Virus record (IMG/VR): IMGVR_UViG_3300030085_002431
Span: 186,614-250,613 of that record
Strand: one strand, 5' to 3'
Length of the DNA stretch: 64,000 bases
Both the position numbers and the translations under genes were made by a program. Positions 1-64,000 of this stretch are shown here, in pieces. How positions within the stretch are numbered: position 1 is the first letter of the stretch; each line of letters begins with the position of its first letter. The notes below the pieces were generated by a model. It had not been told where the DNA came from, ran no database searches, and saw only the letters and a list, made by a program, of their open reading frames with translations.

Positions 1-594
1 AGACAAGACAGTGTTACTGAACCTGTAGAAACACTATTTTTCGACTTATATGATAGTGGTGGAGATTATGTTGCAAGGACTAGGGTCTTCCTCAATAATA
101 GACTTTCACCAGTTTTAACACCAGAACCAGACGAACCAGTAGAGTCTCCACCAGGAACACCAGTTCCAAAAACTCCAGACGGTGGTACTTCTCCTGGAAT
201 TGGAACTGGTGGTGGTATTATTCCTGGAATTGGAACTGGTGGCACTGGTGGAACTGGAACTGGAGGTGGTGACCCTGGAATTGGAACTAATTTTGTTGGT
301 ATTATTACTAATATTATTGTTGATAGACCAGGATTTGGATATTCCACTGGTGATAGTGTTGAATTTGGTGGTTGTGTTTATAACCTTAAGGTCACTGAAA
401 CTGGTTCTATTGTTGGGGTTGAGTCTGCATCTTCATGTAAAAATGCTTACGAAGAAAATCCTGGAGAAGGTGTTATTACCACAACTAATGGTCAAGCAGG
501 AAGATTATTCGCAGTCTTAGAATTCACTCCTCTTACTAACAAAGTCACAGTTGTCGATGAGTTTGGTGTTATCTCAGTTGTTGATTGTGTCTAA
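1..594 (+). CDS. C-terminal part of baseplate hub (gp5-like) structural protein, 5'-truncated by window edge
   Basis: Frame 1 open from base 1 to TAA at 592-594; Pro/Gly-rich linker, PGFGY motif, ends ...VVDCV as in cyanomyovirus gp5-like proteins; structural-gene context. Confidence 0.55.
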   Translation, partial: RQDSVTEPVETLFFDLYDSGGDYVARTRVFLNNRLSPVLTPEPDEPVESPPGTPVPKTPDGGTSPGIGTGGGIIPGIGTGGTGGTGTGGGDPGIGTNFVGIITNIIVDRPGFGYSTGDSVEFGGCVYNLKVTETGSIVGVESASSCKNAYEENPGEGVITTTNGQAGRLFAVLEFTPLTNKVTVVDEFGVISVVDCV

Positions 595-620
595 TAAATA
601 TCTAAAAATCCTTTTATAAA

Positions 621-1172
621 ATGACAGAACAACCAAAAGAGTGGTTTAGACAAGGATTCGGTTACAGAGAGCAATCTGGTGTCTACATTGAAGGTAGAGA
701 AGTTGGATACTCTCTAATAACTGATGAAGGTGTTGGGTATACTTATTACAAAGATGGTGGAAAGGAGGATGTTGTTCTAGAAACTTCATTAGAAGTTTGT
801 GGTAGGAGAGTAAAAGATAAAGAACCAGCAAAAGTAATCTATGCAAGAAATGGTGATATTCATTTTGAAGCACCAAATGGTCAGATAACATTAAAGGCAA
901 AGAACATAAGATTAGTTTCTCAAGATGGTGATGGTGAAGTTACCATTCAAGCAGGTAAAACCATCGAAATTGATGGTCCAACAGCTAGAGTCAAAGGAAC
1001 CAATGTTGACATTACAGGAAAAAATTCTGTAAATATGATTGGAAATTATGTAGAATCTGCTGCTGGTGTGCAGCAATCAAGTGCATCACTTGTTGATATT
1101 TTTCAAGGTTCTTTTATAGGTCAACTTCTAAATTCTCTCGGAAATCTTAAAAAATTCCTTCAACTTTTCTAA
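621..1172 (+). CDS. Baseplate/spike-associated protein (gp5 C-terminal-like beta repeats)
   Basis: 183 aa; beta-strand repeats (GDIHFEAPNGQITLKAKNI); TAAATA late promoter at 595-600. Confidence 0.5.
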   Translation: MTEQPKEWFRQGFGYREQSGVYIEGREVGYSLITDEGVGYTYYKDGGKEDVVLETSLEVCGRRVKDKEPAKVIYARNGDIHFEAPNGQITLKAKNIRLVSQDGDGEVTIQAGKTIEIDGPTARVKGTNVDITGKNSVNMIGNYVESAAGVQQSSASLVDIFQGSFIGQLLNSLGNLKKFLQLF

Positions 1173-1175
1173 ACT

Positions 1176-2093
1176 ATGCCTGCACTAGCCTCTATTTCAA
1201 CAATTGGTGATAAACTAATTGTCGGACAAGTTGATACTTCATTTTTGACTGCTACTGGTAGAGTTACACCAGGAACAGCAGTTCTAAATGGACCTGTTTA
1301 TATTGGTGCATCTCCTCAAATTGGTGTTGCTAGAGCAGCATGTATGATTGGTCCTCCTCTTCCTGGACTGTCAGTTCCTGCTTCACTTGAAGTTACAGGA
1401 GTTGCAAATGTCATTGGTGTTTTCAATGTCATAGCTGTTAGTACATTTACTGGTCTCACAACAAAACTTGGAACAACAATTAAGAATGCTCTAAGTCTTA
1501 AGAATGGTGTTGACCTGAAAAATGCTGTCAATATTGGTAATGGTGTTTCTATTGATAACGCAAAAGCAGTTGTAAATGGTGCAGAGACTGTTGCTGGTGT
1601 ACTTTCTGCACCAGTTGCTAATATTCCATTGGTTAATGGATATTGTACTGGAAATAAATCAATTGGTTCTTTTGATATTCCTCATTGGAGAAAAGAAAAT
1701 ACTAGAATTCGTCATATAGTTGCTGAGGGACCAGAACCAGGGATATATGTCCGTGGACGTTTAACAGGAAACAATACAATTGAATTGCCAGAATATTGGG
1801 ATGGTCTTGTTGACCCAGAATCAATCACCGTAACTCTTACACCTATTGGTTCTTCTCAAGATTTATTTGTTGATTCAATCCCTTGGGGAAGAAAGGTTAT
1901 AATTAAATCTGGAAATGCATCTAATATTGATTGCTTTTATGAAGTTTGGGTAGCACGTTGGTTAGATCCAAGAGACCATAGCAAGAAACTCCATGTAACT
2001 TATGAAGGAAAAACACCAGATGATTACCCAGGTGATGCCAAAGATTTCTTGGTTGGTGGATGGGACTATGACAGAAGAGAGTCTCAATGGTGA
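1176..2093 (+). CDS. Virion/tail protein with conserved C-terminal FDIPH..EGPE..LPEYW domain
   Basis: 305 aa; C-terminal motif is common in phage tail-fibre/spike proteins. Confidence 0.55.
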   Translation: MPALASISTIGDKLIVGQVDTSFLTATGRVTPGTAVLNGPVYIGASPQIGVARAACMIGPPLPGLSVPASLEVTGVANVIGVFNVIAVSTFTGLTTKLGTTIKNALSLKNGVDLKNAVNIGNGVSIDNAKAVVNGAETVAGVLSAPVANIPLVNGYCTGNKSIGSFDIPHWRKENTRIRHIVAEGPEPGIYVRGRLTGNNTIELPEYWDGLVDPESITVTLTPIGSSQDLFVDSIPWGRKVIIKSGNASNIDCFYEVWVARWLDPRDHSKKLHVTYEGKTPDDYPGDAKDFLVGGWDYDRRESQW

Positions 2094-2132
2094 CCTATAA
2101 ATAATTTGAACATATTATCTTAATCTATATTC

Positions 2133-3854
2133 ATGTCCACGACACAAGATATTGTTAATGAGCTGAAAGAAGAACTTGAGTCTAAAATCAAGCAACGTGA
2201 AGGTTGCCTAGACCAACTAAAGTTGGTTGACGTGACTTTGGACAAAATGGATAAAATAATTAAAAGAATTGATAGAGATGCACAAAGTCATATTGATGCA
2301 TTAAATCCATATCTTACTGCAGTTGCGGATGCATATAAAGCAAGAGTTGATGCTGGTTGTAGAAGTAATCTTGAATGGGTAGTTGTAAGTGAGGAGACTA
2401 GACGTTCAAAAGCATTCGTCAGTGATAGAGAGATAACAGTATGGGAGTGTAAAGAAATTGAAAGCCTTGCGAGGCAAGAAAATTATCATGGAATGAAGTA
2501 CTACTCCAAACCATCAGATATAGATTATGGTTCATCTATAATTGGTGAGTTTTTTGGTTTGGTTTCTGCTGGTTCTACAGTCTTAGGAATTCATACCAGC
2601 TCTTTTGAAGCAGCTAATGCTGATGTTCTTGATTATGTCAATGGTATCGAAATTGGTCATGCCATTATTGATGATATTGAAAATCCAGAATTTTTCGATG
2701 CACAAGATATTCCAGTTGTTACTGGATTTGGGTTTACAGACTTTGTTGGTATTGTAACAACTCTTACTGGTGGTATTGATGCAGGCAGCAATGTTTTTAG
2801 ACATTTTGGTGCTGGAATTACTACTGACGTGGTAAATTTGTTTAATGCAGGAGAAAGAATTGGTTTAAATGAACCGTTTGTGTCTGGAAATACAAATCCA
2901 GCAGATGTTTTTGCAGTTGGTTTTGCTACTGTTGTTGGATTTGGAACTTCGACTCAAATAATAGAATTTCAGGATCAATTTGGTATTCCACGACAGGATG
3001 AATTTGATATTCAAACTTTAATATTGTCGGAAAACGCAACGCAAGCTGTTGCTGAGCAAGAATTTACTGTTGGTATTCTGACTTCTATCGGATGTTATTT
3101 CCTCGATACTGCGGCAAAGAAGACATCAGGAATCACTTCATTCTTTGCTATTAGGCAAGATGAAGACTTAGATGCTTCATTTGATTCTACGGCAAATCCA
3201 CATAGCCCAGTAAAAATTGGAATTATAAAAGGTGGTAAGATGGGTGTAGGACATAGTGTATTCTATGTTAAAAATGGTGACCCATTTAAACAGGAAAAAT
3301 GGAGACCAGAGACTGCACATGATGAGATTAAAATTAAAAAAGGAAAAGATATTCCTGCAGTTAAAGAACCAAAAGTTGGTGCAGGAAATGCTCCATATAA
3401 CGAAGGAAACTTCCAATGGCCAGTAAAGATTGAAACAGAAGAGGATGGAGGAAGTGGTCGTGGATGGAATTATGTTGACACTACATATGCTACGAAGGGG
3501 CAGCAGGTAATTATCAGCAGTGAAGATGTTGGAGCAGGAAGTAGTTCTGGTTCATCTGTTGGAGTTGGGTATCTGGCAACAAGTGCTCAAAATCCATCAT
3601 CGTCAACTTGTTCTGCTCTCGATGATGCTATTTCGCAAGCAGAAGCAGCAAGAGATAATGCCGTTGCTATTCATGAACCACTTGCTCGGGGAATTATGGC
3701 ATTATCAGCAACATTAAGAGAAAATAGAGCAGGGAAGCAGATGCTTGCTTGGTCACTTCTTCAAGCATCTAGGTCTTTACGTGATGATATTGAAAAATTG
3801 ACAAAACAAGTTGCGAGTTTACAAAATACTGATTTATCTAAGTATGACGAGTGA
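2133..3854 (+). CDS. Virion structural protein with coiled-coil ends
   Basis: 573 aa; TATAAATA late promoter just upstream (~2096-2103). Confidence 0.55.
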   Translation: MSTTQDIVNELKEELESKIKQREGCLDQLKLVDVTLDKMDKIIKRIDRDAQSHIDALNPYLTAVADAYKARVDAGCRSNLEWVVVSEETRRSKAFVSDREITVWECKEIESLARQENYHGMKYYSKPSDIDYGSSIIGEFFGLVSAGSTVLGIHTSSFEAANADVLDYVNGIEIGHAIIDDIENPEFFDAQDIPVVTGFGFTDFVGIVTTLTGGIDAGSNVFRHFGAGITTDVVNLFNAGERIGLNEPFVSGNTNPADVFAVGFATVVGFGTSTQIIEFQDQFGIPRQDEFDIQTLILSENATQAVAEQEFTVGILTSIGCYFLDTAAKKTSGITSFFAIRQDEDLDASFDSTANPHSPVKIGIIKGGKMGVGHSVFYVKNGDPFKQEKWRPETAHDEIKIKKGKDIPAVKEPKVGAGNAPYNEGNFQWPVKIETEEDGGSGRGWNYVDTTYATKGQQVIISSEDVGAGSSSGSSVGVGYLATSAQNPSSSTCSALDDAISQAEAARDNAVAIHEPLARGIMALSATLRENRAGKQMLAWSLLQASRSLRDDIEKLTKQVASLQNTDLSKYDE

Positions 3855-3910
3855 TGTTCTTCGTGGTGACCTATATAGTATAAGAAAAAGTACACCGAAC
3901 TTAGAGTCTA

Positions 3911-6900
3911 ATGGCGGACAGATATCCCTTAGTAGCCAACTCTTCCACAAATAGGATAGAAGAGTTAGCAATAAATGATAATTTAAATCTAAACAACAAC
4001 GGAATTGTTGGTGCGTCTACAGTACGGGCAAGTAGTTTTATTGGTGACTTAGTTGGTACTGCAACAACTTCCACGCAATTAACAAGTGCTTCTAATATTT
4101 TAGATGGCATTCTGCCTACAGACAGATTAAGTGGTAATTATAATATTGGTGTATCGACAGCAGATACTCTAACAAATGCTGCAAATATTTTAAGTGGAAC
4201 TGTCCCTAGGGGTAGATTGGATGGTGAATATGATATTGATATAACAGGAACTGCTTCAACTGCAGGTGCATTATCCAATGCTTCAGCAATTAGTGGTGGT
4301 ACAATTCCAGCATCTGTACTATCTGGTACTTACAACATTGATATTTCTGGTACGGCATATCGTTCAGTTGGTGCTGCATTATCAATTACTGTTCAAAATC
4401 AAACTGATAATCAGAATCAATACGTTCTTTTTGCTAAACATACAAATACTGATGCTAGTGCGTTCGTAAATCCAGGTGGACTTACATATAATCCAGGACA
4501 AAACTACCTAGGCATTAATACAAGTTTACCAGAGTTTGAACTAGATGTTCTTGGTGATATTAGAGCATCTGGAATCAGTAGTTCAAATGTTTCTTTTGCA
4601 AACACTGCAACTATTGGTTCACTTAAAGGACTGACTGCTATTGATTCAACCAGTATCAGTACGATTCAAGTATCACTTGGTCTTGACCAGTTAAATGACC
4701 TGACTGTTATTGGTATTAGTACATTTGAGACTCTCATAGTTCAAAACCAAACGACACTTAATGATTTAAATGCAACTGGTGTCTCTACTATTGCAAATGC
4801 AAATATAACAGAACTGACGGCAGGAAACTCCAACATTGGAATTGCTACTGCCACAGAACTCAGTGTAGGAATTGGAACTACGGCACAGACAGTAGTTAGT
4901 AGTACAAGAGAATTACAAAATATTGTTGGTGTTGATACTGTAACTTCACAAACTCTCCGTGATAATCTAGGTCTAACTCAATTAGACAGCATTAATGTTA
5001 CGGGTCTCAGTACATTTGCGGATATTGATGCAGATGAAGTAGGTGTCTCAACATTAACTGCAGGAACAGTAAATGCTACAACCTACTTAGGTAATGGTGC
5101 TGCACTTGCTGGAATCGTTACTCAAATCACCGCAGGGATTGGAGTTACACTATCACCATCTAATGGTGTAGGAAACGTACAAATCAATGCTTACAGACCA
5201 GTTGGCAAGACAATCTTTGTTGCTAAGTCTGGTGATGACAATAATACTGGATTGACTGATAGTCATCCAAAACTAACAATTAAAGCTGCTGCAGCAGTTG
5301 CAGAAGCAGGTGATACTATTAAAGTATATCCTGGTCTTTATCAAGAAGCAAACCCAATTGTACTTAATAAGTTCGTTGCTGTTGAGGGTCTAGAACTAAG
5401 AAACTGCCAGGTAAGTGCATCAAATTCTGCTTTAGATCTCTTCCATGTTAATAATGGTTGCCATATTACTGACCTAAGTTTTGTTGGTCCTGATGCAACA
5501 GGTGGTGCTGCTGCTGTAGCATTCAACCCACTATCGGGTGTTTCTTCTGACAGATTCTTTGATGGTGCAAGACTCATCCGAATGAATCTGGATTACATTG
5601 CCCGTGAAGCAGTTGGTTTCCTTACCAGTACAGATTATCTAGACCCACCATTTGAAGTAACACCAGGTGGTCCAACTGATTGTGCTGATGATATCAAAGA
5701 TGTCTTCAGAGCAGTGATGTTTGATATCACTAGAGGAGGAAACTCTAAGTGTGTTGGTGCTGGTAAGTCATACTTCTCTGAAGCAGGAGCACTTCTTCAC
5801 GTTACTGGAACAGATGCAAATGGATATAGTGTAAAGGATGCAACGATTGCAGCAATGAATAAGGCTGTTGGAATTGCATTTTCTTGTATTACTAATGTTT
5901 CTTGGACTGGTGGATATCAAAATGAATTCTATCAAGTAAAAGACGTTGGAATTTACGCAGACTCTGCAACTGGTTCTAACCAAGACTTTGGTTCATGTGC
6001 AAATGTTAAATCTGCAATCAATACTTGCGTAGGTATTGTTACAACAATCATTGGTGCTGGAACTACTGGAAACATTAACGCAGGAATCAATACAACATAT
6101 CCTGGTAACAATGGTCAAGGTGCTCCAACCGAAAATCATTCTTCATTCTCCCCTGGTGTTGGTCCAATTACTCAAGGTCCATACATCAGAAACTGCACAA
6201 ACTTTATCGGTAACAGCATTGGTCTAAAGGTTGATGGTTTCAATGCAGAACCAGGAGACCTAGATGATATTGGTGTTACTGGTTCAATGTCAGTTGACTC
6301 CTACACTCAATTTAATCAAGGTGGCATTGGTGTTTCAGTTTCTAATGGTGCATATGCTCAGTTAGTTTCACTATTCACTATTTGCAATGAAGAAGCAGTT
6401 GTTTCAACTTCTGGTGGTCAACTCGACTTAACAAACTCCAACTCTTCTTTTGGAACTAAAGGTCTTGTTTCTAGAGGTGTTGGAAATAATGGAACTAAGT
6501 CAATTTATACATTAACTGGTGTAGGACAAACAGAAGCACTGGCAAGACAAAATGAAGTTGTTGTTTCTGGAGTAGGAACATTTAGACCATATGATGGTCA
6601 AGTCTTATACTTTGACCAACTATATCAGTCCGTCCAGGAAATTAGAGTGTTAGATGCAGGTAACAATTATACCACTGCACCTAGAGTTACTATTGATGCA
6701 CCAGTAGGACAGAATGGAATTACGGCACAAGCAACTGCAACCGTAGAGAATGGAAGAATTGCAAGCATAACAGTTATTACTGCTGGTTCTCAATACGATA
6801 CAACTCCAAGTGTTACTGTCGAAGGACCAGTTGGTGGTGGTGTAACCGCAACTGCAGAAGTAGCAGTAATGTCACCAATTTATTATAGAGTTACTGAAGC

Positions 6901-7273
6901 AACCTTACCTTCTGCAGGCATTACAACAATCACTCTTGCTAACAATCTAAATAATACAGTAAGTGCGGGAAGTACAGTTTATTTCTCCAGATTGAGTCAG
7001 CAACTTGCATCATCTCACTCATTTGAGTTTATTGGTTCTGGAACAAATATTCTCTTAGCAAAACCTGCTCTTGGTGGTGTAACAATCCAAGAAAATGAAA
7101 TTGTGAAACTTGATGGTGGTGAAATCATCTTCACTAGCACAGACCAAGCAGGTAACTTCAGAATTGGAGATGGTATTGTCATTAATCAGGCAACTGGTTC
7201 ATTGACTGGTACTGACTTCACGAAGGCACTATTCACGACCATGACCCCATTCATTCTCGCACTCGCAGACTAA
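3911..7273 (+). CDS. Large virion structural / tail-fibre-like protein with pectin-lyase-like beta-helix region
   Basis: 1120 aa; G/T/S-rich repeats; FVAKSGDDNNTG...GDTIKVYPGLY motif; PYIRNCT and TDQAGNFRIG motifs of cyanophage structural proteins. Confidence 0.7.
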   Translation: MADRYPLVANSSTNRIEELAINDNLNLNNNGIVGASTVRASSFIGDLVGTATTSTQLTSASNILDGILPTDRLSGNYNIGVSTADTLTNAANILSGTVPRGRLDGEYDIDITGTASTAGALSNASAISGGTIPASVLSGTYNIDISGTAYRSVGAALSITVQNQTDNQNQYVLFAKHTNTDASAFVNPGGLTYNPGQNYLGINTSLPEFELDVLGDIRASGISSSNVSFANTATIGSLKGLTAIDSTSISTIQVSLGLDQLNDLTVIGISTFETLIVQNQTTLNDLNATGVSTIANANITELTAGNSNIGIATATELSVGIGTTAQTVVSSTRELQNIVGVDTVTSQTLRDNLGLTQLDSINVTGLSTFADIDADEVGVSTLTAGTVNATTYLGNGAALAGIVTQITAGIGVTLSPSNGVGNVQINAYRPVGKTIFVAKSGDDNNTGLTDSHPKLTIKAAAAVAEAGDTIKVYPGLYQEANPIVLNKFVAVEGLELRNCQVSASNSALDLFHVNNGCHITDLSFVGPDATGGAAAVAFNPLSGVSSDRFFDGARLIRMNLDYIAREAVGFLTSTDYLDPPFEVTPGGPTDCADDIKDVFRAVMFDITRGGNSKCVGAGKSYFSEAGALLHVTGTDANGYSVKDATIAAMNKAVGIAFSCITNVSWTGGYQNEFYQVKDVGIYADSATGSNQDFGSCANVKSAINTCVGIVTTIIGAGTTGNINAGINTTYPGNNGQGAPTENHSSFSPGVGPITQGPYIRNCTNFIGNSIGLKVDGFNAEPGDLDDIGVTGSMSVDSYTQFNQGGIGVSVSNGAYAQLVSLFTICNEEAVVSTSGGQLDLTNSNSSFGTKGLVSRGVGNNGTKSIYTLTGVGQTEALARQNEVVVSGVGTFRPYDGQVLYFDQLYQSVQEIRVLDAGNNYTTAPRVTIDAPVGQNGITAQATATVENGRIASITVITAGSQYDTTPSVTVEGPVGGGVTATAEVAVMSPIYYRVTEATLPSAGITTITLANNLNNTVSAGSTVYFSRLSQQLASSHSFEFIGSGTNILLAKPALGGVTIQENEIVKLDGGEIIFTSTDQAGNFRIGDGIVINQATGSLTGTDFTKALFTTMTPFILALAD

Positions 7274-7288
7274 GGAGGAACTTAACAA

Positions 7289-7642
7289 ATGGCACTCGCA
7301 GCCGCAGCAGTTAATAATTTTAAGACTGTTACGAAAGTTGTTCAAACAACTACTGACGTTATCTATGAAGCACCAGTTGGTTTTGTTGGTGTTATTCTGC
7401 TTGCACAATGTGCAAACATTGGTTCTGATGAAGAGACACTAACTTTCTTACATAATAGACAGGTTAGTGGTTCAACTGTAACTACGGAAATTATTAAAGA
7501 TTTCCCAATTCCAGGAAACGACACCGCAAATGTTTTATCGGGTAAACTGGTACTAGAGACTGGAGACACCATTTCTGTTAGTGGAAGCAGTAATACAGAT
7601 TTAAAATTTATCATCAGTATTCTTGAAACATTTAATCAGTAA
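7289..7642 (+). CDS. Small virion structural protein
   Basis: 117 aa; AGGAGG RBS; KLVLETGD motif seen in cyanophage structural clusters. Confidence 0.6.
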   Translation: MALAAAAVNNFKTVTKVVQTTTDVIYEAPVGFVGVILLAQCANIGSDEETLTFLHNRQVSGSTVTTEIIKDFPIPGNDTANVLSGKLVLETGDTISVSGSSNTDLKFIISILETFNQ

Positions 7643-7651
7643 TATTTAAAA

Positions 7652-10153
7652 ATGTCCGACTATTTAAGTAAAAGAGTAAAGAAGGTATTTGGGGAGGGTC
7701 TCTCCAACTCTCGTTATGATTACTTGTCACTAGAACAAGCAGAACCTGACCTCGGAAATCCACTGGTTGGACCTTCTTCCATTGGTGCAAAACCAAACCC
7801 AACAGGGGTAGCATATATTCTTGCATCCTTTGCAACAACATCAAAGGCAGATAGATACTGGGTTCCACCATCGGAACTACAGGGTCTTGGTCTTGGATTG
7901 ATTCCTGGTGCTTTCACAATTAGAGATGAAGGTGCTACAGTTGGTACTGCAAACAGTTTTACTACTCTAAATTTTGTCGGACAAGATGTCGATTTAGATT
8001 ATGTTGGACCGAATCCAGATGAGCAAACTGGTATTGCAACAGTAAGAATTAATTCCAAAGGTAGAGGAGTTATTAGTGCTATTCAATACCATAGTTCAAC
8101 AACTCTAACCGATGGTGCTCCAGACTTTGTTTATGATGAGAATACAAACTCAGTTGGTATTGGAACAACTACACCAATTGTTACTCTGGATGTAAGAGGT
8201 ACAGCATCCATAAGTGGGATAAGCACATTTAAATCTAATGTTAATTTAGATGATAACACTTCTTTAAGTATTGGAGTTAGTAGTGATTTTACTATCACTC
8301 ATGATGGAACAGATACAAATATTGTAAGTAATACTGGTAAGTTAAATCTAGACTCAGATGATTTAAATATTGCTGCAACTAGGACAGGTAAAGAATATAT
8401 TACTGCTGTTGATGGAGCAGCAGTCTCCATTTTCCATAATGGTTTAAATGACACTGGTGCTGGTTCTACTCATAAGAGAATAGAAACAACCAGATATGGA
8501 ACTACATTTAAAGGTAGTGGCGTATTTGAAGAAGGACTTCACGTTGTAGATGATAAAGCAATTAGAGTTGGTACAGGAACTGACTTAACCATCTACCATG
8601 ACGGAACAGATACTTATATTGATAATGAAGAAGGTTCTCTCTATATTAGAGATACTTCCAATGGTGATGTTCGTATCCAAGCAAATTCTGGTGAAGACTC
8701 TGCTATCTTTAACGATGATGGTTCAGTAGAACTATACCATGATAATGTTAAGAAGTTTGAGACTACTGGTATTGGTGCAACTGTATATGGTACGTTAGAA
8801 TCAACGGCAGTAGATACAGAAACAGTCTCTGCTACTACTGTAAATTCATCTGATATCTTTGTATCTGGTCTTACGACTACTACAGACTTTAGAACTAAGT
8901 ATGCTAATGTATCCACAGCAGGTACAATTACAAACTTCTTTGCAACTCATGCAAATGTTGCGGGACTGACTACAACTACCAGATTTTACTCTGGTAAGGC
9001 ATCTATTGGTTCAACCCTCACTGCTACTCATATTGGTATAAACACAGAACCAGAATATCCACTCGATGTCAATGGTGAAGCAAGATTTGGAGATTTGATT
9101 TATGTTAGTAATGGAACTGGTATCACTGGAGAAGTACTCCTTTCTCAAGGAGGTAGTAACCCACCTGTATGGGGTCCTCCAACTAACGTTACGGTTGGTT
9201 CTGCCCAGTCTGTTTACATCGATGACGTAACTGCTAACCAGACACATTTTCTCACATTCTCTACAGAGGCAGACGATACTGGATACATCAAAGTAGATAC
9301 AGAAGGTCTGTTCTACAATCCTTCATCAAATACACTTGGTATTGGTAGCACTGCTAATCATACCCTGGATGTTCTAGGTGATATTAACTTTACTGGAACT
9401 CTTCTTCAAAATGGTGAACTTGGTGTATTCTCTCGATGGACTATCGATGATGTATCACAAGATATTTTCCGTTTTGCAGGAAATATTGGTATTGGAACAA
9501 GTACTCTAAGTCATAAGTTCACAGTTCTTGGTGATACTTTACTAGAAGGTGATACAACAATCCGTGGACAGATTGCAAATGGTCTGACAGTATCTGGTAT
9601 TGCAACTATTGACCAGTTCACTTCTGCGGATAGTAATATTGACCTCTTAACTGTAGGTGCGGGTGGAACTGTATTGACTGCAAGTGCTGATGGCACTGTA
9701 GCAGTTGGTATTGGAACCACAACTGCATCTCTAACAGTAGTTGGTGAAACTATCCTTGATGGTGTTACCCACTTTGACGGAACAATCACCGAAAAGATTC
9801 ATAATACTTATGGAACTGATATTCCATCTACAGGTGGAAAGATGACTCTAGATGTCAACACAGGAACAGTGGTTGTTGGAGTTCTCACTGAGGCAGTAGG
9901 TGAGTGGGCATTTACTGGTGTGGACACTAGTGGTCCAAAAGCAACAACAATGACTCTAATTATTGACTCCGACTCACTACTTGGATATGCAGAAACATGT
10001 AGTGTAAACGGTGGTGCTCCATTCGGTGTACGATGGGGTGGTGGTATTGCACCTCTGCCAACTAACAACGAGGATATTATTAGTTTCACAATTGCAACCG
10101 ACTCTAATGGTCAAATAAGAGTCTTCGGTTCCTCCTCACTCAACTTTAGCTGA
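7652..10153 (+). CDS. Tail-fibre-like protein
   Basis: 833 aa; repeated VGIGT..P...LDV.G and DL.IYHDG / VELYHDNVKKFETT fibre motifs. Confidence 0.7.
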   Translation: MSDYLSKRVKKVFGEGLSNSRYDYLSLEQAEPDLGNPLVGPSSIGAKPNPTGVAYILASFATTSKADRYWVPPSELQGLGLGLIPGAFTIRDEGATVGTANSFTTLNFVGQDVDLDYVGPNPDEQTGIATVRINSKGRGVISAIQYHSSTTLTDGAPDFVYDENTNSVGIGTTTPIVTLDVRGTASISGISTFKSNVNLDDNTSLSIGVSSDFTITHDGTDTNIVSNTGKLNLDSDDLNIAATRTGKEYITAVDGAAVSIFHNGLNDTGAGSTHKRIETTRYGTTFKGSGVFEEGLHVVDDKAIRVGTGTDLTIYHDGTDTYIDNEEGSLYIRDTSNGDVRIQANSGEDSAIFNDDGSVELYHDNVKKFETTGIGATVYGTLESTAVDTETVSATTVNSSDIFVSGLTTTTDFRTKYANVSTAGTITNFFATHANVAGLTTTTRFYSGKASIGSTLTATHIGINTEPEYPLDVNGEARFGDLIYVSNGTGITGEVLLSQGGSNPPVWGPPTNVTVGSAQSVYIDDVTANQTHFLTFSTEADDTGYIKVDTEGLFYNPSSNTLGIGSTANHTLDVLGDINFTGTLLQNGELGVFSRWTIDDVSQDIFRFAGNIGIGTSTLSHKFTVLGDTLLEGDTTIRGQIANGLTVSGIATIDQFTSADSNIDLLTVGAGGTVLTASADGTVAVGIGTTTASLTVVGETILDGVTHFDGTITEKIHNTYGTDIPSTGGKMTLDVNTGTVVVGVLTEAVGEWAFTGVDTSGPKATTMTLIIDSDSLLGYAETCSVNGGAPFGVRWGGGIAPLPTNNEDIISFTIATDSNGQIRVFGSSSLNFS

Positions 10154-10159
10154 TAAGAT

Positions 10160-10729
10160 ATGCCTACTTCATTTGGTGTTGCCAAAGCATTCCGTTCTGG
10201 TGAATTCCGTGACCCAGCAGTTACATATGGTGACTTTTTTGTTTTTAATTTCATTATGACTGCTGGTTCTGACTTGGATATCAGGGCAAAACTTCTCAAT
10301 CCAACAGGTGTCAATGAGACTATTGGGTGGGGTAGGGATAATACAATGAGATATAATAATATTACCTTTGCATATTGGGGTGGAGATAACACGGGTGGTG
10401 GTAGAGAAACCTTCTATCTTGACAGGTCACAATTTCTACAAGCATTTCCTACTGCAACATCTTTTGAGTTTGACTTAAGATGCTTTTGGAACGCAGTTTC
10501 TGGTGGTAATGTTATCACTAATATTGATGCATATCAAGGTGGTTCCATGGTTTTGAATACCAATACAAGAGTATGGGAAAATCCTACAGCAGACAATGAT
10601 TTCCCAGCATCTAAATCTGCATCAAAAGTAATTACTCTACAAACATCTAACGTAGAGACAGAAGGTCAGAGAGCATCTAGAGTGCAAGTCAACCTCAGTG
10701 CTGAAACCATTCAGTTCTTTGCCAACTGA
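10160..10729 (+). CDS. Hypothetical protein (structural operon)
   Basis: 189 aa, 6 nt after upstream stop; DLDI..WGGDNTGGG.E motif. Confidence 0.55.
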   Translation: MPTSFGVAKAFRSGEFRDPAVTYGDFFVFNFIMTAGSDLDIRAKLLNPTGVNETIGWGRDNTMRYNNITFAYWGGDNTGGGRETFYLDRSQFLQAFPTATSFEFDLRCFWNAVSGGNVITNIDAYQGGSMVLNTNTRVWENPTADNDFPASKSASKVITLQTSNVETEGQRASRVQVNLSAETIQFFAN

Positions 10730-10740
10730 GGAACTGGCAC
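10719..10740 (+). promoter_or_regulatory. Early-promoter palindrome copy 1
   Basis: TTGCCA-N10-TGGCAC, followed by TTGACC and TGCTATTAT. Confidence 0.65.
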
Positions 10741-10803
10741 AAGGTGCTTGACCTTACAGTTTCACTGTGCTATTATAAGAAGGAACACCATTGGTTCACC
10801 TAA

Positions 10804-10983
10804 ATGATGATTACCCGAAACGCACTCACTGAGCTGCGTGAACTGCATGAAGATGTGGCAGAAAATTTTACTGACACATACTTTCCTATCAGTGGAGAAA
10901 CTTATTGGACTTGCGTTCAAGCACTTGCTGAAGCAAAACTTGCAGAACTGCGTGGAGAATTGAATGAGCTTGTTGAAGATTGA
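10804..10983 (+). CDS. Small hypothetical protein (59 aa, not in ORF track)
   Basis: MMITRNALTELRELHEDVAE...; lies directly downstream of a sigma70-like promoter. Confidence 0.55.
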   Translation: MMITRNALTELRELHEDVAENFTDTYFPISGETYWTCVQALAEAKLAELRGELNELVED

Positions 10984-11182
10984 TAAAGCATCTCTAGTTG
11001 AACCAAGAGTAAAAACTACCCCAACAAACGTCAATGAAGCACATGAAGCATTGTTTCATTGCACAATGACTCTTCCTGCCGCAGCAAAGCACTGTGGCAT
11101 GACTCAGAAAGAGTTAAAGATGACGTTTTTTGAATATCTTAAGTATAATCCTGTTACCTTTGATCCCGAGGACTCTAAATAA
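10964..11182 (+). CDS. Small hypothetical protein, possible HTH
   Basis: 72 aa; MTLPAAAKHCGMT helix-turn-helix-like segment. Confidence 0.5.
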   Translation: MSLLKIDKASLVEPRVKTTPTNVNEAHEALFHCTMTLPAAAKHCGMTQKELKMTFFEYLKYNPVTFDPEDSK

Positions 11183-11204
11183 TACAATCGTAGTAGATTG
11201 TATT

Positions 11205-11468
11205 ATGAAATACAAGATTACCAACAATTACTGTTTCCATAATGGTATTATCGTTGATATGTATTTCGTCCAAGGCATACCTTTCACATTTGATGATATT
11301 GATCCTGCACTCCAGGACGACCCATATGTGAACATTGAAGCAGAAAACACAACAGCATATTCAACAGAAGATCTATACAAATGGTCTGGATATTTAATGC
11401 AAGAGGAGTGTCATCCTCTTCTATATCCACTAGAATTAGAAAATCCTGAGGCACTTCCCCAGGACTGA
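11205..11468 (+). CDS. Hypothetical protein
   Basis: ATG at 11205 follows a TAAATA late promoter (~11176-11181); same frame as the track ORF. Confidence 0.5.
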   Translation: MKYKITNNYCFHNGIIVDMYFVQGIPFTFDDIDPALQDDPYVNIEAENTTAYSTEDLYKWSGYLMQEECHPLLYPLELENPEALPQD

Positions 11469-11470
11469 TT

Positions 11471-11542
11471 GCCCCCGTAGCTCAGTGGTAGAGCAGGGCT
11501 TTTGTAAAGCTCAGGTCGCAAGTTCAAATCTTGTCAGGGGCT
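11471..11542 (+). tRNA. tRNA-Thr(UGU)
   Basis: Cloverleaf; D arm AGCTCAGTGGTAGAGC, anticodon loop TTTGTAA, T loop TTCAAAT; one acceptor-stem mismatch. Confidence 0.9.
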
Positions 11543-11581
11543 TAGGCGATACTGCCGAACCAATCCCTTCCGTGTGACTTT

Positions 11582-11609
11582 AGAAACCCTCCCAAAAGGA
11601 GGGTTTCTT
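11582..11609. terminator. Hairpin terminator
   Basis: AGAAACCCTCC-CAAAA-GGAGGGTTTCT inverted repeat. Confidence 0.65.
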
Positions 11610-11653
11610 AGTGTCTAAATAGAAAAAGATTAGTATTCTTACGCGGATATAAA

Positions 11654-14600
11654 ATGCCTCTTTCAAGATTAGAGAATTTCCTTAAGAACGCAGAAGGCAA
11701 TATTCTTTATGTTAACCCTTCGGACTTCGATGCTACCGATAGTTTTGAGAACCAAGGTAACTCACTAACGAGACCTTTCAAGAGTATTCAGAGAGCACTT
11801 GTTGAAGCCGCAAGATTTTCATATCAAGCAGGTGATAACAACGATAAGATTGATAGGACAACTATTCTAGTTTATCCTGGTACTCATTACATTGATAACC
11901 GTCCAGGTTTTTCTATCGAAGAAATCAATGGTTCTGCAGTATTTAAGGAACAAGTTGCACCAGGACAGTGGGAAGAAAGGAGTCTTCCAGAATTTGGTGA
12001 AACTACCAACTTTGATATTTTTGACCCAGCAAACGATTTAAGAAAATATAACGCAGTTGCTGGTGGTGCAGTTCTTCCTAGAGGTACTTCAATTATTGGT
12101 CTGGACCTAAGAAAGACAAAAATTAGACCACTATATGTTCCAGACCCATATGATAATAATGTAGAAGAATCAAGTATCTTTAATGTTACTGGTACTTGCT
12201 ACTTTACTGCTTTCACTATTTTTGACGGTGACCCAACAAAGACTGTTTATAATAACTATTCTGAAAATAGAGTAGTACCAAACTTCTCTCACCATAAATT
12301 AACAACATTTACATATATTGATGGTGTAAACAAAGTTAAGTTAGGTAATTATCAAACATACCTAACTGACCTTGACATGTATTACTATAAGGTCGCAAAG
12401 GCATATGGTGATATAACTGGTAGAGGTCTGGCAGATTTCCCAGTTGGAACTGATTTTGAACCATCTATTGATGAATTTAGAATTGTTGGTGCTCTAGAAG
12501 CAAACCCACTAGGAATTTCTAGTATTCGTGCTGGTAATGGAGATGGTACTGGTGATATTAATGTCATCACAGTTACTACGGCAGATAGATTAACTGGTTC
12601 TACAGCACCTCATAACTTATTTGTAAATAGTCCATTCCTCCTTAACGGAGTTGAGGTTGACCCAGATTCCTATAATGGTTCATTTACTGTTAAGGAAGTC
12701 GTTGGAATTAACACATTTACCTTCACAACAAATCAATCACCATTAGAATTTTTACCAAATCCTACAGAAATTGATACTGCAACAGTATCTGCTGGTTCTG
12801 ATACTGTAAGTTCTGCTTCACCATACATTTTCAACGTATCTTTGCGTTCCGTCTTTGGCATGTGCGGTATGCACGCTGATGGTAGCAAGGCTGCTGGTTT
12901 TAAATCAATGGTTGTGGCACAGTATACTGGTGTCTCACTACAAAAAGATGATAATGCATTCATTCTTTATGATGAAGGTGCTTTTTATGATGAGAATACT
13001 CTCCCAGAAAATAGCCCAGAGAGACCTCTCCATACCAATTCAAAAGCAATCTTCAAACCAGATTTTGAGAACTCTCACATAAGAGCATCCAACAATGCTT
13101 TCATTCAGGCAGTTTCTATCTTTGCTATTGGTTACTCTCATCACTTCTTGACTGAAAGTGGTGGTGATATGTCAATCACCAACTCAAACTCCAACTTTGG
13201 TAATACATCACTCGAATCTACTGGATTCAAACCAGATGCATTTAACAGAGATGACACTGGATTCATTACACATATCATTCCACCAAGAGAATTAGTTGCT
13301 GATGAAAACTCTGTTACTTGGTTGTCTCTTGATGCTGAAAAAATTATTAATGCTGTAGATACTAGCAAACTCTATATTGCTGGTGCGAGAAATGAAGAAG
13401 TTCCACCAGCATATCAAGTTGATGGTTACAGAGTTGGTGCTAGAGACGATGATGAATTAAATCTAACTATTACTATTGGTACTGCACAAACCAATTACAC
13501 AGCACCAATTTTAATGCCAGTAAGTGGTGGAAATGGTGTATCTGCAAGAAAATCATATCAAATCGTAAGATCAAATAATGAAAATGACATTGTAAATGAT
13601 ACAATTTCATTAACACAAGGTCATCAACTAATTAATGGTGAAAAAGTAAGAATTTTTGCAGATAATGGTCAAACACCAGATGGTCTAGACAATGAAGGTA
13701 TTTACTTTGCAATCACAACAGGTGTTGGTGCAAATCAAATTAAACTAGCACAATCTGTTAATGATGCACTTGCTAACCAACCTATCCTAGGAATTTCTAA
13801 TAACGGTGGTGTCATTACTGTTGTTTCCAGAGTTTCTGATAAACTTCCTGGAGACTTAGGACATCCAATTCAGTTTGATGAAACAGAATCAAACTGGTAT
13901 TTACAATCGGATTCAAATAACAATATCAGAGAAGCAATTGTTGATATTGGTATTACAGAACTTGGTTCAGAAACTTCAACTTCATTCATTAATAGAAAAT
14001 TAGATAATCGTTCTATTGATGATAAGATTTATAAGGTTCGTTATGTTATTCCAAAGGAATATACAAATGCAAAACCACCAGAAGCAGGATATGTAATTCA
14101 AGAATCTGGTAATGTTGGTGTTAGTAGCATTTCATTTACTAATGATACTCTTACGGATTCTACCGAGCTTAGGAATGAAAAAGTTATTTCATCTGCATCT
14201 GCAGGTCCTATCATTTCAAATGCCCAAGTAGTAACTTTAACAACTGAACTTCCTCATGGTTTAAGTTCTGGTGATACTGTAGAAATTAAAAACGTAAGGA
14301 GTGTTAACAACTCTTTAGCAACAGGAATTACTTCTTCCTTTAATGGAAGATATGAAATTGAGTCTGTACTTAACAGCAAGCAATTCCAGTATACAATTTC
14401 TGGTGTTTCAACTAATCCTGGTGCATTTTCTAATGATATTAACCAGAGAGCAACAAGACAACAGAGAGAAGCACTACCAACTTTCTCAAGGGCAGCATTT
14501 GATAATACATTCTTTATCTACAGGGCTGCACAGGTTAAGAGACATATACCAGGAGCAGATGGACAAGATGGTATTTACCATCTAATTTGTTTGCAGTCCA

Positions 14601-17600
14601 ATGTTTCTCCACCATCATCAGTTGGATTTAATCTTGATAGTAAAGAATTTAATCAAGATGTTATTAATCTCTATCCACAGTTAGATAGAGATAATCTGAA
14701 CACAAACCCCAAATCATCTACATCATACGCAAATCTACAAATTCTAGGTAGTGTTGTTACAAATGATAAGAGAAATTCAATTACTAGAGAAGCAATTGAT
14801 TATTTCACTAAGAATAGTTCTGTAGGTATTGCAATTACTTCTGTAATTATTGCACCAAGTCCTAATCATTCTGGTGATACTGTAACTATTGGAACAGAAG
14901 TTGAGCACGGACTCAACAAAATTAAAGAAATAACATTTACTAGTGGTGCTGGTTATACACCATCTACTATTTTCTATTCAGTACCATTAAACCCAATATC
15001 TTCTAGTGGAGAGGGTGCGACAGCAAAAGTAACTACAAATGCTTCAGGTGAAGTTATTGATGTTTCCTTAGTAGACCCAGGTTCTGCCTATACGACTAAC
15101 AATACATTAGAAATTCCTGGAGGAACAACTAATTCTATTGTAACAGTTAGCTCAGTAGTTACTAATGCTCAAGTAACAGCAGTCGAAATTCATGGTTACA
15201 ATGAAGATTCATTCAATGGAGTTTATAAGATTGAATCAGTAAGTGGTCCCAAAACACTTATATTGGATGCACCAACTGGAATTTCAACATATAGAGAAAA
15301 TACAACTGGTGAAAAGGGTTATGTAATACCATCTAATGATATTGTTGGACTTACTTCTGCATATATGACCAATGCAGAAACAGGAATCACAACAGTTACC
15401 GTATCATCTGCTCATGGATTGCTTCCTGGTAATTCTATTAAAATCCTATTTGACTCGGGGTCTCTTCCCAGTGGAGATTATGTTGTTAATGACGTAGTTG
15501 GACTAACAACATTTACATATGTATCTACTGGTTCAACTTCCTATCTAGATTCTTCTAGTGGTTCAATCTTAAGAAAGACACTTGCACCTAATGCTCTTAA
15601 TCTTGGTTCTGGTGAAGAAAATCTAGGTTCCCGTGCAAGTGTATTTTATGATGGACTGACTGCAACAACAAACGTACAGTTCGATACTACAAGTTCAACA
15701 ATTAGTTTCTCAAATCCTGAAGGAGTAAAAAGAGGAGACTTCTTAGATATAAGAGGTGAAATTGTTAGAGTTGCAAGTACATCTAACCCATTTGATGTTA
15801 TTCGTGGTCAACTTGGAACTGTAAAAACAAGTGCTCAATCTGGATCTAAGGTAAGAAGGATTAAGATTCTACCTATTGAGGTAAGAAGACCATCATTCAT
15901 GAGAGCATCTGGACATACTTTTGAGTATCTAGGTTTCGGTCCTGGTAACTACTCAACTGGTATGCCACAAAAACAGGATAGAATCCTTAGTGAAACTGAG
16001 GTAATTGTTTCTCAGTCTAAGGAACAAAGAGGTGGTCAGGTTGTTTACACAGGTATGAATGACCTGGGTGAATTCTTCTCTGGTAGTAAGAAACTAAGTT
16101 CTGCAACTGGTGAAGAAACAGTTATTGACGCACCAATTCTTACCTATACTGGTGATGACTCACAGGGTGAATCCAGTGCAGTTTCTAGTGGTATCTTCGA
16201 TGAACTACTTGTAAGACAAAGATTAACTGTTGAAGGTGGTGAGAATAATAACCAGTCTTCACAGTTCTATGGTCCTGTTAACTTTACTCAGAAAGTTACT
16301 AACTTATCTGAATATGGCATAGAAACCAAAGACTTATTCATCAAGGGTACTGCTGCACAGTCTAAACTAATAACAGTTGGTATTTCGACTCCAACTTCAA
16401 CTACTGTCAAATCACCAAGAGTTGGTGATATTCAACTATTATCAAACCCATCCGATGGTTATATTGGACATGTAAGGGTTGATAATGAATGGAAGTCTTT
16501 TGGATTAATTAGCAGAACTGCAGATGAATTAGATGTAAGAGTTGATAAACTTCATGTCAATACTACTTCAACTAGTAATTTTGATTTTGATGTTGATGGA
16601 AACTCTAGAGTTGAAAACTTAGTTGTCTCTGGTTCAATCGTATTCCAGCAACCACAGAGTCTTGGTAATGCAACATTTGAAGACATCATTGTAAATAGAA
16701 CTGCTAGATTCACATTGATTGGTTTAGACCCAGTTACGGGTCTTTCAACAAACTATAATATGATTATGAGTGGGGGCATCTCCCAGCTGAACGACCTTGA
16801 TGTAACGGGAATCTCTACATTTGCTGGAAGAGCAGACTTTGAATCTAATATATTTGGTATTGGTGCTAAGTTTGGTAATATCAGAATTGGTATTACCGAT
16901 GATAACACAATTGATACAACAGCAGGTGATATTGTTCTAAACTCTGACAATGGAACTACTAATATTGTTGACAATCTAATTGTTAACGGTGATAAAATTG
17001 AACTTGCTAAGGGAGATGGAGTTTCTCTTGGTGGAACTATCACATCAAGAAATGATGCTAGGGTATTCCAACTTGGCATGGGTAGTACTGATGGTGAATC
17101 TAAGATTGTTCTACACTCAAATGATACAACATCTGGACTTTCCAAAGAAGGAATTACAGCACCAGAAGGTTCTCTTACCATTCATAGAACTGCTGATAAT
17201 GAAACTACTAGTACTGTTGGTGATTCTCTAATTACACACCAAGGTGCATCTGATTTAGTTGTTTCTGGTGCAAGTTCTGGAAGTAGAATTATTTTAAAGA
17301 CTGATAATACAGAACGTGTAAATGTTGGTACATCAGGAACAATAACTTTCTCAAATACAAATAATGGAACTGCTCTACAGGGACACCATGTAAGTCTTGT
17401 TCAGTCTGGTGATGGTGATTCTGCACTATCTTGGGTACATGATAAGAACAATATTAACCAGAGATGGTATGCTGGTATTGACGCAAGTGATAACTATGCT
17501 TGGAAACTTGCACATCCAGACCCAACACTAGCATTTAATTCTGAAGATTGGAATAACTCTCAGGAAACCAAACTAACTGTTGATGCTAATGGCGATACAG

Positions 17601-19375
17601 TTGTTGGTGGTGGTTTAACTATTGGTGGTGCATTCCTAAATTCTTCAGCATCTGTCGTAACACTCTTTAGGACACCTGTTCAAGCAACTGTACTTAATTC
17701 TGCACATACAATTAATATCGGAAGTAATTCCAATACGTCATTTGTAAACATCAGAGGAACTAAGGAAGCAAATAGTACAACTACTGGTGCATTAACTGTT
17801 GGTGGTGGTGCTGGTATTGGTGGAAACCTATATGTTGGTGGTCATATGAATGACACAGACATTCAGGGAACTCTAGATGTAACTGGAAATGTTACTGTTG
17901 GAGGGAATGAGCTTTCTATTAATGCTTCAAATGGTGATATAACAACTCAAGGAAGAGGATCATTTGGTAGTGATTGTACTATTACTGGTTACCTTGATGT
18001 ATCTAGTTACATTGAGGCTGATGGAAATGGTATTTTTGGTGGTAATGTTTCTGCTGCTAAACTTATTAAGAATAACCCAGGAGCAGGAAGCAACTTCTTA
18101 AGAGCAAATGGTGAAGATTCTAAATTAACCGACCAAGACTATATTAATTCTCTTGGATTTGTTCCTGGTCAACCAGTTACTTTGAGTGCATACCCAATTG
18201 GTAACTCTATTCTTCTTAAATCTATTGATAGTCAATTTAATGGAAGTAAGCGGGAGTTTAACCTCAAAGCACCAGATGATACGAATTTCATACCAATTGG
18301 TCCTGTAAACTTACTTGTTTCACTTGGTGGTGTTATCCAAGAAGCAGGTAGAGCCTATAATATCAAACAGTCAGGTGGTACATATACAAATGTAATTAGA
18401 TTCACTGATCCACCTCCATCAGGAATGGATTGCTACATTATTGCACTTGGTGGACAAGGTTCCTTAACTGCAAACCCAGAGTGGACGAAAAAGGGTCAAC
18501 TCTTGGTAGGCAAGGGCGCCAATCAAGCAAATTTACTTCCTGTTGGTTCTAATGACAAAGTTTTAACAGCAGATTCATCTACTGCACTTGGAGTGGCATG
18601 GAAGGATATTCCACCTGGTGTTGTTACTGGTGCTATTTTTTACTGGCCAAGTACAACTATTCCTGCTGGTTATCAAAAATGTGATGGTTCTGCTGCAAAA
18701 ACACAAGAACTGAGAAACATTGTTGGAAATAATGTTCCAAACATGATTAACAGGTTTGTTCTCAGTGGAAACAGTGTTGGAGGAACTGGGGGTAAGTGGC
18801 AGCATAAACTTGAACAAGATGAAATACCATACCACCGTCATACAATTACTGAAGAGGGAGACCATAACCATACCAAAGGAAAGTATAAAGCTGGTCGATC
18901 TATTGCTGTATCGCATGACGGTCACACGCACCCTGGTTCTGTTGTATCTGGTGAGGGTGGACACGACCACACTATTAGTAAGGGTGGAAAGCACTCTCAT
19001 GGTTATGATGACCCTGGACATGACCACGCATACTCAGAAACAGCATTTAGTTCAAACCGTAAACTAGATGGTCAAGGAGAGAAAGCATATAAACTTTCCA
19101 AAGATGGTTCTAGAACAGGTAAAGATGGAGTTGGAATTAAAATCAAGGCTGAAAACACTGGTCACGATCACAATATAGAGGCTAATACTGGCAAGCACGG
19201 ACATAAGGTTTCTGTTGACAAAGGTGGTGGCCATGACCATGACGTTACTATTCAACCTCATGGAAAGCACAGTCATGGTGGGAACACTGGGTATTTTGGC
19301 AGAAATACCAACGATATTGTACCAATCCCTATTGTACCTCAATACATCTACTTAATTCCTATTATCAAAACTTAA
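11654..19375 (+). CDS. Very large tail-fibre/baseplate-associated virion protein with collar domain and His-rich tip
   Basis: 2573 aa; MPLSRLENFLKN N-terminus typical of cyanomyoviruses; collar motif (GAIFYW...PAGYQKCDG); about 10 HxH motifs at C-terminus; TAAATA upstream. Confidence 0.8.
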   Translation: MPLSRLENFLKNAEGNILYVNPSDFDATDSFENQGNSLTRPFKSIQRALVEAARFSYQAGDNNDKIDRTTILVYPGTHYIDNRPGFSIEEINGSAVFKEQVAPGQWEERSLPEFGETTNFDIFDPANDLRKYNAVAGGAVLPRGTSIIGLDLRKTKIRPLYVPDPYDNNVEESSIFNVTGTCYFTAFTIFDGDPTKTVYNNYSENRVVPNFSHHKLTTFTYIDGVNKVKLGNYQTYLTDLDMYYYKVAKAYGDITGRGLADFPVGTDFEPSIDEFRIVGALEANPLGISSIRAGNGDGTGDINVITVTTADRLTGSTAPHNLFVNSPFLLNGVEVDPDSYNGSFTVKEVVGINTFTFTTNQSPLEFLPNPTEIDTATVSAGSDTVSSASPYIFNVSLRSVFGMCGMHADGSKAAGFKSMVVAQYTGVSLQKDDNAFILYDEGAFYDENTLPENSPERPLHTNSKAIFKPDFENSHIRASNNAFIQAVSIFAIGYSHHFLTESGGDMSITNSNSNFGNTSLESTGFKPDAFNRDDTGFITHIIPPRELVADENSVTWLSLDAEKIINAVDTSKLYIAGARNEEVPPAYQVDGYRVGARDDDELNLTITIGTAQTNYTAPILMPVSGGNGVSARKSYQIVRSNNENDIVNDTISLTQGHQLINGEKVRIFADNGQTPDGLDNEGIYFAITTGVGANQIKLAQSVNDALANQPILGISNNGGVITVVSRVSDKLPGDLGHPIQFDETESNWYLQSDSNNNIREAIVDIGITELGSETSTSFINRKLDNRSIDDKIYKVRYVIPKEYTNAKPPEAGYVIQESGNVGVSSISFTNDTLTDSTELRNEKVISSASAGPIISNAQVVTLTTELPHGLSSGDTVEIKNVRSVNNSLATGITSSFNGRYEIESVLNSKQFQYTISGVSTNPGAFSNDINQRATRQQREALPTFSRAAFDNTFFIYRAAQVKRHIPGADGQDGIYHLICLQSNVSPPSSVGFNLDSKEFNQDVINLYPQLDRDNLNTNPKSSTSYANLQILGSVVTNDKRNSITREAIDYFTKNSSVGIAITSVIIAPSPNHSGDTVTIGTEVEHGLNKIKEITFTSGAGYTPSTIFYSVPLNPISSSGEGATAKVTTNASGEVIDVSLVDPGSAYTTNNTLEIPGGTTNSIVTVSSVVTNAQVTAVEIHGYNEDSFNGVYKIESVSGPKTLILDAPTGISTYRENTTGEKGYVIPSNDIVGLTSAYMTNAETGITTVTVSSAHGLLPGNSIKILFDSGSLPSGDYVVNDVVGLTTFTYVSTGSTSYLDSSSGSILRKTLAPNALNLGSGEENLGSRASVFYDGLTATTNVQFDTTSSTISFSNPEGVKRGDFLDIRGEIVRVASTSNPFDVIRGQLGTVKTSAQSGSKVRRIKILPIEVRRPSFMRASGHTFEYLGFGPGNYSTGMPQKQDRILSETEVIVSQSKEQRGGQVVYTGMNDLGEFFSGSKKLSSATGEETVIDAPILTYTGDDSQGESSAVSSGIFDELLVRQRLTVEGGENNNQSSQFYGPVNFTQKVTNLSEYGIETKDLFIKGTAAQSKLITVGISTPTSTTVKSPRVGDIQLLSNPSDGYIGHVRVDNEWKSFGLISRTADELDVRVDKLHVNTTSTSNFDFDVDGNSRVENLVVSGSIVFQQPQSLGNATFEDIIVNRTARFTLIGLDPVTGLSTNYNMIMSGGISQLNDLDVTGISTFAGRADFESNIFGIGAKFGNIRIGITDDNTIDTTAGDIVLNSDNGTTNIVDNLIVNGDKIELAKGDGVSLGGTITSRNDARVFQLGMGSTDGESKIVLHSNDTTSGLSKEGITAPEGSLTIHRTADNETTSTVGDSLITHQGASDLVVSGASSGSRIILKTDNTERVNVGTSGTITFSNTNNGTALQGHHVSLVQSGDGDSALSWVHDKNNINQRWYAGIDASDNYAWKLAHPDPTLAFNSEDWNNSQETKLTVDANGDTVVGGGLTIGGAFLNSSASVVTLFRTPVQATVLNSAHTINIGSNSNTSFVNIRGTKEANSTTTGALTVGGGAGIGGNLYVGGHMNDTDIQGTLDVTGNVTVGGNELSINASNGDITTQGRGSFGSDCTITGYLDVSSYIEADGNGIFGGNVSAAKLIKNNPGAGSNFLRANGEDSKLTDQDYINSLGFVPGQPVTLSAYPIGNSILLKSIDSQFNGSKREFNLKAPDDTNFIPIGPVNLLVSLGGVIQEAGRAYNIKQSGGTYTNVIRFTDPPPSGMDCYIIALGGQGSLTANPEWTKKGQLLVGKGANQANLLPVGSNDKVLTADSSTALGVAWKDIPPGVVTGAIFYWPSTTIPAGYQKCDGSAAKTQELRNIVGNNVPNMINRFVLSGNSVGGTGGKWQHKLEQDEIPYHRHTITEEGDHNHTKGKYKAGRSIAVSHDGHTHPGSVVSGEGGHDHTISKGGKHSHGYDDPGHDHAYSETAFSSNRKLDGQGEKAYKLSKDGSRTGKDGVGIKIKAENTGHDHNIEANTGKHGHKVSVDKGGGHDHDVTIQPHGKHSHGGNTGYFGRNTNDIVPIPIVPQYIYLIPIIKT

Positions 19376-19392
19376 TTTTATAATTTTTTATT

Positions 19393-19998
19393 ATGGATAG
19401 TATACAAACTCAAATGTTTCTCCCGTCACAAGTTGTTTCGGGAGATATTGAAAATTTCTCAAAACAAAGTCATCTGTTAATAGATTGGATTTACAATTAC
19501 AGGGATAGATTTCCAAGAAGTGCAGAAATAAGCAATGAAAATGGATGGCAAAGTTATGATAAAAAGTTTTATAGAACAGAAGAAACTTTTGAACCATGGT
19601 TAAAACTATTAGTTCAAGAAATTGCAGATTTAGTTGATTCTTATCGTCTCAATTGTGCGATTGACTTGACTTCTTTATGGTTTAATATCAATAGTCAATA
19701 TTCTTACAATGTAAAGCATTCACATCCTGGTGCTCTACTATCTGGAGTTTTGTGGGTAAAAGTTCCAAAAGATTCTGGTAAATTTCATTTTGTTTTACCC
19801 GATTCTTACTTCCAACCTGAATTGATAGAAAACACAGAAGAGTCTTATGCTAATGAAATGAATTTATTTGGAACTTATCCAGTAGATGATAGAGAGGGTA
19901 GGTTGATGATATTCCCTTCTAATATGCCACATCGAGTAACGATGAATAAATCTACTGAAGATAGAATATCCATATCTTTTAATCTAATTGCAAAATGA
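19393..19998 (+). CDS. 2OG-Fe(II) oxygenase (TIGR02466-like)
   Basis: W.NIN...HSHPGALLSGV.W, FPS.MPH.V, RISISFN. Confidence 0.85.
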   Translation: MDSIQTQMFLPSQVVSGDIENFSKQSHLLIDWIYNYRDRFPRSAEISNENGWQSYDKKFYRTEETFEPWLKLLVQEIADLVDSYRLNCAIDLTSLWFNINSQYSYNVKHSHPGALLSGVLWVKVPKDSGKFHFVLPDSYFQPELIENTEESYANEMNLFGTYPVDDREGRLMIFPSNMPHRVTMNKSTEDRISISFNLIAK

Positions 19999-20022
19999 TA
20001 AATAATCAAAACACAATAAGTT

Positions 20023-20871
20023 ATGGCAAGAACAGAAATTGAAATAATTAAGGATGGAAAGGTTGTAGAAAACGACCTGGACACTGGTTGTGTTTCCGCA
20101 GATAAATTAGCAACTGATGCGGTTCTTACTGCAAAAATCAAAAATAAGCAAGTTACTCAAGAAAAACTAGCTGATGATATTTCCTTCTTTCCCACAGGGG
20201 GTATTATTATGTGGTCTGGTCAAGCATCAACTATTCCAGGTGGTTGGAAATTGTGTGATGGCAATAATGGAACACCAGACTTAAGAGGTAGATTTATTGT
20301 TGGTGCTAGTGCAAGTGGTGGATACGATCCTGGTGCAACGGGAGGTTCAAACGAAGTAACTTTAACAGAAGCACAACTTGCCACACATAAACATGATATA
20401 ACATCTAACGGAGCCCACGGACATACTACTGGTGGTAGTTCGTCAACTGATAGTGCTGGAGCTCATTCTCATGGTGGTGGGACATCACGTCAAGATAGAA
20501 ACCATACTCATAGTGGTTCAACTACTGAAAATGGATATCATCATCATCCCCCTGTTACTCAAGTTGGTTTTGATAATGAAGGTAATGGTAATCCACTAAG
20601 AATTCTTGCTGAAGATGGTCCTCCATGGGCTGGAACAGTATGGGATTCTGGTGGTGGATCACATGGACACCAATTTACAACTGCTGGTATTAGTAACGAC
20701 CACGCTCATACTATTACTACTGATAATCATTCCGGCCATTCACATCCTGTTAGTCTATCAATCGCAGAAAATGGTGCTCACCAACATCCATGTGAAAATG
20801 TAGGGAGTAGTCAACCACATGAAAATAGACCACCATATTATGCTTTAGCATTCATCATGAAAGTGGCATAA
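20023..20871 (+). CDS. Tail collar / short tail-fibre protein with HxH tip
   Basis: GGIIMWSG...GWKLCDGNNGTPDLRGRFIVG collar motif; 9 HxH motifs; HENRPPYYALAFIMK end. Confidence 0.85.
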   Translation: MARTEIEIIKDGKVVENDLDTGCVSADKLATDAVLTAKIKNKQVTQEKLADDISFFPTGGIIMWSGQASTIPGGWKLCDGNNGTPDLRGRFIVGASASGGYDPGATGGSNEVTLTEAQLATHKHDITSNGAHGHTTGGSSSTDSAGAHSHGGGTSRQDRNHTHSGSTTENGYHHHPPVTQVGFDNEGNGNPLRILAEDGPPWAGTVWDSGGGSHGHQFTTAGISNDHAHTITTDNHSGHSHPVSLSIAENGAHQHPCENVGSSQPHENRPPYYALAFIMKVA

Positions 20872-20905
20872 ATACAAACGTAATCATTCGATATCATTCA
20901 AAAAC

Positions 20906-21082
20906 ATGGAAGCGACTAAGATGAGAGAAACTCTCACATTGAGAGCAACAGAAATTCGTGATGAACTTCTGGAACTAGAAAAGACATTCAATCAAAAGAA
21001 AGAACAGTTTCTTAAACTCACTGGTGCTTTAGAAGCTCTTGATCAATTAGATGCAGATGTCCCATCAACGGCAACAGAGTGA
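20906..21082 (+). CDS. Small coiled-coil protein (58 aa, not in ORF track)
   Basis: MEATKMRETL...KLTGALEAL; TAAATA upstream. Confidence 0.55.
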   Translation: MEATKMRETLTLRATEIRDELLELEKTFNQKKEQFLKLTGALEALDQLDADVPSTATE

Positions 21083-21148
21083 TTGTAAAGCAATCCTCTA
21101 GGTCATGTCAATGTTGACAAACGGATTATCTAGTGGTATTCTAATTAA

Positions 21149-21252
21149 GTCTTGAGATGTTCTTTGCGTCTTTGAGAACTCAAGACCCGTCTTTGGTGAT
21201 GGACGGTTTTTTACATAAACTGAGGAGGGGTTGGTGTCCCTCCTCTTTTTTT
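21149..21252 (+). ncRNA. Candidate ~104-nt small RNA
   Basis: TTGACA-17-TATTCT promoter (21114-21142), three hairpins, the last a GC-rich terminator with U7; no credible ORF inside. Confidence 0.55.
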
Positions 21253-21274
21253 GTGCCAATTTTAAAGGTGTCTA
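21253..21274 (+). promoter_or_regulatory. Early-promoter palindrome copy 2
   Basis: GTGCCA-N10-TGTCTA, with TATACT about 30 nt downstream. Confidence 0.6.
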
Positions 21275-21335
21275 CCAAACCACCCACGCACCACCAAATG
21301 CCCTATACTACTAAGGTATTCAACGGACAGACCCG

Positions 21336-23468
21336 ATGGCAGTTAATCTTGAAGTCAAAGGTTCCCTGGCAAAGTGCCTGGCAACTGAAAACCTCATCAT
21401 TGAACATAAGAAAGTTCCTACTGCATCTTTCGATGTTGACCGTCGTGTGCTGACTCTCCCTAACTGGGACCGAGCATCTGCAACTGTCTATGACCTTCTT
21501 GTTGGTCATGAAGTCGGTCATGCTTTGTTTACTGACAATGTTGACTGGACTGTTGAATACCCTGATGTTCCCAAAGATTTTGTGAATGTCCTTGAAGATG
21601 TTCGTGTCGAACGTCTTATGAAGAAAAAGTTTGCTGGTCTTTCCAGAACTTTTTACAATGGATACAATGAACTGAATGATGAGGACTTCTTCTCTACTCG
21701 GGATGAAGACCTTGACAAGTGTTCTTTCATTGACCGTATCAATCTGTATTTCAAGATTGGTGCGTTCCATAACATTGCATTCTCCGATGAAGAGAATGAA
21801 TTCCTCACCCGTGCATCTCAGACAGAATCTTTTGATGATGTACTGCGTCTGTCCAAGGATGTTACTGACTTTGTAAAAGCAACAAAGCAGGAACCGATGC
21901 AATCTCCCCTCCCTCAGCAGGGACAGGGAGAGGAAGGTGAGGATGAGGAGCAGGACTCCCCTGAAACCTCCCCTGAGGGGTCTCAGGCACCCCAGGAGGA
22001 CGGTCAGCAGGAACCCGTCAAGAACGGCAGCATCCCTGAGGAGAAGCAATCATCTCCTGGTGGTGGTGGCAGTCAACAGCAGGACAATGAACTTGAGTCT
22101 AAAACTCAAGATTCTTTTGATGAGCAACTTGAAAGTCTCACTAACAAATACAGAAGTGAGGATACTTATTATGTTGAACTTCCTACCTTTGACCTGGATA
22201 AACTGATTATCACTAATGAGTATATTCATAACTACTGCGATAACTGGTATGAAAGTGCCGAAGAAAATCGTTCTTGGGTTGGTGAAGGTACTAAGATTGC
22301 CATGCGTCAGTATGCTACCTTCAAAAAATCTGCTCAGAAGGAAGTCAACTACATGGTGAAAGAGTTCGAGTGCCGTAAGTCTGCTGACCAGTATGCTCGT
22401 TCCTCCACTGCTCGTACTGGTGTCCTTGATACAGCAAAACTTCACACTTACAAGTACAATGAAGACCTCTTCAAGAAAGTCTCTGTTGTTCCTGATGGCA
22501 AGAATCACGGTCTGATTTTCATCATTGACTGGTCTGGTTCTATGTGCAACTTTATCTTGGATGCATATAAGCAACTTTGCAGTCTGATGTGGTTCTGTAA
22601 GAAAGTGAATATTCCTTTCGAGGTGTATGCTTTCACTCTTGAACCTTCTGCTTACATTGAGACACAACCTAACCACCCAGATACTTACAATCGAAAAGAA
22701 GGATTGTTGGTTCCCGAATCATCTTTCCGTCTTCTCAATCTGTTTACCAGCAAGGTAAACAATCCTACTCTGGAAAAGCAGATGGGTACTGTTTGGAAGA
22801 CTGTTTACAGTCACCAATATCGTCAGTATGAGTCACCCAACATTCTGGATTTGTCTGGAACTCCTCTGGGAGAAACTATCATGGCTCTCCATCAGGTGAT
22901 TCCTGCATTCCAATCTGCTAACAAACTTCAGAAGGTGAATTGTGTCTTCCTTACTGATGGTGAAGGTTATCAAAATGCCATCACTGTCAAGAAGAAAAGG
23001 TTCTATGATGATGAAGAAATCATTGGAACTACTCGTAAACCGCACGTTGCTATCCGCAATCGTAAACTTGGACGTGTTTATCCTGAATTTGATTGGAATC
23101 ATTTCCCAATGTATTCCAAGATTCTTTTGAACACTGTTCGTGATGCATTCCCTTCAGTGAATCTCATCAACTTCCGTATCACTCCTGCCCGTGAGTTTTC
23201 TAACTGCTGGCACTGGTACGGTAACGGTTCCTCCGACCTGTATGAGAAACTGAAAATGGTTTATCGTAAGCAACAGTGTGTGCAATTTGATGACACTGGT
23301 TATGACCAGTTCAATGTCCTTGCTGCATCCGCACTTAACCAAGATGATGAATTCATCGTCAAGGAAAATGCGACCAAGGCACAAATCAAAAAGAGTTTCA
23401 CTAAGATGCTCGGAAGCAAGAAAACTAACAAAAAGATTCTTGGTTCCTTCATCGAACTCATTGCCTGA
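21336..23468 (+). CDS. CobT-like VWA protein with N-terminal HExxH metallopeptidase-like motif
   Basis: 710 aa; HEVGH, acidic linker, MIDAS DWSGS...GTPL...LTDGE; adjacent to a CobS-like ATPase. Confidence 0.8.
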   Translation: MAVNLEVKGSLAKCLATENLIIEHKKVPTASFDVDRRVLTLPNWDRASATVYDLLVGHEVGHALFTDNVDWTVEYPDVPKDFVNVLEDVRVERLMKKKFAGLSRTFYNGYNELNDEDFFSTRDEDLDKCSFIDRINLYFKIGAFHNIAFSDEENEFLTRASQTESFDDVLRLSKDVTDFVKATKQEPMQSPLPQQGQGEEGEDEEQDSPETSPEGSQAPQEDGQQEPVKNGSIPEEKQSSPGGGGSQQQDNELESKTQDSFDEQLESLTNKYRSEDTYYVELPTFDLDKLIITNEYIHNYCDNWYESAEENRSWVGEGTKIAMRQYATFKKSAQKEVNYMVKEFECRKSADQYARSSTARTGVLDTAKLHTYKYNEDLFKKVSVVPDGKNHGLIFIIDWSGSMCNFILDAYKQLCSLMWFCKKVNIPFEVYAFTLEPSAYIETQPNHPDTYNRKEGLLVPESSFRLLNLFTSKVNNPTLEKQMGTVWKTVYSHQYRQYESPNILDLSGTPLGETIMALHQVIPAFQSANKLQKVNCVFLTDGEGYQNAITVKKKRFYDDEEIIGTTRKPHVAIRNRKLGRVYPEFDWNHFPMYSKILLNTVRDAFPSVNLINFRITPAREFSNCWHWYGNGSSDLYEKLKMVYRKQQCVQFDDTGYDQFNVLAASALNQDDEFIVKENATKAQIKKSFTKMLGSKKTNKKILGSFIELIA

Positions 23469-23488
23469 CCACCTGGGAGGGTGTCCAC
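23466..23488 (+). promoter_or_regulatory. Early-promoter palindrome copy 3
   Basis: TGACCA-N10-TGTCCAC, then TGCTACAATTACTAGGTAAT. Confidence 0.65.
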
Positions 23489-23547
23489 TCGGACCCCTCC
23501 ACCCCCCTCAGACCTGCTACAATTACTAGGTAATCAACAGAGAACAC

Positions 23548-24639
23548 ATGACTGACCAAGCACTTGCTCTTCTTAAAGAAAAGTATGGCACTGAGTTCGG
23601 TGCTAATGCTGTGAAAGAAGTTGCTAAGGAATTGAATACTTCTTATGCTACTCTCTCTAAGTATCTGAACCAGTACAAGGTTGGTCGTGGTAAGTGGTCC
23701 CTGGAGCAAACTGTCCAGGAATTGGAAGAAACTCTTGCCTCCTCTGTTCCAACAATGACTTCTGTAGAGCAAAACCTTATCCCTCAGAAAGATGATTCCT
23801 TCGTCCAGTTTGGTAACTTCAGTGATATTAAAAAGGTTATTGCATCCCGCATGTTCTATCCTACGTTCATTACGGGACTCTCTGGAAACGGTAAAACGTT
23901 CGGTGTGGAACAAGCATGTGCCCAACTCGGACGAGAACTGATTCGTGTGAACATTACAATTGAGACCGATGAAGATGACCTTATTGGTGGTTTCCGTCTT
24001 GTTGATGGTGAAACCGTCTGGCACAATGGCCCAGTCATTGAGGCCCTGCAACGGGGTGCTGTGTTGCTCCTTGACGAAATCGACCTCGCAAGCAACAAAA
24101 TTCTCTGTCTTCAATCTATTCTCGAAGGAAAAGGTGTTTTCCTCAAGAAGATTGGCAAGTTCATTGCACCCTCAGAAGGTTTCCAAGTATTCGCAACCGC
24201 AAATACAAAGGGCAAAGGTTCCGACGACGGACGATTCATTGGAACTAACGTGCTCAACGAAGCATTCCTTGAACGATTCCCCGTCACCTTTGAGCAGTCT
24301 TATCCGACAGTAGCCATTGAGTCTAAAATCTTGACTAAAGTGGCAGAGTCTCTTAACATTCCTATGGTTGGTGAGCACACTGACTTCATTAAGCATCTGT
24401 GCGATTGGGCAGACATCATCCGCAAGACCTTCTATGATGGTGGTGTTGATGAGGTTATCTCTACCCGTCGTCTTGTTCACATTATCAAAGCATACTCTAT
24501 CTTTGGTAAGAAAGACAAAGCAATGAAGGTATGTCTGAATCGTTTCGATGATGAAACCAAAGCAACCTTTGTCGAACTCTATGACAAGATTGATGCTAAC
24601 TTTGAAGTCCAGGAAGATGCTCAAGTTCCTGCCAACTGA
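23548..24639 (+). CDS. cobS: CobS-like MoxR AAA+ ATPase
   Basis: Walker A GLSGNGKT, Walker B LLLDEID, ATANTKG, NEAFLERF; cyanomyovirus core gene. Confidence 0.9.
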   Translation: MTDQALALLKEKYGTEFGANAVKEVAKELNTSYATLSKYLNQYKVGRGKWSLEQTVQELEETLASSVPTMTSVEQNLIPQKDDSFVQFGNFSDIKKVIASRMFYPTFITGLSGNGKTFGVEQACAQLGRELIRVNITIETDEDDLIGGFRLVDGETVWHNGPVIEALQRGAVLLLDEIDLASNKILCLQSILEGKGVFLKKIGKFIAPSEGFQVFATANTKGKGSDDGRFIGTNVLNEAFLERFPVTFEQSYPTVAIESKILTKVAESLNIPMVGEHTDFIKHLCDWADIIRKTFYDGGVDEVISTRRLVHIIKAYSIFGKKDKAMKVCLNRFDDETKATFVELYDKIDANFEVQEDAQVPAN

Positions 24640-24725
24640 TTAGTCTATCGTGTGGGTTTGCAGGTTTTTCTACAAACCCACATATATAGATATGTGTCAA
24701 ATCCCCCACTACCTTCCACACTCAA

Positions 24726-24866
24726 ATGTCCACGTTACTCTACGAACTAGACGCAGATTCGATTTACGAGCAAATTATTGAGAATTTTGATGAAGTTCAT
24801 GATGTAGAAGATGATGATGACTATCGTGAAGATAGAATGGAACAGATGATTTCTCGTCACGGATGA
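24726..24866 (+). CDS. Very acidic small protein (46 aa)
   Basis: MSTLLYELDADSIYEQ...DDDDYRED; not in ORF track. Confidence 0.5.
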   Translation: MSTLLYELDADSIYEQIIENFDEVHDVEDDDDYREDRMEQMISRHG

Positions 24867-24875
24867 AGGAGAGTC

Positions 24876-25019
24876 ATGCAAACAATTATTTCCGAGGAAC
24901 TAACAAAGCATGATGACCTTGAAGCATTTGCTGAATATCTTGGTATAGATTACGAAGATTTCTATGAAATGCTTGTTTTAGAGAATTTTTATGAGTATGA
25001 TTACGACGATTTGTCTTAA
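24876..25019 (+). CDS. Very acidic small protein (47 aa), paralog of 47599-47748
   Basis: AGGAG RBS; HDDLEAFAEYLGIDYEDF motif. Confidence 0.6.
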   Translation: MQTIISEELTKHDDLEAFAEYLGIDYEDFYEMLVLENFYEYDYDDLS

Positions 25020-25067
25020 GAAACATTGCAACTTTGTTGCATCTTGAACACTTTTATCTAAAATACT

Positions 25068-25334
25068 ATGTCTATTTCCGTCATCTATGATATCGATTTA
25101 GTCGATGAGAACTATGACGAGGACTTCAAGCAGTTCTATGTCAAAGCAATTGTCGAAGATATGGCACTTGATTATATGGGTGACTATTGGAACCCACCTG
25201 AATATGGACCCGCAGTTTGTGAAGCAAACTTTATCCTGGAGAAAGAGGAACTACTCCCACACGACCCAAACAATCTAATCGAGTTCATTGAAGCACTTGA
25301 GTTAGATTGGGAAATCGTAAGAGACGACTACTGA
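25068..25334 (+). CDS. Acidic hypothetical protein
   Basis: 88 aa; PPEYGPA motif. Confidence 0.6.
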   Translation: MSISVIYDIDLVDENYDEDFKQFYVKAIVEDMALDYMGDYWNPPEYGPAVCEANFILEKEELLPHDPNNLIEFIEALELDWEIVRDDY

Positions 25335-25342
25335 CTTAACAA

Positions 25343-25543
25343 ATGAAAGACCAAAACACTATTGTCGATACTGAATCCAAACAAGATAAATGGAATCGTG
25401 GACTAGATTTGTTTATTGAATCGGTCATGAAACCAGACTCTTCACTACGACAATGTGCTCATAATCAAAAGTGTTACCATGAATTGATGGATGTTAGGAA
25501 TGACGTTCTCGATTACTTAAAGACACTAAGATGGAACAATTAA
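25343..25543 (+). CDS. Conserved cyanophage hypothetical protein
   Basis: KWNRGLDLFIESV.KPD..LRQCAHNQ.C motif. Confidence 0.65.
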   Translation: MKDQNTIVDTESKQDKWNRGLDLFIESVMKPDSSLRQCAHNQKCYHELMDVRNDVLDYLKTLRWNN

Positions 25544-25782
25544 ACGGTTATTATTACGGTTTACTATTATTCTTTGGAGTTCTATTTTACATAGTAGGAA
25601 CTCAACCTAACGCAGCAAGATATGTAGTTCTTGTACAAAAATATGCTGAAACAAAGTATAGAATGACTAAGTGGTGGTTAGTAAATAACCCCAGAAATCC
25701 AATAGTCAAATACTTTATGTGGAGACGTTCTCTCAAGTTAGCAGAAGAGGTGAGAAAACGTATAGAAGAGAATAATAAATAA
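25531..25782 (+). CDS. Hypothetical membrane-anchored protein
   Basis: 83 aa; N-terminal hydrophobic helix. Confidence 0.55.
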   Translation: MEQLNGYYYGLLLFFGVLFYIVGTQPNAARYVVLVQKYAETKYRMTKWWLVNNPRNPIVKYFMWRRSLKLAEEVRKRIEENNK

Positions 25783-25813
25783 ATCGGAATGACCTTATTC
25801 TTTATTTTTTATC

Positions 25814-26011
25814 ATGCATTACAAACCGTATAGCCCTGAATGGCATAGATATAGGTATTTGAAAGAGGCACTGGACAAGTATCTTGATGATTATGTTGAG
25901 AATGACGTAATCATGGATGATATTCTTGATGTGCTGGAGAGTCGTTCTGATTCAGCATATGCTGAATACAACAAAATTACAGAATTAGAATCGAAACTGC
26001 GAAGAGGGTAA
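25814..26011 (+). CDS. Hypothetical protein
   Basis: 65 aa; YKPYSPEWHR motif. Confidence 0.6.
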   Translation: MHYKPYSPEWHRYRYLKEALDKYLDDYVENDVIMDDILDVLESRSDSAYAEYNKITELESKLRRG

Positions 26012-26014
26012 GGT

Positions 26015-26326
26015 ATGCTGTCTACGAAGTACAGACTCCGTTTAGAATTTATTTGTAAGAAAATTGCAAATAAAGAAGAAGTTCAACTAGAAGATATGAT
26101 TTGGGCAGAGAAACTTGCCAAATCTCATACCACTGCTAGAGACTGGTTAAACAAAGCACGTCGTCAATCCAACGGGATTGAGGAGGGTAGTATTGACGAT
26201 TTTATGAATAGGATGGGATTAGGAGACCCCGACCCTTCCAATCATAAAACGGGGTTTGATGGTGCTGATGAAATCGTAGACTGGTTCCAACGTGATAAAC
26301 CTGATGATTGGAGGCAACGTGACTGA
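26015..26326 (+). CDS. Conserved cyanophage hypothetical protein
   Basis: MLSTKYRLRLEFIC...DWRQRD. Confidence 0.65.
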   Translation: MLSTKYRLRLEFICKKIANKEEVQLEDMIWAEKLAKSHTTARDWLNKARRQSNGIEEGSIDDFMNRMGLGDPDPSNHKTGFDGADEIVDWFQRDKPDDWRQRD

Positions 26327-26522
26327 CGATATTATTGTTAATATGGATGGTGGTGTCGGTGGTTCATGGAATGGAGATGAAGTGACCAAAATGAATATTG
26401 CCAAGAATTTGGTAGAAAAAATTGAAGAACTTTTGGATGGCAAAGCACACTACGTTGAGTGCTGTGACCGTACCACACAACACAACAAAATTGTAATCGA
26501 ATATAATCACACGAACAAATGA
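26319..26522 (+). CDS. Hypothetical protein
   Basis: GTG start overlapping the upstream stop; stop overlaps the next ATG. Confidence 0.45.
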   Translation: MTDDIIVNMDGGVGGSWNGDEVTKMNIAKNLVEKIEELLDGKAHYVECCDRTTQHNKIVIEYNHTNK

Positions 26523-26758
26523 TTCAAGCATTAGTTTATGGTAACGGTAGTCAAGAATCTGAAAGAGCAAAGATGGTTCTTGAAGCATGTGGTCAGGAGG
26601 TAAGAGAGTTCTTCCTTGGTGTCCACTTTAGTGACAAACAGTTTCGTGATGAGTTTGGTAGTGAAGCAGAATATCCACAAGTTTCTATTGGTTTAGACCA
26701 TCGTGGCACTTTGAAAGAAACCCTAAAGTACATGAGTGATAACGGAATGTTCTTATGA
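26519..26758 (+). CDS. Glutaredoxin-fold protein lacking CxxC
   Basis: 79 aa; YPQV cis-Pro motif; GSQES at the position where CxxC is expected. Confidence 0.6.
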   Translation: MIQALVYGNGSQESERAKMVLEACGQEVREFFLGVHFSDKQFRDEFGSEAEYPQVSIGLDHRGTLKETLKYMSDNGMFL

Positions 26759-26952
26759 ACTATGATGAGTTTGTAAGTCGTGATATTCAATACTATAAAA
26801 GCATGGTTATTTTAGTTGACACCAAGATAAAGTATGGTATGAAGTTCACTGATGAAGAACTCATAATAAAAGATTTAATAATGCAAGTTGAAGAAAATAA
26901 TAAAATCAACCAATTGAGGAATAAATATGAAAAACTCTGGGAATCAGAGTGA
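26755..26952 (+). CDS. Hypothetical protein
   Basis: 65 aa; ATGA translational coupling. Confidence 0.5.
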   Translation: MNYDEFVSRDIQYYKSMVILVDTKIKYGMKFTDEELIIKDLIMQVEENNKINQLRNKYEKLWESE

Positions 26953-26970
26953 CACCCTATGAACTGTCCC
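26949..26970 (+). promoter_or_regulatory. Early-promoter palindrome copy 4
   Basis: GTGACA-N10-TGTCCC, then TAGACT...TGCTATAAT. Confidence 0.6.
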
Positions 26971-27012
26971 TTAGTCCTAGACTAGAGGGCAGTTTTTTGC
27001 TATAATGACTGT

Positions 27013-27387
27013 ATGCCCAAGAAAGCAACCCCTGCATCTAAGACAAGTGCAAACAAACGTGCAACTAAATCGACTGCAACAACTTCTAGTGACCCTAAGT
27101 CAAAAGGAACTGGAAGAGCAACCTCTGCTGCTAAGAAAGCACCTGCAAAGAAGAAAAGAGCAACTAAAAGAAAGCAACCAAAACCAACTCTAAAGAATCT
27201 AAAAGTTTCTGCAGCTGAAGGAAAAAGATTTCCTTGGCCTTCTTTCCCTTACAAGGTTGTTCATAGAGATGGGAAAGATTTGCAGGATATAAAGACCTGC
27301 TACTTTGAATGCGAAGAGCATATGAAAAAGTATCTTGTTAGATACGGATTCAAGAAAAACGAATACCACATGTTTACCAATGTCTGA
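27013..27387 (+). CDS. Lys/Ala-rich (histone-H1-like N-terminus) hypothetical protein
   Basis: 124 aa; basic low-complexity N-half; KTCYFECEEH C-domain. Confidence 0.6.
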   Translation: MPKKATPASKTSANKRATKSTATTSSDPKSKGTGRATSAAKKAPAKKKRATKRKQPKPTLKNLKVSAAEGKRFPWPSFPYKVVHRDGKDLQDIKTCYFECEEHMKKYLVRYGFKKNEYHMFTNV

Positions 27388-27694
27388 AACAGAAACTACA
27401 ACCGAACAAACAATTCACCCAAAATTGAAACAATCACTAGGTCCAAACAATACTGTTGAAAAGGACATTCCAGAAGATGTTGTTTGGATTGATGATGCGT
27501 TTTATGTCAAGAAAACACGATTCGGTCTTTATACTTCTATCCTAAAGAATCCTCTGGGTGCCAACTTCATTACTGGTGCTACAGAAGATGGTGTTATCAC
27601 AATGACGAGATGGCATCTGATGTGTATTCAGGACGGTTCTATTGATGATTACACTAGAGTTGTAAACAATGGTATTGTCGGTGGCAAACTCTAA
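27380..27694 (+). CDS. Conserved cyanophage hypothetical protein
   Basis: WIDDAFYV..TRFGL...VGGKL; start moved to internal ATG. Confidence 0.6.
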   Translation: MSETETTTEQTIHPKLKQSLGPNNTVEKDIPEDVVWIDDAFYVKKTRFGLYTSILKNPLGANFITGATEDGVITMTRWHLMCIQDGSIDDYTRVVNNGIVGGKL

Positions 27695-27804
27695 CAATAA
27701 TTTGCCGTTGACATTGGCATTCATTGGAGTTATACTGCTGACACTATCAGTAATTCTTGCTGGGTATTTTCATGGTGACATGCATCTACTCACTACACTG
27801 AAAA

Positions 27805-28065
27805 ATGCAAAGGAGTTTTATGACTAAACGAGAATTTACAGGAAAAGGTGGAGAAACCTGGGAATGGGAAGAAACCCCTGAAGTCGTTGCAGCAATCAAA
27901 AAACTGCATGAGTCATCTAAAGCAGTTCAAGAAATCAACAGCAAACCTAAGTTCAAAGGGAACTATCAAGGTCCACTTTATGCACCTCATCCTGAGTTAA
28001 AAAAACCCAAGAGAATTGTTAATACCCAAAAAGTAGTAATTACAGAAAAGGAAGGTGAAGAATGA
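27805..28065 (+). CDS. Hypothetical protein
   Basis: GETWEWEETPE motif. Confidence 0.5.
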   Translation: MQRSFMTKREFTGKGGETWEWEETPEVVAAIKKLHESSKAVQEINSKPKFKGNYQGPLYAPHPELKKPKRIVNTQKVVITEKEGEE

Positions 28066-28313
28066 ATCCAACTAAACCACTAACACCCGAAGAAGTTGCA
28101 GATGCAGCAGAACAATTCTTTCCTCTGTTTGATATTGTGCATCGTCAAATGCCAGAAAATTCAAACGTTGAAGATACTTTGAAAGTTATGGAGTCTGTTT
28201 GTGGTCTTGCTCATAAACTGAGAATGCAGTCTGATAACGATAAGGCAGGTCCGTTTGGTTTTAATAAAAAGGTAGAAACCGATGAAGATTCTTCATCTAA
28301 CGAAGAAACCTGA
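28062..28313 (+). CDS. Hypothetical protein
   Basis: 83 aa; coupled to neighbours. Confidence 0.55.
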   Translation: MNPTKPLTPEEVADAAEQFFPLFDIVHRQMPENSNVEDTLKVMESVCGLAHKLRMQSDNDKAGPFGFNKKVETDEDSSSNEET

Positions 28314-28863
28314 TTCCTATGATTTCAGAGAATACATCTATGTATGGGATAATTTCCTATCAGATGAATTCTCTGATTTTTTGGATGAAGAGATTTATAT
28401 GCATACCAACTGGAGATACTGTAACTGCGTAGATACTCCAGAATGTTCTCATACAATATGGGGTAGAACTTATAAAGATTGGAGACCAGAGTATATAAAT
28501 GACCTAACTGAAGTTCTTGAAAGTAAAACTGGTATTCTAATTCCATCTCCAGAATACGTTGGATTGAATGGGCAAACAATGGGAATGAATGCTTGTTTAC
28601 ATCAAGACTGTGCTTCATTAGAAGCAAACAAAACAGCATCATTTCTTTATTACATTGGTACAGATGATGCAGATGGAGACTTAATCATTTACAATAATGA
28701 GAGAGAACCTATTGAAAGAATTGAGTTTGTAAAAAACAGAATGGTTCTTTTTGATGGAAGCATTCCACACTCTGCTGATGGACCAACGAGTATGACATTA
28801 CGAATGTCATTAGTGTATAGAGGTTACTATGAAAACAATAACGGGAATGCGAGTAGTAGGTAG
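28282..28863 (+). CDS. 2OG-Fe(II) oxygenase
   Basis: LHQD, NRMVLFDGSIPH, terminal R strand. Confidence 0.8.
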   Translation: MKILHLTKKPDSYDFREYIYVWDNFLSDEFSDFLDEEIYMHTNWRYCNCVDTPECSHTIWGRTYKDWRPEYINDLTEVLESKTGILIPSPEYVGLNGQTMGMNACLHQDCASLEANKTASFLYYIGTDDADGDLIIYNNEREPIERIEFVKNRMVLFDGSIPHSADGPTSMTLRMSLVYRGYYENNNGNASSR

Positions 28864-29041
28864 CATTGGTGTTATCGTTGCTTACTTTGTAATTCTCCAT
28901 GTAAATATTCTAGCAGGTGTAATAATTAATTTTATTGCTGACCTGATTTCAATTCCATACTTTGTAAAAACAAAAGCATGGGATGTTGTACTAATGCTAT
29001 CTTTCCTTCTTGCTATTAGCATGAGCAAGTTAATGACATGA
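28829..29041 (+). CDS. Small 3-TM membrane protein (paralog A)
   Basis: R.VGS...YF...IP...K.WDVV motif shared with the next ORF. Confidence 0.65.
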   Translation: MKTITGMRVVGSIGVIVAYFVILHVNILAGVIINFIADLISIPYFVKTKAWDVVLMLSFLLAISMSKLMT

Positions 29042-29256
29042 ATGCAAACACCTTAAGAATTGTAGGAAGTGCCAGTCTTTTGATTGGATACTTCCTTCTT
29101 TTGTATTTGGATGTTAGGATTGGATGTACGTTCCGACTGGTTGGTGGTTGCATGATGATTCCATTTGCAGTTTCAATCAAGACTTGGGATGTAGTAGGAC
29201 TACAATCATTCTTTGCAGTGATTGACGCAACAAAAATTATTCAACTATCAATATGA
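29038..29256 (+). CDS. Small 3-TM membrane protein (paralog B)
   Basis: Same motif; ATGA coupled. Confidence 0.65.
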   Translation: MNANTLRIVGSASLLIGYFLLLYLDVRIGCTFRLVGGCMMIPFAVSIKTWDVVGLQSFFAVIDATKIIQLSI

Positions 29257-29762
29257 CAGACTGGTTAGAACTATACGAAGCACTTCCAGGTGAAGAACTA
29301 GATAAAATTGCAGTTCTTCGGGTTATGGAATGTACCAACGGTATTATTCAGTATGCACACCGAGATGATGCTGATTATAAACTTTCCATTGAAGAAACCC
29401 GAAAGGCAATGAACTTCAGTATGGGAAGCATCAAGAGGATGACAATCGAACTCACTGATGAAACCATTACCTTTGAACCTGAGACAGAAATTCTGATGCG
29501 TAAAGCACGGGAACTCTACATCAGTGGTGCTAAGAAAGGAAATGATGAGGACTACTCTGAGTTTCTGGCAATCTCTGCTGCTACAGCAAGAGCATGTGGT
29601 TTGGAGAGACTTGTGCAAGCTGTTAAGACTCTCAAAGAAAAGCAGACCGAAATCCCCTCTCGGTGTATAGTATGGGGACTAGAATACCTTCTTCAATTTT
29701 TTGACGATGAACATATTCGTGACTTCTTCGGATCCAAAGGACTCAGCGACTTATCTTCCTGA
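29253..29762 (+). CDS. Hypothetical protein
   Basis: 169 aa; coupled. Confidence 0.6.
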   Translation: MTDWLELYEALPGEELDKIAVLRVMECTNGIIQYAHRDDADYKLSIEETRKAMNFSMGSIKRMTIELTDETITFEPETEILMRKARELYISGAKKGNDEDYSEFLAISAATARACGLERLVQAVKTLKEKQTEIPSRCIVWGLEYLLQFFDDEHIRDFFGSKGLSDLSS

Positions 29763-30222
29763 CAAACATATTGTCAAGATGCCGTTGGAGTGTTGCCAAA
29801 TGCTTGCGGTCATTGCGTCGGACAGGTGGGGGCATGGGTACGGCACCCTCCCTAAGGCAGACGGAACCCCCTACAGGACCGAGAAGGGGGCATTCAGGAA
29901 CCATCCCTGCACTGCCTGGGCACGGGACACCGTGGACAATGCCTGGTGGATGCTGATGTGGGGTCTGCACCTCTGCGATGAGTACAAGCATAGATATAAC
30001 AAGACTCACTCTTGTTACAATACTTTACTTCATGCTCAAAATATCTTCCCAAATGGTAATATAACTAAAGTAACTCCCTTTGCACGGGCAATGCCTGATG
30101 AATATAAATTTGACTCAAGCATTGATACTTTTACTGCTTACAAGAATTACATTAGCAGCAAACCTTGGGTTGCATCTAATTATCTTCGTGACCCATCCAG
30201 AAAACCAGATTGGGTAAATTAA
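29707..30222 (+). CDS. Pyrimidine-dimer DNA glycosylase / DenV-like family protein
   Basis: MNIF...DKHIVKMPLE..QML, HPCT.W, EY..RY.K.H motifs. Confidence 0.75.
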   Translation: MNIFVTSSDPKDSATYLPDKHIVKMPLECCQMLAVIASDRWGHGYGTLPKADGTPYRTEKGAFRNHPCTAWARDTVDNAWWMLMWGLHLCDEYKHRYNKTHSCYNTLLHAQNIFPNGNITKVTPFARAMPDEYKFDSSIDTFTAYKNYISSKPWVASNYLRDPSRKPDWVN

Positions 30223-30467
30223 TGCGTAACTTAATACGAGAGTTCTTTAAACCATCAGAGGATAAAATTTTGGCAAATCAGAATGCTTTTTACCTTGCAG
30301 ACAAGGTAATTGAACTTCAAGAACAAGTTGCATTATTAAAAGAGGAGAATTCTTCATTGCGAGAAGAATTGTCAGAAGTTGAACGCAAACTTAACGCCAT
30401 ACAACCTGTGGTGTATAATATAACAAGTAGAGAGGACCTCTCAAATTATACCTTAGGAGACAAATGA
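30222..30467 (+). CDS. Coiled-coil hypothetical protein
   Basis: Heptad pattern; coupled to talC. Confidence 0.5.
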   Translation: MRNLIREFFKPSEDKILANQNAFYLADKVIELQEQVALLKEENSSLREELSEVERKLNAIQPVVYNITSREDLSNYTLGDK

Positions 30468-31120
30468 AAATCTTTTTAGATACTGCCGATGTTGACCTGA
30501 TTCAGGAGGCATACTCCACAGGTCTAATCAATGGTGTTACCACCAACCCTACAATCATCAAAAGAAGTGGCAGAGACTTCGTTGAAGTAATTAAAGAGAT
30601 TCAGAGTAAGTTTCCTAACCTTGAATCTATTTCTGCTGAAGTAGTTGCTGATACTGCTGAAGAAATGATTGACCAGGCAAACCAATTCCAAGGAATGTGG
30701 AATGTTACAATCAAAGTTCCTTGCACTGTTGAAGGTCTGAAGGCATGTACTGCACTTGCAGTAAATGGATACAAAGTTAATGTAACTCTTGTATTCTCTG
30801 TTGCTCAGGCAATTCTTGCAGAGAAAGCAGGTGCTACTTATATCTCACCTTTTGTTGGTCGTTGGGAAGATAATTCTGTAGATGGTCTTGGTCTAATCAA
30901 GAACATCCGTGAAGTTTACACTGGTGATAACCGATTCACCACAACTCAAATCCTTGGTGCATCTGTTCGTGATGTTCGTCAAGTTGAGCAGTGTGCTCTG
31001 TTTGGTGCAGATGTTGTGACTATTCCACCTCTTGTCTTCTGGTCCATGTATAAGAATGTAATGACTGAAAAGGGTCTGGCAACATTCCAAAAGGATTGGG
31101 AAGACGCAAATGGAATCTGA
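30464..31120 (+). CDS. talC: Transaldolase (TalC/MipB family), auxiliary metabolic gene
   Basis: MKIFLDTA, GVTTNPT, TIKVP (Schiff-base Lys), NVTLVFS, YISPFVGR. Confidence 0.95.
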   Translation: MKIFLDTADVDLIQEAYSTGLINGVTTNPTIIKRSGRDFVEVIKEIQSKFPNLESISAEVVADTAEEMIDQANQFQGMWNVTIKVPCTVEGLKACTALAVNGYKVNVTLVFSVAQAILAEKAGATYISPFVGRWEDNSVDGLGLIKNIREVYTGDNRFTTTQILGASVRDVRQVEQCALFGADVVTIPPLVFWSMYKNVMTEKGLATFQKDWEDANGI

Positions 31121-31325
31121 TAATGAAAACGTCCCTTATGTTGAACTTGAACTAGACATTAGGGACGTTCGTGCTATATTTCAATCTATATCTGGAACGT
31201 TAGATACGTTTGCGGATAATAAAGATGAACCAGAAGAATATGAAACTCGTTTGGTTGCATTAGAGGATTTTCTGAGACGAGTTATCTTAGAATATAATTT
31301 CAAGGTGGAATCTACTGAGGAGTAA
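31110..31325 (+). CDS. Hypothetical protein
   Basis: 71 aa, acidic. Confidence 0.5.
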   Translation: MESDNENVPYVELELDIRDVRAIFQSISGTLDTFADNKDEPEEYETRLVALEDFLRRVILEYNFKVESTEE

Positions 31326-31329
31326 ACTA

Positions 31330-31521
31330 ATGTATGAAGAACTAAATTGTTTTGAAGAAGCACTAAAACACTTTGGAACTCGTGTTGAAGTCATTTGTGC
31401 TATGGAACTTGGTGGTAGAATTACTGCTGAAGATGCCTATCAAATGGTTAAAGATGAGTTGAAGGAAGTTAAAAAGTGTAGAAAACAATATAAAAAGGAA
31501 GGTATCTGTGGAAACGAATGA
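31330..31521 (+). CDS. Conserved cyanophage/cyanobacterial small protein
   Basis: FEEALKHFGTRVE...GG.I..EDAYQ motif. Confidence 0.65.
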   Translation: MYEELNCFEEALKHFGTRVEVICAMELGGRITAEDAYQMVKDELKEVKKCRKQYKKEGICGNE

Positions 31522-31678
31522 AGACTCTTTGAAGATTCATCAAAATGAAGATGGGTCTTTTGCTATTGAGTGGGATAAAAATGACCCACGATGGAATTTC
31601 ATGAACGGATTGACAAGTCAAGAAATTACTGATATCGTAGTGAAAGCAATTAAGGAGCAACTTGATGGCGACGGTTAG
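31508..31678 (+). CDS. Small hypothetical protein (56 aa, GTG start, not in ORF track)
   Basis: QNEDGSFAIEWDKNDPRW motif; fills the gap between coupled genes. Confidence 0.5.
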   Translation: METNEDSLKIHQNEDGSFAIEWDKNDPRWNFMNGLTSQEITDIVVKAIKEQLDGDG

Positions 31679-32147
31679 TGCGGATGGTTATTCTGTGAAT
31701 ATCAACATGGAACACGGTGAATTTCAAAAATTGGGTGAAATGAGCACACTTAATGATAAGTGGATTTATGAGTCCCCAGATGGGGGTAAGACAATCTATC
31801 GTCGTAAAGTTGGTTCCTCGCATGAAAGTCGTGAACTTTATGTTCAGGGAAAGTCTGAACATTATTATGATTATGACCGTAATGGGAATACTGAGAATCC
31901 ATTTACTCCTAGACCTATCTCCAGTGAAATTGAAACTACATGGGCAGAGATGGATGCAATGGAACCTCTAACTCCCACTCCTCTTAGTACACCCAAAAAA
32001 GTATGGATTGCTGAGATGGATACTGATGTGACTGTAAAAGTTCCTAGAGAAGCACTCAAGTCTCTTAATTGGAAAGAGGGTGATTCACTTCAATGGTCTA
32101 CTAATTCTGATGGTTCTTTGAGTTTGAGAAAACCTTATTCAGTATGA
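31662..32147 (+). CDS. Hypothetical protein with C-terminal AbrB/SpoVT-like domain
   Basis: IYESPDGGKT motif; VKVPREALKSLNWKEGDSL. Confidence 0.55.
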   Translation: MMATVSADGYSVNINMEHGEFQKLGEMSTLNDKWIYESPDGGKTIYRRKVGSSHESRELYVQGKSEHYYDYDRNGNTENPFTPRPISSEIETTWAEMDAMEPLTPTPLSTPKKVWIAEMDTDVTVKVPREALKSLNWKEGDSLQWSTNSDGSLSLRKPYSV

Positions 32148-33301
32148 ATGACAATTTAACAGAGAATAACTATATTATTATTCCTAATTTTATATCATAT
32201 TCAAGAGCAAAAAGTTTAGCAAAACAATTTAATATCTATTGTGCGGAAAATAATGTAGACAGTGATTTACAAGTACAAAATTGTTCTGCAAAATATGACT
32301 TTATACCATTTGTTGAACTTTTGGTAGAAAAAAATGTAGAAGTTAGTCAGTTAGTGGGAGAGCACGTTCTACCAACATATTCTTACGCTAGAAATTATAG
32401 AAATGGTAACGTACTTGCTGGGCATGTAGATAAACCTGGATGTGATATTTCACTAACCGTAAACTTAGAGTGTGATAAAGTATGGGATATATGGATTGAT
32501 ACACCACATGGTAGAGAATATGTTTCTCTAAACTCAGGTGATGCTATGTTATACCTTGGTATGAAAGCACAACATGGTAGGGAACCATTTGATGGAAAAT
32601 CATGCACTCAAGTATTTTTGCATTATGTAAGAAGCAATGGACCTTATTTTAGATGTTACTTTGATAAGGACTATGCAAAATCTAATGATGAAATTAAAAC
32701 CAATTCAATTGTCTCTGAGATTGATTCTAAAATAAGTAAAAGTCCTATTGTTGATTATATCAGAGTCTATGAAGGAGTATTCACATCAGAAGAGTGTAAA
32801 ACTATTTTGAATGAATATAAGAATGATAGTGGATGGGAAACTAGTAAAGTTGGTTTCAATGGCACAGAGGATAGTGATTATCGCAAATGTGATATACTGA
32901 ATATCTCAAACCAAAAGGTTATAGAAAAAAATCAAAGTGTAAGACTGGGCATTGATAATTTAATTCACAGAAAAGCAATTGGTGTTGCACAAAAATATGT
33001 CACAGAATTTCCATCATGCTGCTTAAGAACTGACAGTGGATATGATTTACTAAGATATAAGACTGGGGGATTTTTTAAGCAACATACTGACAGTTATCTG
33101 GAACAACCAAGAGCATTGGCAATGTCTATAAATCTAAATGATGACTATGAAGGTGGCAGTCTGGCATTCTTTGATGAAGAGGTAACTATTAAGGGTGGAC
33201 TTGGGTCTGTAATCATATTCCCTGCCAATTACATGTATCCACATCAAATTATGGAAGTAACCAAAGGGACAAGATATGCTATTGTCACTTGGTTGAGTTA
33301 A
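32144..33301 (+). CDS. Tandem two-domain 2OG-Fe(II) oxygenase (prolyl-4-hydroxylase-like)
   Basis: Domain 1: H.D..CDIS..HGR; domain 2: HTD..YEGG..FP...YPH...GTRY. Confidence 0.85.
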   Translation: MNDNLTENNYIIIPNFISYSRAKSLAKQFNIYCAENNVDSDLQVQNCSAKYDFIPFVELLVEKNVEVSQLVGEHVLPTYSYARNYRNGNVLAGHVDKPGCDISLTVNLECDKVWDIWIDTPHGREYVSLNSGDAMLYLGMKAQHGREPFDGKSCTQVFLHYVRSNGPYFRCYFDKDYAKSNDEIKTNSIVSEIDSKISKSPIVDYIRVYEGVFTSEECKTILNEYKNDSGWETSKVGFNGTEDSDYRKCDILNISNQKVIEKNQSVRLGIDNLIHRKAIGVAQKYVTEFPSCCLRTDSGYDLLRYKTGGFFKQHTDSYLEQPRALAMSINLNDDYEGGSLAFFDEEVTIKGGLGSVIIFPANYMYPHQIMEVTKGTRYAIVTWLS

Positions 33302-33328
33302 TGATATAATCTGTAAAACAAGATAATT

Positions 33329-33556
33329 ATGGCACTATCTAAATCGGTTGAAAATGCACTTAAAGATGCGGAGAACTCTTTGAGAGATGCTCTTGCATTT
33401 GCAGCAAGAGCAGAGAAACCATATATTGCAAAACACATTGCTGATATGGTTCATCAGATTGATACTCTCGTTAGTACTGATGCTCTTATAGATAAATTGG
33501 AAAACAGAAATCCTGGTGACAAAGGAATGTGGGGTCCAATGGTTGACTTTGAGTAG
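33329..33556 (+). CDS. Conserved cyanophage hypothetical protein
   Basis: MALSKSV...LRDALAFAARAEKP. Confidence 0.6.
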   Translation: MALSKSVENALKDAENSLRDALAFAARAEKPYIAKHIADMVHQIDTLVSTDALIDKLENRNPGDKGMWGPMVDFE

Positions 33557-33642
33557 TGTAAAGCAATCCCAAAGACAATCTAAAGAACGACCCGTTTCTC
33601 CCCGACTTGTGTTAGGATACTTACACACAAACAGAGGAAACT

Positions 33643-33849
33643 ATGACTCTACCCAAAGACAAGCAAATCAAACAAGACCATATTGAGTCTATGAAAATTG
33701 CGGTAGAGCAATATGATATTCGTGCAATTCATCCCGAAAGAATGGAAGAGTTTGCTGAGTACCTTGTGCAAAAACTAAAAGAACAAAATACAACTGTGGA
33801 ACCTGTACAACCCAAACCTTGGAGAAACGGAAATCCACTATCTGAATAA
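33643..33849 (+). CDS. Small hypothetical protein
   Basis: GAGG RBS; IRAIHPERMEEFA motif. Confidence 0.6.
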   Translation: MTLPKDKQIKQDHIESMKIAVEQYDIRAIHPERMEEFAEYLVQKLKEQNTTVEPVQPKPWRNGNPLSE

Positions 33850-34028
33850 AATAGAAAAATGACTACTTGCATCCTTGAACTACAGAATCAAATTCTAAGA
33901 CTAGAAGAAAGAGTTTTATCTCTTGAAGAAGAGTCTGTTATTCTACAATTACAATACGACCTTCAGAAAGACGTTCTGGATGCAGCATTTGACCTCTGAC
34001 TAAATAGTCAGAGGTATTTTTGTATCTG

Positions 34029-35840
34029 ATGCTTGACGAAGCAAGGAAAAGAGAAAAACTTGCTAACATGGCATTGTTGGCATCTCTTGGGTTGACTGCT
34101 GCTCAAAGTCAAAAAGACTTCTTGAGAACAGGTCACATTGAAGGTCCAGGTTCTGCTTTAATGCAGAGATTTGGGCAGAAGAGACGTGAGGCAGAAAGAA
34201 ACCTAGACCACGGTGCTATTTCTCAAGCAGCAAGAAACATCAAAGATAGTGGAGCAAGGAACAAGAAAGTGAAACAGCAAAAGAAATCACTCAAAGAGTT
34301 CATGCATCTTTCTGAGATGCGTAAGGAAGATAAGGTAAAGGGTAAGGGTAGAACTCCGTTATATAAAACTACTACTAAAAAACGTATTGAACCAGATGAA
34401 ACTGGTCATCTAAAAGTAAGAAGAATTAATAGAACAGTATTAGATTCCCCTGCTGACATGGGTAGATTCAAGCAGGGAATGAAAGACCCAACAGCACTTG
34501 GACCTGGCATTGATTCTGGTGGTGGTAGACATCCACATGGTGGTGGAGGTTCTGGTGCTAAGAAACCAGGAATTTTGAGAGGTAAGAAGAGAGTTCCTGG
34601 TGAAAAGAAACCAAGAAATAAAATGGTGGATGGTCCTGCACCAGCAGAAAAGGTTGCAAATAGAAGAGCAGCAAAGAAAGCTCAAGATAGAATGAATCGT
34701 GGACGTAGAGCATTTGAGGGATTCTCTAATTGGAGAGATGATTACTCACCACTAGAAGTTGAGTCATTTGATTTAATTACTAACAAACCTCTACAACCAA
34801 CAGAGGGCATTGGAAGTAAAATTCTCGATGAAAAGTGCTGGCCTGGATATGAAAAGAAAGGCATGAAAACAATGTTTGGTAAGAGGTATCCAAACTGCGT
34901 AAAAAAGAAAACAAGAAAGGAAGAGGTTGAACTTACTGAAAGAGCACCACTTACCCCACCACCCCCAGTACCATCTTCTAGTTCTTCTAGTGGTAAGGCA
35001 ACACTGTCTTCTTTCGGTCACGGTCGTCAATATGGTTCTTCATCAAGTAATACATCAAGACCTGCATCAAGACCTGCATCAAGACCTGCACCACGTCGTG
35101 CTCCACTTACCCCACCACCTCCAGTACCTAAACCAAAGTCTACAGGGGGTGTAGGAACTACTGATGATAACAAGAATGCAACAAGCATAAAGGTACAACC
35201 ATATCAAGCTAAAAAAGGTGATAGTTACGATAGGGAGCAACTTCAGCAACTTAAGGATACGAAGTGGTATCCAGATGGTCAGAAGCGTAAACCTAAATCT
35301 CGTGATGTGTATATAAAGAGAACTCCTGGAGATGGATTACCTCCAGTCAAAATTGATAAAGCAGGGCAACCCGTTCCAGGACAATATGGTGTAGTGGGGT
35401 ATAATGAAGAAGTTGAACTTGATGAGGTGACTCGTAGAGAAATCTCTCTTACTGGTGATGAAGATAAGAAGTTCAAATCACTTTTAGATAAAGCAAGGCA
35501 GTCAAAGAAGAAACCAGACTCTAATTATAAAAAGGAAGGTGGTCCTGTAAGATTATCTTACTTTGAACGCAAGAAAAAGTTCTTCAATAAAGAAGAATTA
35601 GAACTTGAAGAAGCAAAGGAAGCAAAGTCTTGTCCTTCTGGTAAGTATTGGTGCTACGACTCAAAAAAGTGTAAGACCATCCCTACGGGATGGTATGTAG
35701 GACGTGGTGGATACCTTGAGAAAGAGGAAGAAACAAAGAAAAAGAATGGCAATGGTAATGGAAATGGTGACCATGGTAGTAATGGTGGAAGTGATGGTGG
35801 CGGGAGCAATGGAGGTGGCAACGGAGGAGGTGGAGAATGA
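34029..35840 (+). CDS. Basic low-complexity late protein, probable internal head protein
   Basis: TAAATA at 34001; K/R-rich blocks separated by EEVELxE-type motifs; KCWPGY and CPSGKYWC modules. Confidence 0.6.
   Translation: MLDEARKREKLANMALLASLGLTAAQSQKDFLRTGHIEGPGSALMQRFGQKRREAERNLDHGAISQAARNIKDSGARNKKVKQQKKSLKEFMHLSEMRKEDKVKGKGRTPLYKTTTKKRIEPDETGHLKVRRINRTVLDSPADMGRFKQGMKDPTALGPGIDSGGGRHPHGGGGSGAKKPGILRGKKRVPGEKKPRNKMVDGPAPAEKVANRRAAKKAQDRMNRGRRAFEGFSNWRDDYSPLEVESFDLITNKPLQPTEGIGSKILDEKCWPGYEKKGMKTMFGKRYPNCVKKKTRKEEVELTERAPLTPPPPVPSSSSSSGKATLSSFGHGRQYGSSSSNTSRPASRPASRPAPRRAPLTPPPPVPKPKSTGGVGTTDDNKNATSIKVQPYQAKKGDSYDREQLQQLKDTKWYPDGQKRKPKSRDVYIKRTPGDGLPPVKIDKAGQPVPGQYGVVGYNEEVELDEVTRREISLTGDEDKKFKSLLDKARQSKKKPDSNYKKEGGPVRLSYFERKKKFFNKEELELEEAKEAKSCPSGKYWCYDSKKCKTIPTGWYVGRGGYLEKEEETKKKNGNGNGNGDHGSNGGSDGGGSNGGGNGGGGE
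35053..35090 (+). repeat. 12-bp tandem repeat x3 (CATCAAGACCTG; SRPA)
   Basis: Direct reading; flanked by a duplicated RAPLTPPPPVP-coding segment. Confidence 0.85.
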
Positions 35841-36604
35841 CTAGAAAGTTTCTCCATGAAATGCTAGACGAGGCAAGAAGTAAAGACCAGCAAATCAAAG
35901 GTCAGCAGGCAATGCTCGACCAAAAGATTAAAGCAGAGTATGATTCTATAACTAAAGACATTCCTCGGAAAAAGAAAAAAGTAACTACAGGAACTGGTGC
36001 TTCACCATATCAGGTTTATAAAGCACCTCCTGCTGGTAACTATGTTCCTGCACCAAAGAGAGTTTCTGAAGACTATAAGAATCTTCCTAGAGATAGAATG
36101 GCAAAACAATATGACAGGAAGAAAGATAAGAACTATGATGAGTTCCATAAGCAAAATCCTATGGGCATAGGACCAAGGGTTTCCAGAGGAAAGAGTGACA
36201 CTCAGATTGACCAACATGGCAATAGTAAAGAAACTAAGGCAATTAGTGGACAATTAAAGAACAATCCTAGATTCTATGATTCTAGTCATGAACAATGGCA
36301 GAGAATGCAATCCAAGTTCAAGAGTAAAAAGAACTCTGATGCTACTGGTGAAGTAGCAAGAAGATTAAATCCTAAATCTTATGGTGAAGAATATAAAAAT
36401 TTTCCTTCCGATAAAGTAGAGAGAAAACTTAAAAAGGTTGTGGATTCTATTGAGAAGAATCCAAAAGACCTCGGTTTTAAAAATACTCTTAAGAAGAGGA
36501 GAATTGGCAATCTAAAAGCAGAACTTTCTACTGACGAAAGGGAAAGAGAATCTCAATCTAAGTTCATAAGTAAAATAAATAAAAGAAAAGAAAGCAGACA
36601 ATGA
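35837..36604 (+). CDS. Basic late protein, probable internal head protein
   Basis: Internal repeat (S/G)E(D/E)YKN(L/F)P.D; K/R-rich. Confidence 0.55.
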   Translation: MTRKFLHEMLDEARSKDQQIKGQQAMLDQKIKAEYDSITKDIPRKKKKVTTGTGASPYQVYKAPPAGNYVPAPKRVSEDYKNLPRDRMAKQYDRKKDKNYDEFHKQNPMGIGPRVSRGKSDTQIDQHGNSKETKAISGQLKNNPRFYDSSHEQWQRMQSKFKSKKNSDATGEVARRLNPKSYGEEYKNFPSDKVERKLKKVVDSIEKNPKDLGFKNTLKKRRIGNLKAELSTDERERESQSKFISKINKRKESRQ

Positions 36605-36756
36605 AACCTACTCCAAGAGAAGCAAAAGTAATCCACGAGCACTACGAGAAGGTAGTTGAGCATCTCCTAGCAGAAGGATATGCAGAAGATAAAGAAGCAG
36701 CAGATAAGATTATCGAGGGAATGAGTGCTGCATGGTATAGTCTAATTGTAGACTGA
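36601..36756 (+). CDS. Small late protein (51 aa, not in ORF track)
   Basis: VVEHLLAEGYAED..AA..II.GMS..W motif; ATGA coupled. Confidence 0.55.
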   Translation: MKPTPREAKVIHEHYEKVVEHLLAEGYAEDKEAADKIIEGMSAAWYSLIVD

Positions 36757-36778
36757 GGACGGTCTGGTAACTGTCCAC
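36756..36778 (+). promoter_or_regulatory. Early-promoter palindrome copy 5
   Basis: AGGACG-N10-TGTCCAC, then TTGCCA...TGCTATGATTACTAGGTAAT. Confidence 0.65.
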
Positions 36779-36840
36779 AGACGTTGCCAGAGACCCCAAC
36801 CCATGCTATGATTACTAGGTAATCGAGAGAGGAACGACCA

Positions 36841-37071
36841 ATGCATTTCGTTGAGTTTACTCAATCTTCCGCAATCGCAAAGGTTGCGTTTGACCATGAT
36901 AATGGTGAAATTGGTGTTGCTTTTACTGCTGACCCCGACAAGTTTTACTTCTTTGAGTGTGACGATACGGATGGGTTTGTGACTAAACTTGAAGAGACAG
37001 TGAACAAAAACGAATCACTGGGACGGTTTATCTCCGAATTACGGAAAGACGGAACTCTAGTTTCCGTCTGA
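36841..37071 (+). CDS. KTSC-like small protein
   Basis: SSAIAKVAFD...V.F...S.GRF. Confidence 0.55.
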   Translation: MHFVEFTQSSAIAKVAFDHDNGEIGVAFTADPDKFYFFECDDTDGFVTKLEETVNKNESLGRFISELRKDGTLVSV

Positions 37072-37078
37072 CCTAAAC

Positions 37079-37150
37079 GGGACTGTCGCATATTGGTTAA
37101 TGCTCACTGCTTATAACGGTGTAAACTGGGTTCAATTCCCAGCAGTCCTA
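37079..37150 (+). tRNA. tRNA-Ile(UAU)
   Basis: Cloverleaf; anticodon arm CACTG-CTTATAA-CGGTG; T loop TTCAATT. Confidence 0.85.
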
Positions 37151-37330
37151 CTGAGGAACTTGAGACGTTCCCGACCAAAGGTGCCCAGCGGTTCGGATAT
37201 ACCGAAACCCTGTAGTTGGGAATCAGCCCCCTTTGGATATTTGCGGAGGACCTGCATCTTACTCCGTTACAAACTGTCAGTATGTTGGGTCTAGTGCCCC
37301 ATAGCAAGCATACGGATAAGTGTAATGTAT
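37151..37330 (+). ncRNA. Probable manA RNA motif
   Basis: ~180-nt GC-richer structured spacer between two tRNAs (e.g. TTCGG/CCGAA, CCAAAGG/CCTTTGG, GTATG/CATAC stems); manA RNAs are known next to cyanophage tRNAs; assignment from recall. Confidence 0.6.
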
Positions 37331-37414
37331 GGGAGTGTGGCGGAATCGGTAGACGCACCAGACTTAAAATCTGTTGGGAGTAATCCCGTGGGGGTTCAAG
37401 TCCCCCCACTCCTA
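37331..37414 (+). tRNA. tRNA-Leu(UAA)
   Basis: Cloverleaf with long variable arm; loop CTTAAAA. Confidence 0.92.
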
Positions 37415-37429
37415 CTATTTCATTTTATT

Positions 37430-38011
37430 ATGATTACAACTGAACAATTCAAAGAAATCTGCGAGACTCAAGTTGATTGGAATAAAGTCTTTGGCACTTT
37501 CCGAGATGTTTCTGAAGACCCTGGACTGAAGAGTAACTCTGATAACTTCTTCCGTTCAAAAGCATTTGAACTTGCTGTTTGTTGCTGTTCCCCATTCAAA
37601 TATGTGGATGAGGATGGTGTAGACTTTCACATGGAATATAATGGTGAAACTATTCGCATCGAACAGAAGGCACTGAAGGGTTTCTTTTATGGGAATGGTA
37701 AGTGTAAACAAGTTAAGATGAAAAACTATCGGGGTGATGTCAGTGAGGCAACATTCAACCGATACAAAACAGAAAACAAATTTGACTTCGTGATGATTGT
37801 TGATTACAAGAATCATAAAGTTGCCATCGCATCAAGAGAGACAGCACAGAAGTGTTATGTCAGTAAAGGTGATGGAGTGTTCTCCATGTTCACACCAAGT
37901 GATATGACTATTTTGAATCTAGACTTAGATTACTTTTCTTTTCCATCTTCTCAAATTCGTCTATCTGATGTGATAAATGATACTATAGTTAATTGGATTA
38001 GAGAAAGATGA
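37430..38011 (+). CDS. Putative PD-(D/E)xK restriction-like endonuclease
   Basis: GVDF...IEQK motif; start moved past the tRNA; upstream of an adenine MTase. Confidence 0.5.
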   Translation: MITTEQFKEICETQVDWNKVFGTFRDVSEDPGLKSNSDNFFRSKAFELAVCCCSPFKYVDEDGVDFHMEYNGETIRIEQKALKGFFYGNGKCKQVKMKNYRGDVSEATFNRYKTENKFDFVMIVDYKNHKVAIASRETAQKCYVSKGDGVFSMFTPSDMTILNLDLDYFSFPSSQIRLSDVINDTIVNWIRER

Positions 38012-38165
38012 TTAACCTATTCAAACTAAGCATTGCTAGAGGACGTTGGGGTGCTCTGAGCAGAGTAGATAAAGAATTGGTAAGAAATGCTTCCTTTGGC
38101 AAATTGATGGGAGCATGTTATATTAGAAGTAGTAGATTATCTTCCTGGAGTTGTAATACCTTAGA

Positions 38166-39008
38166 ATGAAACAATTTCCACTTAAAACATGTCTGCGGTA
38201 TCCAGGTGGCAAGAGTAAAGCACTGAAAACTCTTGCTCCCTGGTTTCCTAGTGACTTCAAAGAGTTTCGTGAACCATTTCTAGGTGGGGGTAGTATCTCC
38301 CTGCTCATCAGTCAGAACTATACGAGTTGCCCTATCTGGGTGAATGACAAGTATTTTTATTTGTATAATTTCTGGGTTCAACTTCGGGATAATGGTCTTG
38401 TATTAACAGAGAAACTGAGAAACATCAAACAAGAAGCTCTTGGTGATGATGAAGCACATAAAGAACTGTTCAAAAGGTATCAGAGTGACATTGAAACTCT
38501 GGAACCCATTGAGCAGGCAGTTGCTTTCTTCGTGATGAATAAGTGTTCTTATTCTGGTTTGACTGAGAACTCCACTTTCTCTGTTCAGGCATCACGTTCT
38601 AACTTCTCTCTTGTTGGTATTGATAAACTGCCAAAGTATTCTTATATTATTAGAAACTGGAAGATTACTAACATTGACTATGCTGAAGTAATGAATGCTC
38701 CAGGTGAAGATGCTTTTGTATTCCTCGACCCTCCTTACGACATTAAAGACTTTCTTTATGGTACTGGTCGTAAACTTCATAGTTCTTTCAGTCATGAAAG
38801 GTTTGCTGATGATGTGGACTCGTGCCCGCATCGGTTCATGATTACATATAACGTGAATGACTGGTTGTTGAACCGTTACAAGGAGTATAATCTCAATGAA
38901 TGGAAACTCCGTTATTCAATGGTACACAGGGGTCAGAAGGGCACACAGGACAATGTGAAGACTGAATTGCTGGTTACTAACTATGACCTGCCTGAGGTTG
39001 AAGTATAA
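38166..39008 (+). CDS. dam: DNA adenine methyltransferase (Dam/D12 class)
   Basis: LRYPGGKS, EPFLGGGS, FLDPPY, ELLVTNY. Confidence 0.9.
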   Translation: MKQFPLKTCLRYPGGKSKALKTLAPWFPSDFKEFREPFLGGGSISLLISQNYTSCPIWVNDKYFYLYNFWVQLRDNGLVLTEKLRNIKQEALGDDEAHKELFKRYQSDIETLEPIEQAVAFFVMNKCSYSGLTENSTFSVQASRSNFSLVGIDKLPKYSYIIRNWKITNIDYAEVMNAPGEDAFVFLDPPYDIKDFLYGTGRKLHSSFSHERFADDVDSCPHRFMITYNVNDWLLNRYKEYNLNEWKLRYSMVHRGQKGTQDNVKTELLVTNYDLPEVEV

Positions 39009-39034
39009 ATATACTTACGACCTGCTGAACGATA

Positions 39035-39769
39035 ATGAACCTCAACGACATTAACAATTTAACTAATAATATTCTTTCTGAGTCAACACACCAGAAAGAT
39101 GATTTCTTGAATCGTTGGCCTTACACTTCACCATATTTGGAAGAGAAGAAGAGTTACAAGTACAAGAATTGTGGATGTGGTAAGAACCCATGTGAAACTT
39201 ATGGTGATAAAGCAGAACCAGTATCTGAAGGTGCAACCCATAAAGGTCTCGAAAAGGTAGCAAGCAAGTTAGAGGGTGCAAGTAAAGCACATGCAAAACA
39301 AGCAGCAAAGATTAGAGACCATGTTGAAGACATGAAGGAAGAGAATCTTGCTGAAATTGCACCTGCTCTTGCTGGTGTTCTAAAAATGGGAGCAAAAGCA
39401 GCAGGAAAAGCAGCACTAAGAAAAGGTGCGATGAAGGTAGCAAACAAAGTTACTCAGAATCCTTCTGATGATGAGGAGATGAGTGAAGAACTCAATCCTA
39501 AACTCAAAGCAATTGATGCTAAGAATAAGGCAAGAGTTGAAGCAGAAGGTCGTGCCGCAGCAGCAGAAAGACAAAAGAGACGTGAATCTGCCGATGCTTA
39601 CAGAAAACATAAGAATGAAGTAATGGCAAAAGGTGGAAGACCTGTTGATGCACTTGATTCTTGGATGAGAAAGAAATTAGGTATGGAACATGTTGAGACT
39701 GTATCTAAACTCATCGAATCCAATCAATTCTCTGAAGAAGAACTACTTAAAATTATTGAATCAATGTGA
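39035..39769 (+). CDS. Late protein, probable internal head protein
   Basis: TATAAATA upstream; CGCGKNPCETYG; xSE/xEE motifs between basic blocks. Confidence 0.55.
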   Translation: MNLNDINNLTNNILSESTHQKDDFLNRWPYTSPYLEEKKSYKYKNCGCGKNPCETYGDKAEPVSEGATHKGLEKVASKLEGASKAHAKQAAKIRDHVEDMKEENLAEIAPALAGVLKMGAKAAGKAALRKGAMKVANKVTQNPSDDEEMSEELNPKLKAIDAKNKARVEAEGRAAAAERQKRRESADAYRKHKNEVMAKGGRPVDALDSWMRKKLGMEHVETVSKLIESNQFSEEELLKIIESM

Positions 39770-39784
39770 ACTAATATCATTATT

Positions 39785-40363
39785 ATGAATTTTGAAATAA
39801 TAAATGAAGACCTTTATTCGGTCACAGATTGTTTATCTTCGACCGATTTTTCATTGATTGATGATGAATTCAATTGTAGATATAATAATTGGTTATTTAC
39901 CAAAAAAGAAACTGATAGACCAGATTGGTATCCTTTAAGGGGATTTTTAGAAAAGAATGATACTGAGGATTGGAATCTAGGATATAATTTTCAATTAATT
40001 AGAGTAGGAACAACAATAAAATTACATTGTGAGCATTTGTTGAAAAAAAAGTTGCTCTTTAAAAGAGTGCATACAAACATACAATTTTTTGGACAAGAAT
40101 CTACATTTCATCAAGACACTGAAGAAAGAGAAAGTGGTAAAGATTGGTCTTTTTTAATTTTTGTTGATACTCATTGGAATACTGAACATGGTGGTGATTT
40201 TATTTGTATGTTAGAAAATGGTAAGTACAAAAATATTCCATTTATTCCTAATAACGGTGCTTTATTTAATTCTGTATTGGAACATAGAGGTGCTGCACCA
40301 AATGCACTTTGTTTACACAAACCAAGAAAAACTGTACAATTCTTATTTAATGAAATAGATTAA
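39785..40363 (+). CDS. 2OG-Fe(II) oxygenase
   Basis: FHQD, W....GG, PN.GALF.S..EH.G. Confidence 0.8.
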   Translation: MNFEIINEDLYSVTDCLSSTDFSLIDDEFNCRYNNWLFTKKETDRPDWYPLRGFLEKNDTEDWNLGYNFQLIRVGTTIKLHCEHLLKKKLLFKRVHTNIQFFGQESTFHQDTEERESGKDWSFLIFVDTHWNTEHGGDFICMLENGKYKNIPFIPNNGALFNSVLEHRGAAPNALCLHKPRKTVQFLFNEID

Positions 40364-40370
40364 TTTTGTT

Positions 40371-40967
40371 ATGGATTTTATTTTAGAAACTTACATTAAA
40401 GATATTTCTATCTGTGACCGTTTAGTTGACTTTTTCAATAATTCAGAGTATTCTAGATTAAGAAAGAGACCAGGGACTACAAGTGGTGGAATTACTCCTA
40501 CACAAAAAGAGTCTACGGATCTTTCAATTTTTCCTCAAGAATTTAGTGAACCAGAATTAAGTCCAATTGGTGATTACATCCCACAATTATTTGGTTGTGT
40601 AGATGAATATGTTGCAAAATATGCATGGTGTAACGCATCTACAGCTCAATTTGGAATCCTAGAAAGAATTAATATTCAGTTCTACAAACCTGGAGAGGCA
40701 TTTCATGGATGGCATTTTGAACGTGGTAGTTCTGATTTCCCTGCTTGCGGAAGACATCTAGTTTGGATGACATATTTGAACGATGTTGATGATGGTGGTG
40801 GTACAGAATTCTTTTATCAAGAAAAAGTAACCACTGCAAGAAAAGGAAAAACTGTTATTTGGCCAGCAGATTGGACACATACACATAAAGGTGAAGTTTC
40901 CAACACTGAGCACAAATATATAATTACTGGTTGGTTAAATTACGACCTTACTTCTATAAAGATGTAA
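40371..40967 (+). CDS. 2OG-Fe(II) oxygenase
   Basis: WHFE, WMTYLNDV..GGGTEF, WPADWTHTH, KYIITGW. Confidence 0.88.
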   Translation: MDFILETYIKDISICDRLVDFFNNSEYSRLRKRPGTTSGGITPTQKESTDLSIFPQEFSEPELSPIGDYIPQLFGCVDEYVAKYAWCNASTAQFGILERINIQFYKPGEAFHGWHFERGSSDFPACGRHLVWMTYLNDVDDGGGTEFFYQEKVTTARKGKTVIWPADWTHTHKGEVSNTEHKYIITGWLNYDLTSIKM

Positions 40968-40975
40968 TAAGTATT

Positions 40976-41060
40976 GGAGAGGTGGTCGAGTGGTTTATGG
41001 CACTGGTCTTGAAAACCAGCGATGTGCAAGCATCCGTGGGTTCAAATCCCACCCTCTCCG
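40976..41060 (+). tRNA. tRNA-Ser(UGA)
   Basis: Cloverleaf with long variable arm; loop CTTGAAA. Confidence 0.93.
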
Positions 41061-41089
41061 TTGACAGCACTAGCATTTTATGTTATACT
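41061..41089 (+). promoter_or_regulatory. Sigma70-type promoter
   Basis: TTGACA-17-TATACT with extended TG. Confidence 0.75.
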
Positions 41090-41115
41090 GTCTAGGTCAA
41101 GCAAATTACTTGACT

Positions 41116-41166
41116 GCGGTATTCCCCTTTGATGGATTCAGGAATAGCGGCGATAGGAATCCATCA
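41116..41166 (+). ncRNA. Candidate H-type pseudoknot RNA in tRNA leader
   Basis: TATTCC/GGAATA and TGATGGATTC/GAATCCATCA interleaved stems. Confidence 0.45.
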
Positions 41167-41169
41167 TAT

Positions 41170-41244
41170 GCTTGAATAGCTCAGAGGTAGAGCATCTCCT
41201 TTACACGGAGGCGGTCGGGGGTTCGATCCCCTCTTCAAGCACCA
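41170..41244 (+). tRNA. tRNA-Val(UAC), CCA encoded
   Basis: Cloverleaf; loop TTTACAC. Confidence 0.93.
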
Positions 41245-41318
41245 CGGGACTTAGTTCAGTTTGGTAGAACGCTGCTTTTGGGAAGCAGAGGTCACAGGTT
41301 CAAATCCTGTAGTCCCGA
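41245..41318 (+). tRNA. tRNA-Pro(UGG)
   Basis: Cloverleaf; loop TTTGGGA; abuts tRNA-Val with no spacer. Confidence 0.92.
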
Positions 41319-41350
41319 TTCCCTTCGGGGAACCTATCATATTCTTTATC

Positions 41351-41521
41351 ATGAAAATCAACTTATGGTATTCTAAGAGTATGTCGCAATGGCGGTGGAC
41401 TCTTACAGAAGAGTTTAAGAATGGAGTTACTAAACTGGAACAGCATTCTGGTCAACACCCATTTCTTAGAGATGCTATGAATGATGTCGCTAACACAGTA
41501 GAATATCTTTTGGATAAATGA
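41351..41521 (+). CDS. Conserved small cyanophage protein
   Basis: MKINLWYS..M.QWRWTL...LRDAM.DVANTVEY; start moved past the tRNA. Confidence 0.65.
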   Translation: MKINLWYSKSMSQWRWTLTEEFKNGVTKLEQHSGQHPFLRDAMNDVANTVEYLLDK

Positions 41522-42225
41522 ACGTTATTAGTTTTCCTTCACCTTTTATTGCACAGTCTTCCATTGATGAAAAACTCCATTTGGAGTTGAAGTGTATGTA
41601 CACTGAGATGGTACAAAAAGACCTGAGTCCGAATAAACAAAATTTTGCTGATGGTGACTTTAAAAGATTTAGTTCTAAAGCAAATAATTACGAATCAGAA
41701 GTCTGGGGTGCTGGTGAATTAGAAGACTATAACGGTCGATTAGCAAAGCAACTTCAAAAAGCTTTCAATAAGGTAATTGAACATCAACAATTTCCTCAGA
41801 TATGTGTAGCTAGTAAAATTGATAAAGTATGGTGGGAGTTTTATGAACCCTATGGGTGTCGTCCAGTAGTTAATTATCCATGTTCTGATTTTACAGGAAT
41901 TTATGTAGTTGATTGTCAACAACATGATGTGATTAACTTCACTAGTCCTTTGATTTCTGTGACTTCAGGAAAGACACATTCTCCAGAAATAAAAGATGGA
42001 GATGTTCTTATTGCTCCTAGTGAACTTTTGATATCATCAAAGACATTTACTAAAAAATCTCTACTGTTCTATTTCACCATTGATTGCCAGTGGCAAGACT
42101 ATGATGTTAAAACAAAAGAAGAACTATTTGGTCTTGAACAACAAAGTTCTGCTTTCAAACAAAAGTCTAGAAAAAGACTTTCTGGTTCAGTTGATGACCG
42201 TGTTAGACTGGGTGGGTATTTTTAG
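41518..42225 (+). CDS. Degenerate 2OG-Fe(II) oxygenase-like protein
   Basis: Overall TIGR02466-like layout, but expected His ligands absent. Confidence 0.5.
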   Translation: MNVISFPSPFIAQSSIDEKLHLELKCMYTEMVQKDLSPNKQNFADGDFKRFSSKANNYESEVWGAGELEDYNGRLAKQLQKAFNKVIEHQQFPQICVASKIDKVWWEFYEPYGCRPVVNYPCSDFTGIYVVDCQQHDVINFTSPLISVTSGKTHSPEIKDGDVLIAPSELLISSKTFTKKSLLFYFTIDCQWQDYDVKTKEELFGLEQQSSAFKQKSRKRLSGSVDDRVRLGGYF

Positions 42226-42237
42226 GGTATGTACTAA

Positions 42238-42309
42238 TCCTCTTTAGCTCAGCGGTAGAGCGAACGACTGTTAATCGTTTGGTCCCTGGTTCGATCCCAG
42301 GAAGGGGAG
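42238..42309 (+). tRNA. tRNA-Asn(GUU)
   Basis: Cloverleaf; loop CTGTTAA. Confidence 0.93.
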
Positions 42310-42312
42310 TCT

Positions 42313-42394
42313 GTCGATGTGGCGGAATTGGTATACGCGCTGGGTTTAGGTTCCAGTGGAGCAATCCATGAAGGTTCAAGTCCTTTCATCGACA
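42313..42394 (+). tRNA. tRNA-Leu(UAG)
   Basis: Cloverleaf with variable arm; loop TTTAGGT. Confidence 0.92.
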
Positions 42395-42404
42395 CTTCTT
42401 CATT

Positions 42405-42596
42405 ATGAAATTCTCTGAATATACATTTGGGGGTCGTCCTATTACTCCCATAAATCTTCTTCTTCTCATTAGTGAAATGGAAGGTACTTACCAACATCTC
42501 AAATATATGGGATTTGAGGAAGATATGAATATTATTGATGAAATGAAGAAAAAGTACTATAAAATGTACTTCAAACTTAATAAAAAAGAAAAATGA
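42405..42596 (+). CDS. Conserved small cyanophage protein
   Basis: FGG.P....NLLLLISEMEG..QHLKYMGF. Confidence 0.6.
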   Translation: MKFSEYTFGGRPITPINLLLLISEMEGTYQHLKYMGFEEDMNIIDEMKKKYYKMYFKLNKKEK

Positions 42597-43144
42597 TTAA
42601 TAGGTGTTTTCCCAAAGATTTTTATATTAAGTTTGAAATTCCAAACTATGATGAACTTCTAGAATTTTGTGAAAAGAAAACTGAAGTAAACAATGAAAAG
42701 TTTACTTGGGGTGCTGATTGCAACCTGGATAGAGTTCCACTTAATGCTGAAGAGACTTCTTCTATTATTGGACCGTCTGTTCAACAATTTGCTAAAATTC
42801 TAGGAAAAGACTTTGGATGTTATTCATCAGACCCTTGGATAAATCACTATACAAGAGGTTCTTATCAAGAGGTTCATTCTCATTCAGAAAATGATTTTGC
42901 TTCAGTATTTCTGTTGAATGATGGAGAAGAGTTTTCTCAGTTTTACTTCTATAATGAAGTGTCAATGGCAGAATCTAGATGGAGTCATGCTGTTCCTGAG
43001 ATTGCTAATAGCCAAATATATCCTATCTTAACAGAAGGTGAAGTAATTTTCTTTCCTGGTTGGTTACAACATGGTGTTACACCACATAAAAGTGATATTG
43101 TAAGAAAAACTCTTGCATGTAATTATAATTTTGCATTTAACTAG
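42593..43144 (+). CDS. 2OG-Fe(II) oxygenase (TIGR02466-like)
   Basis: W.N.Y..G.YQEVHSH, FFPGWLQH.V, R.T...N. Confidence 0.82.
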   Translation: MINRCFPKDFYIKFEIPNYDELLEFCEKKTEVNNEKFTWGADCNLDRVPLNAEETSSIIGPSVQQFAKILGKDFGCYSSDPWINHYTRGSYQEVHSHSENDFASVFLLNDGEEFSQFYFYNEVSMAESRWSHAVPEIANSQIYPILTEGEVIFFPGWLQHGVTPHKSDIVRKTLACNYNFAFN

Positions 43145-43217
43145 GGGGGTTTAGCTCAGTTGGTAGAGCACCTGCTTTGCAAGCAGGAAGTCAGGGGTTC
43201 GAGTCCCCTAACCTCCA
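43145..43217 (+). tRNA. tRNA-Ala(UGC)
   Basis: Cloverleaf; G3-U70; loop TTTGCAA. Confidence 0.94.
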
Positions 43218-43233
43218 TGTAAAGAACAGAACT

Positions 43234-43689
43234 ATGAAAATAGAAGTAGAAGGTTCTCCTGTTCTCAGAAAGAAATCAAAAAGAGTTTCAAATATAAACA
43301 ACGATATCCGAAAGTTTTGTGCTGAGATGGCACAGACAATGAGAGATGCAAAGGGTATTGGAATTTCAGCACCCCAGGTGGGGGTATCTAAACGCATCAT
43401 AATTGTTAATGATGGAGGAAATGATTGGGTATTGATTAACCCAGAAATTATTTGGGATGATGGTAAAAGAGTTTCTTTTAATGAGGGTTGTTTAAGTGTT
43501 CCTGGTGAATATGCAGATATTCTCAGACCAGACAGGATTAGGGTGAAATATAGAGAACTATCTGGGAGACCTCAGACTGTAGACTTAGACGGTTTATTGT
43601 CAAGGATAGTGCAACATGAAATTGACCACTTAAATGGCATTCTTTTCACAGATTACTTGACTGATAGAGGAAGTGCGATTACTATATAA
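43234..43689 (+). CDS. def: Peptide deformylase
   Basis: GIGISAPQVG, EGCLSVP, QHEIDHLNG; start moved past tRNA-Ala. Confidence 0.95.
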   Translation: MKIEVEGSPVLRKKSKRVSNINNDIRKFCAEMAQTMRDAKGIGISAPQVGVSKRIIIVNDGGNDWVLINPEIIWDDGKRVSFNEGCLSVPGEYADILRPDRIRVKYRELSGRPQTVDLDGLLSRIVQHEIDHLNGILFTDYLTDRGSAITI

Positions 43690-43691
43690 AG

Positions 43692-43930
43692 TGTTCAAGA
43701 GGTTGCGAAGTCTGTTGTTTTGGACAGGGGTTCGATTCCCCTCACCTCCATTCATGGGGGTGCCATGGTTTCGACAGGGCAAAAAGGTCGTAATTGTTGA
43801 CGGGACATAAACATAGATGCAAACACATCTGAAACCGCAGCAAATAACATTGTTGCATTCTCCCGCAGCACCGTTGCTGCCTGAATGGGGGATGGGGGAT
43901 AAGTCTTCCTTCTAATCCAATAGACTCTTG
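43692..43930 (+). ncRNA. ssrA: Circularly permuted (two-piece) tmRNA
   Basis: T-arm/acceptor 3' half (43722-43750) precedes 5' half GGGGGTG (43756); G3-U70 and A73; tag (A)ANNIVAFSRSTVAA* ending 43884; TTGACT-17-TACTAT promoter. Confidence 0.9.
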
Positions 43931-43952
43931 GGGGTGAGATGCCCCTCTTTTT
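43930..43952 (+). terminator. Terminator after tmRNA
   Basis: GGGGGT-GAGAT-GCCCCT hairpin followed by a U-tract. Confidence 0.6.
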
Positions 43953-43993
43953 GTATAAATACTCCAGAGTTAATTAAACTTAGGATACTTTTT

Positions 43994-44161
43994 ATGAAAT
44001 CTTTAGTCGCAAAGGGTGCATCCAACGTAGCACCATTCGCAGCAGCATCTGCGGTCGCAATCTTTAGTGCCATTATTGGATTTGGTTTCTATCATGGGGC
44101 ATTCCACATGAATGGAAACAGCACCCATTGCCATGCAGAAGGAGTATGCCATAACCACTGA
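43994..44161 (+). CDS. Small membrane protein with His/Cys-rich C-terminus
   Basis: TATAAATA upstream; TM helix, then HCHAEGVCHNH. Confidence 0.55.
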   Translation: MKSLVAKGASNVAPFAAASAVAIFSAIIGFGFYHGAFHMNGNSTHCHAEGVCHNH

Positions 44162-44282
44162 TTATGAGTAAAACTATTATTATTGCCTTGATTGCATCTG
44201 CTGTCAGTATTACTACCTGGGAATGGATGCACATTGTTTATGGAGTTGATGAACTACCACAACAAACTATAGGAGTAAAGAA

Positions 44283-44498
44283 ATGAGCAGATTTAGAGAC
44301 CTATTTGAAGGTGCAGCACCAGCACCACCAGAAGTTTTTGATGCACCTGCTGAATCAGCAGAACTAACCCCACCTCCAGCACCTGGAACCATTAAAGAAG
44401 AGGTATTTGGGGAAGCAGCAGCACCTCCAGCAGTAGAGGTAACTGAACCAGAAGCAGCACCAGAAGCAACACCAGAACCAAGAACATTTGGTATGTGA
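44283..44498 (+). CDS. Pro/Ala/Glu-rich small protein
   Basis: AGGAG RBS; MSRF.DL start. Confidence 0.55.
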   Translation: MSRFRDLFEGAAPAPPEVFDAPAESAELTPPPAPGTIKEEVFGEAAAPPAVEVTEPEAAPEATPEPRTFGM

Positions 44499-44520
44499 TG
44501 ACAGTTGGGTAACTGTCCAC
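44498..44520 (+). promoter_or_regulatory. Early-promoter palindrome copy 6
   Basis: ATGACA-N10-TGTCCAC, then TGCTATGATTACTAGGTAAT. Confidence 0.65.
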
Positions 44521-44568
44521 TGATACCCCCACTACAACCGAGACGTGCTATGATTACTAGGTAATCAA

Positions 44569-44769
44569 ATGAAGGGCATGTCTCGGATTTTTATTGAAGG
44601 GAAACAGTACGAACACATCAACGATGACATCCATGATGGGTGGTGGTTGATTCCTGAAGATGATGTTTTTGAGTCTATGGATGATGTTCTGGAAGATGAA
44701 TTTGAATCCAAACTTGAAACTGAGGAAACAGATTGGTTTGGTGGTGAAGACCCACTAGCACAACTCTGA
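44569..44769 (+). CDS. Very acidic small early protein
   Basis: About one third D/E; directly after the promoter cassette. Confidence 0.55.
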   Translation: MKGMSRIFIEGKQYEHINDDIHDGWWLIPEDDVFESMDDVLEDEFESKLETEETDWFGGEDPLAQL

Positions 44770-44798
44770 TTTAACTTTTCGTCCTTAATTTTTTTATC

Positions 44799-45179
44799 AT
44801 GGCAACTCGTTCACGCATCGGTATTCAAATTGGTAACGATATTCTTTCTGCTTATCATCATTGGGATGGTTATCCTGAGTGGTTGGGTCGGATTCTCAAG
44901 ACACACTACAATACGAAGGAGAAAGTAGCAGAACTCATTGACGGTGGTGATATGTCTGTTGCTTGGGGTGATGACAACAAACCTGAGTATTATGCTGACC
45001 GTGGTGAGGATTGTCCTCCTTCTTATATGTCTATGGATGAGTATCTCACCAAAGATAATAATGAAGAATATGCGTACATGTTCACTAGTGCTGGATGGGT
45101 TTGCTATAATATGAATGAGTTTGACGACTCAAAGCAACCTGAATTGGTTGAAATCTCTGATGTTCCTCTTGCTGCTTAA
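44799..45179 (+). CDS. Conserved phage hypothetical protein
   Basis: MATRSRIG...YHHWDGYP...EYAY.F. Confidence 0.7.
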   Translation: MATRSRIGIQIGNDILSAYHHWDGYPEWLGRILKTHYNTKEKVAELIDGGDMSVAWGDDNKPEYYADRGEDCPPSYMSMDEYLTKDNNEEYAYMFTSAGWVCYNMNEFDDSKQPELVEISDVPLAA

Positions 45180-45784
45180 TGTTTGGATGGAAAGTTGATA
45201 GTAATACGCAAAGATTTTCGGTATTTCCTACCTTAATCTATGTCATTGATATTCCTGAGGTTGTGGAAGACCTCGGGGATATTCTTTCTGCTGTAAAGTG
45301 GAGGATGCCAGATGATGATAGGAGTGGTTCGGAATCTTTCTTTGTTCTGGATGAACATCAGCACCTGAAGGATTTATTTACTGAGAGAGTAAATACTGCG
45401 GTGTCTGAATTGCAATATACTGTTCCATTAAAACTTACAACAAGTTGGTTTTTTAGGTTAAAACCTGGAGCAAAACATCCTAAACATAAACATACCAATT
45501 CTTTTTGGAGTGCAAGTTTTTACTTTGAAAAAGGTGAAAGAGAAGCACTAAATATATCCGCACCTGCCCATGCTATCAATGTTCCAGTGAACACACAAGA
45601 TATGGGGATAGTTCCATATGGAAGATTATCTTTCCCTGCGGAATGTGGTAAACTAATTTTGTTTCCCAGTCATATGGAACACTGGGTAAATGAAAACACC
45701 TTCAATAAAACTAGACACGTTCTGGCAATGAATTTCATGCCAGATGGAGAAACTGGTTTCCTAGATTCAACTTTCACCTATTAA
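45179..45784 (+). CDS. 2OG-Fe(II) oxygenase (TIGR02466-like)
   Basis: HKHTNS..S..FY, LFPSHMEH.V, R..LAMN. Confidence 0.82.
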   Translation: MFGWKVDSNTQRFSVFPTLIYVIDIPEVVEDLGDILSAVKWRMPDDDRSGSESFFVLDEHQHLKDLFTERVNTAVSELQYTVPLKLTTSWFFRLKPGAKHPKHKHTNSFWSASFYFEKGEREALNISAPAHAINVPVNTQDMGIVPYGRLSFPAECGKLILFPSHMEHWVNENTFNKTRHVLAMNFMPDGETGFLDSTFTY

Positions 45785-45785
45785 A

Positions 45786-45986
45786 ATGACTACCAAACGT
45801 AAAATGGTCTGCGTTGACCCTCGTTCTAATGCTGCTCGTCTCCGTTTTGTGACTGAGATGAGTAAACTTCACTCTTGTTATATTGATAATGAACTTAATG
45901 GTATTCTTTACCTGACTTCTATCAATGGCAAGTATCGTTTCAGTATGAATAAGAAAGAAGATAAGAACTGGGCAGTTGTAAAGTGA
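45786..45986 (+). CDS. Conserved small cyanophage protein
   Basis: V.PRS..A..RF...M..LHSC. Confidence 0.55.
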   Translation: MTTKRKMVCVDPRSNAARLRFVTEMSKLHSCYIDNELNGILYLTSINGKYRFSMNKKEDKNWAVVK

Positions 45987-46144
45987 TTGACGAGCAAACT
46001 AGACTTATACTTGCTTTGTATCAAGTAGATAATTTAGTTGAACTTACTAAAGATAATGAATATAAACATTATCTCTACTGTAAGTTGTCATCTATTAAAT
46101 GTGAATTAGAGAGACAACTACACAACATGGTCAATCCACCAAAG

Positions 46145-46166
46145 AAGACACTTGAGTAAGTGGCAC
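46145..46166 (+). promoter_or_regulatory. Early-promoter palindrome copy 7
   Basis: AAGACA-N10-TGGCAC; AGGGGG-TTGCAAGA-CCCCCT stem over the -35. Confidence 0.6.
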
Positions 46167-46379
46167 ACAGGGGGTTGCAAGACCCCCTTTTTGATGCCAT
46201 ACTAACGGAGTAGTCAACAAGGACCACATGAATCGTCCCGAAGTTCTTCTCACTGCTGCTGATTATCTTGAGGATATTAAAGCACGGTGGGAGATTCACC
46301 AGTATGAAGTAACTAAACTGCGTGAAGACATTGCAACTTGTTTCAATGCAATCACCGATGCTGCTTACTACACATCTAC

Positions 46380-46401
46380 TGGACAATTCTGATAGTGTCA
46401 C
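46380..46401 (+). promoter_or_regulatory. Early-promoter palindrome copy 8
   Basis: TGGACA-N10-TGTCAC; GGGAGGT/ACCTCCC stem; AAGAGTCAAAG. Confidence 0.65.
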
Positions 46402-46460
46402 AGGGGAGGTTGCGGACCTCCCTTTTTCATGTATAGTTAAAGAGTCAAAGCAAACGAGAC

Positions 46461-46727
46461 ATGTTCTCAAACCTCTCTAAAATCAAACCGAAATTTCGTA
46501 CCTCTGGTCGAGTTTCTGGTAACTTTGGACGCAACAAAGTAAAAGCAGGTTCCTCTATGAAGGGAATCGGTGAAACTAATGCAAAGGTTCTAAAAATGAC
46601 GACGCAAGAAGAGTATCTTCAACGTCTCCGTGATGCTTATGGCACTACTACAAATCCACGGATGAGGGAGTTCATCTATCTCGAAATCCGTAAGATTATG
46701 GTACAACGGGGACAATGGGTAAAGTGA
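46461..46727 (+). CDS. Basic small early protein
   Basis: 88 aa directly after the promoter cassette. Confidence 0.6.
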   Translation: MFSNLSKIKPKFRTSGRVSGNFGRNKVKAGSSMKGIGETNAKVLKMTTQEEYLQRLRDAYGTTTNPRMREFIYLEIRKIMVQRGQWVK

Positions 46728-46900
46728 TTTATTCCTATGCAGAACTTGAATCGACTTATTATCAATTCAAGAATCTGATTGATAGAGAACGTAAACTTCA
46801 TGAAATGGACATGATGATTAACCCCGAGCATCTTGATTTGCTTGAGTATGAAATCATGCCATTGATGGAGGAGATTGTTTTCTACGACCCCACTCCTTGA
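46715..46900 (+). CDS. Hypothetical protein
   Basis: Small acidic ORF ending YDPTP. Confidence 0.45.
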   Translation: MGKVIYSYAELESTYYQFKNLIDRERKLHEMDMMINPEHLDLLEYEIMPLMEEIVFYDPTP

Positions 46901-46986
46901 ATACATAATTATCATGCTTGACAAAAAACAAGCATGATAGTATTATCAAACCATAATCAACTACTTTATTAGATTATCACTGTAAG

Positions 46987-47214
46987 ATGACTTACGATAA
47001 CAAAACTCTTCAAGAGTACGAGAAAGAACTCAAAACTCAAAAGAAGAAGTTCGACAAGATGACCAAGCAATACAAGAAGTGTACTAGTAATTATCAAGCA
47101 GAAATGCTCTATGATGATTTGACTATCTTGAGTGAAGATATTCGACAACTACAACTTATTGTTAAAGAATTGCGTGAGGAAAAACGACTTGCAAAAGTTC
47201 TTGAAGATGCCTGA
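46987..47214 (+). CDS. Coiled-coil hypothetical protein
   Basis: 75 aa; TTGACA promoter upstream. Confidence 0.5.
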   Translation: MTYDNKTLQEYEKELKTQKKKFDKMTKQYKKCTSNYQAEMLYDDLTILSEDIRQLQLIVKELREEKRLAKVLEDA

Positions 47215-47524
47215 TTTGTATAGTGAAGTTCTGAAATACGAACGTAACTTTCCATCTTATTTCGTTATGTCAAAATACACAAAAGAATCATTTGCGGAAG
47301 AAATCTCCCGCAATTCTCAACTTCGGGATGATTTTCTGCAAGAATATGTTGATGATATTGTCTTCAACCTATCAATCAAAGAGTTGAGAAAAAGTTATTC
47401 AAACACTCTTTTGAATCTTCTGTATCAAGATTGTGATGCAGACCAAGAGGTTCAAATTGTTGAAGAAGTTGCAGACGTTCATCCACACATTCTCAGAAGA
47501 TTTGGAGTAGATGTGACAGTGTAA
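47207..47524 (+). CDS. Hypothetical protein
   Basis: Start moved to an ATG overlapping the upstream stop. Confidence 0.45.
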   Translation: MPDLYSEVLKYERNFPSYFVMSKYTKESFAEEISRNSQLRDDFLQEYVDDIVFNLSIKELRKSYSNTLLNLLYQDCDADQEVQIVEEVADVHPHILRRFGVDVTV

Positions 47525-47534
47525 CCACTGACAC
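47513..47534 (+). promoter_or_regulatory. Early-promoter palindrome copy 9
   Basis: GTGACA-N10-TGACAC, then TTTACA...TGCTAAGAT. Confidence 0.65.
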
Positions 47535-47598
47535 AAAACACTTTACAAACTAGTCACCATCTGCTAAGATGTATTCATCAAGTCAAGGAGATTCCCCC

Positions 47599-47748
47599 AT
47601 GGTTGACACCTGCACTCGTCACGATGATTATGAGACTTTTGCTGTAAAGTATCTGGGAGTTGACTATGAAGATTTTGTAAATCTTCAGTTGGGTTGCTCC
47701 GAAGATGATGATGATTTCACTGAGTATTATTACAATACTTCTCGGTGA
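47599..47748 (+). CDS. Very acidic small protein (49 aa), paralog of 24876-25019
   Basis: AAGGAG RBS; HDDYETFAVKYLGVDYEDF; followed by a hairpin terminator. Confidence 0.6.
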   Translation: MVDTCTRHDDYETFAVKYLGVDYEDFVNLQLGCSEDDDDFTEYYYNTSR

Positions 47749-47779
47749 TAATTAGTAGGGGTTAATTACCCCTCTATTT

Positions 47780-47853
47780 GTCTTGTTAGCTCAGATGGAT
47801 AGAGCAACTGCCTTCTAAGCAGTCGGTCGAAGGTTCGAGTCCTTCACAAGACG
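47780..47853 (+). tRNA. tRNA-Arg(UCU)
   Basis: Cloverleaf; loop CTTCTAA. Confidence 0.93.
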
Positions 47854-47868
47854 TTATTTTTTAGAAAG

Positions 47869-48471
47869 ATGCTTAATAGACCTGTTGTAATTAAAAGAGT
47901 ATTAAAACCTGATTTTTTTTATGATGTGAATAAAACGATTCACCATCACATGAGATGGGCAATCAATAATTATTCAGAAGGTCCAGGTGATAGTGCCAAT
48001 GACCCAGTTTCCTGGGGAGTAGTACATAAAAATTGTGAACCAATAATATATAAGGCAGCAACTATAATTAAACTTAAAATTTTACGTCATATCAGACAAA
48101 AAATTCAAATATGTAAGATACACTATAATGCTCAGACTTCTGGGCAAGCATCAAAATTCCATCACGACTTTGACCAAGAACTTTGTTGGACATTTGTTTT
48201 ATTTACAGAAAAACATTGGGATACACAATGGGGTGGTGAGTTTGTTTGTCAGCATCCACTAAGTAAAGAATATTTTCATACCCCATATATTCCAAATAGT
48301 GGTGTGTTGATACCTTCAAGTTGGCAACATTATGGACAATCTCCTTCCGCAATAACTGACAAGGTAAGAACTACACTTGCAATTTGTTATATGGAAGCAG
48401 AAACTTTAGAAGATGAACTTGAACACTATAAATCTAAAGGAGAAATTGATACTCTTCACGAGTTCGTGTAA
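47869..48471 (+). CDS. 2OG-Fe(II) oxygenase
   Basis: FHHD, W...WGGEF, PN.GVL.PS.WQH.G, R. Confidence 0.82.
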   Translation: MLNRPVVIKRVLKPDFFYDVNKTIHHHMRWAINNYSEGPGDSANDPVSWGVVHKNCEPIIYKAATIIKLKILRHIRQKIQICKIHYNAQTSGQASKFHHDFDQELCWTFVLFTEKHWDTQWGGEFVCQHPLSKEYFHTPYIPNSGVLIPSSWQHYGQSPSAITDKVRTTLAICYMEAETLEDELEHYKSKGEIDTLHEFV

Positions 48472-48477
48472 ATACTT

Positions 48478-48975
48478 ATGACGGTATCAAAAACTCCTAT
48501 GGAATATCTTCGGATACAACCTGGAAGAACGGTTCTAGTTCTTAATGCAACTTACGAACCAATAAATTTAACGGACTGGAAAAGAGCAGTTGTGTTACTC
48601 ATGAAAGAGAAAGCACAACTGCTTTCTAATACTGTAATAAGACTTGTCAATTATATTAAACTACCATATAGTCTGATGATGAATCATAAACCATCAAGGT
48701 CTATGATTTACAAACGTGATGGAAATAAGTGCCAATACTGTGGTTCAACAAAAGAACTTAGTATTGACCATGTTCATCCAAGAAGTAAGGGGGGAAGAGA
48801 TACTTGGGAAAATCTAGTAACAGCATGTACAAAATGCAATATCAAAAAAGGTAATAAATTATTAGAGGAGTCTGGAATGGTTTTAGTTAGAAAACCTAGG
48901 GCACCATTAAATAAGATTGAATTATCTTTGAACAAATCAAAAAACTCTGAGTGGACACAGTATTTTTATGCCTAA
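48478..48975 (+). CDS. HNH endonuclease (McrA-like)
   Basis: VLVLNATYEP, RD..KCQYCG, IDHVHPRSKGG..WENLVTAC..CN. Confidence 0.92.
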   Translation: MTVSKTPMEYLRIQPGRTVLVLNATYEPINLTDWKRAVVLLMKEKAQLLSNTVIRLVNYIKLPYSLMMNHKPSRSMIYKRDGNKCQYCGSTKELSIDHVHPRSKGGRDTWENLVTACTKCNIKKGNKLLEESGMVLVRKPRAPLNKIELSLNKSKNSEWTQYFYA

Positions 48976-49134
48976 ACTAAGTAACGAGTTTTATACAGTT
49001 GAATATGAACTTCAGGGTGAAAAGAAGTTTGCGTGTTATTTTAGTTTAGAATCAGCACAAGAAGCAATGATGAAGATGATTAAACGTGGTCAAGTCGTCA
49101 ATGGATTAGAAACAAAATCCTTAAATGACACCGT

Positions 49135-49156
49135 GTGACACCTGTAGAACCGTCTA
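49135..49156 (+). promoter_or_regulatory. Early-promoter palindrome copy 10 (degenerate)
   Basis: GTGACA-N10-CGTCTA; hairpin; TGTTATTGT. Confidence 0.5.
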
Positions 49157-49557
49157 CAACACCTCCCAAAACCTCTTGGGGGGTGTTATTGTATGTGCAT
49201 ACAAACAAAGGGTGATGACCTATTCTGAATTGCTTCAAGTTATTATTCGCATGTCACCTGAACAACTGAAGCAAGATGCTACAGTGTATGATATTTCAGG
49301 TGATGAGTATTACCCAATCTACGATGTTAAGTACAACGTAGATGACCACATTCTTGACCCTGACCATCCTTATTTCACTTTTTGATGGACCCTCGAATTA
49401 TTACTCGACTGGAACTTATTGTTGACCGTCTTGAATCTGCTTGGTTGACATGTCAAAAGTATCAATCAGACGGTGGATATGCAGAATCTGCTGGTTATAG
49501 TTGCTCTGCAATGGAAGGCAGTGCCAAACAACTTCGTGACATTATTTCTGAAATCAA

Positions 49558-49848
49558 ATGAACTACACACTCAAAGAACTCCAGCAACGTGTGAACAAAC
49601 TGATTGAACAACAGGGAGAAGATGCACACTGTGCCGCATGGATTTACACCAAGCACGATTGTCATCTAAAGGATGAAGATGGTGAGTTTGACTATAACAA
49701 TAACGTAGAAGATCCTGATGTTGTTGAACGTATCTTCGATGATGTTGGCAACGTTGATTACATCTATCAGGTGATTCAAGAATGTGTTGATGAAGTTGTA
49801 GAAGAACAAAGTAAAGAAAGCATCTGTGATGCTTGGTCTTTTGATTGA
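49558..49848 (+). CDS. Acidic hypothetical protein
   Basis: LIEQQGEDA.CAAWIYT motif. Confidence 0.55.
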   Translation: MNYTLKELQQRVNKLIEQQGEDAHCAAWIYTKHDCHLKDEDGEFDYNNNVEDPDVVERIFDDVGNVDYIYQVIQECVDEVVEEQSKESICDAWSFD

Positions 49849-49869
49849 AAACTAACTACTTTTTTTATT

Positions 49870-50169
49870 ATGTCTGCATCTGTTGAAGTAATCGAAGAAT
49901 TTATCCGCAATCAAATTGCAAAACCTACTGCTAATCCTACGATTGTTCGTAGTTGGTGGAGGTATGCGAATGAGAGTGGTTATTTTCACATGCCACCATC
50001 TCATGCTCCTGGTTTCTGCCGAAATGCAAAACAGGCAGGAAAGAATATCAATGAAGAATTTGGTTTTGATGTAATCAAAATGCACTTCTATGGTATTTGG
50101 AAGAACAATGAGACCAAGAACTTCTCACCATGGGAGAAGGACCATGCCAGTTGTGAAGGTGTCCACTAA
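49870..50169 (+). CDS. Hypothetical protein
   Basis: 99 aa ORF. Confidence 0.45.
   Translation: MSASVEVIEEFIRNQIAKPTANPTIVRSWWRYANESGYFHMPPSHAPGFCRNAKQAGKNINEEFGFDVIKMHFYGIWKNNETKNFSPWEKDHASCEGVH
50144..50166 (+). promoter_or_regulatory. Early-promoter palindrome copy 11
   Basis: ATGCCA-N10-TGTCCACTAAACCCCCCA; GAGTCAAAG. Confidence 0.7.
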
Positions 50170-50223
50170 ACCCCCCACTGGGGTCAAAACCGTGTATTCT
50201 AAGAGAGTCAAAGGAACAGACCA

Positions 50224-50637
50224 ATGAACACCAACCTCACTCAAGAGAAAATCATCGACCTGATTGAACAGTTCTGCGATGTTCTTCGCACTAACTACCA
50301 AACCTATTCAATCGAGATGCACCGTCGTCACATCACTGCGGGAGATGATGAGACTGGTTATCATCAGAAGTGCATTGATGCTCTCTCTGAGGGTGAAGGT
50401 GTAGATAACTACGTCTACACAAAGGGCAGAAAGTATGCTAAAATTGTGCATGTAGTTTCATCCAGTGGTCAACAATCTGCCCACGCATTTGTTGACTTGA
50501 AGACTGGAGATGTCTACAAATCTGCCTCTTGGTCTGCACCTGCAAAGGGTATTCGTTACAACCTCGTTGATGAGAAATCTCGTCACGCAATGTATCAACG
50601 TGCAGACTGGGCAGGTTCTTACCTCTACGTCAAGTGA
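50224..50637 (+). CDS. Conserved phage early protein
   Basis: GRKY.KI...S.HAFVD..TG.VYK.ASW.APAKG.R. Confidence 0.7.
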   Translation: MNTNLTQEKIIDLIEQFCDVLRTNYQTYSIEMHRRHITAGDDETGYHQKCIDALSEGEGVDNYVYTKGRKYAKIVHVVSSSGQQSAHAFVDLKTGDVYKSASWSAPAKGIRYNLVDEKSRHAMYQRADWAGSYLYVK

Positions 50638-50646
50638 TTGTACCGA

Positions 50647-50922
50647 ATGAGTTACACTCCGCAAGTTGATGACTATGTAAAATGGACAGATTCCCTCGGT
50701 AGAGTTACTGAGGGATGGGTCTATTTTGTAGATAGTGCTTACATTACAATCGAAGTTGGTGTAAAGTGTAAGACTGATGAAAACATCAAAGATTGCCCTT
50801 TGCATCAAAAAATTCATACTCTTATTTGTTGCTTTCCAGAAAATTGGGAAGAATTAGAGTATGTTACCAATCGTAGAGATGAAGAGAAAACATCCTATGA
50901 TAAAATCCCCTCACGTTACTAA
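50647..50922 (+). CDS. Conserved cyanophage hypothetical protein
   Basis: YTPQVDDYVKW...EGWVYF...YITIEV. Confidence 0.6.
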   Translation: MSYTPQVDDYVKWTDSLGRVTEGWVYFVDSAYITIEVGVKCKTDENIKDCPLHQKIHTLICCFPENWEELEYVTNRRDEEKTSYDKIPSRY

Positions 50923-51210
50923 TGCACGAATCTACTCTTGACTTATTCTGCCAACATGCAGATGAAATTATTGCTGATGAATACGCAAAAGAAATTGAAC
51001 TAAAGGCAGCAGAACTTGAACTGCCCGTTGATTATTATATGCAGGAGTTTATGTGATGTTTACTGTTGATGAATTGAGGTATTTGCAAAATGTTTTATCT
51101 GTTGCCAGTTCTTATACTATTGCTAGAAATGAGCAAATCGACCTCCCCACAGTAAAGCATAAAGAACTAGAAAATAAAATTAGAAATAAAATCACACAAA
51201 TGACTGTCTA

Positions 51211-51552
51211 ATGTTTAACTGGGAATCTACAGTTCGACTTGCAAGTGGTTATCTTAAAAAGGTAAATCTCACTGGATATAATACAGTAGAAGATGCTAAT
51301 GCTGCTGCAAGAGGTCAAACAGGTGGAGGTGAAGTTCTTATCACTCAGAGAGTGAATGATATATCACCACCACCAATGTATGTTAGACATGAACCCGAAT
51401 GTCATAAAGTATATGAAGAAGTTGACCATTCTTATATGGATCAACTAGAAGAAGATATGTATTTGTATCTTTGTGAAGTCGCAATTAGACGAGGTGAAGA
51501 ACCACCATCAGTCGAAGATTTTTATATTTGGTTAGAAGATAATTTTAATTGA
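51211..51552 (+). CDS. Hypothetical protein
   Basis: 113 aa ORF. Confidence 0.5.
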   Translation: MFNWESTVRLASGYLKKVNLTGYNTVEDANAAARGQTGGGEVLITQRVNDISPPPMYVRHEPECHKVYEEVDHSYMDQLEEDMYLYLCEVAIRRGEEPPSVEDFYIWLEDNFN

Positions 51553-51557
51553 ACCCT

Positions 51558-51580
51558 GTGCCACCTGAGGTGGTGTCCAC
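51558..51580 (+). promoter_or_regulatory. Early-promoter palindrome copy 12
   Basis: GTGCCA-N10-TGTCCAC, then TGCTATATT. Confidence 0.7.
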
Positions 51581-51639
51581 TACCCTGCCCATTGCCGTGG
51601 GTGGGGTGCTATATTTGTTTCACAAACGAGGTCAAACGA

Positions 51640-52875
51640 TTGTTCACACTTCTCCCCTACCAGCAACGTGCCCTCGATGCAGTGCAAACTAATCGCAAGG
51701 GTTCTGTATTTGTTCCTACTGGTGGTGGCAAAACTGTTATCATGATGGAAGATGCAAAGCAACGTATTGCACGGGCATCTAAACCCCTCACCTTCCTGAT
51801 TGTTGCTCCTCGCATTCTCCTCGCAAACCAACTTTGTGGTGAGTTTGAAGAGTACCTAGATAATAAAGATATTCACTATATGCACTGCCATAGTGGAGAA
51901 ACTCACCACTTCAAGAGTACAAATCCAGAACTCATCAAACTGTTTGCAAATACTGCAAAAGTTGGTGGTGAGCATTGCTTCATTTTTACTACCTACAATT
52001 CTATTCATAAAGTCAATGATTCAAAGATTGACGTTGATGTTGTTTACTTTGACGAAGCACATCACTGCGTCAAGAAAAACAACTTTGTGGGTATTGCTCA
52101 GACTAGTGCAGACGCAAATAATTCTTATTTCTTTACTGCTACTCCTAAGTATCATGGTGGAGTTGAATCCATGAACAATACCTCTGTTTATGGTAACAAC
52201 ATCATCTCTATTCCTGCTCAAGAATTGATTGATGCAGGTAGCATTATTCCCCCTAAAGTTGTATCCTATGAATCACAAGACACCCGCAGTCGTGAAAATG
52301 CTGCGTGGGTCGATGGTAAGAATGTCATTGGCATTTTGCGTGGGATTACTGACACCGATGCTCCTAAAGTTCTTGTTGCATCTCCAAGCAGCAAGTGCAT
52401 CTGGGAAATGTTCACTGAAACCGATGTTCTTATTCAACTGAAAGACATGGGTTACACCATCATGCACATCACATCTAAGCATGGTGCTTACATCGACAAA
52501 ACCAAAGTTTCCCGTGAAGTATTCTTTGAGAAGATGTCTGAGTTCGGTGCTGACCCTGATAAAAAGTTCATTGTCTTCCACTATTCTATTCTGTCCGAAG
52601 GTATGAACGTGCATGGTCTGACTCATTGCATCATGCTCCGCAATCTTCCTGTGATTGAGATGGCACAGACTGTCGGTCGTGTTATCCGTATGCACCGAGA
52701 TGACCGCAAAGCAATCGCAGAAGGTAAAATGAAAGCAGGTGAGTTTGCTTTCTATAAGAAACCCTGTGGTCACGTTGTTATTCCTACCAACAACAACTAT
52801 GGAGACCGTATCATCAAGCAACTGCAAAACGTTGTTGATACTATCTTTGTCAAGGGTGAAGTTCCGATTGCATAA
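51640..52875 (+). CDS. SF2 DEAH-box helicase (type III Res-like)
   Basis: PTGGGKT, DEAHH, TAT, QTVGRVIR; TTG start after GAGG. Confidence 0.88.
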   Translation: MFTLLPYQQRALDAVQTNRKGSVFVPTGGGKTVIMMEDAKQRIARASKPLTFLIVAPRILLANQLCGEFEEYLDNKDIHYMHCHSGETHHFKSTNPELIKLFANTAKVGGEHCFIFTTYNSIHKVNDSKIDVDVVYFDEAHHCVKKNNFVGIAQTSADANNSYFFTATPKYHGGVESMNNTSVYGNNIISIPAQELIDAGSIIPPKVVSYESQDTRSRENAAWVDGKNVIGILRGITDTDAPKVLVASPSSKCIWEMFTETDVLIQLKDMGYTIMHITSKHGAYIDKTKVSREVFFEKMSEFGADPDKKFIVFHYSILSEGMNVHGLTHCIMLRNLPVIEMAQTVGRVIRMHRDDRKAIAEGKMKAGEFAFYKKPCGHVVIPTNNNYGDRIIKQLQNVVDTIFVKGEVPIA

Positions 52876-52900
52876 ATTATTATGTGTCACGCATAATATA

Positions 52901-53065
52901 ATGCCATTTACGAAGAAGTTTCCCCGTTCTGGGGATACTAAGCACATTAGAGTTCCAGTTGTTTATTCTGACTTAGTGTTAGAGTTAATGGAAGTCTATG
53001 ACAGTAAGTTTGAGATAGATAAGGGCAAACATTTACTCCGAAAGTATATCAACTCAGTCAAGTAG
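52901..53065 (+). CDS. Small protein, possible ribbon-helix-helix
   Basis: TKHIRVP strand followed by helices. Confidence 0.45.
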   Translation: MPFTKKFPRSGDTKHIRVPVVYSDLVLELMEVYDSKFEIDKGKHLLRKYINSVK

Positions 53066-53066
53066 T

Positions 53067-53088
53067 ATGCCAGTCCTGGAACTGGTCT
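53067..53088 (+). promoter_or_regulatory. Early-promoter palindrome copy 13 (degenerate)
   Basis: ATGCCA-N10-TGGTCT, then TTGCCC...TATAGT. Confidence 0.55.
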
Positions 53089-53145
53089 AATCCCCCTTGC
53101 CCTTCTTAGGGTGAGGGGTTATAGTGTATTCATACACAGGAACGC

Positions 53146-53736
53146 ATGAAACTTACCACCAACGAAGTTGCAGCAAAACTGAAAGTTACTGATTTTTCTG
53201 CATTTCAAAAACCTGGCAAGAATAAGGGTGCCCGTGGTCAACTGCTGGAGACTGCTCTGGGTATTAGTAATTCCTCTGACTTGACTGATTTGATTGACGG
53301 TGAACTGAAATCTTTCACTCAGGGAGAATCTATTGCTGTCACTCAAATTAAACATTGCCTGCATGAAATTATCAGGGATGAAGTTGGATTTTATGATAGC
53401 AAAGTTGGTGAGAAACTGAGACAAACCATTTATGTTGGTTTCACACGTTCTAATGATTATATTGGAACTGCAACAATTAGTTTCGACAGTTGCCCTAAGC
53501 ATTTCTGTGAACTCGCAGAAGATTATGAATATATTTGTAATGAAATCCGCAATCGTTACAATAACAGTCAAGAACTGAGTACGATTACTGGTCCTAATAA
53601 ATTGCTTCAAATCCGTACTAAAGCAAGCAAGAATAAGTGGGGACAATACACTCCTTTGGTGTATAATGATAAAGTTATGAAAGATAAAAATATGGCATTT
53701 TATCTCTGCACACAATTCGGTAAAACTATTATTTGA
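53146..53736 (+). CDS. MutH/Sau3AI-family endonuclease
   Basis: NKG..GQLLE.ALG, D..DGELK, LQIRTK, AFY. Confidence 0.8.
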   Translation: MKLTTNEVAAKLKVTDFSAFQKPGKNKGARGQLLETALGISNSSDLTDLIDGELKSFTQGESIAVTQIKHCLHEIIRDEVGFYDSKVGEKLRQTIYVGFTRSNDYIGTATISFDSCPKHFCELAEDYEYICNEIRNRYNNSQELSTITGPNKLLQIRTKASKNKWGQYTPLVYNDKVMKDKNMAFYLCTQFGKTII

Positions 53737-53740
53737 GAAC

Positions 53741-54562
53741 ATGAGAAAACCATTCCTTAAATGGGCAGGTGGTAAAACTAAAGTCCTGCAACATATTTTG
53801 CCCCTTATTGGTAATGTTGACCACTTCATTGAACCATTCGCAGGTTCTATGTCTGTGGGGTTAAATGTACCTGCAAAAGTGTGTGTTCTGAATGATGTTA
53901 ATGGGCACATCATCCAACTTTACCAGCATCTTATTGGTGAGGGTGAGGACTTTATTAACTACTGCGAATCCTTTTTTGTGGATGGTAATGTATCTGATTT
54001 GTATTATGAGAGAAGAACACTATTCAATGAAACTGAGGATAGTAGAGAAAGGTCTGCATTGTTTGTTTATTTGAATCGACATGGATTCAATGGACTGACA
54101 AGATATAATAAGAGTGGTGAATATAATGTTCCTTTTGGTAAGTATAAAAAACCATACTTTCCGAGAGACGAAATGATGGAATTTAGATATAATATGCAGA
54201 GAAAAATGCTTCTTAGAATGACAGCATTTGATTTTGCAGACCCAGTGTTGTATAAGAATCTTTCTGCTGGTAGTGTAGTTTATTGTGACCCACCTTATAT
54301 TCCGTTGAATGAAACTTCCAACTTCACGGCATATTCTACTGATGGGTTTACTAATAACGACCAAATTAGATTGAAGCAACTTGCACTTAATCTGAGAAGA
54401 CAGGGAGCAAAAGTAATCATTAGTAATCACGATGTACCTGCTGCCCGTGAATTGTACTCTGACGCATCTAGAATCATCGAAATTAACGTGAGTCGCAGTG
54501 TGAGTGCTAAGGGTGGTTCTAGAGGTAAAGTGGGGGAAATCCTAGCAGTTTATGAACCCTGA
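53741..54562 (+). CDS. dam: Dam-like DNA adenine methyltransferase
   Basis: FLKWAGGK, EPFAGS, YLNRHGFNGL.RYN..G.YNVPFG, YCDPPY. Confidence 0.92.
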   Translation: MRKPFLKWAGGKTKVLQHILPLIGNVDHFIEPFAGSMSVGLNVPAKVCVLNDVNGHIIQLYQHLIGEGEDFINYCESFFVDGNVSDLYYERRTLFNETEDSRERSALFVYLNRHGFNGLTRYNKSGEYNVPFGKYKKPYFPRDEMMEFRYNMQRKMLLRMTAFDFADPVLYKNLSAGSVVYCDPPYIPLNETSNFTAYSTDGFTNNDQIRLKQLALNLRRQGAKVIISNHDVPAARELYSDASRIIEINVSRSVSAKGGSRGKVGEILAVYEP

Positions 54563-54563
54563 T

Positions 54564-54610
54564 GTGCCACATGTTCTAGTGGCACAGTAAATGAGCACAG
54601 ACCCCAAAAT
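54564..54610 (+). repeat. Palindrome copy 14 plus 35-bp exact repeat of 58139-58173
   Basis: GTGCCA-N10-TGGCAC; CTAGTGGCACAGTAAATGAGCACAGACCCCAAAAT identical at both loci. Confidence 0.9.
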
Positions 54611-54828
54611 TTGCTATTCTATAGAAGTCGTCAGGGGATTGCCCACATGGTCACTAAAACACTCACATTTGAAGAAGAGACCGATTTGGTTTCATCCCTT
54701 TACTCTGCCGTTGCTTATTTTAAGCAGTTGGAAGAAGAATCCATCAATAACAAAGATTATTGGAAGAAACGGATACAAGAAGCACAAAACGTTGCTGATA
54801 AATTTTACGCAGAACTGAAGGCATCACT

Positions 54829-55032
54829 GTGAACGCACTGACTGAAATGGAAACTATTCTCAACCTCCAGGATTGTCTGACGGAGAAGCAACTTACTGCT
54901 CTCCGTGACATGGTAGAGTTTTATCGAGATTTTCAAGAAGAGTTGTATGATTATCCTGCTGAAGAAAATCTTTTCACAGGATCACAACTCGAACTGTTTC
55001 AAATCTTCGATGTCAATCGTATTGACAGTTGA
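54829..55032 (+). CDS. Acidic hypothetical protein
   Basis: 67 aa; GTGA coupled. Confidence 0.5.
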   Translation: MNALTEMETILNLQDCLTEKQLTALRDMVEFYRDFQEELYDYPAEENLFTGSQLELFQIFDVNRIDS

Positions 55033-55250
55033 GATTTGAAATCATATAATTACTTCTGAAGTTTATTTTCAAGACTAAAACAATCAATGGAGAACGCAGT
55101 CAAGAACCAGATGCACACATCCGTAAATGTTACCATCTATTTTAATGCTGAAATGGATGATTTGGATGTGAAAGATTTTGTAGAATCTTCTCTTGAAAAG
55201 TATTGTCATCCTGATCATATTGTTCAGGATTATGAATACTGGCACTCCAA

Positions 55251-55302
55251 TGAGTCTTGAGTGACGCAAGGACAGTTCTAACACTGTCCACTAAACCCCC
55301 CA
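55251..55302 (+). repeat. Palindrome copy 15 within a 52-bp repeat of 57039-57090
   Basis: 49/52 identical to 57039-57090; AGGACA-N10-TGTCCAC. Confidence 0.9.
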
Positions 55303-55350
55303 TGGCACCCTTCTGGGTGCTATCATTACGAAGTAATCAATCAAAGGCAC

Positions 55351-55752
55351 ATGTCTGTCACAACCCGACTCAAGGATTCCACCATTGATGTCATTCATGA
55401 ACTGGTTGAAAATAACTATCATGATGGTGACATTTATGAGTTCATCAACACCTACGGTGAAGATGCACTGGAAACTTGCTACGAGGATTATGTAGAACTC
55501 GGAGAATCTTATTCCTTCGAGGCAGTTGATGTTTTCTGTGAAGAGTTTTCAATCGAAGAGATTGGTAACTTCCAAGATGCTTATTATGGTGAATATGAAA
55601 CACCTGCAATTTTTGCAGAGCAATTCACTGATGACACAACTGCAATGGAACTTCCTAACTATGTTGTTGTTGATTGGGAAGCAACTTGGGAGTGCAATCT
55701 TCGGCATGATTTTATCTGGTCCGAAGGATTTGTTTTCAACCGCAACTTCTGA
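55351..55752 (+). CDS. ArdA-like antirestriction (DNA-mimic) protein
   Basis: Highly acidic; AY.GEY....FAEQ...P.YV.VDWE..W...L..DF C-terminal pattern. Confidence 0.65.
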   Translation: MSVTTRLKDSTIDVIHELVENNYHDGDIYEFINTYGEDALETCYEDYVELGESYSFEAVDVFCEEFSIEEIGNFQDAYYGEYETPAIFAEQFTDDTTAMELPNYVVVDWEATWECNLRHDFIWSEGFVFNRNF

Positions 55753-55959
55753 TTGATGCAATTTTTAATTACTGAGATTGAGTTTGATTTCACTGATGCT
55801 TTTGACGGTGAACCAAGTGCAGAATCTAAAAAAGAATTATATGATGATGTACTTGGTGAAGTGTGGGAAGCACATGATGAAGAAGATTTAATTGATGAAA
55901 TATCTGCTTGCACGGGTTGGTGCATTAACTCTATTGATTACAAACACATTCTAAAATGA
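55753..55959 (+). CDS. Acidic small protein
   Basis: IEFDF...WEA.DEEDL.DEI...TGWCI. Confidence 0.55.
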   Translation: MMQFLITEIEFDFTDAFDGEPSAESKKELYDDVLGEVWEAHDEEDLIDEISACTGWCINSIDYKHILK

Positions 55960-56168
55960 TGACTCTCTCCAAAGACAAACTGCAACACATTAAAGAGAAC
56001 TATGCACAACTAATCCTTGACGGGATGGATATGCGTTCCCTTGAAGCATTTGCAATGGAATCTATTCTCCAAAACATGGAAATGTGGGATGAGAAAGATA
56101 TTAAGGAAGAAGTTCTTGATTACTATGGGGAAGAAACCTGGAACGATTTGCTAGAAGTAGATGACTAA
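55956..56168 (+). CDS. Acidic small protein
   Basis: Y...I.DGMD...L motif; ATGA coupled. Confidence 0.55.
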   Translation: MMTLSKDKLQHIKENYAQLILDGMDMRSLEAFAMESILQNMEMWDEKDIKEEVLDYYGEETWNDLLEVDD

Positions 56169-56484
56169 TGCCTGGGCACTTTTGTGGGACGAAATTTATC
56201 CTAACGGTGAAATGAACAAACCAAAACCATTTCAATCTAATCAATTTGAGGTTGAGAAACAACGAGCAATGTCTAACATTGAAGATGTAACTAACTCTCA
56301 AGAGGATTGGGAAGATTTCTGGTATAATTCTGAATCTGAGGGTAAAGATGTTCTTGAAGAAAATGTAGAGGAGGATAATACTCCCAAAACATTTTCTTAT
56401 GATGGTTGGATTCCCAAAGAAAAGTTTGGTATTAAAAATACAAAACAGTTCTTTGAGAAAAATGGAAAACCATTTATGGGTTAA
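56161..56484 (+). CDS. Hypothetical protein
   Basis: 107 aa, acidic. Confidence 0.5.
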   Translation: MTNAWALLWDEIYPNGEMNKPKPFQSNQFEVEKQRAMSNIEDVTNSQEDWEDFWYNSESEGKDVLEENVEEDNTPKTFSYDGWIPKEKFGIKNTKQFFEKNGKPFMG

Positions 56485-56687
56485 TCTCAACAGTTTCACA
56501 TAAACAGTCGATGAGACTGCACGGCATGACCTAAGACACCTGCATGACCAAAATGCAGGTTTTTTAGTTTTTGACACCTTTCAAACTCTAGTCATAGCAA
56601 GGGTTCTCATTTGTGACACATGTGAGAATTGCTGTCCTGGTCACTTCCCGCATAAATTAAAGAGTAAAGAATTTTTTATTTTATTGT

Positions 56688-57041
56688 ATGGAAGACAATG
56701 ATTTAAGTCAATTTCCTTCACAACTTTTCTGTGAATCTGAATTACTTGGTGTTAGTTTCACGTTTGGTCCTAATCCTAATCCCTATAGGAGAAGTCCAAA
56801 GATGTATTATATTGAATTAAAGGATAAATCATTTAACTCAGAATTTCCTGATGATTATACTGAGGTTAATTATGAAACAATTCATCCAGATAATTTTGAT
56901 GAAGTTGTCAGATGTAGGGAGAAATTAAAATCAGAGTGGTGGAAAAGATATCAATATATTGATGAAAATCCAGATATATTTGGTGCTGGTGCTGATTTTG
57001 GGGAAACTGATATTAACCTCGAAACGGATGAAATTGGTTGA
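56688..57041 (+). CDS. Hypothetical protein
   Basis: 117 aa, AT-rich. Confidence 0.5.
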   Translation: MEDNDLSQFPSQLFCESELLGVSFTFGPNPNPYRRSPKMYYIELKDKSFNSEFPDDYTEVNYETIHPDNFDEVVRCREKLKSEWWKRYQYIDENPDIFGAGADFGETDINLETDEIG

Positions 57042-57090
57042 GTCTTAAGTGACTCAAGGACAGTTCTAGCACTGTCCACTAAACCCCCCA
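57039..57090 (+). repeat. Palindrome copy 16 within a 52-bp repeat of 55251-55302
   Basis: AGGACA-N10-TGTCCACTAAACCCCCCA. Confidence 0.9.
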
Positions 57091-57139
57091 CACGGGGCAA
57101 AATCGTGTATTGTATAAGAGTCAAAGAGATTCGCACTAA

Positions 57140-57391
57140 ATGCAACTCACATCCAAAGATGGTCACATGGTTGTTGATTTTTATTCCCTGAAGTTTGCTG
57201 ATGGGACTGAGCACAATCGTTTGGCACTTAAGGTTGTTACTTTCTGTGGTAAAACCCAATCGAAAAGTTACATCAACATCAAAGATGTAAAACGTGAGGT
57301 AGAATCTCGTATTGAGGGTTATGGTTACAAACAAACCCGAATCAATAAAGAACCTCAATTCTTTAACTCAGCAATGGCATGTGCCTGCTGA
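57140..57391 (+). CDS. Conserved cyanophage early protein
   Basis: MQLTSK...VVDFY start; directly after the promoter cassette. Confidence 0.6.
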   Translation: MQLTSKDGHMVVDFYSLKFADGTEHNRLALKVVTFCGKTQSKSYINIKDVKREVESRIEGYGYKQTRINKEPQFFNSAMACAC

Positions 57392-57551
57392 TATTAACTG
57401 GGCAGTACAGTATTTAACGTAAGACCCAGCATGAGATGGCATACCCGTTACGGTCACTGTGCTGACGTTCCTGAGTGAACTTCCGTGGGTCGGTTAATCC
57501 TGTCAGCAACATCTCTTTAGTACACAAACACAAACCACATTTAATTTCATT

Positions 57552-57722
57552 ATGTCTGCAACTGTTGAATTTTCTCGTGATGTCATGCTGGGTATGCTCC
57601 GCAAGGGCAAAAACGGCAAGGAAATCATGGACATTCTCAACGTGATTGCTCCTGAGTCTGATGGTGATTCTGCTGCCTCTGATTATGGTCAGGGCAACGG
57701 ATTCGACCCGATTGACTTCTGA
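57552..57722 (+). CDS. Small protein (56 aa, not in ORF track)
   Basis: MSATVEFSRDVMLGMLRKG...; followed by a GGGGAGTT/AACTCCCC terminator. Confidence 0.6.
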   Translation: MSATVEFSRDVMLGMLRKGKNGKEIMDILNVIAPESDGDSAASDYGQGNGFDPIDF

Positions 57723-57772
57723 TTGAGTCGGGGAGTTAATAACTCCCCACATTTGTTTTTTTGTTTTATATC

Positions 57773-58111
57773 ATGAATCAAACTGAACCCACCGAATTGC
57801 AATGCTCCCAAGTTTTTTGGGTAGTTGGTGCTGCTCAAAGACTTGCTAATCTTGGTTTACTCGATGAAGTACCGATTGGGATTGCAATGGAGAAGAATGA
57901 TGAATGGATTGAACTAGATAAAACTCGGCATTTTCTTTTTGAAAATGACTTTGAGATAGCATCAATCTTTTATGCTCTTGTTACTAATGACGGGAAACTA
58001 GAAGATAATTATGATGAGAGTACTTTTGACAATATGACTCAAGTTCTCATTGATTACAAAGACAATCGAATCGAGTTGGTTCGATGTGCATTAGAGCACT
58101 GTCTTGTGTGA
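57773..58111 (+). CDS. Hypothetical protein
   Basis: ATG start within the track ORF. Confidence 0.5.
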   Translation: MNQTEPTELQCSQVFWVVGAAQRLANLGLLDEVPIGIAMEKNDEWIELDKTRHFLFENDFEIASIFYALVTNDGKLEDNYDESTFDNMTQVLIDYKDNRIELVRCALEHCLV

Positions 58112-58126
58112 GTCTAGTGCTCATGT

Positions 58127-58173
58127 GTGACACATGTACTAGTGGCACAGTAAATGAGCACAGACCCCAAAAT
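58127..58173 (+). repeat. Palindrome copy 17 plus 35-bp exact repeat of 54576-54610
   Basis: GTGACA-N10-TGGCAC. Confidence 0.9.
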
Positions 58174-58208
58174 CTGCTATCATTACAAAGTAATCAATCA
58201 GGGACCGC

Positions 58209-58889
58209 ATGGACCGCAAGCAAGTCATCGAAAAGATTCAAGCAATCCTGAAACTTCAGGAAGGTACGACTTTCGATGGTGAAGCAGATAATGCTGCTAA
58301 GATGATTGATATGCTGTGCAAAAAGTACGGTGTAACTATCGACGAAGCAACCGAAGTTCAGGTTGAAGATGAGATTTTCCTGAAGTTCAAGAAAATCAAT
58401 GTTGCTTATGCAACTCTTCTCAATGCGATTGCATATTTCTATGATGCAAAAGCATATCTCAAAACCGATGTGAATGGAAACAAAACCATTCAAGTTATTG
58501 GTTCTGAGGCACAACAGATTCAAGTGCGAATCTATTTCGATTATCTTGTAGATTGCATGGAGAAAGAAACTGAAACTGCACACAAAGCAGAGAAGATTAT
58601 TGCTCAACTTCAGGGTAATAAACTCTCTCGCAGTTTCAAAACTAACTTCCGCAAAGGTTTTGCTGAGCAAGTTATGAACCGTCTGCAAGATAAGAAGAAA
58701 CAAGAGGGTCGAGTTCATGAGCACAAAGCAGTGACCGATAAGGCACTCTCAACCCGTCGATTTAACACTTCTCGACGTATGAATGGTGCGAGTGGTTACG
58801 GTGGCAATGCTGGGGCATCTGCGGGTGGTTCAGTGTCACTTAACCGTCAGGCATCAGGTGCTTCACAAAAGCAAATTGTTGGGGTATAA
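58209..58889 (+). CDS. DUF2786-family protein
   Basis: IEKIQ.IL.L......EA..A......L..KYG N-terminus; F..GF; Gly-rich tail. Confidence 0.7.
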   Translation: MDRKQVIEKIQAILKLQEGTTFDGEADNAAKMIDMLCKKYGVTIDEATEVQVEDEIFLKFKKINVAYATLLNAIAYFYDAKAYLKTDVNGNKTIQVIGSEAQQIQVRIYFDYLVDCMEKETETAHKAEKIIAQLQGNKLSRSFKTNFRKGFAEQVMNRLQDKKKQEGRVHEHKAVTDKALSTRRFNTSRRMNGASGYGGNAGASAGGSVSLNRQASGASQKQIVGV

Positions 58890-58915
58890 TATACCCCTCT
58901 CTTTTTTTATCCAAA

Positions 58916-59407
58916 ATGAATCAAGAAATTAAAGTCTATGATGATTTTCTGAGTAAAGAAGATCATGATAGACTTGTTCATTTATTTTCTGGATTAGGTG
59001 AGTATTCTAAATTCCCATGGGAATGTGTGGATAATGATAGACCAAATCTAATTAAATTTACTCATGATTTTTGGTCTCATGGTCCGATGGGTAATTATAG
59101 TGAATGGATTGGACCTCTTACATATGCGTTAGATATTAAATCTTTAGTGTTTGCTTTTGCTTCCTTATATCCAAAAGGTAGTGAACTTGTTGAATTTGAT
59201 TATCATGTAGATATTGATTTTGCATGTACGACTTGTGTGTATTATGTAAACACATGCGATGGATATACTAAATTTGAAGATTGTGGAACTGTGGTAGATA
59301 GTGTTGCCAATAGATGTTTAGTTTTTCCGAGTCAATTAAGGCACACAGGTACAAATGTGACTGATACTAATAAACGGTTAATCATCAATATGAATTTCTT
59401 CAACTAA
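58916..59407 (+). CDS. 2OG-Fe(II) oxygenase
   Basis: YHVD, YYVNTCDG.T.F, SVANR...F....H.G, R..IN.N. Confidence 0.82.
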   Translation: MNQEIKVYDDFLSKEDHDRLVHLFSGLGEYSKFPWECVDNDRPNLIKFTHDFWSHGPMGNYSEWIGPLTYALDIKSLVFAFASLYPKGSELVEFDYHVDIDFACTTCVYYVNTCDGYTKFEDCGTVVDSVANRCLVFPSQLRHTGTNVTDTNKRLIINMNFFN

Positions 59408-59874
59408 TGAGTGATATATTATTATTAACACCATCAAGACATTCTTTCAGCACGGATGATAATGATTATTGCTTTATTTTTGTGCATGACTTAGCAATCA
59501 AGGCATCACCATCACATCTGAAAGAAGTAAATTTTGATGATATAGAATATGCTGGTGCGGAGTATTATCCACAACGAGCAGGATGGAATTGCCAATGTTG
59601 TAGTGGGAAGAAATATGCAAATGCAAATATCTATTTTCCAGGATTATTAGTTGAAGGATTAAGTAAAAAATCAAAATATAAGTTAATTGATGGTCGGCAC
59701 AGATTAGATAAGATGAGGTTTAATGGCATGACCAAATCAAAGTTTTATGTGTTTGATTATAGTGAGGTGAAGGAGTTAATTTATCACTGTAATACACAAG
59801 ATGAAAAGGATGAAATACTGAATAACGTTGCGGAGGAATGTATGCACCTGAGAGACACCATGGACCTTCTCTAA
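59407..59874 (+). CDS. ParB/Srx-like domain protein
   Basis: LIDGRHR motif. Confidence 0.55.
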   Translation: MSDILLLTPSRHSFSTDDNDYCFIFVHDLAIKASPSHLKEVNFDDIEYAGAEYYPQRAGWNCQCCSGKKYANANIYFPGLLVEGLSKKSKYKLIDGRHRLDKMRFNGMTKSKFYVFDYSEVKELIYHCNTQDEKDEILNNVAEECMHLRDTMDLL

Positions 59875-59908
59875 CCTACCTGAAATCTGTCTAGACTAGT
59901 ATATCTCA

Positions 59909-59930
59909 AAACCACTTGTTCAACTGGCAC
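59909..59930 (+). promoter_or_regulatory. Early-promoter palindrome copy 18
   Basis: AAACCA-N10-TGGCAC, then TGCTATCATTACTATGTAAT. Confidence 0.6.
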
Positions 59931-60494
59931 AAACACGACCCCAAACCCCTGAAAAATTTGCTATCATTACTATGTAATGAGAAAGGGAGTTCAACTTGAG
60001 CACTGCTGACAAACTTGAGAAAGCATTTTATTTGAATCTGATTCGATTGGTTGATGAAGTTCAGGGCAATGTTAAATTGCAATCACAAGTTACCTACAAA
60101 CAAAAAAGTGCCTGGGTAAAACAAACTAAGTCTCAGAAAACAAAAAAAGATGCACTTTCTAAAATCAAATGACTAGCATCAGAACAACCTACGACATCAA
60201 AACAAGAGAGAAACTTTACACTGTGATTCATAATCACAAAGTTATTCTCACTCCACACATTACCAACGCAATTCTCTACGTTCACAAATGCAAGTAATTG
60301 ACATCAACATCATGCAATTCTGCCAAGAGCAAGAAGCAGATTTAGAAATGGTTCTTGATTATCTTAACTCTCAAATTGATAATCCTACACAGGAACAAAT
60401 TGATGAGGCATGTAAGATATATGATGATTATCTTGAAGATGTAGACTTTATCAATTCTCTCTGATATAATAACCAAGTAATCCAATTAAACATA

Positions 60495-60767
60495 ATGCTT
60501 AAGGCAATTACATCACTATTACTATCAGTTACCTTATGGGTACAAGTTCCACAATGGAATGATGATTGGAGTAATTGTGCAGTAGATGTTCCTGACACTA
60601 GTTGTCATTGGTACATTGTAAATGCCGATAATACTTTTGGTGAAGGATTCGATTGGGAAACTGCACCATGGTATTCGATTGAAGGATTACAAGACATTGC
60701 TAATCTTCATGATGAGGTAATTAGTAATGGTCACACTTATACAGTTGAAGCATTACAAAATCAATGA
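60495..60767 (+). CDS. Conserved secreted/membrane-anchored small protein
   Basis: Signal-like N-terminus; Trp-rich CAVDVPD..CHWY. Confidence 0.6.
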   Translation: MLKAITSLLLSVTLWVQVPQWNDDWSNCAVDVPDTSCHWYIVNADNTFGEGFDWETAPWYSIEGLQDIANLHDEVISNGHTYTVEALQNQ

Positions 60768-61069
60768 CGAAAAGGGTAAAGGATTTAATTAGTGAACTCG
60801 AACTATTAAATCCGAATGAATCTATCTTTGCTTTATATTATACAAAGGAGGATGTAAAACAATTAGATTACTATTGTACTGATTGTTATCCTTATACTGA
60901 TGAACTAGCAGAGAAGACAATTACTAAACTAACTGAAGATGGTGATGTAAAGAATACAGTAGACAAGTTAGTTACTAATACAATGAGAGATGATACTAGT
61001 TATCTCGTACAAGAAGAATGTAGATTAGATAGTATTGACAAGGTATTAAATGACTCTCCGAGTTACTAA
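60764..61069 (+). CDS. Hypothetical protein
   Basis: 101 aa; ATGA coupled. Confidence 0.5.
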   Translation: MTKRVKDLISELELLNPNESIFALYYTKEDVKQLDYYCTDCYPYTDELAEKTITKLTEDGDVKNTVDKLVTNTMRDDTSYLVQEECRLDSIDKVLNDSPSY

Positions 61070-62080
61070 AAAGTGCATCTGTGGAAAAACTTGTGGAAAA
61101 ACAATCATTAAATAAATGGTTAAAAAAACATAGTTGCGTGTTTTATGTTTTCCACAGAAGGTGTTGAAAAAGTATATAAATACCCTGTTTTATCTTCGTT
61201 ATTATGTTCTAAACCCCTCTGGTTATTGTTATCTAAGACCGCAGTATATCATGAGTTGACAAAAAAGTCAAGAAAATTTCTGAAACTTTTTGAGTCTCAC
61301 ACATATTATTCGTCTGATATAAGACTCAACAAAACTGTAAGATTTTATGAGTCCTCTGAGTCTCACTGATTCGTCCATTCTTATGCGAAACTCACTGGTC
61401 TCAGAGAACTTATGAGTCTCAGACCACTCGAAAATTCGTCCACTGGACACAGTAGTCTCATTGTTTTGCGTGTAGACTACTAGGGTGGTTTTGAGGGAGG
61501 GAAGTATTACACAGCACTATGTGATAATAATTACACAGTGAGTTTGTATTAGTTTTCCACAGGCAAAGTATTAGTTATCCACAGACCCTGTGGAAAAGTA
61601 TTATAAACCTGTGGAAAACTTTATACCTGGGGGAGGGGTTTATATTACTAATACACAGTGAGTTTCTGATTGTTTATAAACACCAGTACTACTCACAAAC
61701 ACTCCGAGGGTTTCTAATACTTTACAGATTGCCCTTCGTGTATTATAATAAAACAGTGTTGTGTAATTATAATTAAGTAGTACTGTTTAATTCTTATACC
61801 CACGGGGGGGTTATTAATAACAATTACTTAGTGAGTTCGTTATTGTTATTATACAGCACTAAATGACAGTAACCCTCGGGGGGGTTAGGTTTTTTATAAA
61901 AACCGATGGGTCCCCCTAACCTACAAAAGTATGCATCCACGAGACCTTTACCCCGCATATAAAAATTTTTCCGAGGGGAAAAACGGGTCTCCGAGGTCCG
62001 TTCAAGAAAAAAAATTCCGAGGGGAAAAAATAGGTTAAAAACCCTGTGAGTGCTATATAACGGAGAATAAAAATTTCTAA
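61070..62080. other. Putative replication origin with seven DnaA boxes
   Basis: ~1 kb without a credible gene; TT(T/A)TCCACA at 61080, 61092, 61148, 61553, 61575, 61589, 61610; AT-rich tract. Confidence 0.6.
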
Positions 62081-62453
62081 GAATGACCGAAGAAGAGAAG
62101 GAGTTACTCATCGAGTGCATTCAATTCCGTTTACAGCACGACAAGTCTTTAAATAGTAATGAAGTATTACGTGAAGATTTGGAAGAATTGCTCTTTAAAG
62201 TAGAGGATATTGATGACTACGTATGACATAAAAGTCAAAGGTTTAACAGTAATGGAGAGAGTTACTCCAGAGCAACTCACACAGAGTATGAAAGATGCTC
62301 AAATGATTGTGTGGTTGAGAGGGGGTAAAATGGAAGACGTTGAGTATGTAATAAATACAAAGTCTTCTTGAGACGAAAAAAAACCCCGTCCGCAACGTAG
62401 TTGCATTTGATGTGAAGGGGTGATATAATTATAGAGTTGGAATTTACATTTTT

Positions 62454-63206
62454 ATGGCCAAAGGATTTACAGTAAAAGCAAAGGCACCGACAGTTAATAA
62501 GAACGTTGACGAATTCGACCTTGCAGCAGCAAAGGAGATGATTAAAGGTAAGGCAGTTGTATTTTGTCTACCTGGACGAGGATGTTCATATACGTTTATG
62601 AAGAGTTTTGTACAATTGTGTTTTGACCTTGTACAAGCAGGTGCGAGTATTCAGATTAGTCAAGACTATAGTTCCATGGTGAACTTTGCACGATGCAAGT
62701 GTCTTGGTGCTAATGTATTGCGTGGACCGAATCAGAAACCTTGGGATGGTAAACTGCAATATGATTATCAGTTGTGGATTGACAGTGATATTGTCTTCGA
62801 CACCGAGAAGTTCTATCGTCTTGTAGCAATGGATAAGGACATTGCAGCAGGTTGGTACATGACTGAGGATGGTCGTACTACGAGTGTTGCTCACTGGTTG
62901 GAAGAGGATGACTTCCGTACCAATGGTGGAGTGATGAATCACGAAACTGCTGAGACCATGCCGAAGCGTAAAAAACCGTTTACCGTTGACTACACTGGTT
63001 TCGGATGGGTTCTGATTAAGAACGGAGTCTTCGAGAGTCTTGAGTACCCCTGGTTTGCTCCTAAGATGCAGCAATTTGAATCGGGAGAGGTTCAGGATAT
63101 GTGTGGTGAGGATGTCTCCTTCTGCCTGGATGCCAAGGAAGCAGGGTTTGAAATCTGGTGCGACCCGAAGATTCGTGTTGGTCATGAAAAGACCCGAGTT
63201 ATCTGA
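62454..63206 (+). CDS. Glycosyltransferase-like (GT-A) conserved cyanophage protein
   Basis: LWIDSDIVF DxD, TGFGWVLI, GEDVSFC, VGHEK. Confidence 0.8.
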   Translation: MAKGFTVKAKAPTVNKNVDEFDLAAAKEMIKGKAVVFCLPGRGCSYTFMKSFVQLCFDLVQAGASIQISQDYSSMVNFARCKCLGANVLRGPNQKPWDGKLQYDYQLWIDSDIVFDTEKFYRLVAMDKDIAAGWYMTEDGRTTSVAHWLEEDDFRTNGGVMNHETAETMPKRKKPFTVDYTGFGWVLIKNGVFESLEYPWFAPKMQQFESGEVQDMCGEDVSFCLDAKEAGFEIWCDPKIRVGHEKTRVI

Positions 63207-63335
63207 GTCATTGACCCCTACGGGGGTCTTTTTTTATGGTTGACGGAGGGTCTTGGAGGTGTTATAGTGTATTCAAGCCACTGATGGGTGGTGAAAAAAA
63301 CCGTAAAAAACAACCGTTTAGGAGACACCAAAATT

Positions 63336-63476
63336 ATGGCAGCACGTCGTGGCAGTGGAAACACCAAACTTGACCCAGTTCCTAAAAAAACTCGTCAGGG
63401 GTCTGGTCAGCATACTAAATATGCAGCAAGTAGCCGTAATGGTGCTAAGAAACGTTACCGTGGACAAGGTAGGTAA
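63336..63476 (+). CDS. Small basic protein
   Basis: AGGAG RBS; PKKTRQG...KKRYRGQGR; TTGACG/TATAGT promoter upstream. Confidence 0.6.
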   Translation: MAARRGSGNTKLDPVPKKTRQGSGQHTKYAASSRNGAKKRYRGQGR

Positions 63477-63478
63477 GT

Positions 63479-64000
63479 ATGTATTATCTGGATGGGAATG
63501 TAGAGTATCACGATATCCATCCAAAAGACCTTTGGGTCTACAATAAACTCCAATTATGTAGGGTTTTGGGATACAAATGCGGACCAGTTGGGTCCGATGT
63601 CCCAGAACCCAATTTTTATGTTGTAAAACCAGCAATCAATTTCATGGGAATGTGCCGTCATGCCCGTATTGTATGGTTAGATGGGTCAACAGACCACTTT
63701 CACCCTGGTGAATTCTGGTGTGAAGTGTTTGAAGGAGAGCATTTAAGTGTTGATTACCAAAATGAGTCGTGTAAATTAACAGTTAAAGGGTATCGTGACC
63801 CCCAAAAACCACTTTATAAGTGGGACAAATGGGAAAAAATTGATAAAAAAGTAGAATTTCCCGAAATTTTGAAGAATTTGGAGAAAAAATACGAATGGAT
63901 CAACTGCGAATTCATTAATGGAAACCTAATTGAGGCACATATGCGTCCAAATCCTGATTTTAGGCATGGAAATGTCGTTGCAATCCCAAATTGGGGTGAT
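63479..64000 (+). CDS. ATP-grasp-like protein, 3'-truncated by window edge
   Basis: Open to window end; YVVKP..N.MGM, EHLSVDY, INCEF.....IE.H.R. Confidence 0.6.
   Translation, partial: MYYLDGNVEYHDIHPKDLWVYNKLQLCRVLGYKCGPVGSDVPEPNFYVVKPAINFMGMCRHARIVWLDGSTDHFHPGEFWCEVFEGEHLSVDYQNESCKLTVKGYRDPQKPLYKWDKWEKIDKKVEFPEILKNLEKKYEWINCEFINGNLIEAHMRPNPDFRHGNVVAIPNWGD

What the first reader, a model, noticed from the sequence alone, without database searches (positions are those of the whole stretch)
54564..58200. Promoter cassettes are mosaics of exchangeable halves, suggesting a gene-shuffling system
Seen: 54576-54610 is identical to 58139-58173 (35 bp), and 55251-55302 matches 57039-57090 (49/52). 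The right halves assort differently. Copies 15 and 17 share TGCTATCATTAC(G/A)AAGTAATCAATCA. Copy 16 instead shares GTGTATT...GAGTCAAAG with copy 11, and the GAGTCAAAG part with copy 8. Known: promoter-stem-loop (PeSL) cassettes mediate modular shuffling in some T4-type phages. Inference: recombination between these repeats excises, inserts or reorders 0.5-3 kb early-gene modules (e.g. the ArdA-like module, the MutH-Dam module).
Basis: partly seen in the sequence, partly recalled or inferred. Interest (0 to 1): 0.7.

Follow-up and report, generated by a model that had tools for sequence, protein, structure and literature searches.

The report
Shuffling-prone promoter cassettes in a cyanophage
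The repeats are real regulatory cassettes between the early genes of a 250-kb T4-like marine cyanophage; their parts are conserved across the phage family and do act as crossover points for swapping gene modules, but they account for only a minority of the gene shuffling seen.

Summary
Observation confirmed. 54576-54610 equals 58139-58173 (35/35; shuffles give at most 20), 55251-55302 matches 57039-57090 (49/52), and the right halves assort differently.

The window is the last 64 kb of a complete 250,613-bp T4-like cyanomyovirus from marine metagenomes.

Each cassette has a palindrome, a 28-31 nt spacer, an extended -10, a leader and a start codon. The palindrome is GTGnCA-N10-TGnCAC or GGACAGT-N6-ACTGTCC. 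There is no -35 and no T-run. The architecture is rigid in about 290 instances across relatives and also occurs in cultured Syn19 and S-SM1, so much of the identity reflects function.

Recombination at cassettes is nevertheless real.
- Chimeric palindromes occur at orthologous sites.
- One slot is empty in one relative, holds an IceA-like nuclease plus methylase in others, and holds MutH+Dam here, with the crossover inside the palindrome.
- Two indels against close relatives (46.2/46.4 kb and 56.6/57.07 kb) are bounded by cassettes.

Among 85 indels between close family members, 28% of breakpoints lie in cassettes against 13% of gene junctions. Twelve events have both ends in cassettes; about 58% involve none.

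Verdict: a PeSL-like mechanism in a new sequence form, contributory rather than dominant. No site-specific recombinase was found; UvsX and UvsY are present.

The parts
54563..54646 (+). Palindrome GTGCCA-N10-TGGCAC at 54564-54585; spacer; TGC + TATTCT -10 at 54612-54620; leader; ATG at 54647.
   Evidence: Hairpin -13.7 kcal/mol, z -3.5. A metatranscriptome contig starts at 54627.
55251..55350 (+). Cassette upstream of the ArdA-like gene (copy 15). Palindrome GGACAGT-N6-ACTGTCC at 55270-55289; C-run; TGC + TATCAT at 55318-55326; ATTAC-N3-GTAAT leader palindrome; ATG at 55351.
   Evidence: Hairpin -10.5 kcal/mol, z -4.6.
56600..56687 (+). Degenerate cassette upstream of gene 56688-57041. It holds a TGTGACACATGT half-palindrome and an ATAAAT..AAAGAGTAAAG right half. 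It follows a canonical terminator at 56538-56560.
   Evidence: It is the left breakpoint (56626) of the indel against L189 and of a joint in run X14.
57039..57139 (+). Cassette upstream of gene 57140-57391 (copy 16). Two hairpins, with the palindrome at 57058-57077; -10 TATTGT at 57108-57113; leader ..AAGAGTCAAAG; ATG at 57140.
   Evidence: The right half is identical over 28 nt to a Syn19 cassette. Breakpoint 57071 is seen in L189 and L187.
58112..58208 (+). Cassette upstream of the DUF2786/DUF7168 gene (copy 17). Mismatched palindrome GTGACA-N10-TGGCAC at 58127-58148; TGC + TATCAT at 58175-58183; ATG at 58209.
   Evidence: Fold is no better than shuffles. The site is conserved at the orthologous position in relatives. 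Similarity to L006 starts at 58121.
50150..50223 (+). Cassette (copy 11) that shares the 3' half-site, C-run and the GTGTATTCTA..GAGTCAAAG right half with copy 16.
46160..46460 (+). Two cassettes (46160-46227 and 46393-46460, the latter being copy 8) flanking gene 46228-46392. Relative L097 has a single cassette and no gene.
53146..54562 (+). MutH-like (53146-53736) plus Dam methylase (53741-54562) module. It lies between a cassette at about 53068-53145 and the one at 54563.
   Evidence: Pfam and PHROG matches. Content of this slot varies among relatives.
56688..57041 (+). 117-aa gene that is absent from close relative L189, together with the right half of the cassette before it and the left half of the cassette after it.
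57140..57391 (+). 83-aa gene (phrog_500). It lies directly after the ArdA-like gene in most relatives but is relocated here behind its own cassette.
57773..58111 (+). 112-aa gene that lies before the DUF2786 gene here but after it in most relatives. A metagenome contig skips it (57723 to 58122).
59900..59995 (+). Cassette with half-site TGGCAC and TGC + TATCAT + ATTACTATGTAAT. It is the right breakpoint (59902) of the L006 indel.

Best explanation
These are composite transcription-control cassettes of a T4-like cyanophage. Each has a sequence-specific palindrome at a fixed distance upstream of an extended -10 promoter that lacks a -35. The palindrome is most likely a protein-binding site and can also fold as a hairpin at the end of the upstream transcript. 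It is followed by one of a few conserved leaders, a ribosome-binding site and the start codon.

Each sub-element is kept nearly invariant by function across the phage family. Many copies lie in direct orientation between small early genes, so they offer 12-130 nt of homology. The phage's own homologous recombination (inferred: UvsX/UvsY) occasionally crosses over within them. This yields chimeric cassettes and inserts, deletes or replaces units of the form 'right half + gene(s) + left half'. That is the PeSL mechanism in a different sequence form. It is one contributor to gene flux, not the main one.

Shown: the anatomy, its conservation, the chimeras, and cassette-bounded indels. Inferred: promoter activity, the binding factor, and the recombination enzymes.
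For: Anatomy and rigidity.
- The spacing between palindrome arms is 10 nt in 288 of 296 unique instances.
- The distance from the 3' arm to TGnTAnnnT is 29-31 nt in 212 of the 217 instances that have such a -10; 79 have none within 60 nt.
- The arms are near-invariant, with little covariation.
- In the own genome, half-site plus -10 occurs 22 times on the + strand against about 8 in shuffles.

Spread. The same cassettes occur in cultured Syn19 and S-SM1 and in at least 120 IMG/VR stretches.

Chimeras. 5' arms of one type are joined to 3' arms of the other type at the orthologous DUF2786 promoter. Metagenome contigs join the 54.6-kb left half to the 57.1-kb right half.

Cassette-bounded events.
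- L097 has one cassette where the window has two plus a gene.
- L189 lacks 56627-57070.
- L049 against L055 is a 1.2-kb module with the crossover inside the ATGTGCCA arm.
- S-SM1 gene 070 is inserted between the left and right halves of the Syn19 helicase cassette.

Statistics. 48 of 170 breakpoints lie in cassette windows against 13% of junctions. Twelve of 85 events have both ends in cassettes, against about 1.4 expected if ends were independent. Eight of the 10 events with at least 30 nt of flanking repeat are cassette-to-cassette.

Enzymes. UvsX and UvsY are present.
Against: - Window against its closest relatives alone shows no enrichment: about 7 of 38 breakpoints, against about 21% of junctions carrying a cassette (hand tally).
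- About 58% of family-wide events involve no cassette.
- The events are not phylogenetically independent, and my gene calls are crude.
- Most relatives are metagenome assemblies, which can mis-join at repeats. However, many states recur in independent contigs, and the pattern holds in two cultured isolates.
- Promoter activity rests on sequence plus a few RNA contig ends.
- The sigma-70 consensus scan does not call these cassettes, and the palindromes lack a T-run.
Confidence: 0.68

Rival explanations
1. The cassettes are purely regulatory. A few interchangeable functional variants of each sub-element exist, and their combinations reflect regulatory classes and common descent. Gene flux happens at gene boundaries by illegitimate recombination, and cassettes sit near breakpoints only because they mark the ends of transcription units.
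For: - Sub-elements are conserved family-wide, including 28-nt identity with Syn19.
- The halves do not assort freely: the GGGTGGAGGG leader occurs only with the A-type arm, 44 to 0.
- In zero-overlap events, the right end abuts a cassette start in 13 of 36 cases and the left end in 1 of 36. This suggests genes are appended at operon ends.
- There is no enrichment in the window's own close comparisons.
Against: - Chimeric palindromes that destroy the dyad occur at an orthologous site.
- Filled and empty sites have the crossover inside the arm.
- Eight of 10 long-overlap events (30-132 nt) are cassette-to-cassette.
- Events with both ends in cassettes are about 8-fold over expectation.
Confidence: 0.22
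2. The cassettes belong to a dedicated, integron-like site-specific shuffling system in which the fixed-spacing palindrome is the recombination site of a specialised recombinase.
For: The palindrome has invariant arms and fixed spacing. Some crossovers lie within the arm or the loop.
Against: - No tyrosine or serine recombinase is present in the complete genome.
- Crossovers are spread over the arm, loop, spacer, -10 and leader.
- The palindrome keeps a fixed distance to the -10, as a promoter element would.
Confidence: 0.05
3. The apparent mosaics and cassette breakpoints are artefacts of metagenome assemblers joining different phages at shared repeats.
For: Nearly all relatives are assembled contigs. 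Depth spikes at cassettes show that they are shared by many co-occurring phages.
Against: - The window's arrangement recurs in more than 13 independent contigs from different samples and assemblers.
- Both states of the 1.2-kb slot recur in several contigs.
- The same mosaic is seen between cultured isolates Syn19 and S-SM1.
Confidence: 0.05

Closest known systems
PeSLs (promoter-early stem-loops) of T4-type phages RB49/phi1, T4/PST and KVP40/nt-1 (Arbiol 2010, PMC2839356; Comeau 2014, PMC4122927)
   Same: - Layout: stem-loop directly upstream of an early promoter, then Shine-Dalgarno sequence and start codon, repeated between small ORFs of hyperplastic regions.
- One-cassette versus two-cassettes-plus-gene topologies between close relatives.
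- Chimeric elements with crossovers in the loop or between stem-loop and promoter.
- Only some indels are explained by the elements.
   Different: - No -35 and no AT-rich upstream tract; an extended -10 instead.
- The stem-loop is a sequence-invariant, fixed-spacing palindrome at a fixed distance from the -10. It lacks a T-run, so it looks like a protein site rather than a generic terminator.
- The host is a cyanobacterium.
- Minicircles and promoter or terminator activity were not tested.
Intergenic cassettes of cultured cyanomyoviruses Syn19 (GU071106) and S-SM1 (GU071094)
   Same: They share the palindrome, spacing, -10 and leaders; one right half is identical over 28 nt. The helicase promoter keeps its right half but has different left halves in the two isolates.
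   Different: Their genomes are 175 kb, and the helicase is about 52% identical to this phage's. The papers I could read do not describe this element. A 2010 review calls early and middle transcription control in cyanomyoviruses unclear (PMC2984593), and Puxty 2015 found no dense PeSLs in S-PM2 (PMC4503421).
Integron gene cassettes (attC sites)
   Same: Imperfect palindromes bound exchangeable gene cassettes.
   Different: No integrase was found, crossover positions are scattered, the elements carry their own promoters, and the palindrome is tied to the -10.
Promoter-bearing intergenic repeats of halovirus HF2 (PMC8707807, abstract only) and conserved boundary sequences of lambdoid phages (own knowledge)
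   Same: Repeated regulatory sequences at gene boundaries offer homology for mosaic exchange.
   Different: The sequences and hosts are unrelated. No comparison was made here.

Membership tests
PeSL (Arbiol 2010; Comeau 2014) | Stem-loop immediately upstream of the promoter | tested here: met
   Folds of -10.5 to -13.7 kcal/mol (z -3.5 to -4.6) for the 54.6, 55.3 and 57.1 kb copies. The 58.1 kb copy is mismatched (z 0).
PeSL (Arbiol 2010; Comeau 2014) | Sigma-70-like early promoter with -35 and -10 about 17 nt apart | tested here: not met
   The consensus scan calls none of the four cassettes. A TGn-extended -10 is present, but no -35; the palindrome's 3' arm lies 29-31 nt upstream instead.
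PeSL (Arbiol 2010; Comeau 2014) | The stem-loop functions as a terminator and the element as a promoter | not testable with these tools
   There is no T-run after the palindromes. A few RNA contig ends at 54627, 55343 and 58204-58207 fit the predicted starts.
PeSL (Arbiol 2010; Comeau 2014) | Shine-Dalgarno sequence and start codon at the 3' end; located among small ORFs of a hyperplastic region | tested here: met
   Purine-rich tracts lie 5-12 nt before each ATG. The cassettes are confined to the small-gene region. Gene content is hypervariable among relatives.
PeSL (Arbiol 2010; Comeau 2014) | Indels between close relatives bounded by the elements; chimeric elements | tested here: met
   Enrichment is about 2.2-fold, and 12 of 85 events have both ends in cassettes. 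It is a minority of events.
PeSL (Arbiol 2010; Comeau 2014) | Excised minicircles carrying gene plus chimeric element | not testable with these tools
   Only assembled contigs of public runs were available.
Integron-like site-specific cassette system | Dedicated tyrosine or serine recombinase | tested here: not met
   No PF00589 or PF00239 match in the complete 250-kb record.
Integron-like site-specific cassette system | Crossover at one fixed position of the site | tested here: not met
   Crossovers occur in the 5' arm, loop, spacer, -10 and leader.
T4-like cyanomyovirus | T4-type recombination genes and cyanophage marker genes | tested here: met
   UvsX and UvsY are present. All 419 helicase matches are to Synechococcus/Prochlorococcus phage or cyanophage records, plus 5 listed as 'Marine'. 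CobS is present. The source is marine metagenomes.

The most novel reading that the evidence does not exclude
The GTGCCA-N10-TGGCAC palindrome, held 29-31 nt upstream of an extended -10 in hundreds of cyanomyovirus intergenic regions, is the operator of a still unidentified host or phage transcription factor. That factor would define the poorly understood early/middle promoter class of these phages. Because the operator is multi-copy and invariant, it would double as the preferred crossover point for acquiring anti-defence and other accessory modules, coupling regulation to gene flux.
Probability: 0.35. Interest if true: 0.7.

Novelty: new variant of a known kind. Interest (0 to 1): 0.48.

Why it matters
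Cyanomyoviruses are among the most abundant ocean viruses, and their hyperplastic regions hold host-takeover and anti-defence genes. This work shows that a rigid, family-wide promoter cassette is also a recombination substrate, and it measures how much it contributes. About 14% of indels have both ends in cassettes, about 40% have at least one end there, and the rest occur at tight stop/start junctions. That extends the PeSL idea to cyanophages on a quantitative footing.

The conserved palindrome also gives a concrete handle on early and middle transcription control in these phages, which the one review I could read described as unclear. It can be tested in cultured Syn19 or S-SM1.

Tried and rejected
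- Adjacency conservation across 58 helicase-anchored relatives (61-77% aa identity) was saturated: nearly every junction is broken, so it is uninformative.
- Window against its closest relatives alone gave too few events and no enrichment.
- I tested whether cassettes begin with stop codons in all three frames, as seen at 55251 and 57039. This is not general: 10% of palindromes against 7.5% of controls.
- Covariation in the palindrome arms is weak: A-variants mostly face G. I therefore do not call it a selected RNA helix.
- The ATTAC-N3-GTAAT leader palindrome is not a stable RNA hairpin.
- Rfam gave no family for the cassettes.
- Shared G/T variants in the 3' arms of the 54.6 and 58.1 kb copies (window against L189) hint at gene conversion, but this rests on one SNP.
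- Syn2 against Syn19 has no indels and is uninformative.
- RNA contigs gave only a few ends and no joints.
- The exact pattern for the B-type left half found only 2 IMG/VR contigs.
- I did not scan host genomes for the palindrome, because chance matches would swamp 14 specified bases.
Full report
**What is there.** The window is the last 64 kb of a 250,613-bp IMG/VR virus record rated complete. Relative L005 reads across the window end into the record start, so the record is circularly permuted. All 419 phage records matching the helicase at 51742-52875 are Synechococcus/Prochlorococcus phage or cyanophage records, plus 5 listed as 'Marine', at up to 54% identity. CobS, UvsX and UvsY are present, and the DNA occurs in many marine metagenomes. 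This is a large T4-like cyanomyovirus. From about 21 kb onward all genes are on the + strand, mostly small and tightly packed.

**The observation.** Every stated match is present. The exact 35-mer exceeds the 15-20 nt seen in shuffles.

**Anatomy.** Right-aligning the intergenic regions shows a common plan: the stop codon of the upstream gene, a palindrome, a C-rich spacer, an extended -10 (TGnTAnnnT), a leader of about 25 nt with a purine-rich tract, and ATG.
- Type A palindromes are GTGnCA-N10-TGnCAC, at 54564 and 58127.
- Type B palindromes are GGACAGT-N6-ACTGTCC, at 55270 and 57058.

Across relatives the A arms are 10 nt apart in 288 of 296 unique instances. The 3' arm ends 29-31 nt before the -10 hexamer in 212 of the 217 instances that have such a -10; 79 have none within 60 nt. 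The arms barely vary and show little compensatory change. Three of the four local palindromes would fold well as RNA (z -3.5 to -4.6), but the 58.1 kb copy would not. None is followed by a T-run, and the sigma-70 scan finds no -35. The left half therefore behaves like a sequence-specific promoter-upstream site, not a generic terminator. RNA contig ends at 54627, 55343 and 58204-58207 fit the predicted starts, but this is thin evidence.

**Conservation.** At the orthologous site upstream of DUF2786 homologues, most relatives keep the A palindrome and the following TAAA.G.GCACAG tract, although the protein is only about 64% identical. Cultured Syn19 and S-SM1 carry the same cassettes, and one Syn19 right half is identical over 28 nt to the 57.1 kb copy. 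TGTGCCA-N10-TGGCACA occurs in at least 120 IMG/VR stretches, up to seven per 9 kb. Near-identity of halves is thus largely purifying selection and is not by itself evidence of recent exchange.

**Mosaicism.** A contingency table of left and right types over the family shows many combinations but not free assortment. At the DUF2786 site some relatives carry the B-like type. Others (L062, L079, L080, L085) join an A 5' arm to a B 3' arm, which destroys the dyad; this indicates a crossover in the loop. Metagenome contigs fuse the 54.6 kb left half to the 57.1 kb right half and to other right halves. Depth spikes at cassettes show they are shared by co-occurring phages.

**Breakpoints.** Comparing the window with its closest relatives (L097, L189, L186, L187, L181-184, L005, L006) gives two classes.
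- Cassette-bounded events:
  - 46160|46396. L097 has one cassette where the window has two plus a gene.
  - 56626|57071. L189 lacks a right half, gene 56688-57041 and the next left half; the same joint appears in a contig of run X14.
  - The ends at 58121, 59902 and 44489.
- Events at tight junctions: about 30 other breakpoints, for example the gains or losses of genes 45179-45784, 55753-55959 and 60495-60767.

My hand tally is about 7 of 38 breakpoints at cassettes, against about 21% of junctions carrying a cassette. That is no enrichment.

An all-against-all comparison of family loci (flanks at least 88% identical) gave 85 clustered indels.
- 48 of 170 breakpoints lie in cassette windows, against 13% of gene junctions (binomial p about 1e-7; events are not independent).
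- 36 events have one or both ends in a cassette.
- 12 events have both ends in cassettes, against about 1.4 expected if ends were independent.
- Of the 10 events flanked by at least 30 nt of direct repeat, 8 are cassette-to-cassette.
- The remainder use 0-12 nt of microhomology, typically TGATTATG or AATGA stop/start overlaps.

**The MutH-Dam slot.** After the helicase and a conserved 54-aa ORF, three states occur:
- L055 has a single cassette.
- L049, L052 and L043 have a 1.2-kb IceA-like nuclease plus methylase-like pair between two cassettes, with the crossover inside the ATGTGCCA arm.
- The window, L056, L042, L045 and L066 have MutH plus Dam.

The ArdA-like gene, by contrast, holds a conserved family position. 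The local rearrangements in the window's lineage are instead the relocation of genes 57140 and 57773.

**Cultured isolates.** In S-SM1, gene 070 sits between the Syn19-type left half and a second cassette whose right half matches the Syn19 helicase promoter. The inserted unit is 'right half + gene + left half'. A circle carrying one chimeric cassette and integrating by a single crossover would give exactly this. Assembly artefacts therefore cannot explain the pattern.

**Mechanism and classification.** No tyrosine or serine recombinase is present, and crossover positions are scattered. UvsX and UvsY are present. Homologous recombination at repeated regulatory cassettes, the PeSL mechanism, is the best fit. 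Strict PeSL composition (-35 and terminator) is not met, so I file this as a new variant. Puxty 2015 found no dense PeSLs in the cyanophage S-PM2. A 2010 review calls early and middle control in cyanomyoviruses unclear. I could not read Doron 2016 or Weigele 2007, which may describe the motif.

Noticed in passing
window 43661-43945; tRNAs at 40976-47853: A cyanobacterial-type (permuted) tmRNA gene scores 133.6 bits against RF01851. It lies inside the phage's tRNA cluster of seven tRNAs.
   Followed up: no
window 55753-55959: This 68-aa gene (phrog_2460) has about 60-fold higher contig depth than its neighbours in marine metagenomes. It sits in at least three different contexts in relatives (L003, L005, most of the family). 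It is joined by overlapping stop/start codons with no cassette, and it is absent from L189.
   Followed up: partly
window 55321-55340, 58178-58197, 59962-59977, 36807-36822, 44549-44564, 23518-23533: One promoter class carries a palindrome, (G)ATTAC-N3-GTAAT(C), that overlaps the -10 and the predicted start. It is conserved in 92 unique instances in relatives and is not a stable RNA hairpin. It looks like an operator.
   Followed up: partly
window 61080-61618: All six copies of TGTGGAAAA in the window, on both strands, cluster in a 540-bp gene-poor stretch. The same motif cluster is present at the syntenic place in L189 and Syn19. This may be iterons of a replication origin or a regulatory region.
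   Followed up: partly
L049 11702-12870 vs window 53146-54562: The same genomic slot holds alternative nuclease-plus-methylase pairs in different relatives: an IceA-like nuclease with a methylase-like protein, or MutH with Dam. In one relative it is empty.
   Followed up: yes
window 57392-57551: A long 5' region precedes gene 57552. Contigs from two independent metatranscriptomes start at 57423, 7 nt after a TATTTA box. L189 and a metagenome contig lack 57433-57517.
   Followed up: partly
window 46924-46952, 55022-55050, 62406-62434: A second promoter class with canonical -35 and -10 spaced 17 nt apart (TTGACA/TATTAT, TTGACA/TATAAT, TTGCAT/TATAAT) coexists with the palindrome class.
   Followed up: no
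window 54591-54818 vs 54647-54832: Two overlapping open frames follow the 54.6 kb cassette. The frame starting at 54647 fits the cassette layout and the gene calls of public contigs. The 54591 frame would start inside the cassette.
   Followed up: partly

Follow-up and report, generated by a model that had tools for sequence, protein, structure and literature searches.

Clustered, helically phased host-type DnaA boxes in a conserved non-coding region of T4-like cyanophages

A large marine T4-like cyanophage carries seven perfect matches to the box recognized by the replication initiator DnaA of its host, arranged in two clusters within a conserved non-coding control region. Many relatives possess similar arrays phased with the DNA helix, and these lytic phages therefore probably engage host DnaA, although this is inferred from sequence alone and the role of the sites is a matter of hypothesis. 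The analyzed sequence (hereafter the window) has a length of 64 kb and is identical to the last 64 kb of the 250,613-bp viral contig IMGVR_UViG_3300030085_002431. A sequence-only reading of the window had described six TTTTCCACA boxes and one TTATCCACA box in an otherwise gene-free stretch followed by an AT-rich tract, and had interpreted the region as oriC-like, with the phage either recruiting host DnaA to its origin or titrating it away from the host chromosome. The observation proved to be correct, whereas the interpretation was only partly supported: the boxes are very likely host-type DnaA sites under selection, but the designation as oriC-like is not supported. No earlier report of such arrays was found, as no paper in the literature searched links cyanophages with DnaA boxes, and the claims of an oriC in other phages are Ori-Finder outputs based on loose boxes.

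The box clusters and their surroundings

All six copies of TTTTCCACA in the window lie within a span of 540 bp (Table 1), whereas Markov models of order 1–5 predict 0.8–1.6 copies for the whole window on both strands. For the degenerate motif TTWTCCACA, none of 100 dinucleotide shuffles reached the observed number of 9. The arrangement of the second cluster as two forward boxes followed by two reverse boxes was also confirmed. Two minor corrections to the sequence-only reading are required. First, TTATCCACA occurs two more times, at 59026 (-) and 59565 (+), in both cases inside coding ORFs. Second, the stretch 61070–62082 is not free of mechanical ORFs (60–98 aa), but none of these has support, and the coding gap is one of only two gaps longer than 300 bp in a crude gene call. 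The AT-rich tract is real and belongs to the least stable ~0.1% of 40–60-nt segments, but it coincides with a near-consensus promoter and with the 5′ stem of a candidate structured transcript that ends at a terminator-like hairpin. No Rfam family matched the intergenic region, either at E ≤ 1 beyond noise or at the gathering score.

Table 1. Sequence features of the non-coding region (coordinates refer to the window; L-numbers denote individual loci of relatives, L194 being the nearest distinct relative; promoters and transcripts are predicted).
Position	Strand	Feature	Conservation and remarks
61080–61088, 61092–61100	-	Cluster A, tandem pair of TTTTCCACA boxes, 12 bp apart start to start, 3-bp gap	Kept exactly in L194; same tandem pair next to the same palindrome in L014, L026, L152, S-H38 and S-RIM32; a spacing of 11–12 bp is the main tandem class across loci
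61103–61133	.	A-rich palindromic element (hairpin arms AATCATT..AATGGTT, then AAATGGTTAAAAAAACAT), immediately next to the tandem boxes	Next to boxes in more than 20 loci and in S-WAM1, S-RIM32 and S-H38, and in other loci without boxes; arms AGCCATT/AATGGCT in L014, so that pairing is kept
61148–61156	+	Box A3 (TTTTCCACA), facing the tandem pair across the palindrome, 19 bp upstream of TATAAATA	Kept in L194
61175–61182	+	TATAAATA, match to the T4-type late-promoter consensus	Context TATAAATACCCTGTTTT shared with S-WAM1 and L194; function inferred from the T4 consensus only
61243–61271	-	Leftward σ70 promoter with extended -10 (TTGACT, 17 nt, TGa-TATACT; 10/12 match), transcript (predicted start near 61236) directed toward the palindrome and cluster A	TTGACW-17-TGnTAnnnT in 21 distinct loci, spacer exactly 17 nt in 19 of them; start site to palindrome 40–190 nt
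61279–61450	.	Variable spacer with short direct repeats (GAGTCTCA, ATTCGTCC)	Least conserved part of the region; diverged and with about 300 nt of extra repeat block in L194
61553	+	Cluster B (61553–61618), TTTTCCACA; the four boxes of the cluster form two nested convergent pairs, as imperfect inverted repeats (13-nt perfect arms; 16-nt arms)	All four boxes kept in L194; segment found by BLAST in distant relatives and in P-SSM7
61575	+	Cluster B, TTATCCACA	TTTTCCACA in L194, the only change in the cluster
61589	-	Cluster B, TTTTCCACA	Kept in L194
61610	-	Cluster B, TTTTCCACA	Kept in L194
61721–61749	+	Near-consensus σ70 promoter, TTTACA-17-TATAAT (11/12 match)	Identical in L194
61739–61800	.	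AT-rich tract, 120 bp from cluster B	
61756–61898	+	Candidate ~143-nt structured transcript starting in the AT-rich tract and ending at a hairpin plus T-run (61870–61897)	MFE -39 kcal/mol, z = -2.9
61895–62066	+	Upstream region of the next genes with two TTCCGAGGGGAAAAA repeats and a TGcTATATA extended -10 (62051–62059) before the ATG at 62083	Element shared with S-CAM9, ACG-2014, S-CAM4 and S-WAM2

Conservation, arrangement and likely reader of the boxes

Comparison with related phages, one of the checks proposed beforehand, indicated that the boxes are under selection. In L194 62 of 63 box bases are identical as compared to 862 of 988 non-box bases (Fisher p = 0.002), so that the boxes are conserved in position while substitutions accumulate beside them. 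BLAST matches to distant relatives fall almost exclusively on the two clusters. In 79 loci of relatives that were not chosen by box content, the 9-mer is 5-fold enriched (54 copies against 11 expected), with 51 of the 54 copies in clusters, in 10 loci. The cultured phages S-WAM1, S-H38, S-RIM32, P-SSM7, and Syn9 possess 2–5 boxes in the syntenic gap.

Several lines of evidence suggest that these sites are read by DnaA. The motif TTTTCCACA is the phylum-wide cyanobacterial DnaA box (PMC3531139, PMC4674748, PMC4009838), although it is not specific to cyanobacteria: a scan of a genome collection returned convergent TTTTCCACA pairs from many bacterial phyla, the only marine Synechococcus hit (L223) being a 2-box site beside ruvC and not oriC, and a 7-box locus of Cyanaurora being followed by a GCS2-like gene rather than dnaN. 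The extended consensus AG-box-GG, derived from 458 contexts, equals the flanks of the boxes R1 and R4 of E. coli oriC. Box spacing is periodic at 10.9 bp (R = 0.79, p ~1e-21, calculated on distinct spacer clusters; none of 2000 uniform null sets reached this value), and the gaps in tandem pairs are 2–3 bp, as is reported for DnaA arrays of oriC (Rozgaja et al., 2011). A phage-encoded DnaA-like reader was not found, since no PF08299 domain was detected among the 94 ORFs of the window and no DnaA homolog in any Synechococcus or Prochlorococcus phage record. It remains conceivable that some other phage or host protein recognizes TGTGGAAAA, or that the sites are selfish or compositional repeats without DnaA involvement, as the DnaA assignment rests on sequence, the region holds several other repeat families without assigned function, and many contigs (38 of 96) break near the clusters, as repeats and hypervariable DNA cause. 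However, this is very unlikely given that the match to the host box is exact at 9 of 9 positions, that the only tolerated variant is the canonical W at position 3, that the flanks match E. coli R1 and R4, that the enrichment is not explained by composition, and that the same grammar appears in an unrelated viral contig mixing TTATCCACA and TTTTCCACA.

Convergent pairs are the most common arrangement, also in loci not selected for it. This raises the possibility of a single-strand loading site resembling the A-site of the ABC primosome, in which convergent pairs of the unwound region fold into hairpins whose stems contain a double-stranded box, so that bound DnaA nucleates helicase or primase loading for lagging-strand synthesis. 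An A-site hairpin with a DnaA box is reported to be a priming signal in plasmids (Masai and Arai), and the inverted repeats of cluster B would be compatible with such folding (outer pair, 13-nt perfect arms; inner pair, 16-nt arms). This reading is nevertheless improbable, because complementarity rarely extends beyond the box and its consensus flanks, loops would be 4–70 nt, tandem pairs cannot form such hairpins, the 10.9-bp phasing is more naturally a property of binding to duplex DNA, and cyanobacteria are not known to possess DnaC.

Origin features and comparison with known systems

Although the cluster of host-type consensus boxes and a tandem pair 3 bp apart next to A/T-rich DNA resemble the basal unwinding system (BUS) of bacterial oriC (PMC8287927), neither an enrichment of DnaA-trios nor a GC-skew switch was found. 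Across 502 box contexts, runs of at least three DnaA-trios (NAN repeats within 0–16 bp of a box) occurred in 36–44% on the unwinding side and proper strand, as compared to 41–45% on control sides; in the window individual boxes reach runs of 2–5, but the longest runs lie over neighboring boxes. The BUS model was therefore rejected. An A-rich palindrome lies 3–15 bp from cluster A, but box orientation relative to the A/T-rich element is usually the reverse of that in oriC and, like box number and side relative to the palindrome, is not conserved. The proposed AT-rich unwinding tract is better explained as a promoter plus a structured transcript. No GC-skew switch was detected, as skew stays positive on both sides of the locus and cumulative skew in the complete Syn9 genome rises monotonically across its box site, but this test is weak where all genes are co-oriented and replication is largely recombination-driven, and it was uninformative in Syn9 because nearly all genes are co-oriented. 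Six of 13 relatives that retain the promoter-palindrome module have no boxes, and the boxes thus cannot be an indispensable origin core.

In contrast, the context of the boxes shows some resemblance to transcription-activated origins. The leftward extended -10 promoter is aimed at the A/T-rich palindrome, with boxes at a distance of 5–15 bp from the latter, and all seven clusters in loci where the module is detectable lie within 700 bp of it. A ‘ctaag...ctatca’ element initially considered as a conserved hairpin is better read as the -10/-35 of this promoter, because its stems do not align between loci. The second promoter is followed directly by one of the least stable duplex segments of the window (61750–61800). 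The T4 R-loop origins oriF (uvsY) and oriG (ori34) belong to the same phage lineage and share the architecture of a promoter followed by an A/T-rich segment, which in the window is only putatively easily unwound, so that the similarity here exists at the sequence level only. They use MotA-dependent middle promoters and no DnaA, whereas cyanomyoviruses are not known to encode MotA, the promoters found here are of the host σ70 type, and DnaA boxes are attached. The U-rich transcript over the palindrome would form a weak RNA-DNA hybrid, which is unfavorable for an R-loop primer. A classical sRNA with a GC-rich intrinsic terminator was also rejected as a reading of the leftward transcript, as only weak A/U hairpins are present at the palindrome.

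Among replicons that use host DnaA, the P1 plasmid origin oriR and the iteron-plasmid origins of pSC101, RK2, and F likewise carry clusters of consensus boxes at one or both ends of a repeat-rich non-coding origin, with flexible box number and orientation, and DnaA assists there without being the initiator of the element itself (review: PMC4980987). These origins have iterons and an adjacent rep gene, whereas no Rep-like Pfam family was found among the 94 window ORFs, and the flanking ORFs encode small hypothetical proteins and a 250-aa protein whose homologs are annotated as glycosyltransferase in some phage records. As regards the criterion of at least three well-conserved 17–22-bp iterons, repeat families do exist (ACACAGTGAGTT in three copies, GAGTCTCA and ATTCGTCC in three to four), but the repeats are short, of 65–80% identity, and poorly conserved in L194; TTCGTTATA repeats follow the boxes in the loci L010, L019, L024, and L028. 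The carrier, moreover, is a 250-kb lytic T4-like phage with its own replisome. In phage lambda host DnaA acts through promoter-proximal boxes, and transcription near the origin is needed for initiation (PMC3985674; Wegrzyn work cited in PMC8477408), but lambda has its own initiator O, iterons, and only a few weak boxes, whereas the window contains seven perfect phased boxes and no evident O-like protein. Finally, datA of E. coli and the DnaA-box clusters (DBCs) of B. subtilis consist of about 5–8 high-affinity boxes outside an origin, a size and density similar to those of the phage arrays, and regulate the DnaA pool (PMC3245932, PMC5742627). They are chromosomal and serve the cell's own cycle, and datA needs IHF; a phage-borne version would be hostile or parasitic.

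Possible roles of the arrays and their meaning for cyanophage biology

The number, position, conservation, and periodic spacing of the boxes were established by the sequence comparisons, whereas promoter activity, DnaA binding, duplex opening, and any effect on replication or transcription are inferred. That the sites are DnaA-binding arrays is considered likely (about 0.85). Sequence alone cannot separate recruitment to an origin from titration, and DnaA-controlled transcription is an equally open third option, but the tentatively preferred reading (about 0.4) is DnaA-assisted, transcription-activated initiation of phage replication. The boxes are an accessory part of a control hub that T4-like cyanophages keep just upstream of the baseplate gene block, built around the predicted strong leftward promoter and the palindrome, and lineages gain and lose them, always close to the palindrome or within the same gap and always spaced by whole helical turns so that bound DnaA molecules can touch each other. 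In the preferred reading, early in infection host RNA polymerase would transcribe through the A/T-rich element while a cooperative DnaA array assembles beside it, and together they would open or hold open the duplex, allowing the phage loader and helicase (gp59/gp41 homologs) to start the first replication forks. This would be an origin of the T4 oriF/oriG or lambda kind, assisted by DnaA as in P1 or plasmid origins. As DnaA level and ATP form track the host cell cycle and light period, the arrangement would also tie phage replication to host state; in Prochlorococcus, dnaA expression is diel and precedes S phase (PMC2921402). Besides the lack of DnaA-trio enrichment and of a GC-skew switch described above, the dispensability of the boxes in some lineages argues against this model, as does the fact that T4-like phages carry a full replisome and recombination-dependent replication and that T4 itself is not known to need DnaA.

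Two alternative roles are regarded as less likely. The array might be a datA-like or DBC-like sink that, as phage genomes multiply, removes DnaA from host oriC or promotes hydrolysis of its ATP, so that new rounds of host chromosome replication stop and nucleotides are freed for the phage. Multiple perfect-consensus, predicted high-affinity boxes at helical-turn spacing, the absence of enriched DnaA-trios, and the free variation and dispensability expected for a dosage device are consistent with this possibility, and an unrelated 129-kb viral contig carries 20 boxes in 530 bp, far more than an origin needs. However, a single infecting genome adds only seven sites, so any titration would act late, when many cyanomyoviruses have already shut down or degraded host DNA, and a pure sink could sit anywhere, yet every cluster in a locus where the promoter-palindrome module could be detected lies within 700 bp of it. 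Alternatively, bound DnaA might act as repressor, roadblock, or terminator for the leftward early promoter and/or the TATAAATA late-type promoter, whereby the phage would read host cell-cycle or energy state or stop antisense transcription into the upstream genes. Cluster A lies at about +80 to +156 of the leftward transcript, the T-run of the tandem boxes directly follows the palindrome hairpin on the transcribed strand, and optional boxes would be expected of a modulator. DnaA is a transcription factor (PMC4447404), and in E. coli and B. subtilis it can block elongating RNA polymerase. On the other hand, box position relative to the promoters is not fixed (upstream or downstream of the palindrome, 40–400 nt from the start site), cluster B is 140–200 bp upstream of the nearest rightward promoter, and seven to eight phased sites are more than operators usually need.

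[quoted passage not shown]

T4-like cyanophages kill a sizeable share of the ocean's main primary producers, and their replication depends on light. They are not known to have the MotA-dependent origin promoters of T4, and the only earlier idea on how they start replicating was a single origin inferred from GC skew in Syn9 (PMC2984593). A conserved, phased array of putative host DnaA sites offers a concrete, testable handle on this question, as it defines where to look for initiation and which host protein to deplete, and cultured phages can be compared as natural variants, with arrays in S-RIM32, S-WAM1, S-H38, and P-SSM7, a minimal pair in Syn9, and none in other relatives. The arrays also provide a large natural data set on how the spacing and flanks of DnaA boxes are selected. 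Lytic phages with complete replisomes may thus still plug into the master cell-cycle regulator of the host, and if the arrays turn out to be sinks or transcriptional switches instead, they would still be a new phage strategy aimed at DnaA.

The boxes and their genomic context

Inspection of the sequence between window positions 60700 and 62500 and a search for TTWTCCACA on both strands confirmed the observation made in the sequence-only reading, which had described six copies of TTTTCCACA and one of TTATCCACA in a gene-free stretch, and the boxes lie exactly where they had been placed (see table). These are all six TTTTCCACA copies in the 64 kb, whereas Markov models of order 1-5 predict 0.8-1.6 copies in the whole window, and no dinucleotide shuffle reached the observed count of TTWTCCACA. 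Two further TTATCCACA copies were found in coding DNA. The box-bearing stretch contains only short ORFs without support, and all real neighboring genes are on the + strand.

The window, which is base for base the last 64 kb of the 250,613-bp contig IMGVR_UViG_3300030085_002431, belongs to a T4-like cyanomyovirus. Its flanking genes match Synechococcus and Prochlorococcus phages only, and it carries 10 tRNA genes as well as typical cyanophage genes such as 2OG-Fe(II) oxygenases (at least six), transaldolase, and peptide deformylase. A cyanobacterial-type permuted tmRNA (Rfam RF01851, 133.6 bits; ARAGORN tag peptide ANTSETAANNIVAFSRSTVAA) is encoded among the tRNA genes. In addition, the window encodes two Dam-class DNA methyltransferases, HNH endonucleases, a ResIII/DEAD helicase, and, 2 kb upstream of the box region, a 226-aa protein with DUF2786 and DUF7168 domains. 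The same intergenic sequence was assembled from two other metagenomes (loci L001 and L146).

Coordinates of the features in the window and in the viral and cyanobacterial loci used for comparison
Sequence	Position	Strand	Feature
Window	11471-47854		Range over which the 10 tRNA genes are spread
Window	43661-43945	+	Permuted tmRNA
Window	51592-52875		ResIII/DEAD helicase
Window	58209-58889	+	226-aa protein with DUF2786 and DUF7168 domains
Window	59026		TTATCCACA in coding DNA
Window	59565		TTATCCACA in coding DNA
Window	61070-62082		Stretch with only unsupported short ORFs
Window	61080	-	TTTTCCACA box, tandem pair
Window	61092	-	TTTTCCACA box, tandem pair (both boxes of the pair, 61080-61100)
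Window	61103-61133		A-rich palindrome, AAATGGTTAAAAAAACAT
Window	61148	+	TTTTCCACA box A3
Window	61175		TATAAATA, T4 late-promoter consensus
Window	61243-61271	-	Leftward σ70 promoter with extended -10
Window	61300-61312		Segment compared with L194:8530-9920
Window	61308, 61370, 61436		ATTCGTC(C) repeats in the spacer
Window	61553	+	TTTTCCACA box, cluster B
Window	61575	+	TTATCCACA box, cluster B
Window	61589	-	TTTTCCACA box, cluster B
Window	61610	-	TTTTCCACA box, cluster B
Window	61721-61749	+	σ70 promoter, TTTACA-17-TATAAT
Window	61721-61898	+	This promoter and the 143-nt folded stretch, candidate small RNA
Window	61895-62066		Conserved upstream region of the next genes
Window	62083		47-aa ORF
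L194	8530-9920	reverse	Region with about 300 nt of extra sequence between the box clusters
L188 (IMGVR_UViG_3300042505_000752)	1814-2348		20 boxes in 530 bp
L268 (Candidatus Cyanaurora vandensis)	6572-6706		Seven TTTTCCACA boxes

Conservation, spacing, and likely reader of the boxes

Several independent lines of sequence evidence indicate that the boxes are functional sites. The nearest distinct relative, locus L194, is about 85% identical over the spacer and keeps all seven boxes in place, with 62 of 63 box bases being identical as compared to 862 of 988 other bases (Fisher p = 0.002). The single change converts TTATCCACA to TTTTCCACA, one canonical form to the other, and substitutions crowd directly against the box edges. 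L194 also carries about 300 nt of extra sequence between the two box clusters, in which the G-rich 'gggtgg..gagggagggaagtattacacagcactatgtgata' block is repeated, so the spacer evolves by duplication of repeat units. In more distant relatives BLAST found only two pieces of the 1-kb spacer, at query positions 10-77 and 480-555, and these are the two box clusters. In 79 loci that were retrieved through the downstream 250-aa gene, and thus were not selected for boxes, TTTTCCACA occurs 54 times against about 11 expected, and 51 of these copies lie in clusters of at least 3, in 10 loci. A pattern scan of the viral collection returned at least 120 hits, most of them low-GC contigs with 4-9 boxes in coding gaps of 1-2 kb. 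Since the box-bearing viral loci were partly selected by a convergent-pair pattern, prevalence was derived only from the 79 unbiased loci. In 38 of 96 low-GC contigs found by the box pattern (L081-L199) the cluster lies within 700 bp of a contig end, and L001 starts inside cluster B. Assemblies tend to break here, which suggests population-level hypervariability or repeats in this region. Among cultured phages, S-WAM1, S-H38, S-RIM32, P-SSM7, and, minimally, Syn9 carry 2-5 boxes in unannotated gaps at the syntenic place, just before the baseplate module.

TTTTCCACA is the DnaA box of the phylum Cyanobacteria, including the predicted Prochlorococcus oriCs next to dnaN (PMC3531139, PMC4674748, PMC4009838). 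Across 458 unique contexts the phage boxes have an extended consensus A-G-TTTTCCACA-G-G, and in the E. coli MG1655 record the two strongest oriC boxes read agAG-TTATCCACA-Gtag (R4) and cttG-TTATCCACA-GGgc (R1). The spacing between neighboring boxes is quantised, with tandem pairs at 11-12 and 21-22 bp and convergent pairs at 13, 23-25, 34-35, 56, 66-67, and 78-79 bp. Because many loci are related, only distinct spacer clusters were counted, and the best period was then 10.9 bp (R = 0.79, p about 1e-21). The search pattern allowed all gaps of 1-30 equally, and none of 2000 uniform nulls came close to this value. Whole-turn spacing with gaps of 2-3 bp is what cooperative DnaA arrays on duplex DNA look like, as in the low-affinity arrays of oriC. 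That the boxes instead form a hairpin loading signal resembling an 'A-site' is considered very unlikely.

No DnaA DNA-binding domain was found among the 94 ORFs of the window, and a tblastn search with E. coli DnaA against 50,697 phage records hit no Synechococcus or Prochlorococcus phage. The reader is therefore most likely the DnaA of the host, and recognition by another protein, or a lack of function, appears very improbable. The motif is not private to cyanobacteria, however, as convergent TTTTCCACA pairs occur in many phyla. An unrelated viral contig of 129 kb and 48% GC (L188) contains 20 mixed TTATCCACA and TTTTCCACA boxes, mostly 11-13 bp apart, with the same spacing and with ag-box-ggg flanks, and this extreme array suggests that DnaA-box arrays are a wider phage feature. 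In the early-branching cyanobacterium Candidatus Cyanaurora vandensis (L268), seven TTTTCCACA boxes lie upstream of a GCS2-like gene and not of dnaN, which may represent an oriC or a DnaA-box cluster displaced from dnaN.

A conserved promoter-palindrome module

The boxes are embedded in a module shared by many cyanomyoviruses. On the + strand of the window, the tandem boxes are followed by the A-rich palindrome, box A3, the TATAAATA late-promoter consensus, and a conserved 'ctaag...ctatca...gtcaa' element. Read on the minus strand, this last element is a near-perfect σ70 promoter with an extended -10 (TTGACW, 17 nt, TGnTAnnnT), which is present in 21 distinct cyanomyovirus loci, with a spacer of exactly 17 nt in 19 of them. 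Besides the window, these include the loci L007, L008, L014, L018, L019, L024, L026, L028, L039, L058, L061, L068, L086, L127, L131, L141, L194, and L200 (S-WAM1). The predicted promoter is directed leftward, and its inferred transcript has a conserved 5' end (AGAYMACAA..AGAGG..TTT), runs antisense to the general gene direction, and reaches the palindrome after 40-190 nt. A role of the boxes in DnaA-controlled transcription, or as a roadblock of the leftward and late promoters, is possible but less likely than the replication role discussed below.

Further to the right lie a variable repeat-rich spacer, cluster B, a near-consensus σ70 promoter, and a 143-nt stretch that folds into a long hairpin and ends in a terminator-like hairpin plus T-run (z = -2.9). 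This stretch is a candidate phage small RNA, which is nearly identical in L194 but was not found in distant relatives. The AT-rich tract noted in the sequence-only reading is real and lies in the least stable ~0.1% of the window, but it is better explained as this promoter and a predicted transcript start. The adjoining upstream region of the next genes contains a segment conserved in S-CAM9, S-8S53/55/56, ACG-2014, S-CAM4, and S-WAM2, which is followed by two TTCCGAGGGGAAAAA repeats (TTTCCGTGGG in S-CAM9) and an extended -10 (TGcTATATA) just before the 47-aa ORF, and which is probably an operator and promoter for the downstream genes. In the relatives L010, L019, L024, and L028, runs of a short repeat, TTCGTTATA (also as TTCGTCATA), follow the box clusters. 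Like the ATTCGTC(C) repeats in the spacer of the window, these may be sites for a second binding protein.

Within this module the boxes are accessory. Among the unbiased loci in which the promoter and palindrome could be recognised, 7 have 4-8 boxes within 700 bp of the module and 6 have none. Relative to the palindrome, the boxes may be arranged as a reverse tandem (window, S-H38, S-RIM32, and L014), as a forward tandem (S-WAM1), or on the other side (the viral loci L086, L141, and L179). This argues for selection on DnaA occupancy near the hub and against a fixed geometry.

Comparison with replication origins and proposed role

The basal unwinding system (BUS) of bacterial origins has been defined as boxes followed by a short spacer and at least 3 NAN trios (PMC8287927). 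Trio runs on the proper side and strand of the boxes, as derived from the E. coli record, were compared with three controls over 502 contexts, and no enrichment was found. GC skew does not switch at the locus, but in the complete Syn9 genome it rises monotonically and thus cannot locate an origin in these co-oriented genomes. No Rep-like gene is adjacent to the boxes. Membership in the oriC/BUS class and in the iteron-origin class therefore fails on these features. At the sequence level only, a promoter directed towards an A/T-rich element, as in the T4-type architecture of a promoter plus an unwinding element, and a box cluster of the datA/DBC type are both present. A DnaA sink or inactivator remains a possible alternative, less likely than a role in replication initiation and about as likely as DnaA-controlled transcription. 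The interpretation given in the sequence-only reading is partly supported, as the boxes are most likely read by host DnaA, but the designation of the region as oriC-like is not supported.

Full-text literature searches revealed no paper linking cyanophages with DnaA boxes. The only earlier statement on cyanomyovirus origins is the single origin proposed for Syn9 on the basis of skew (PMC2984593), and other reports of a phage 'oriC' are Ori-Finder predictions. DnaA boxes on phage and plasmid replicons are already known, whereas their presence as phased arrays in lytic T4-like cyanophages is new.

What the sequence analyses demonstrate is a selected, phased array of host-type DnaA sites beside a conserved early-type promoter and an A/T-rich element. 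Binding of DnaA and any function in replication are inferred, with a probability of about 0.85 that the boxes are a DnaA-binding array and of only about 0.4 that they serve replication initiation. In this view, host DnaA would bind cooperatively and help to open or mark the hub for the first phage replication forks, which would be transcription-activated as in T4 oriF/oriG or lambda and DnaA-assisted as in P1 and plasmid origins. Since Prochlorococcus dnaA is diel and peaks before S phase (PMC2921402), such a link would couple phage replication to the state of the host.
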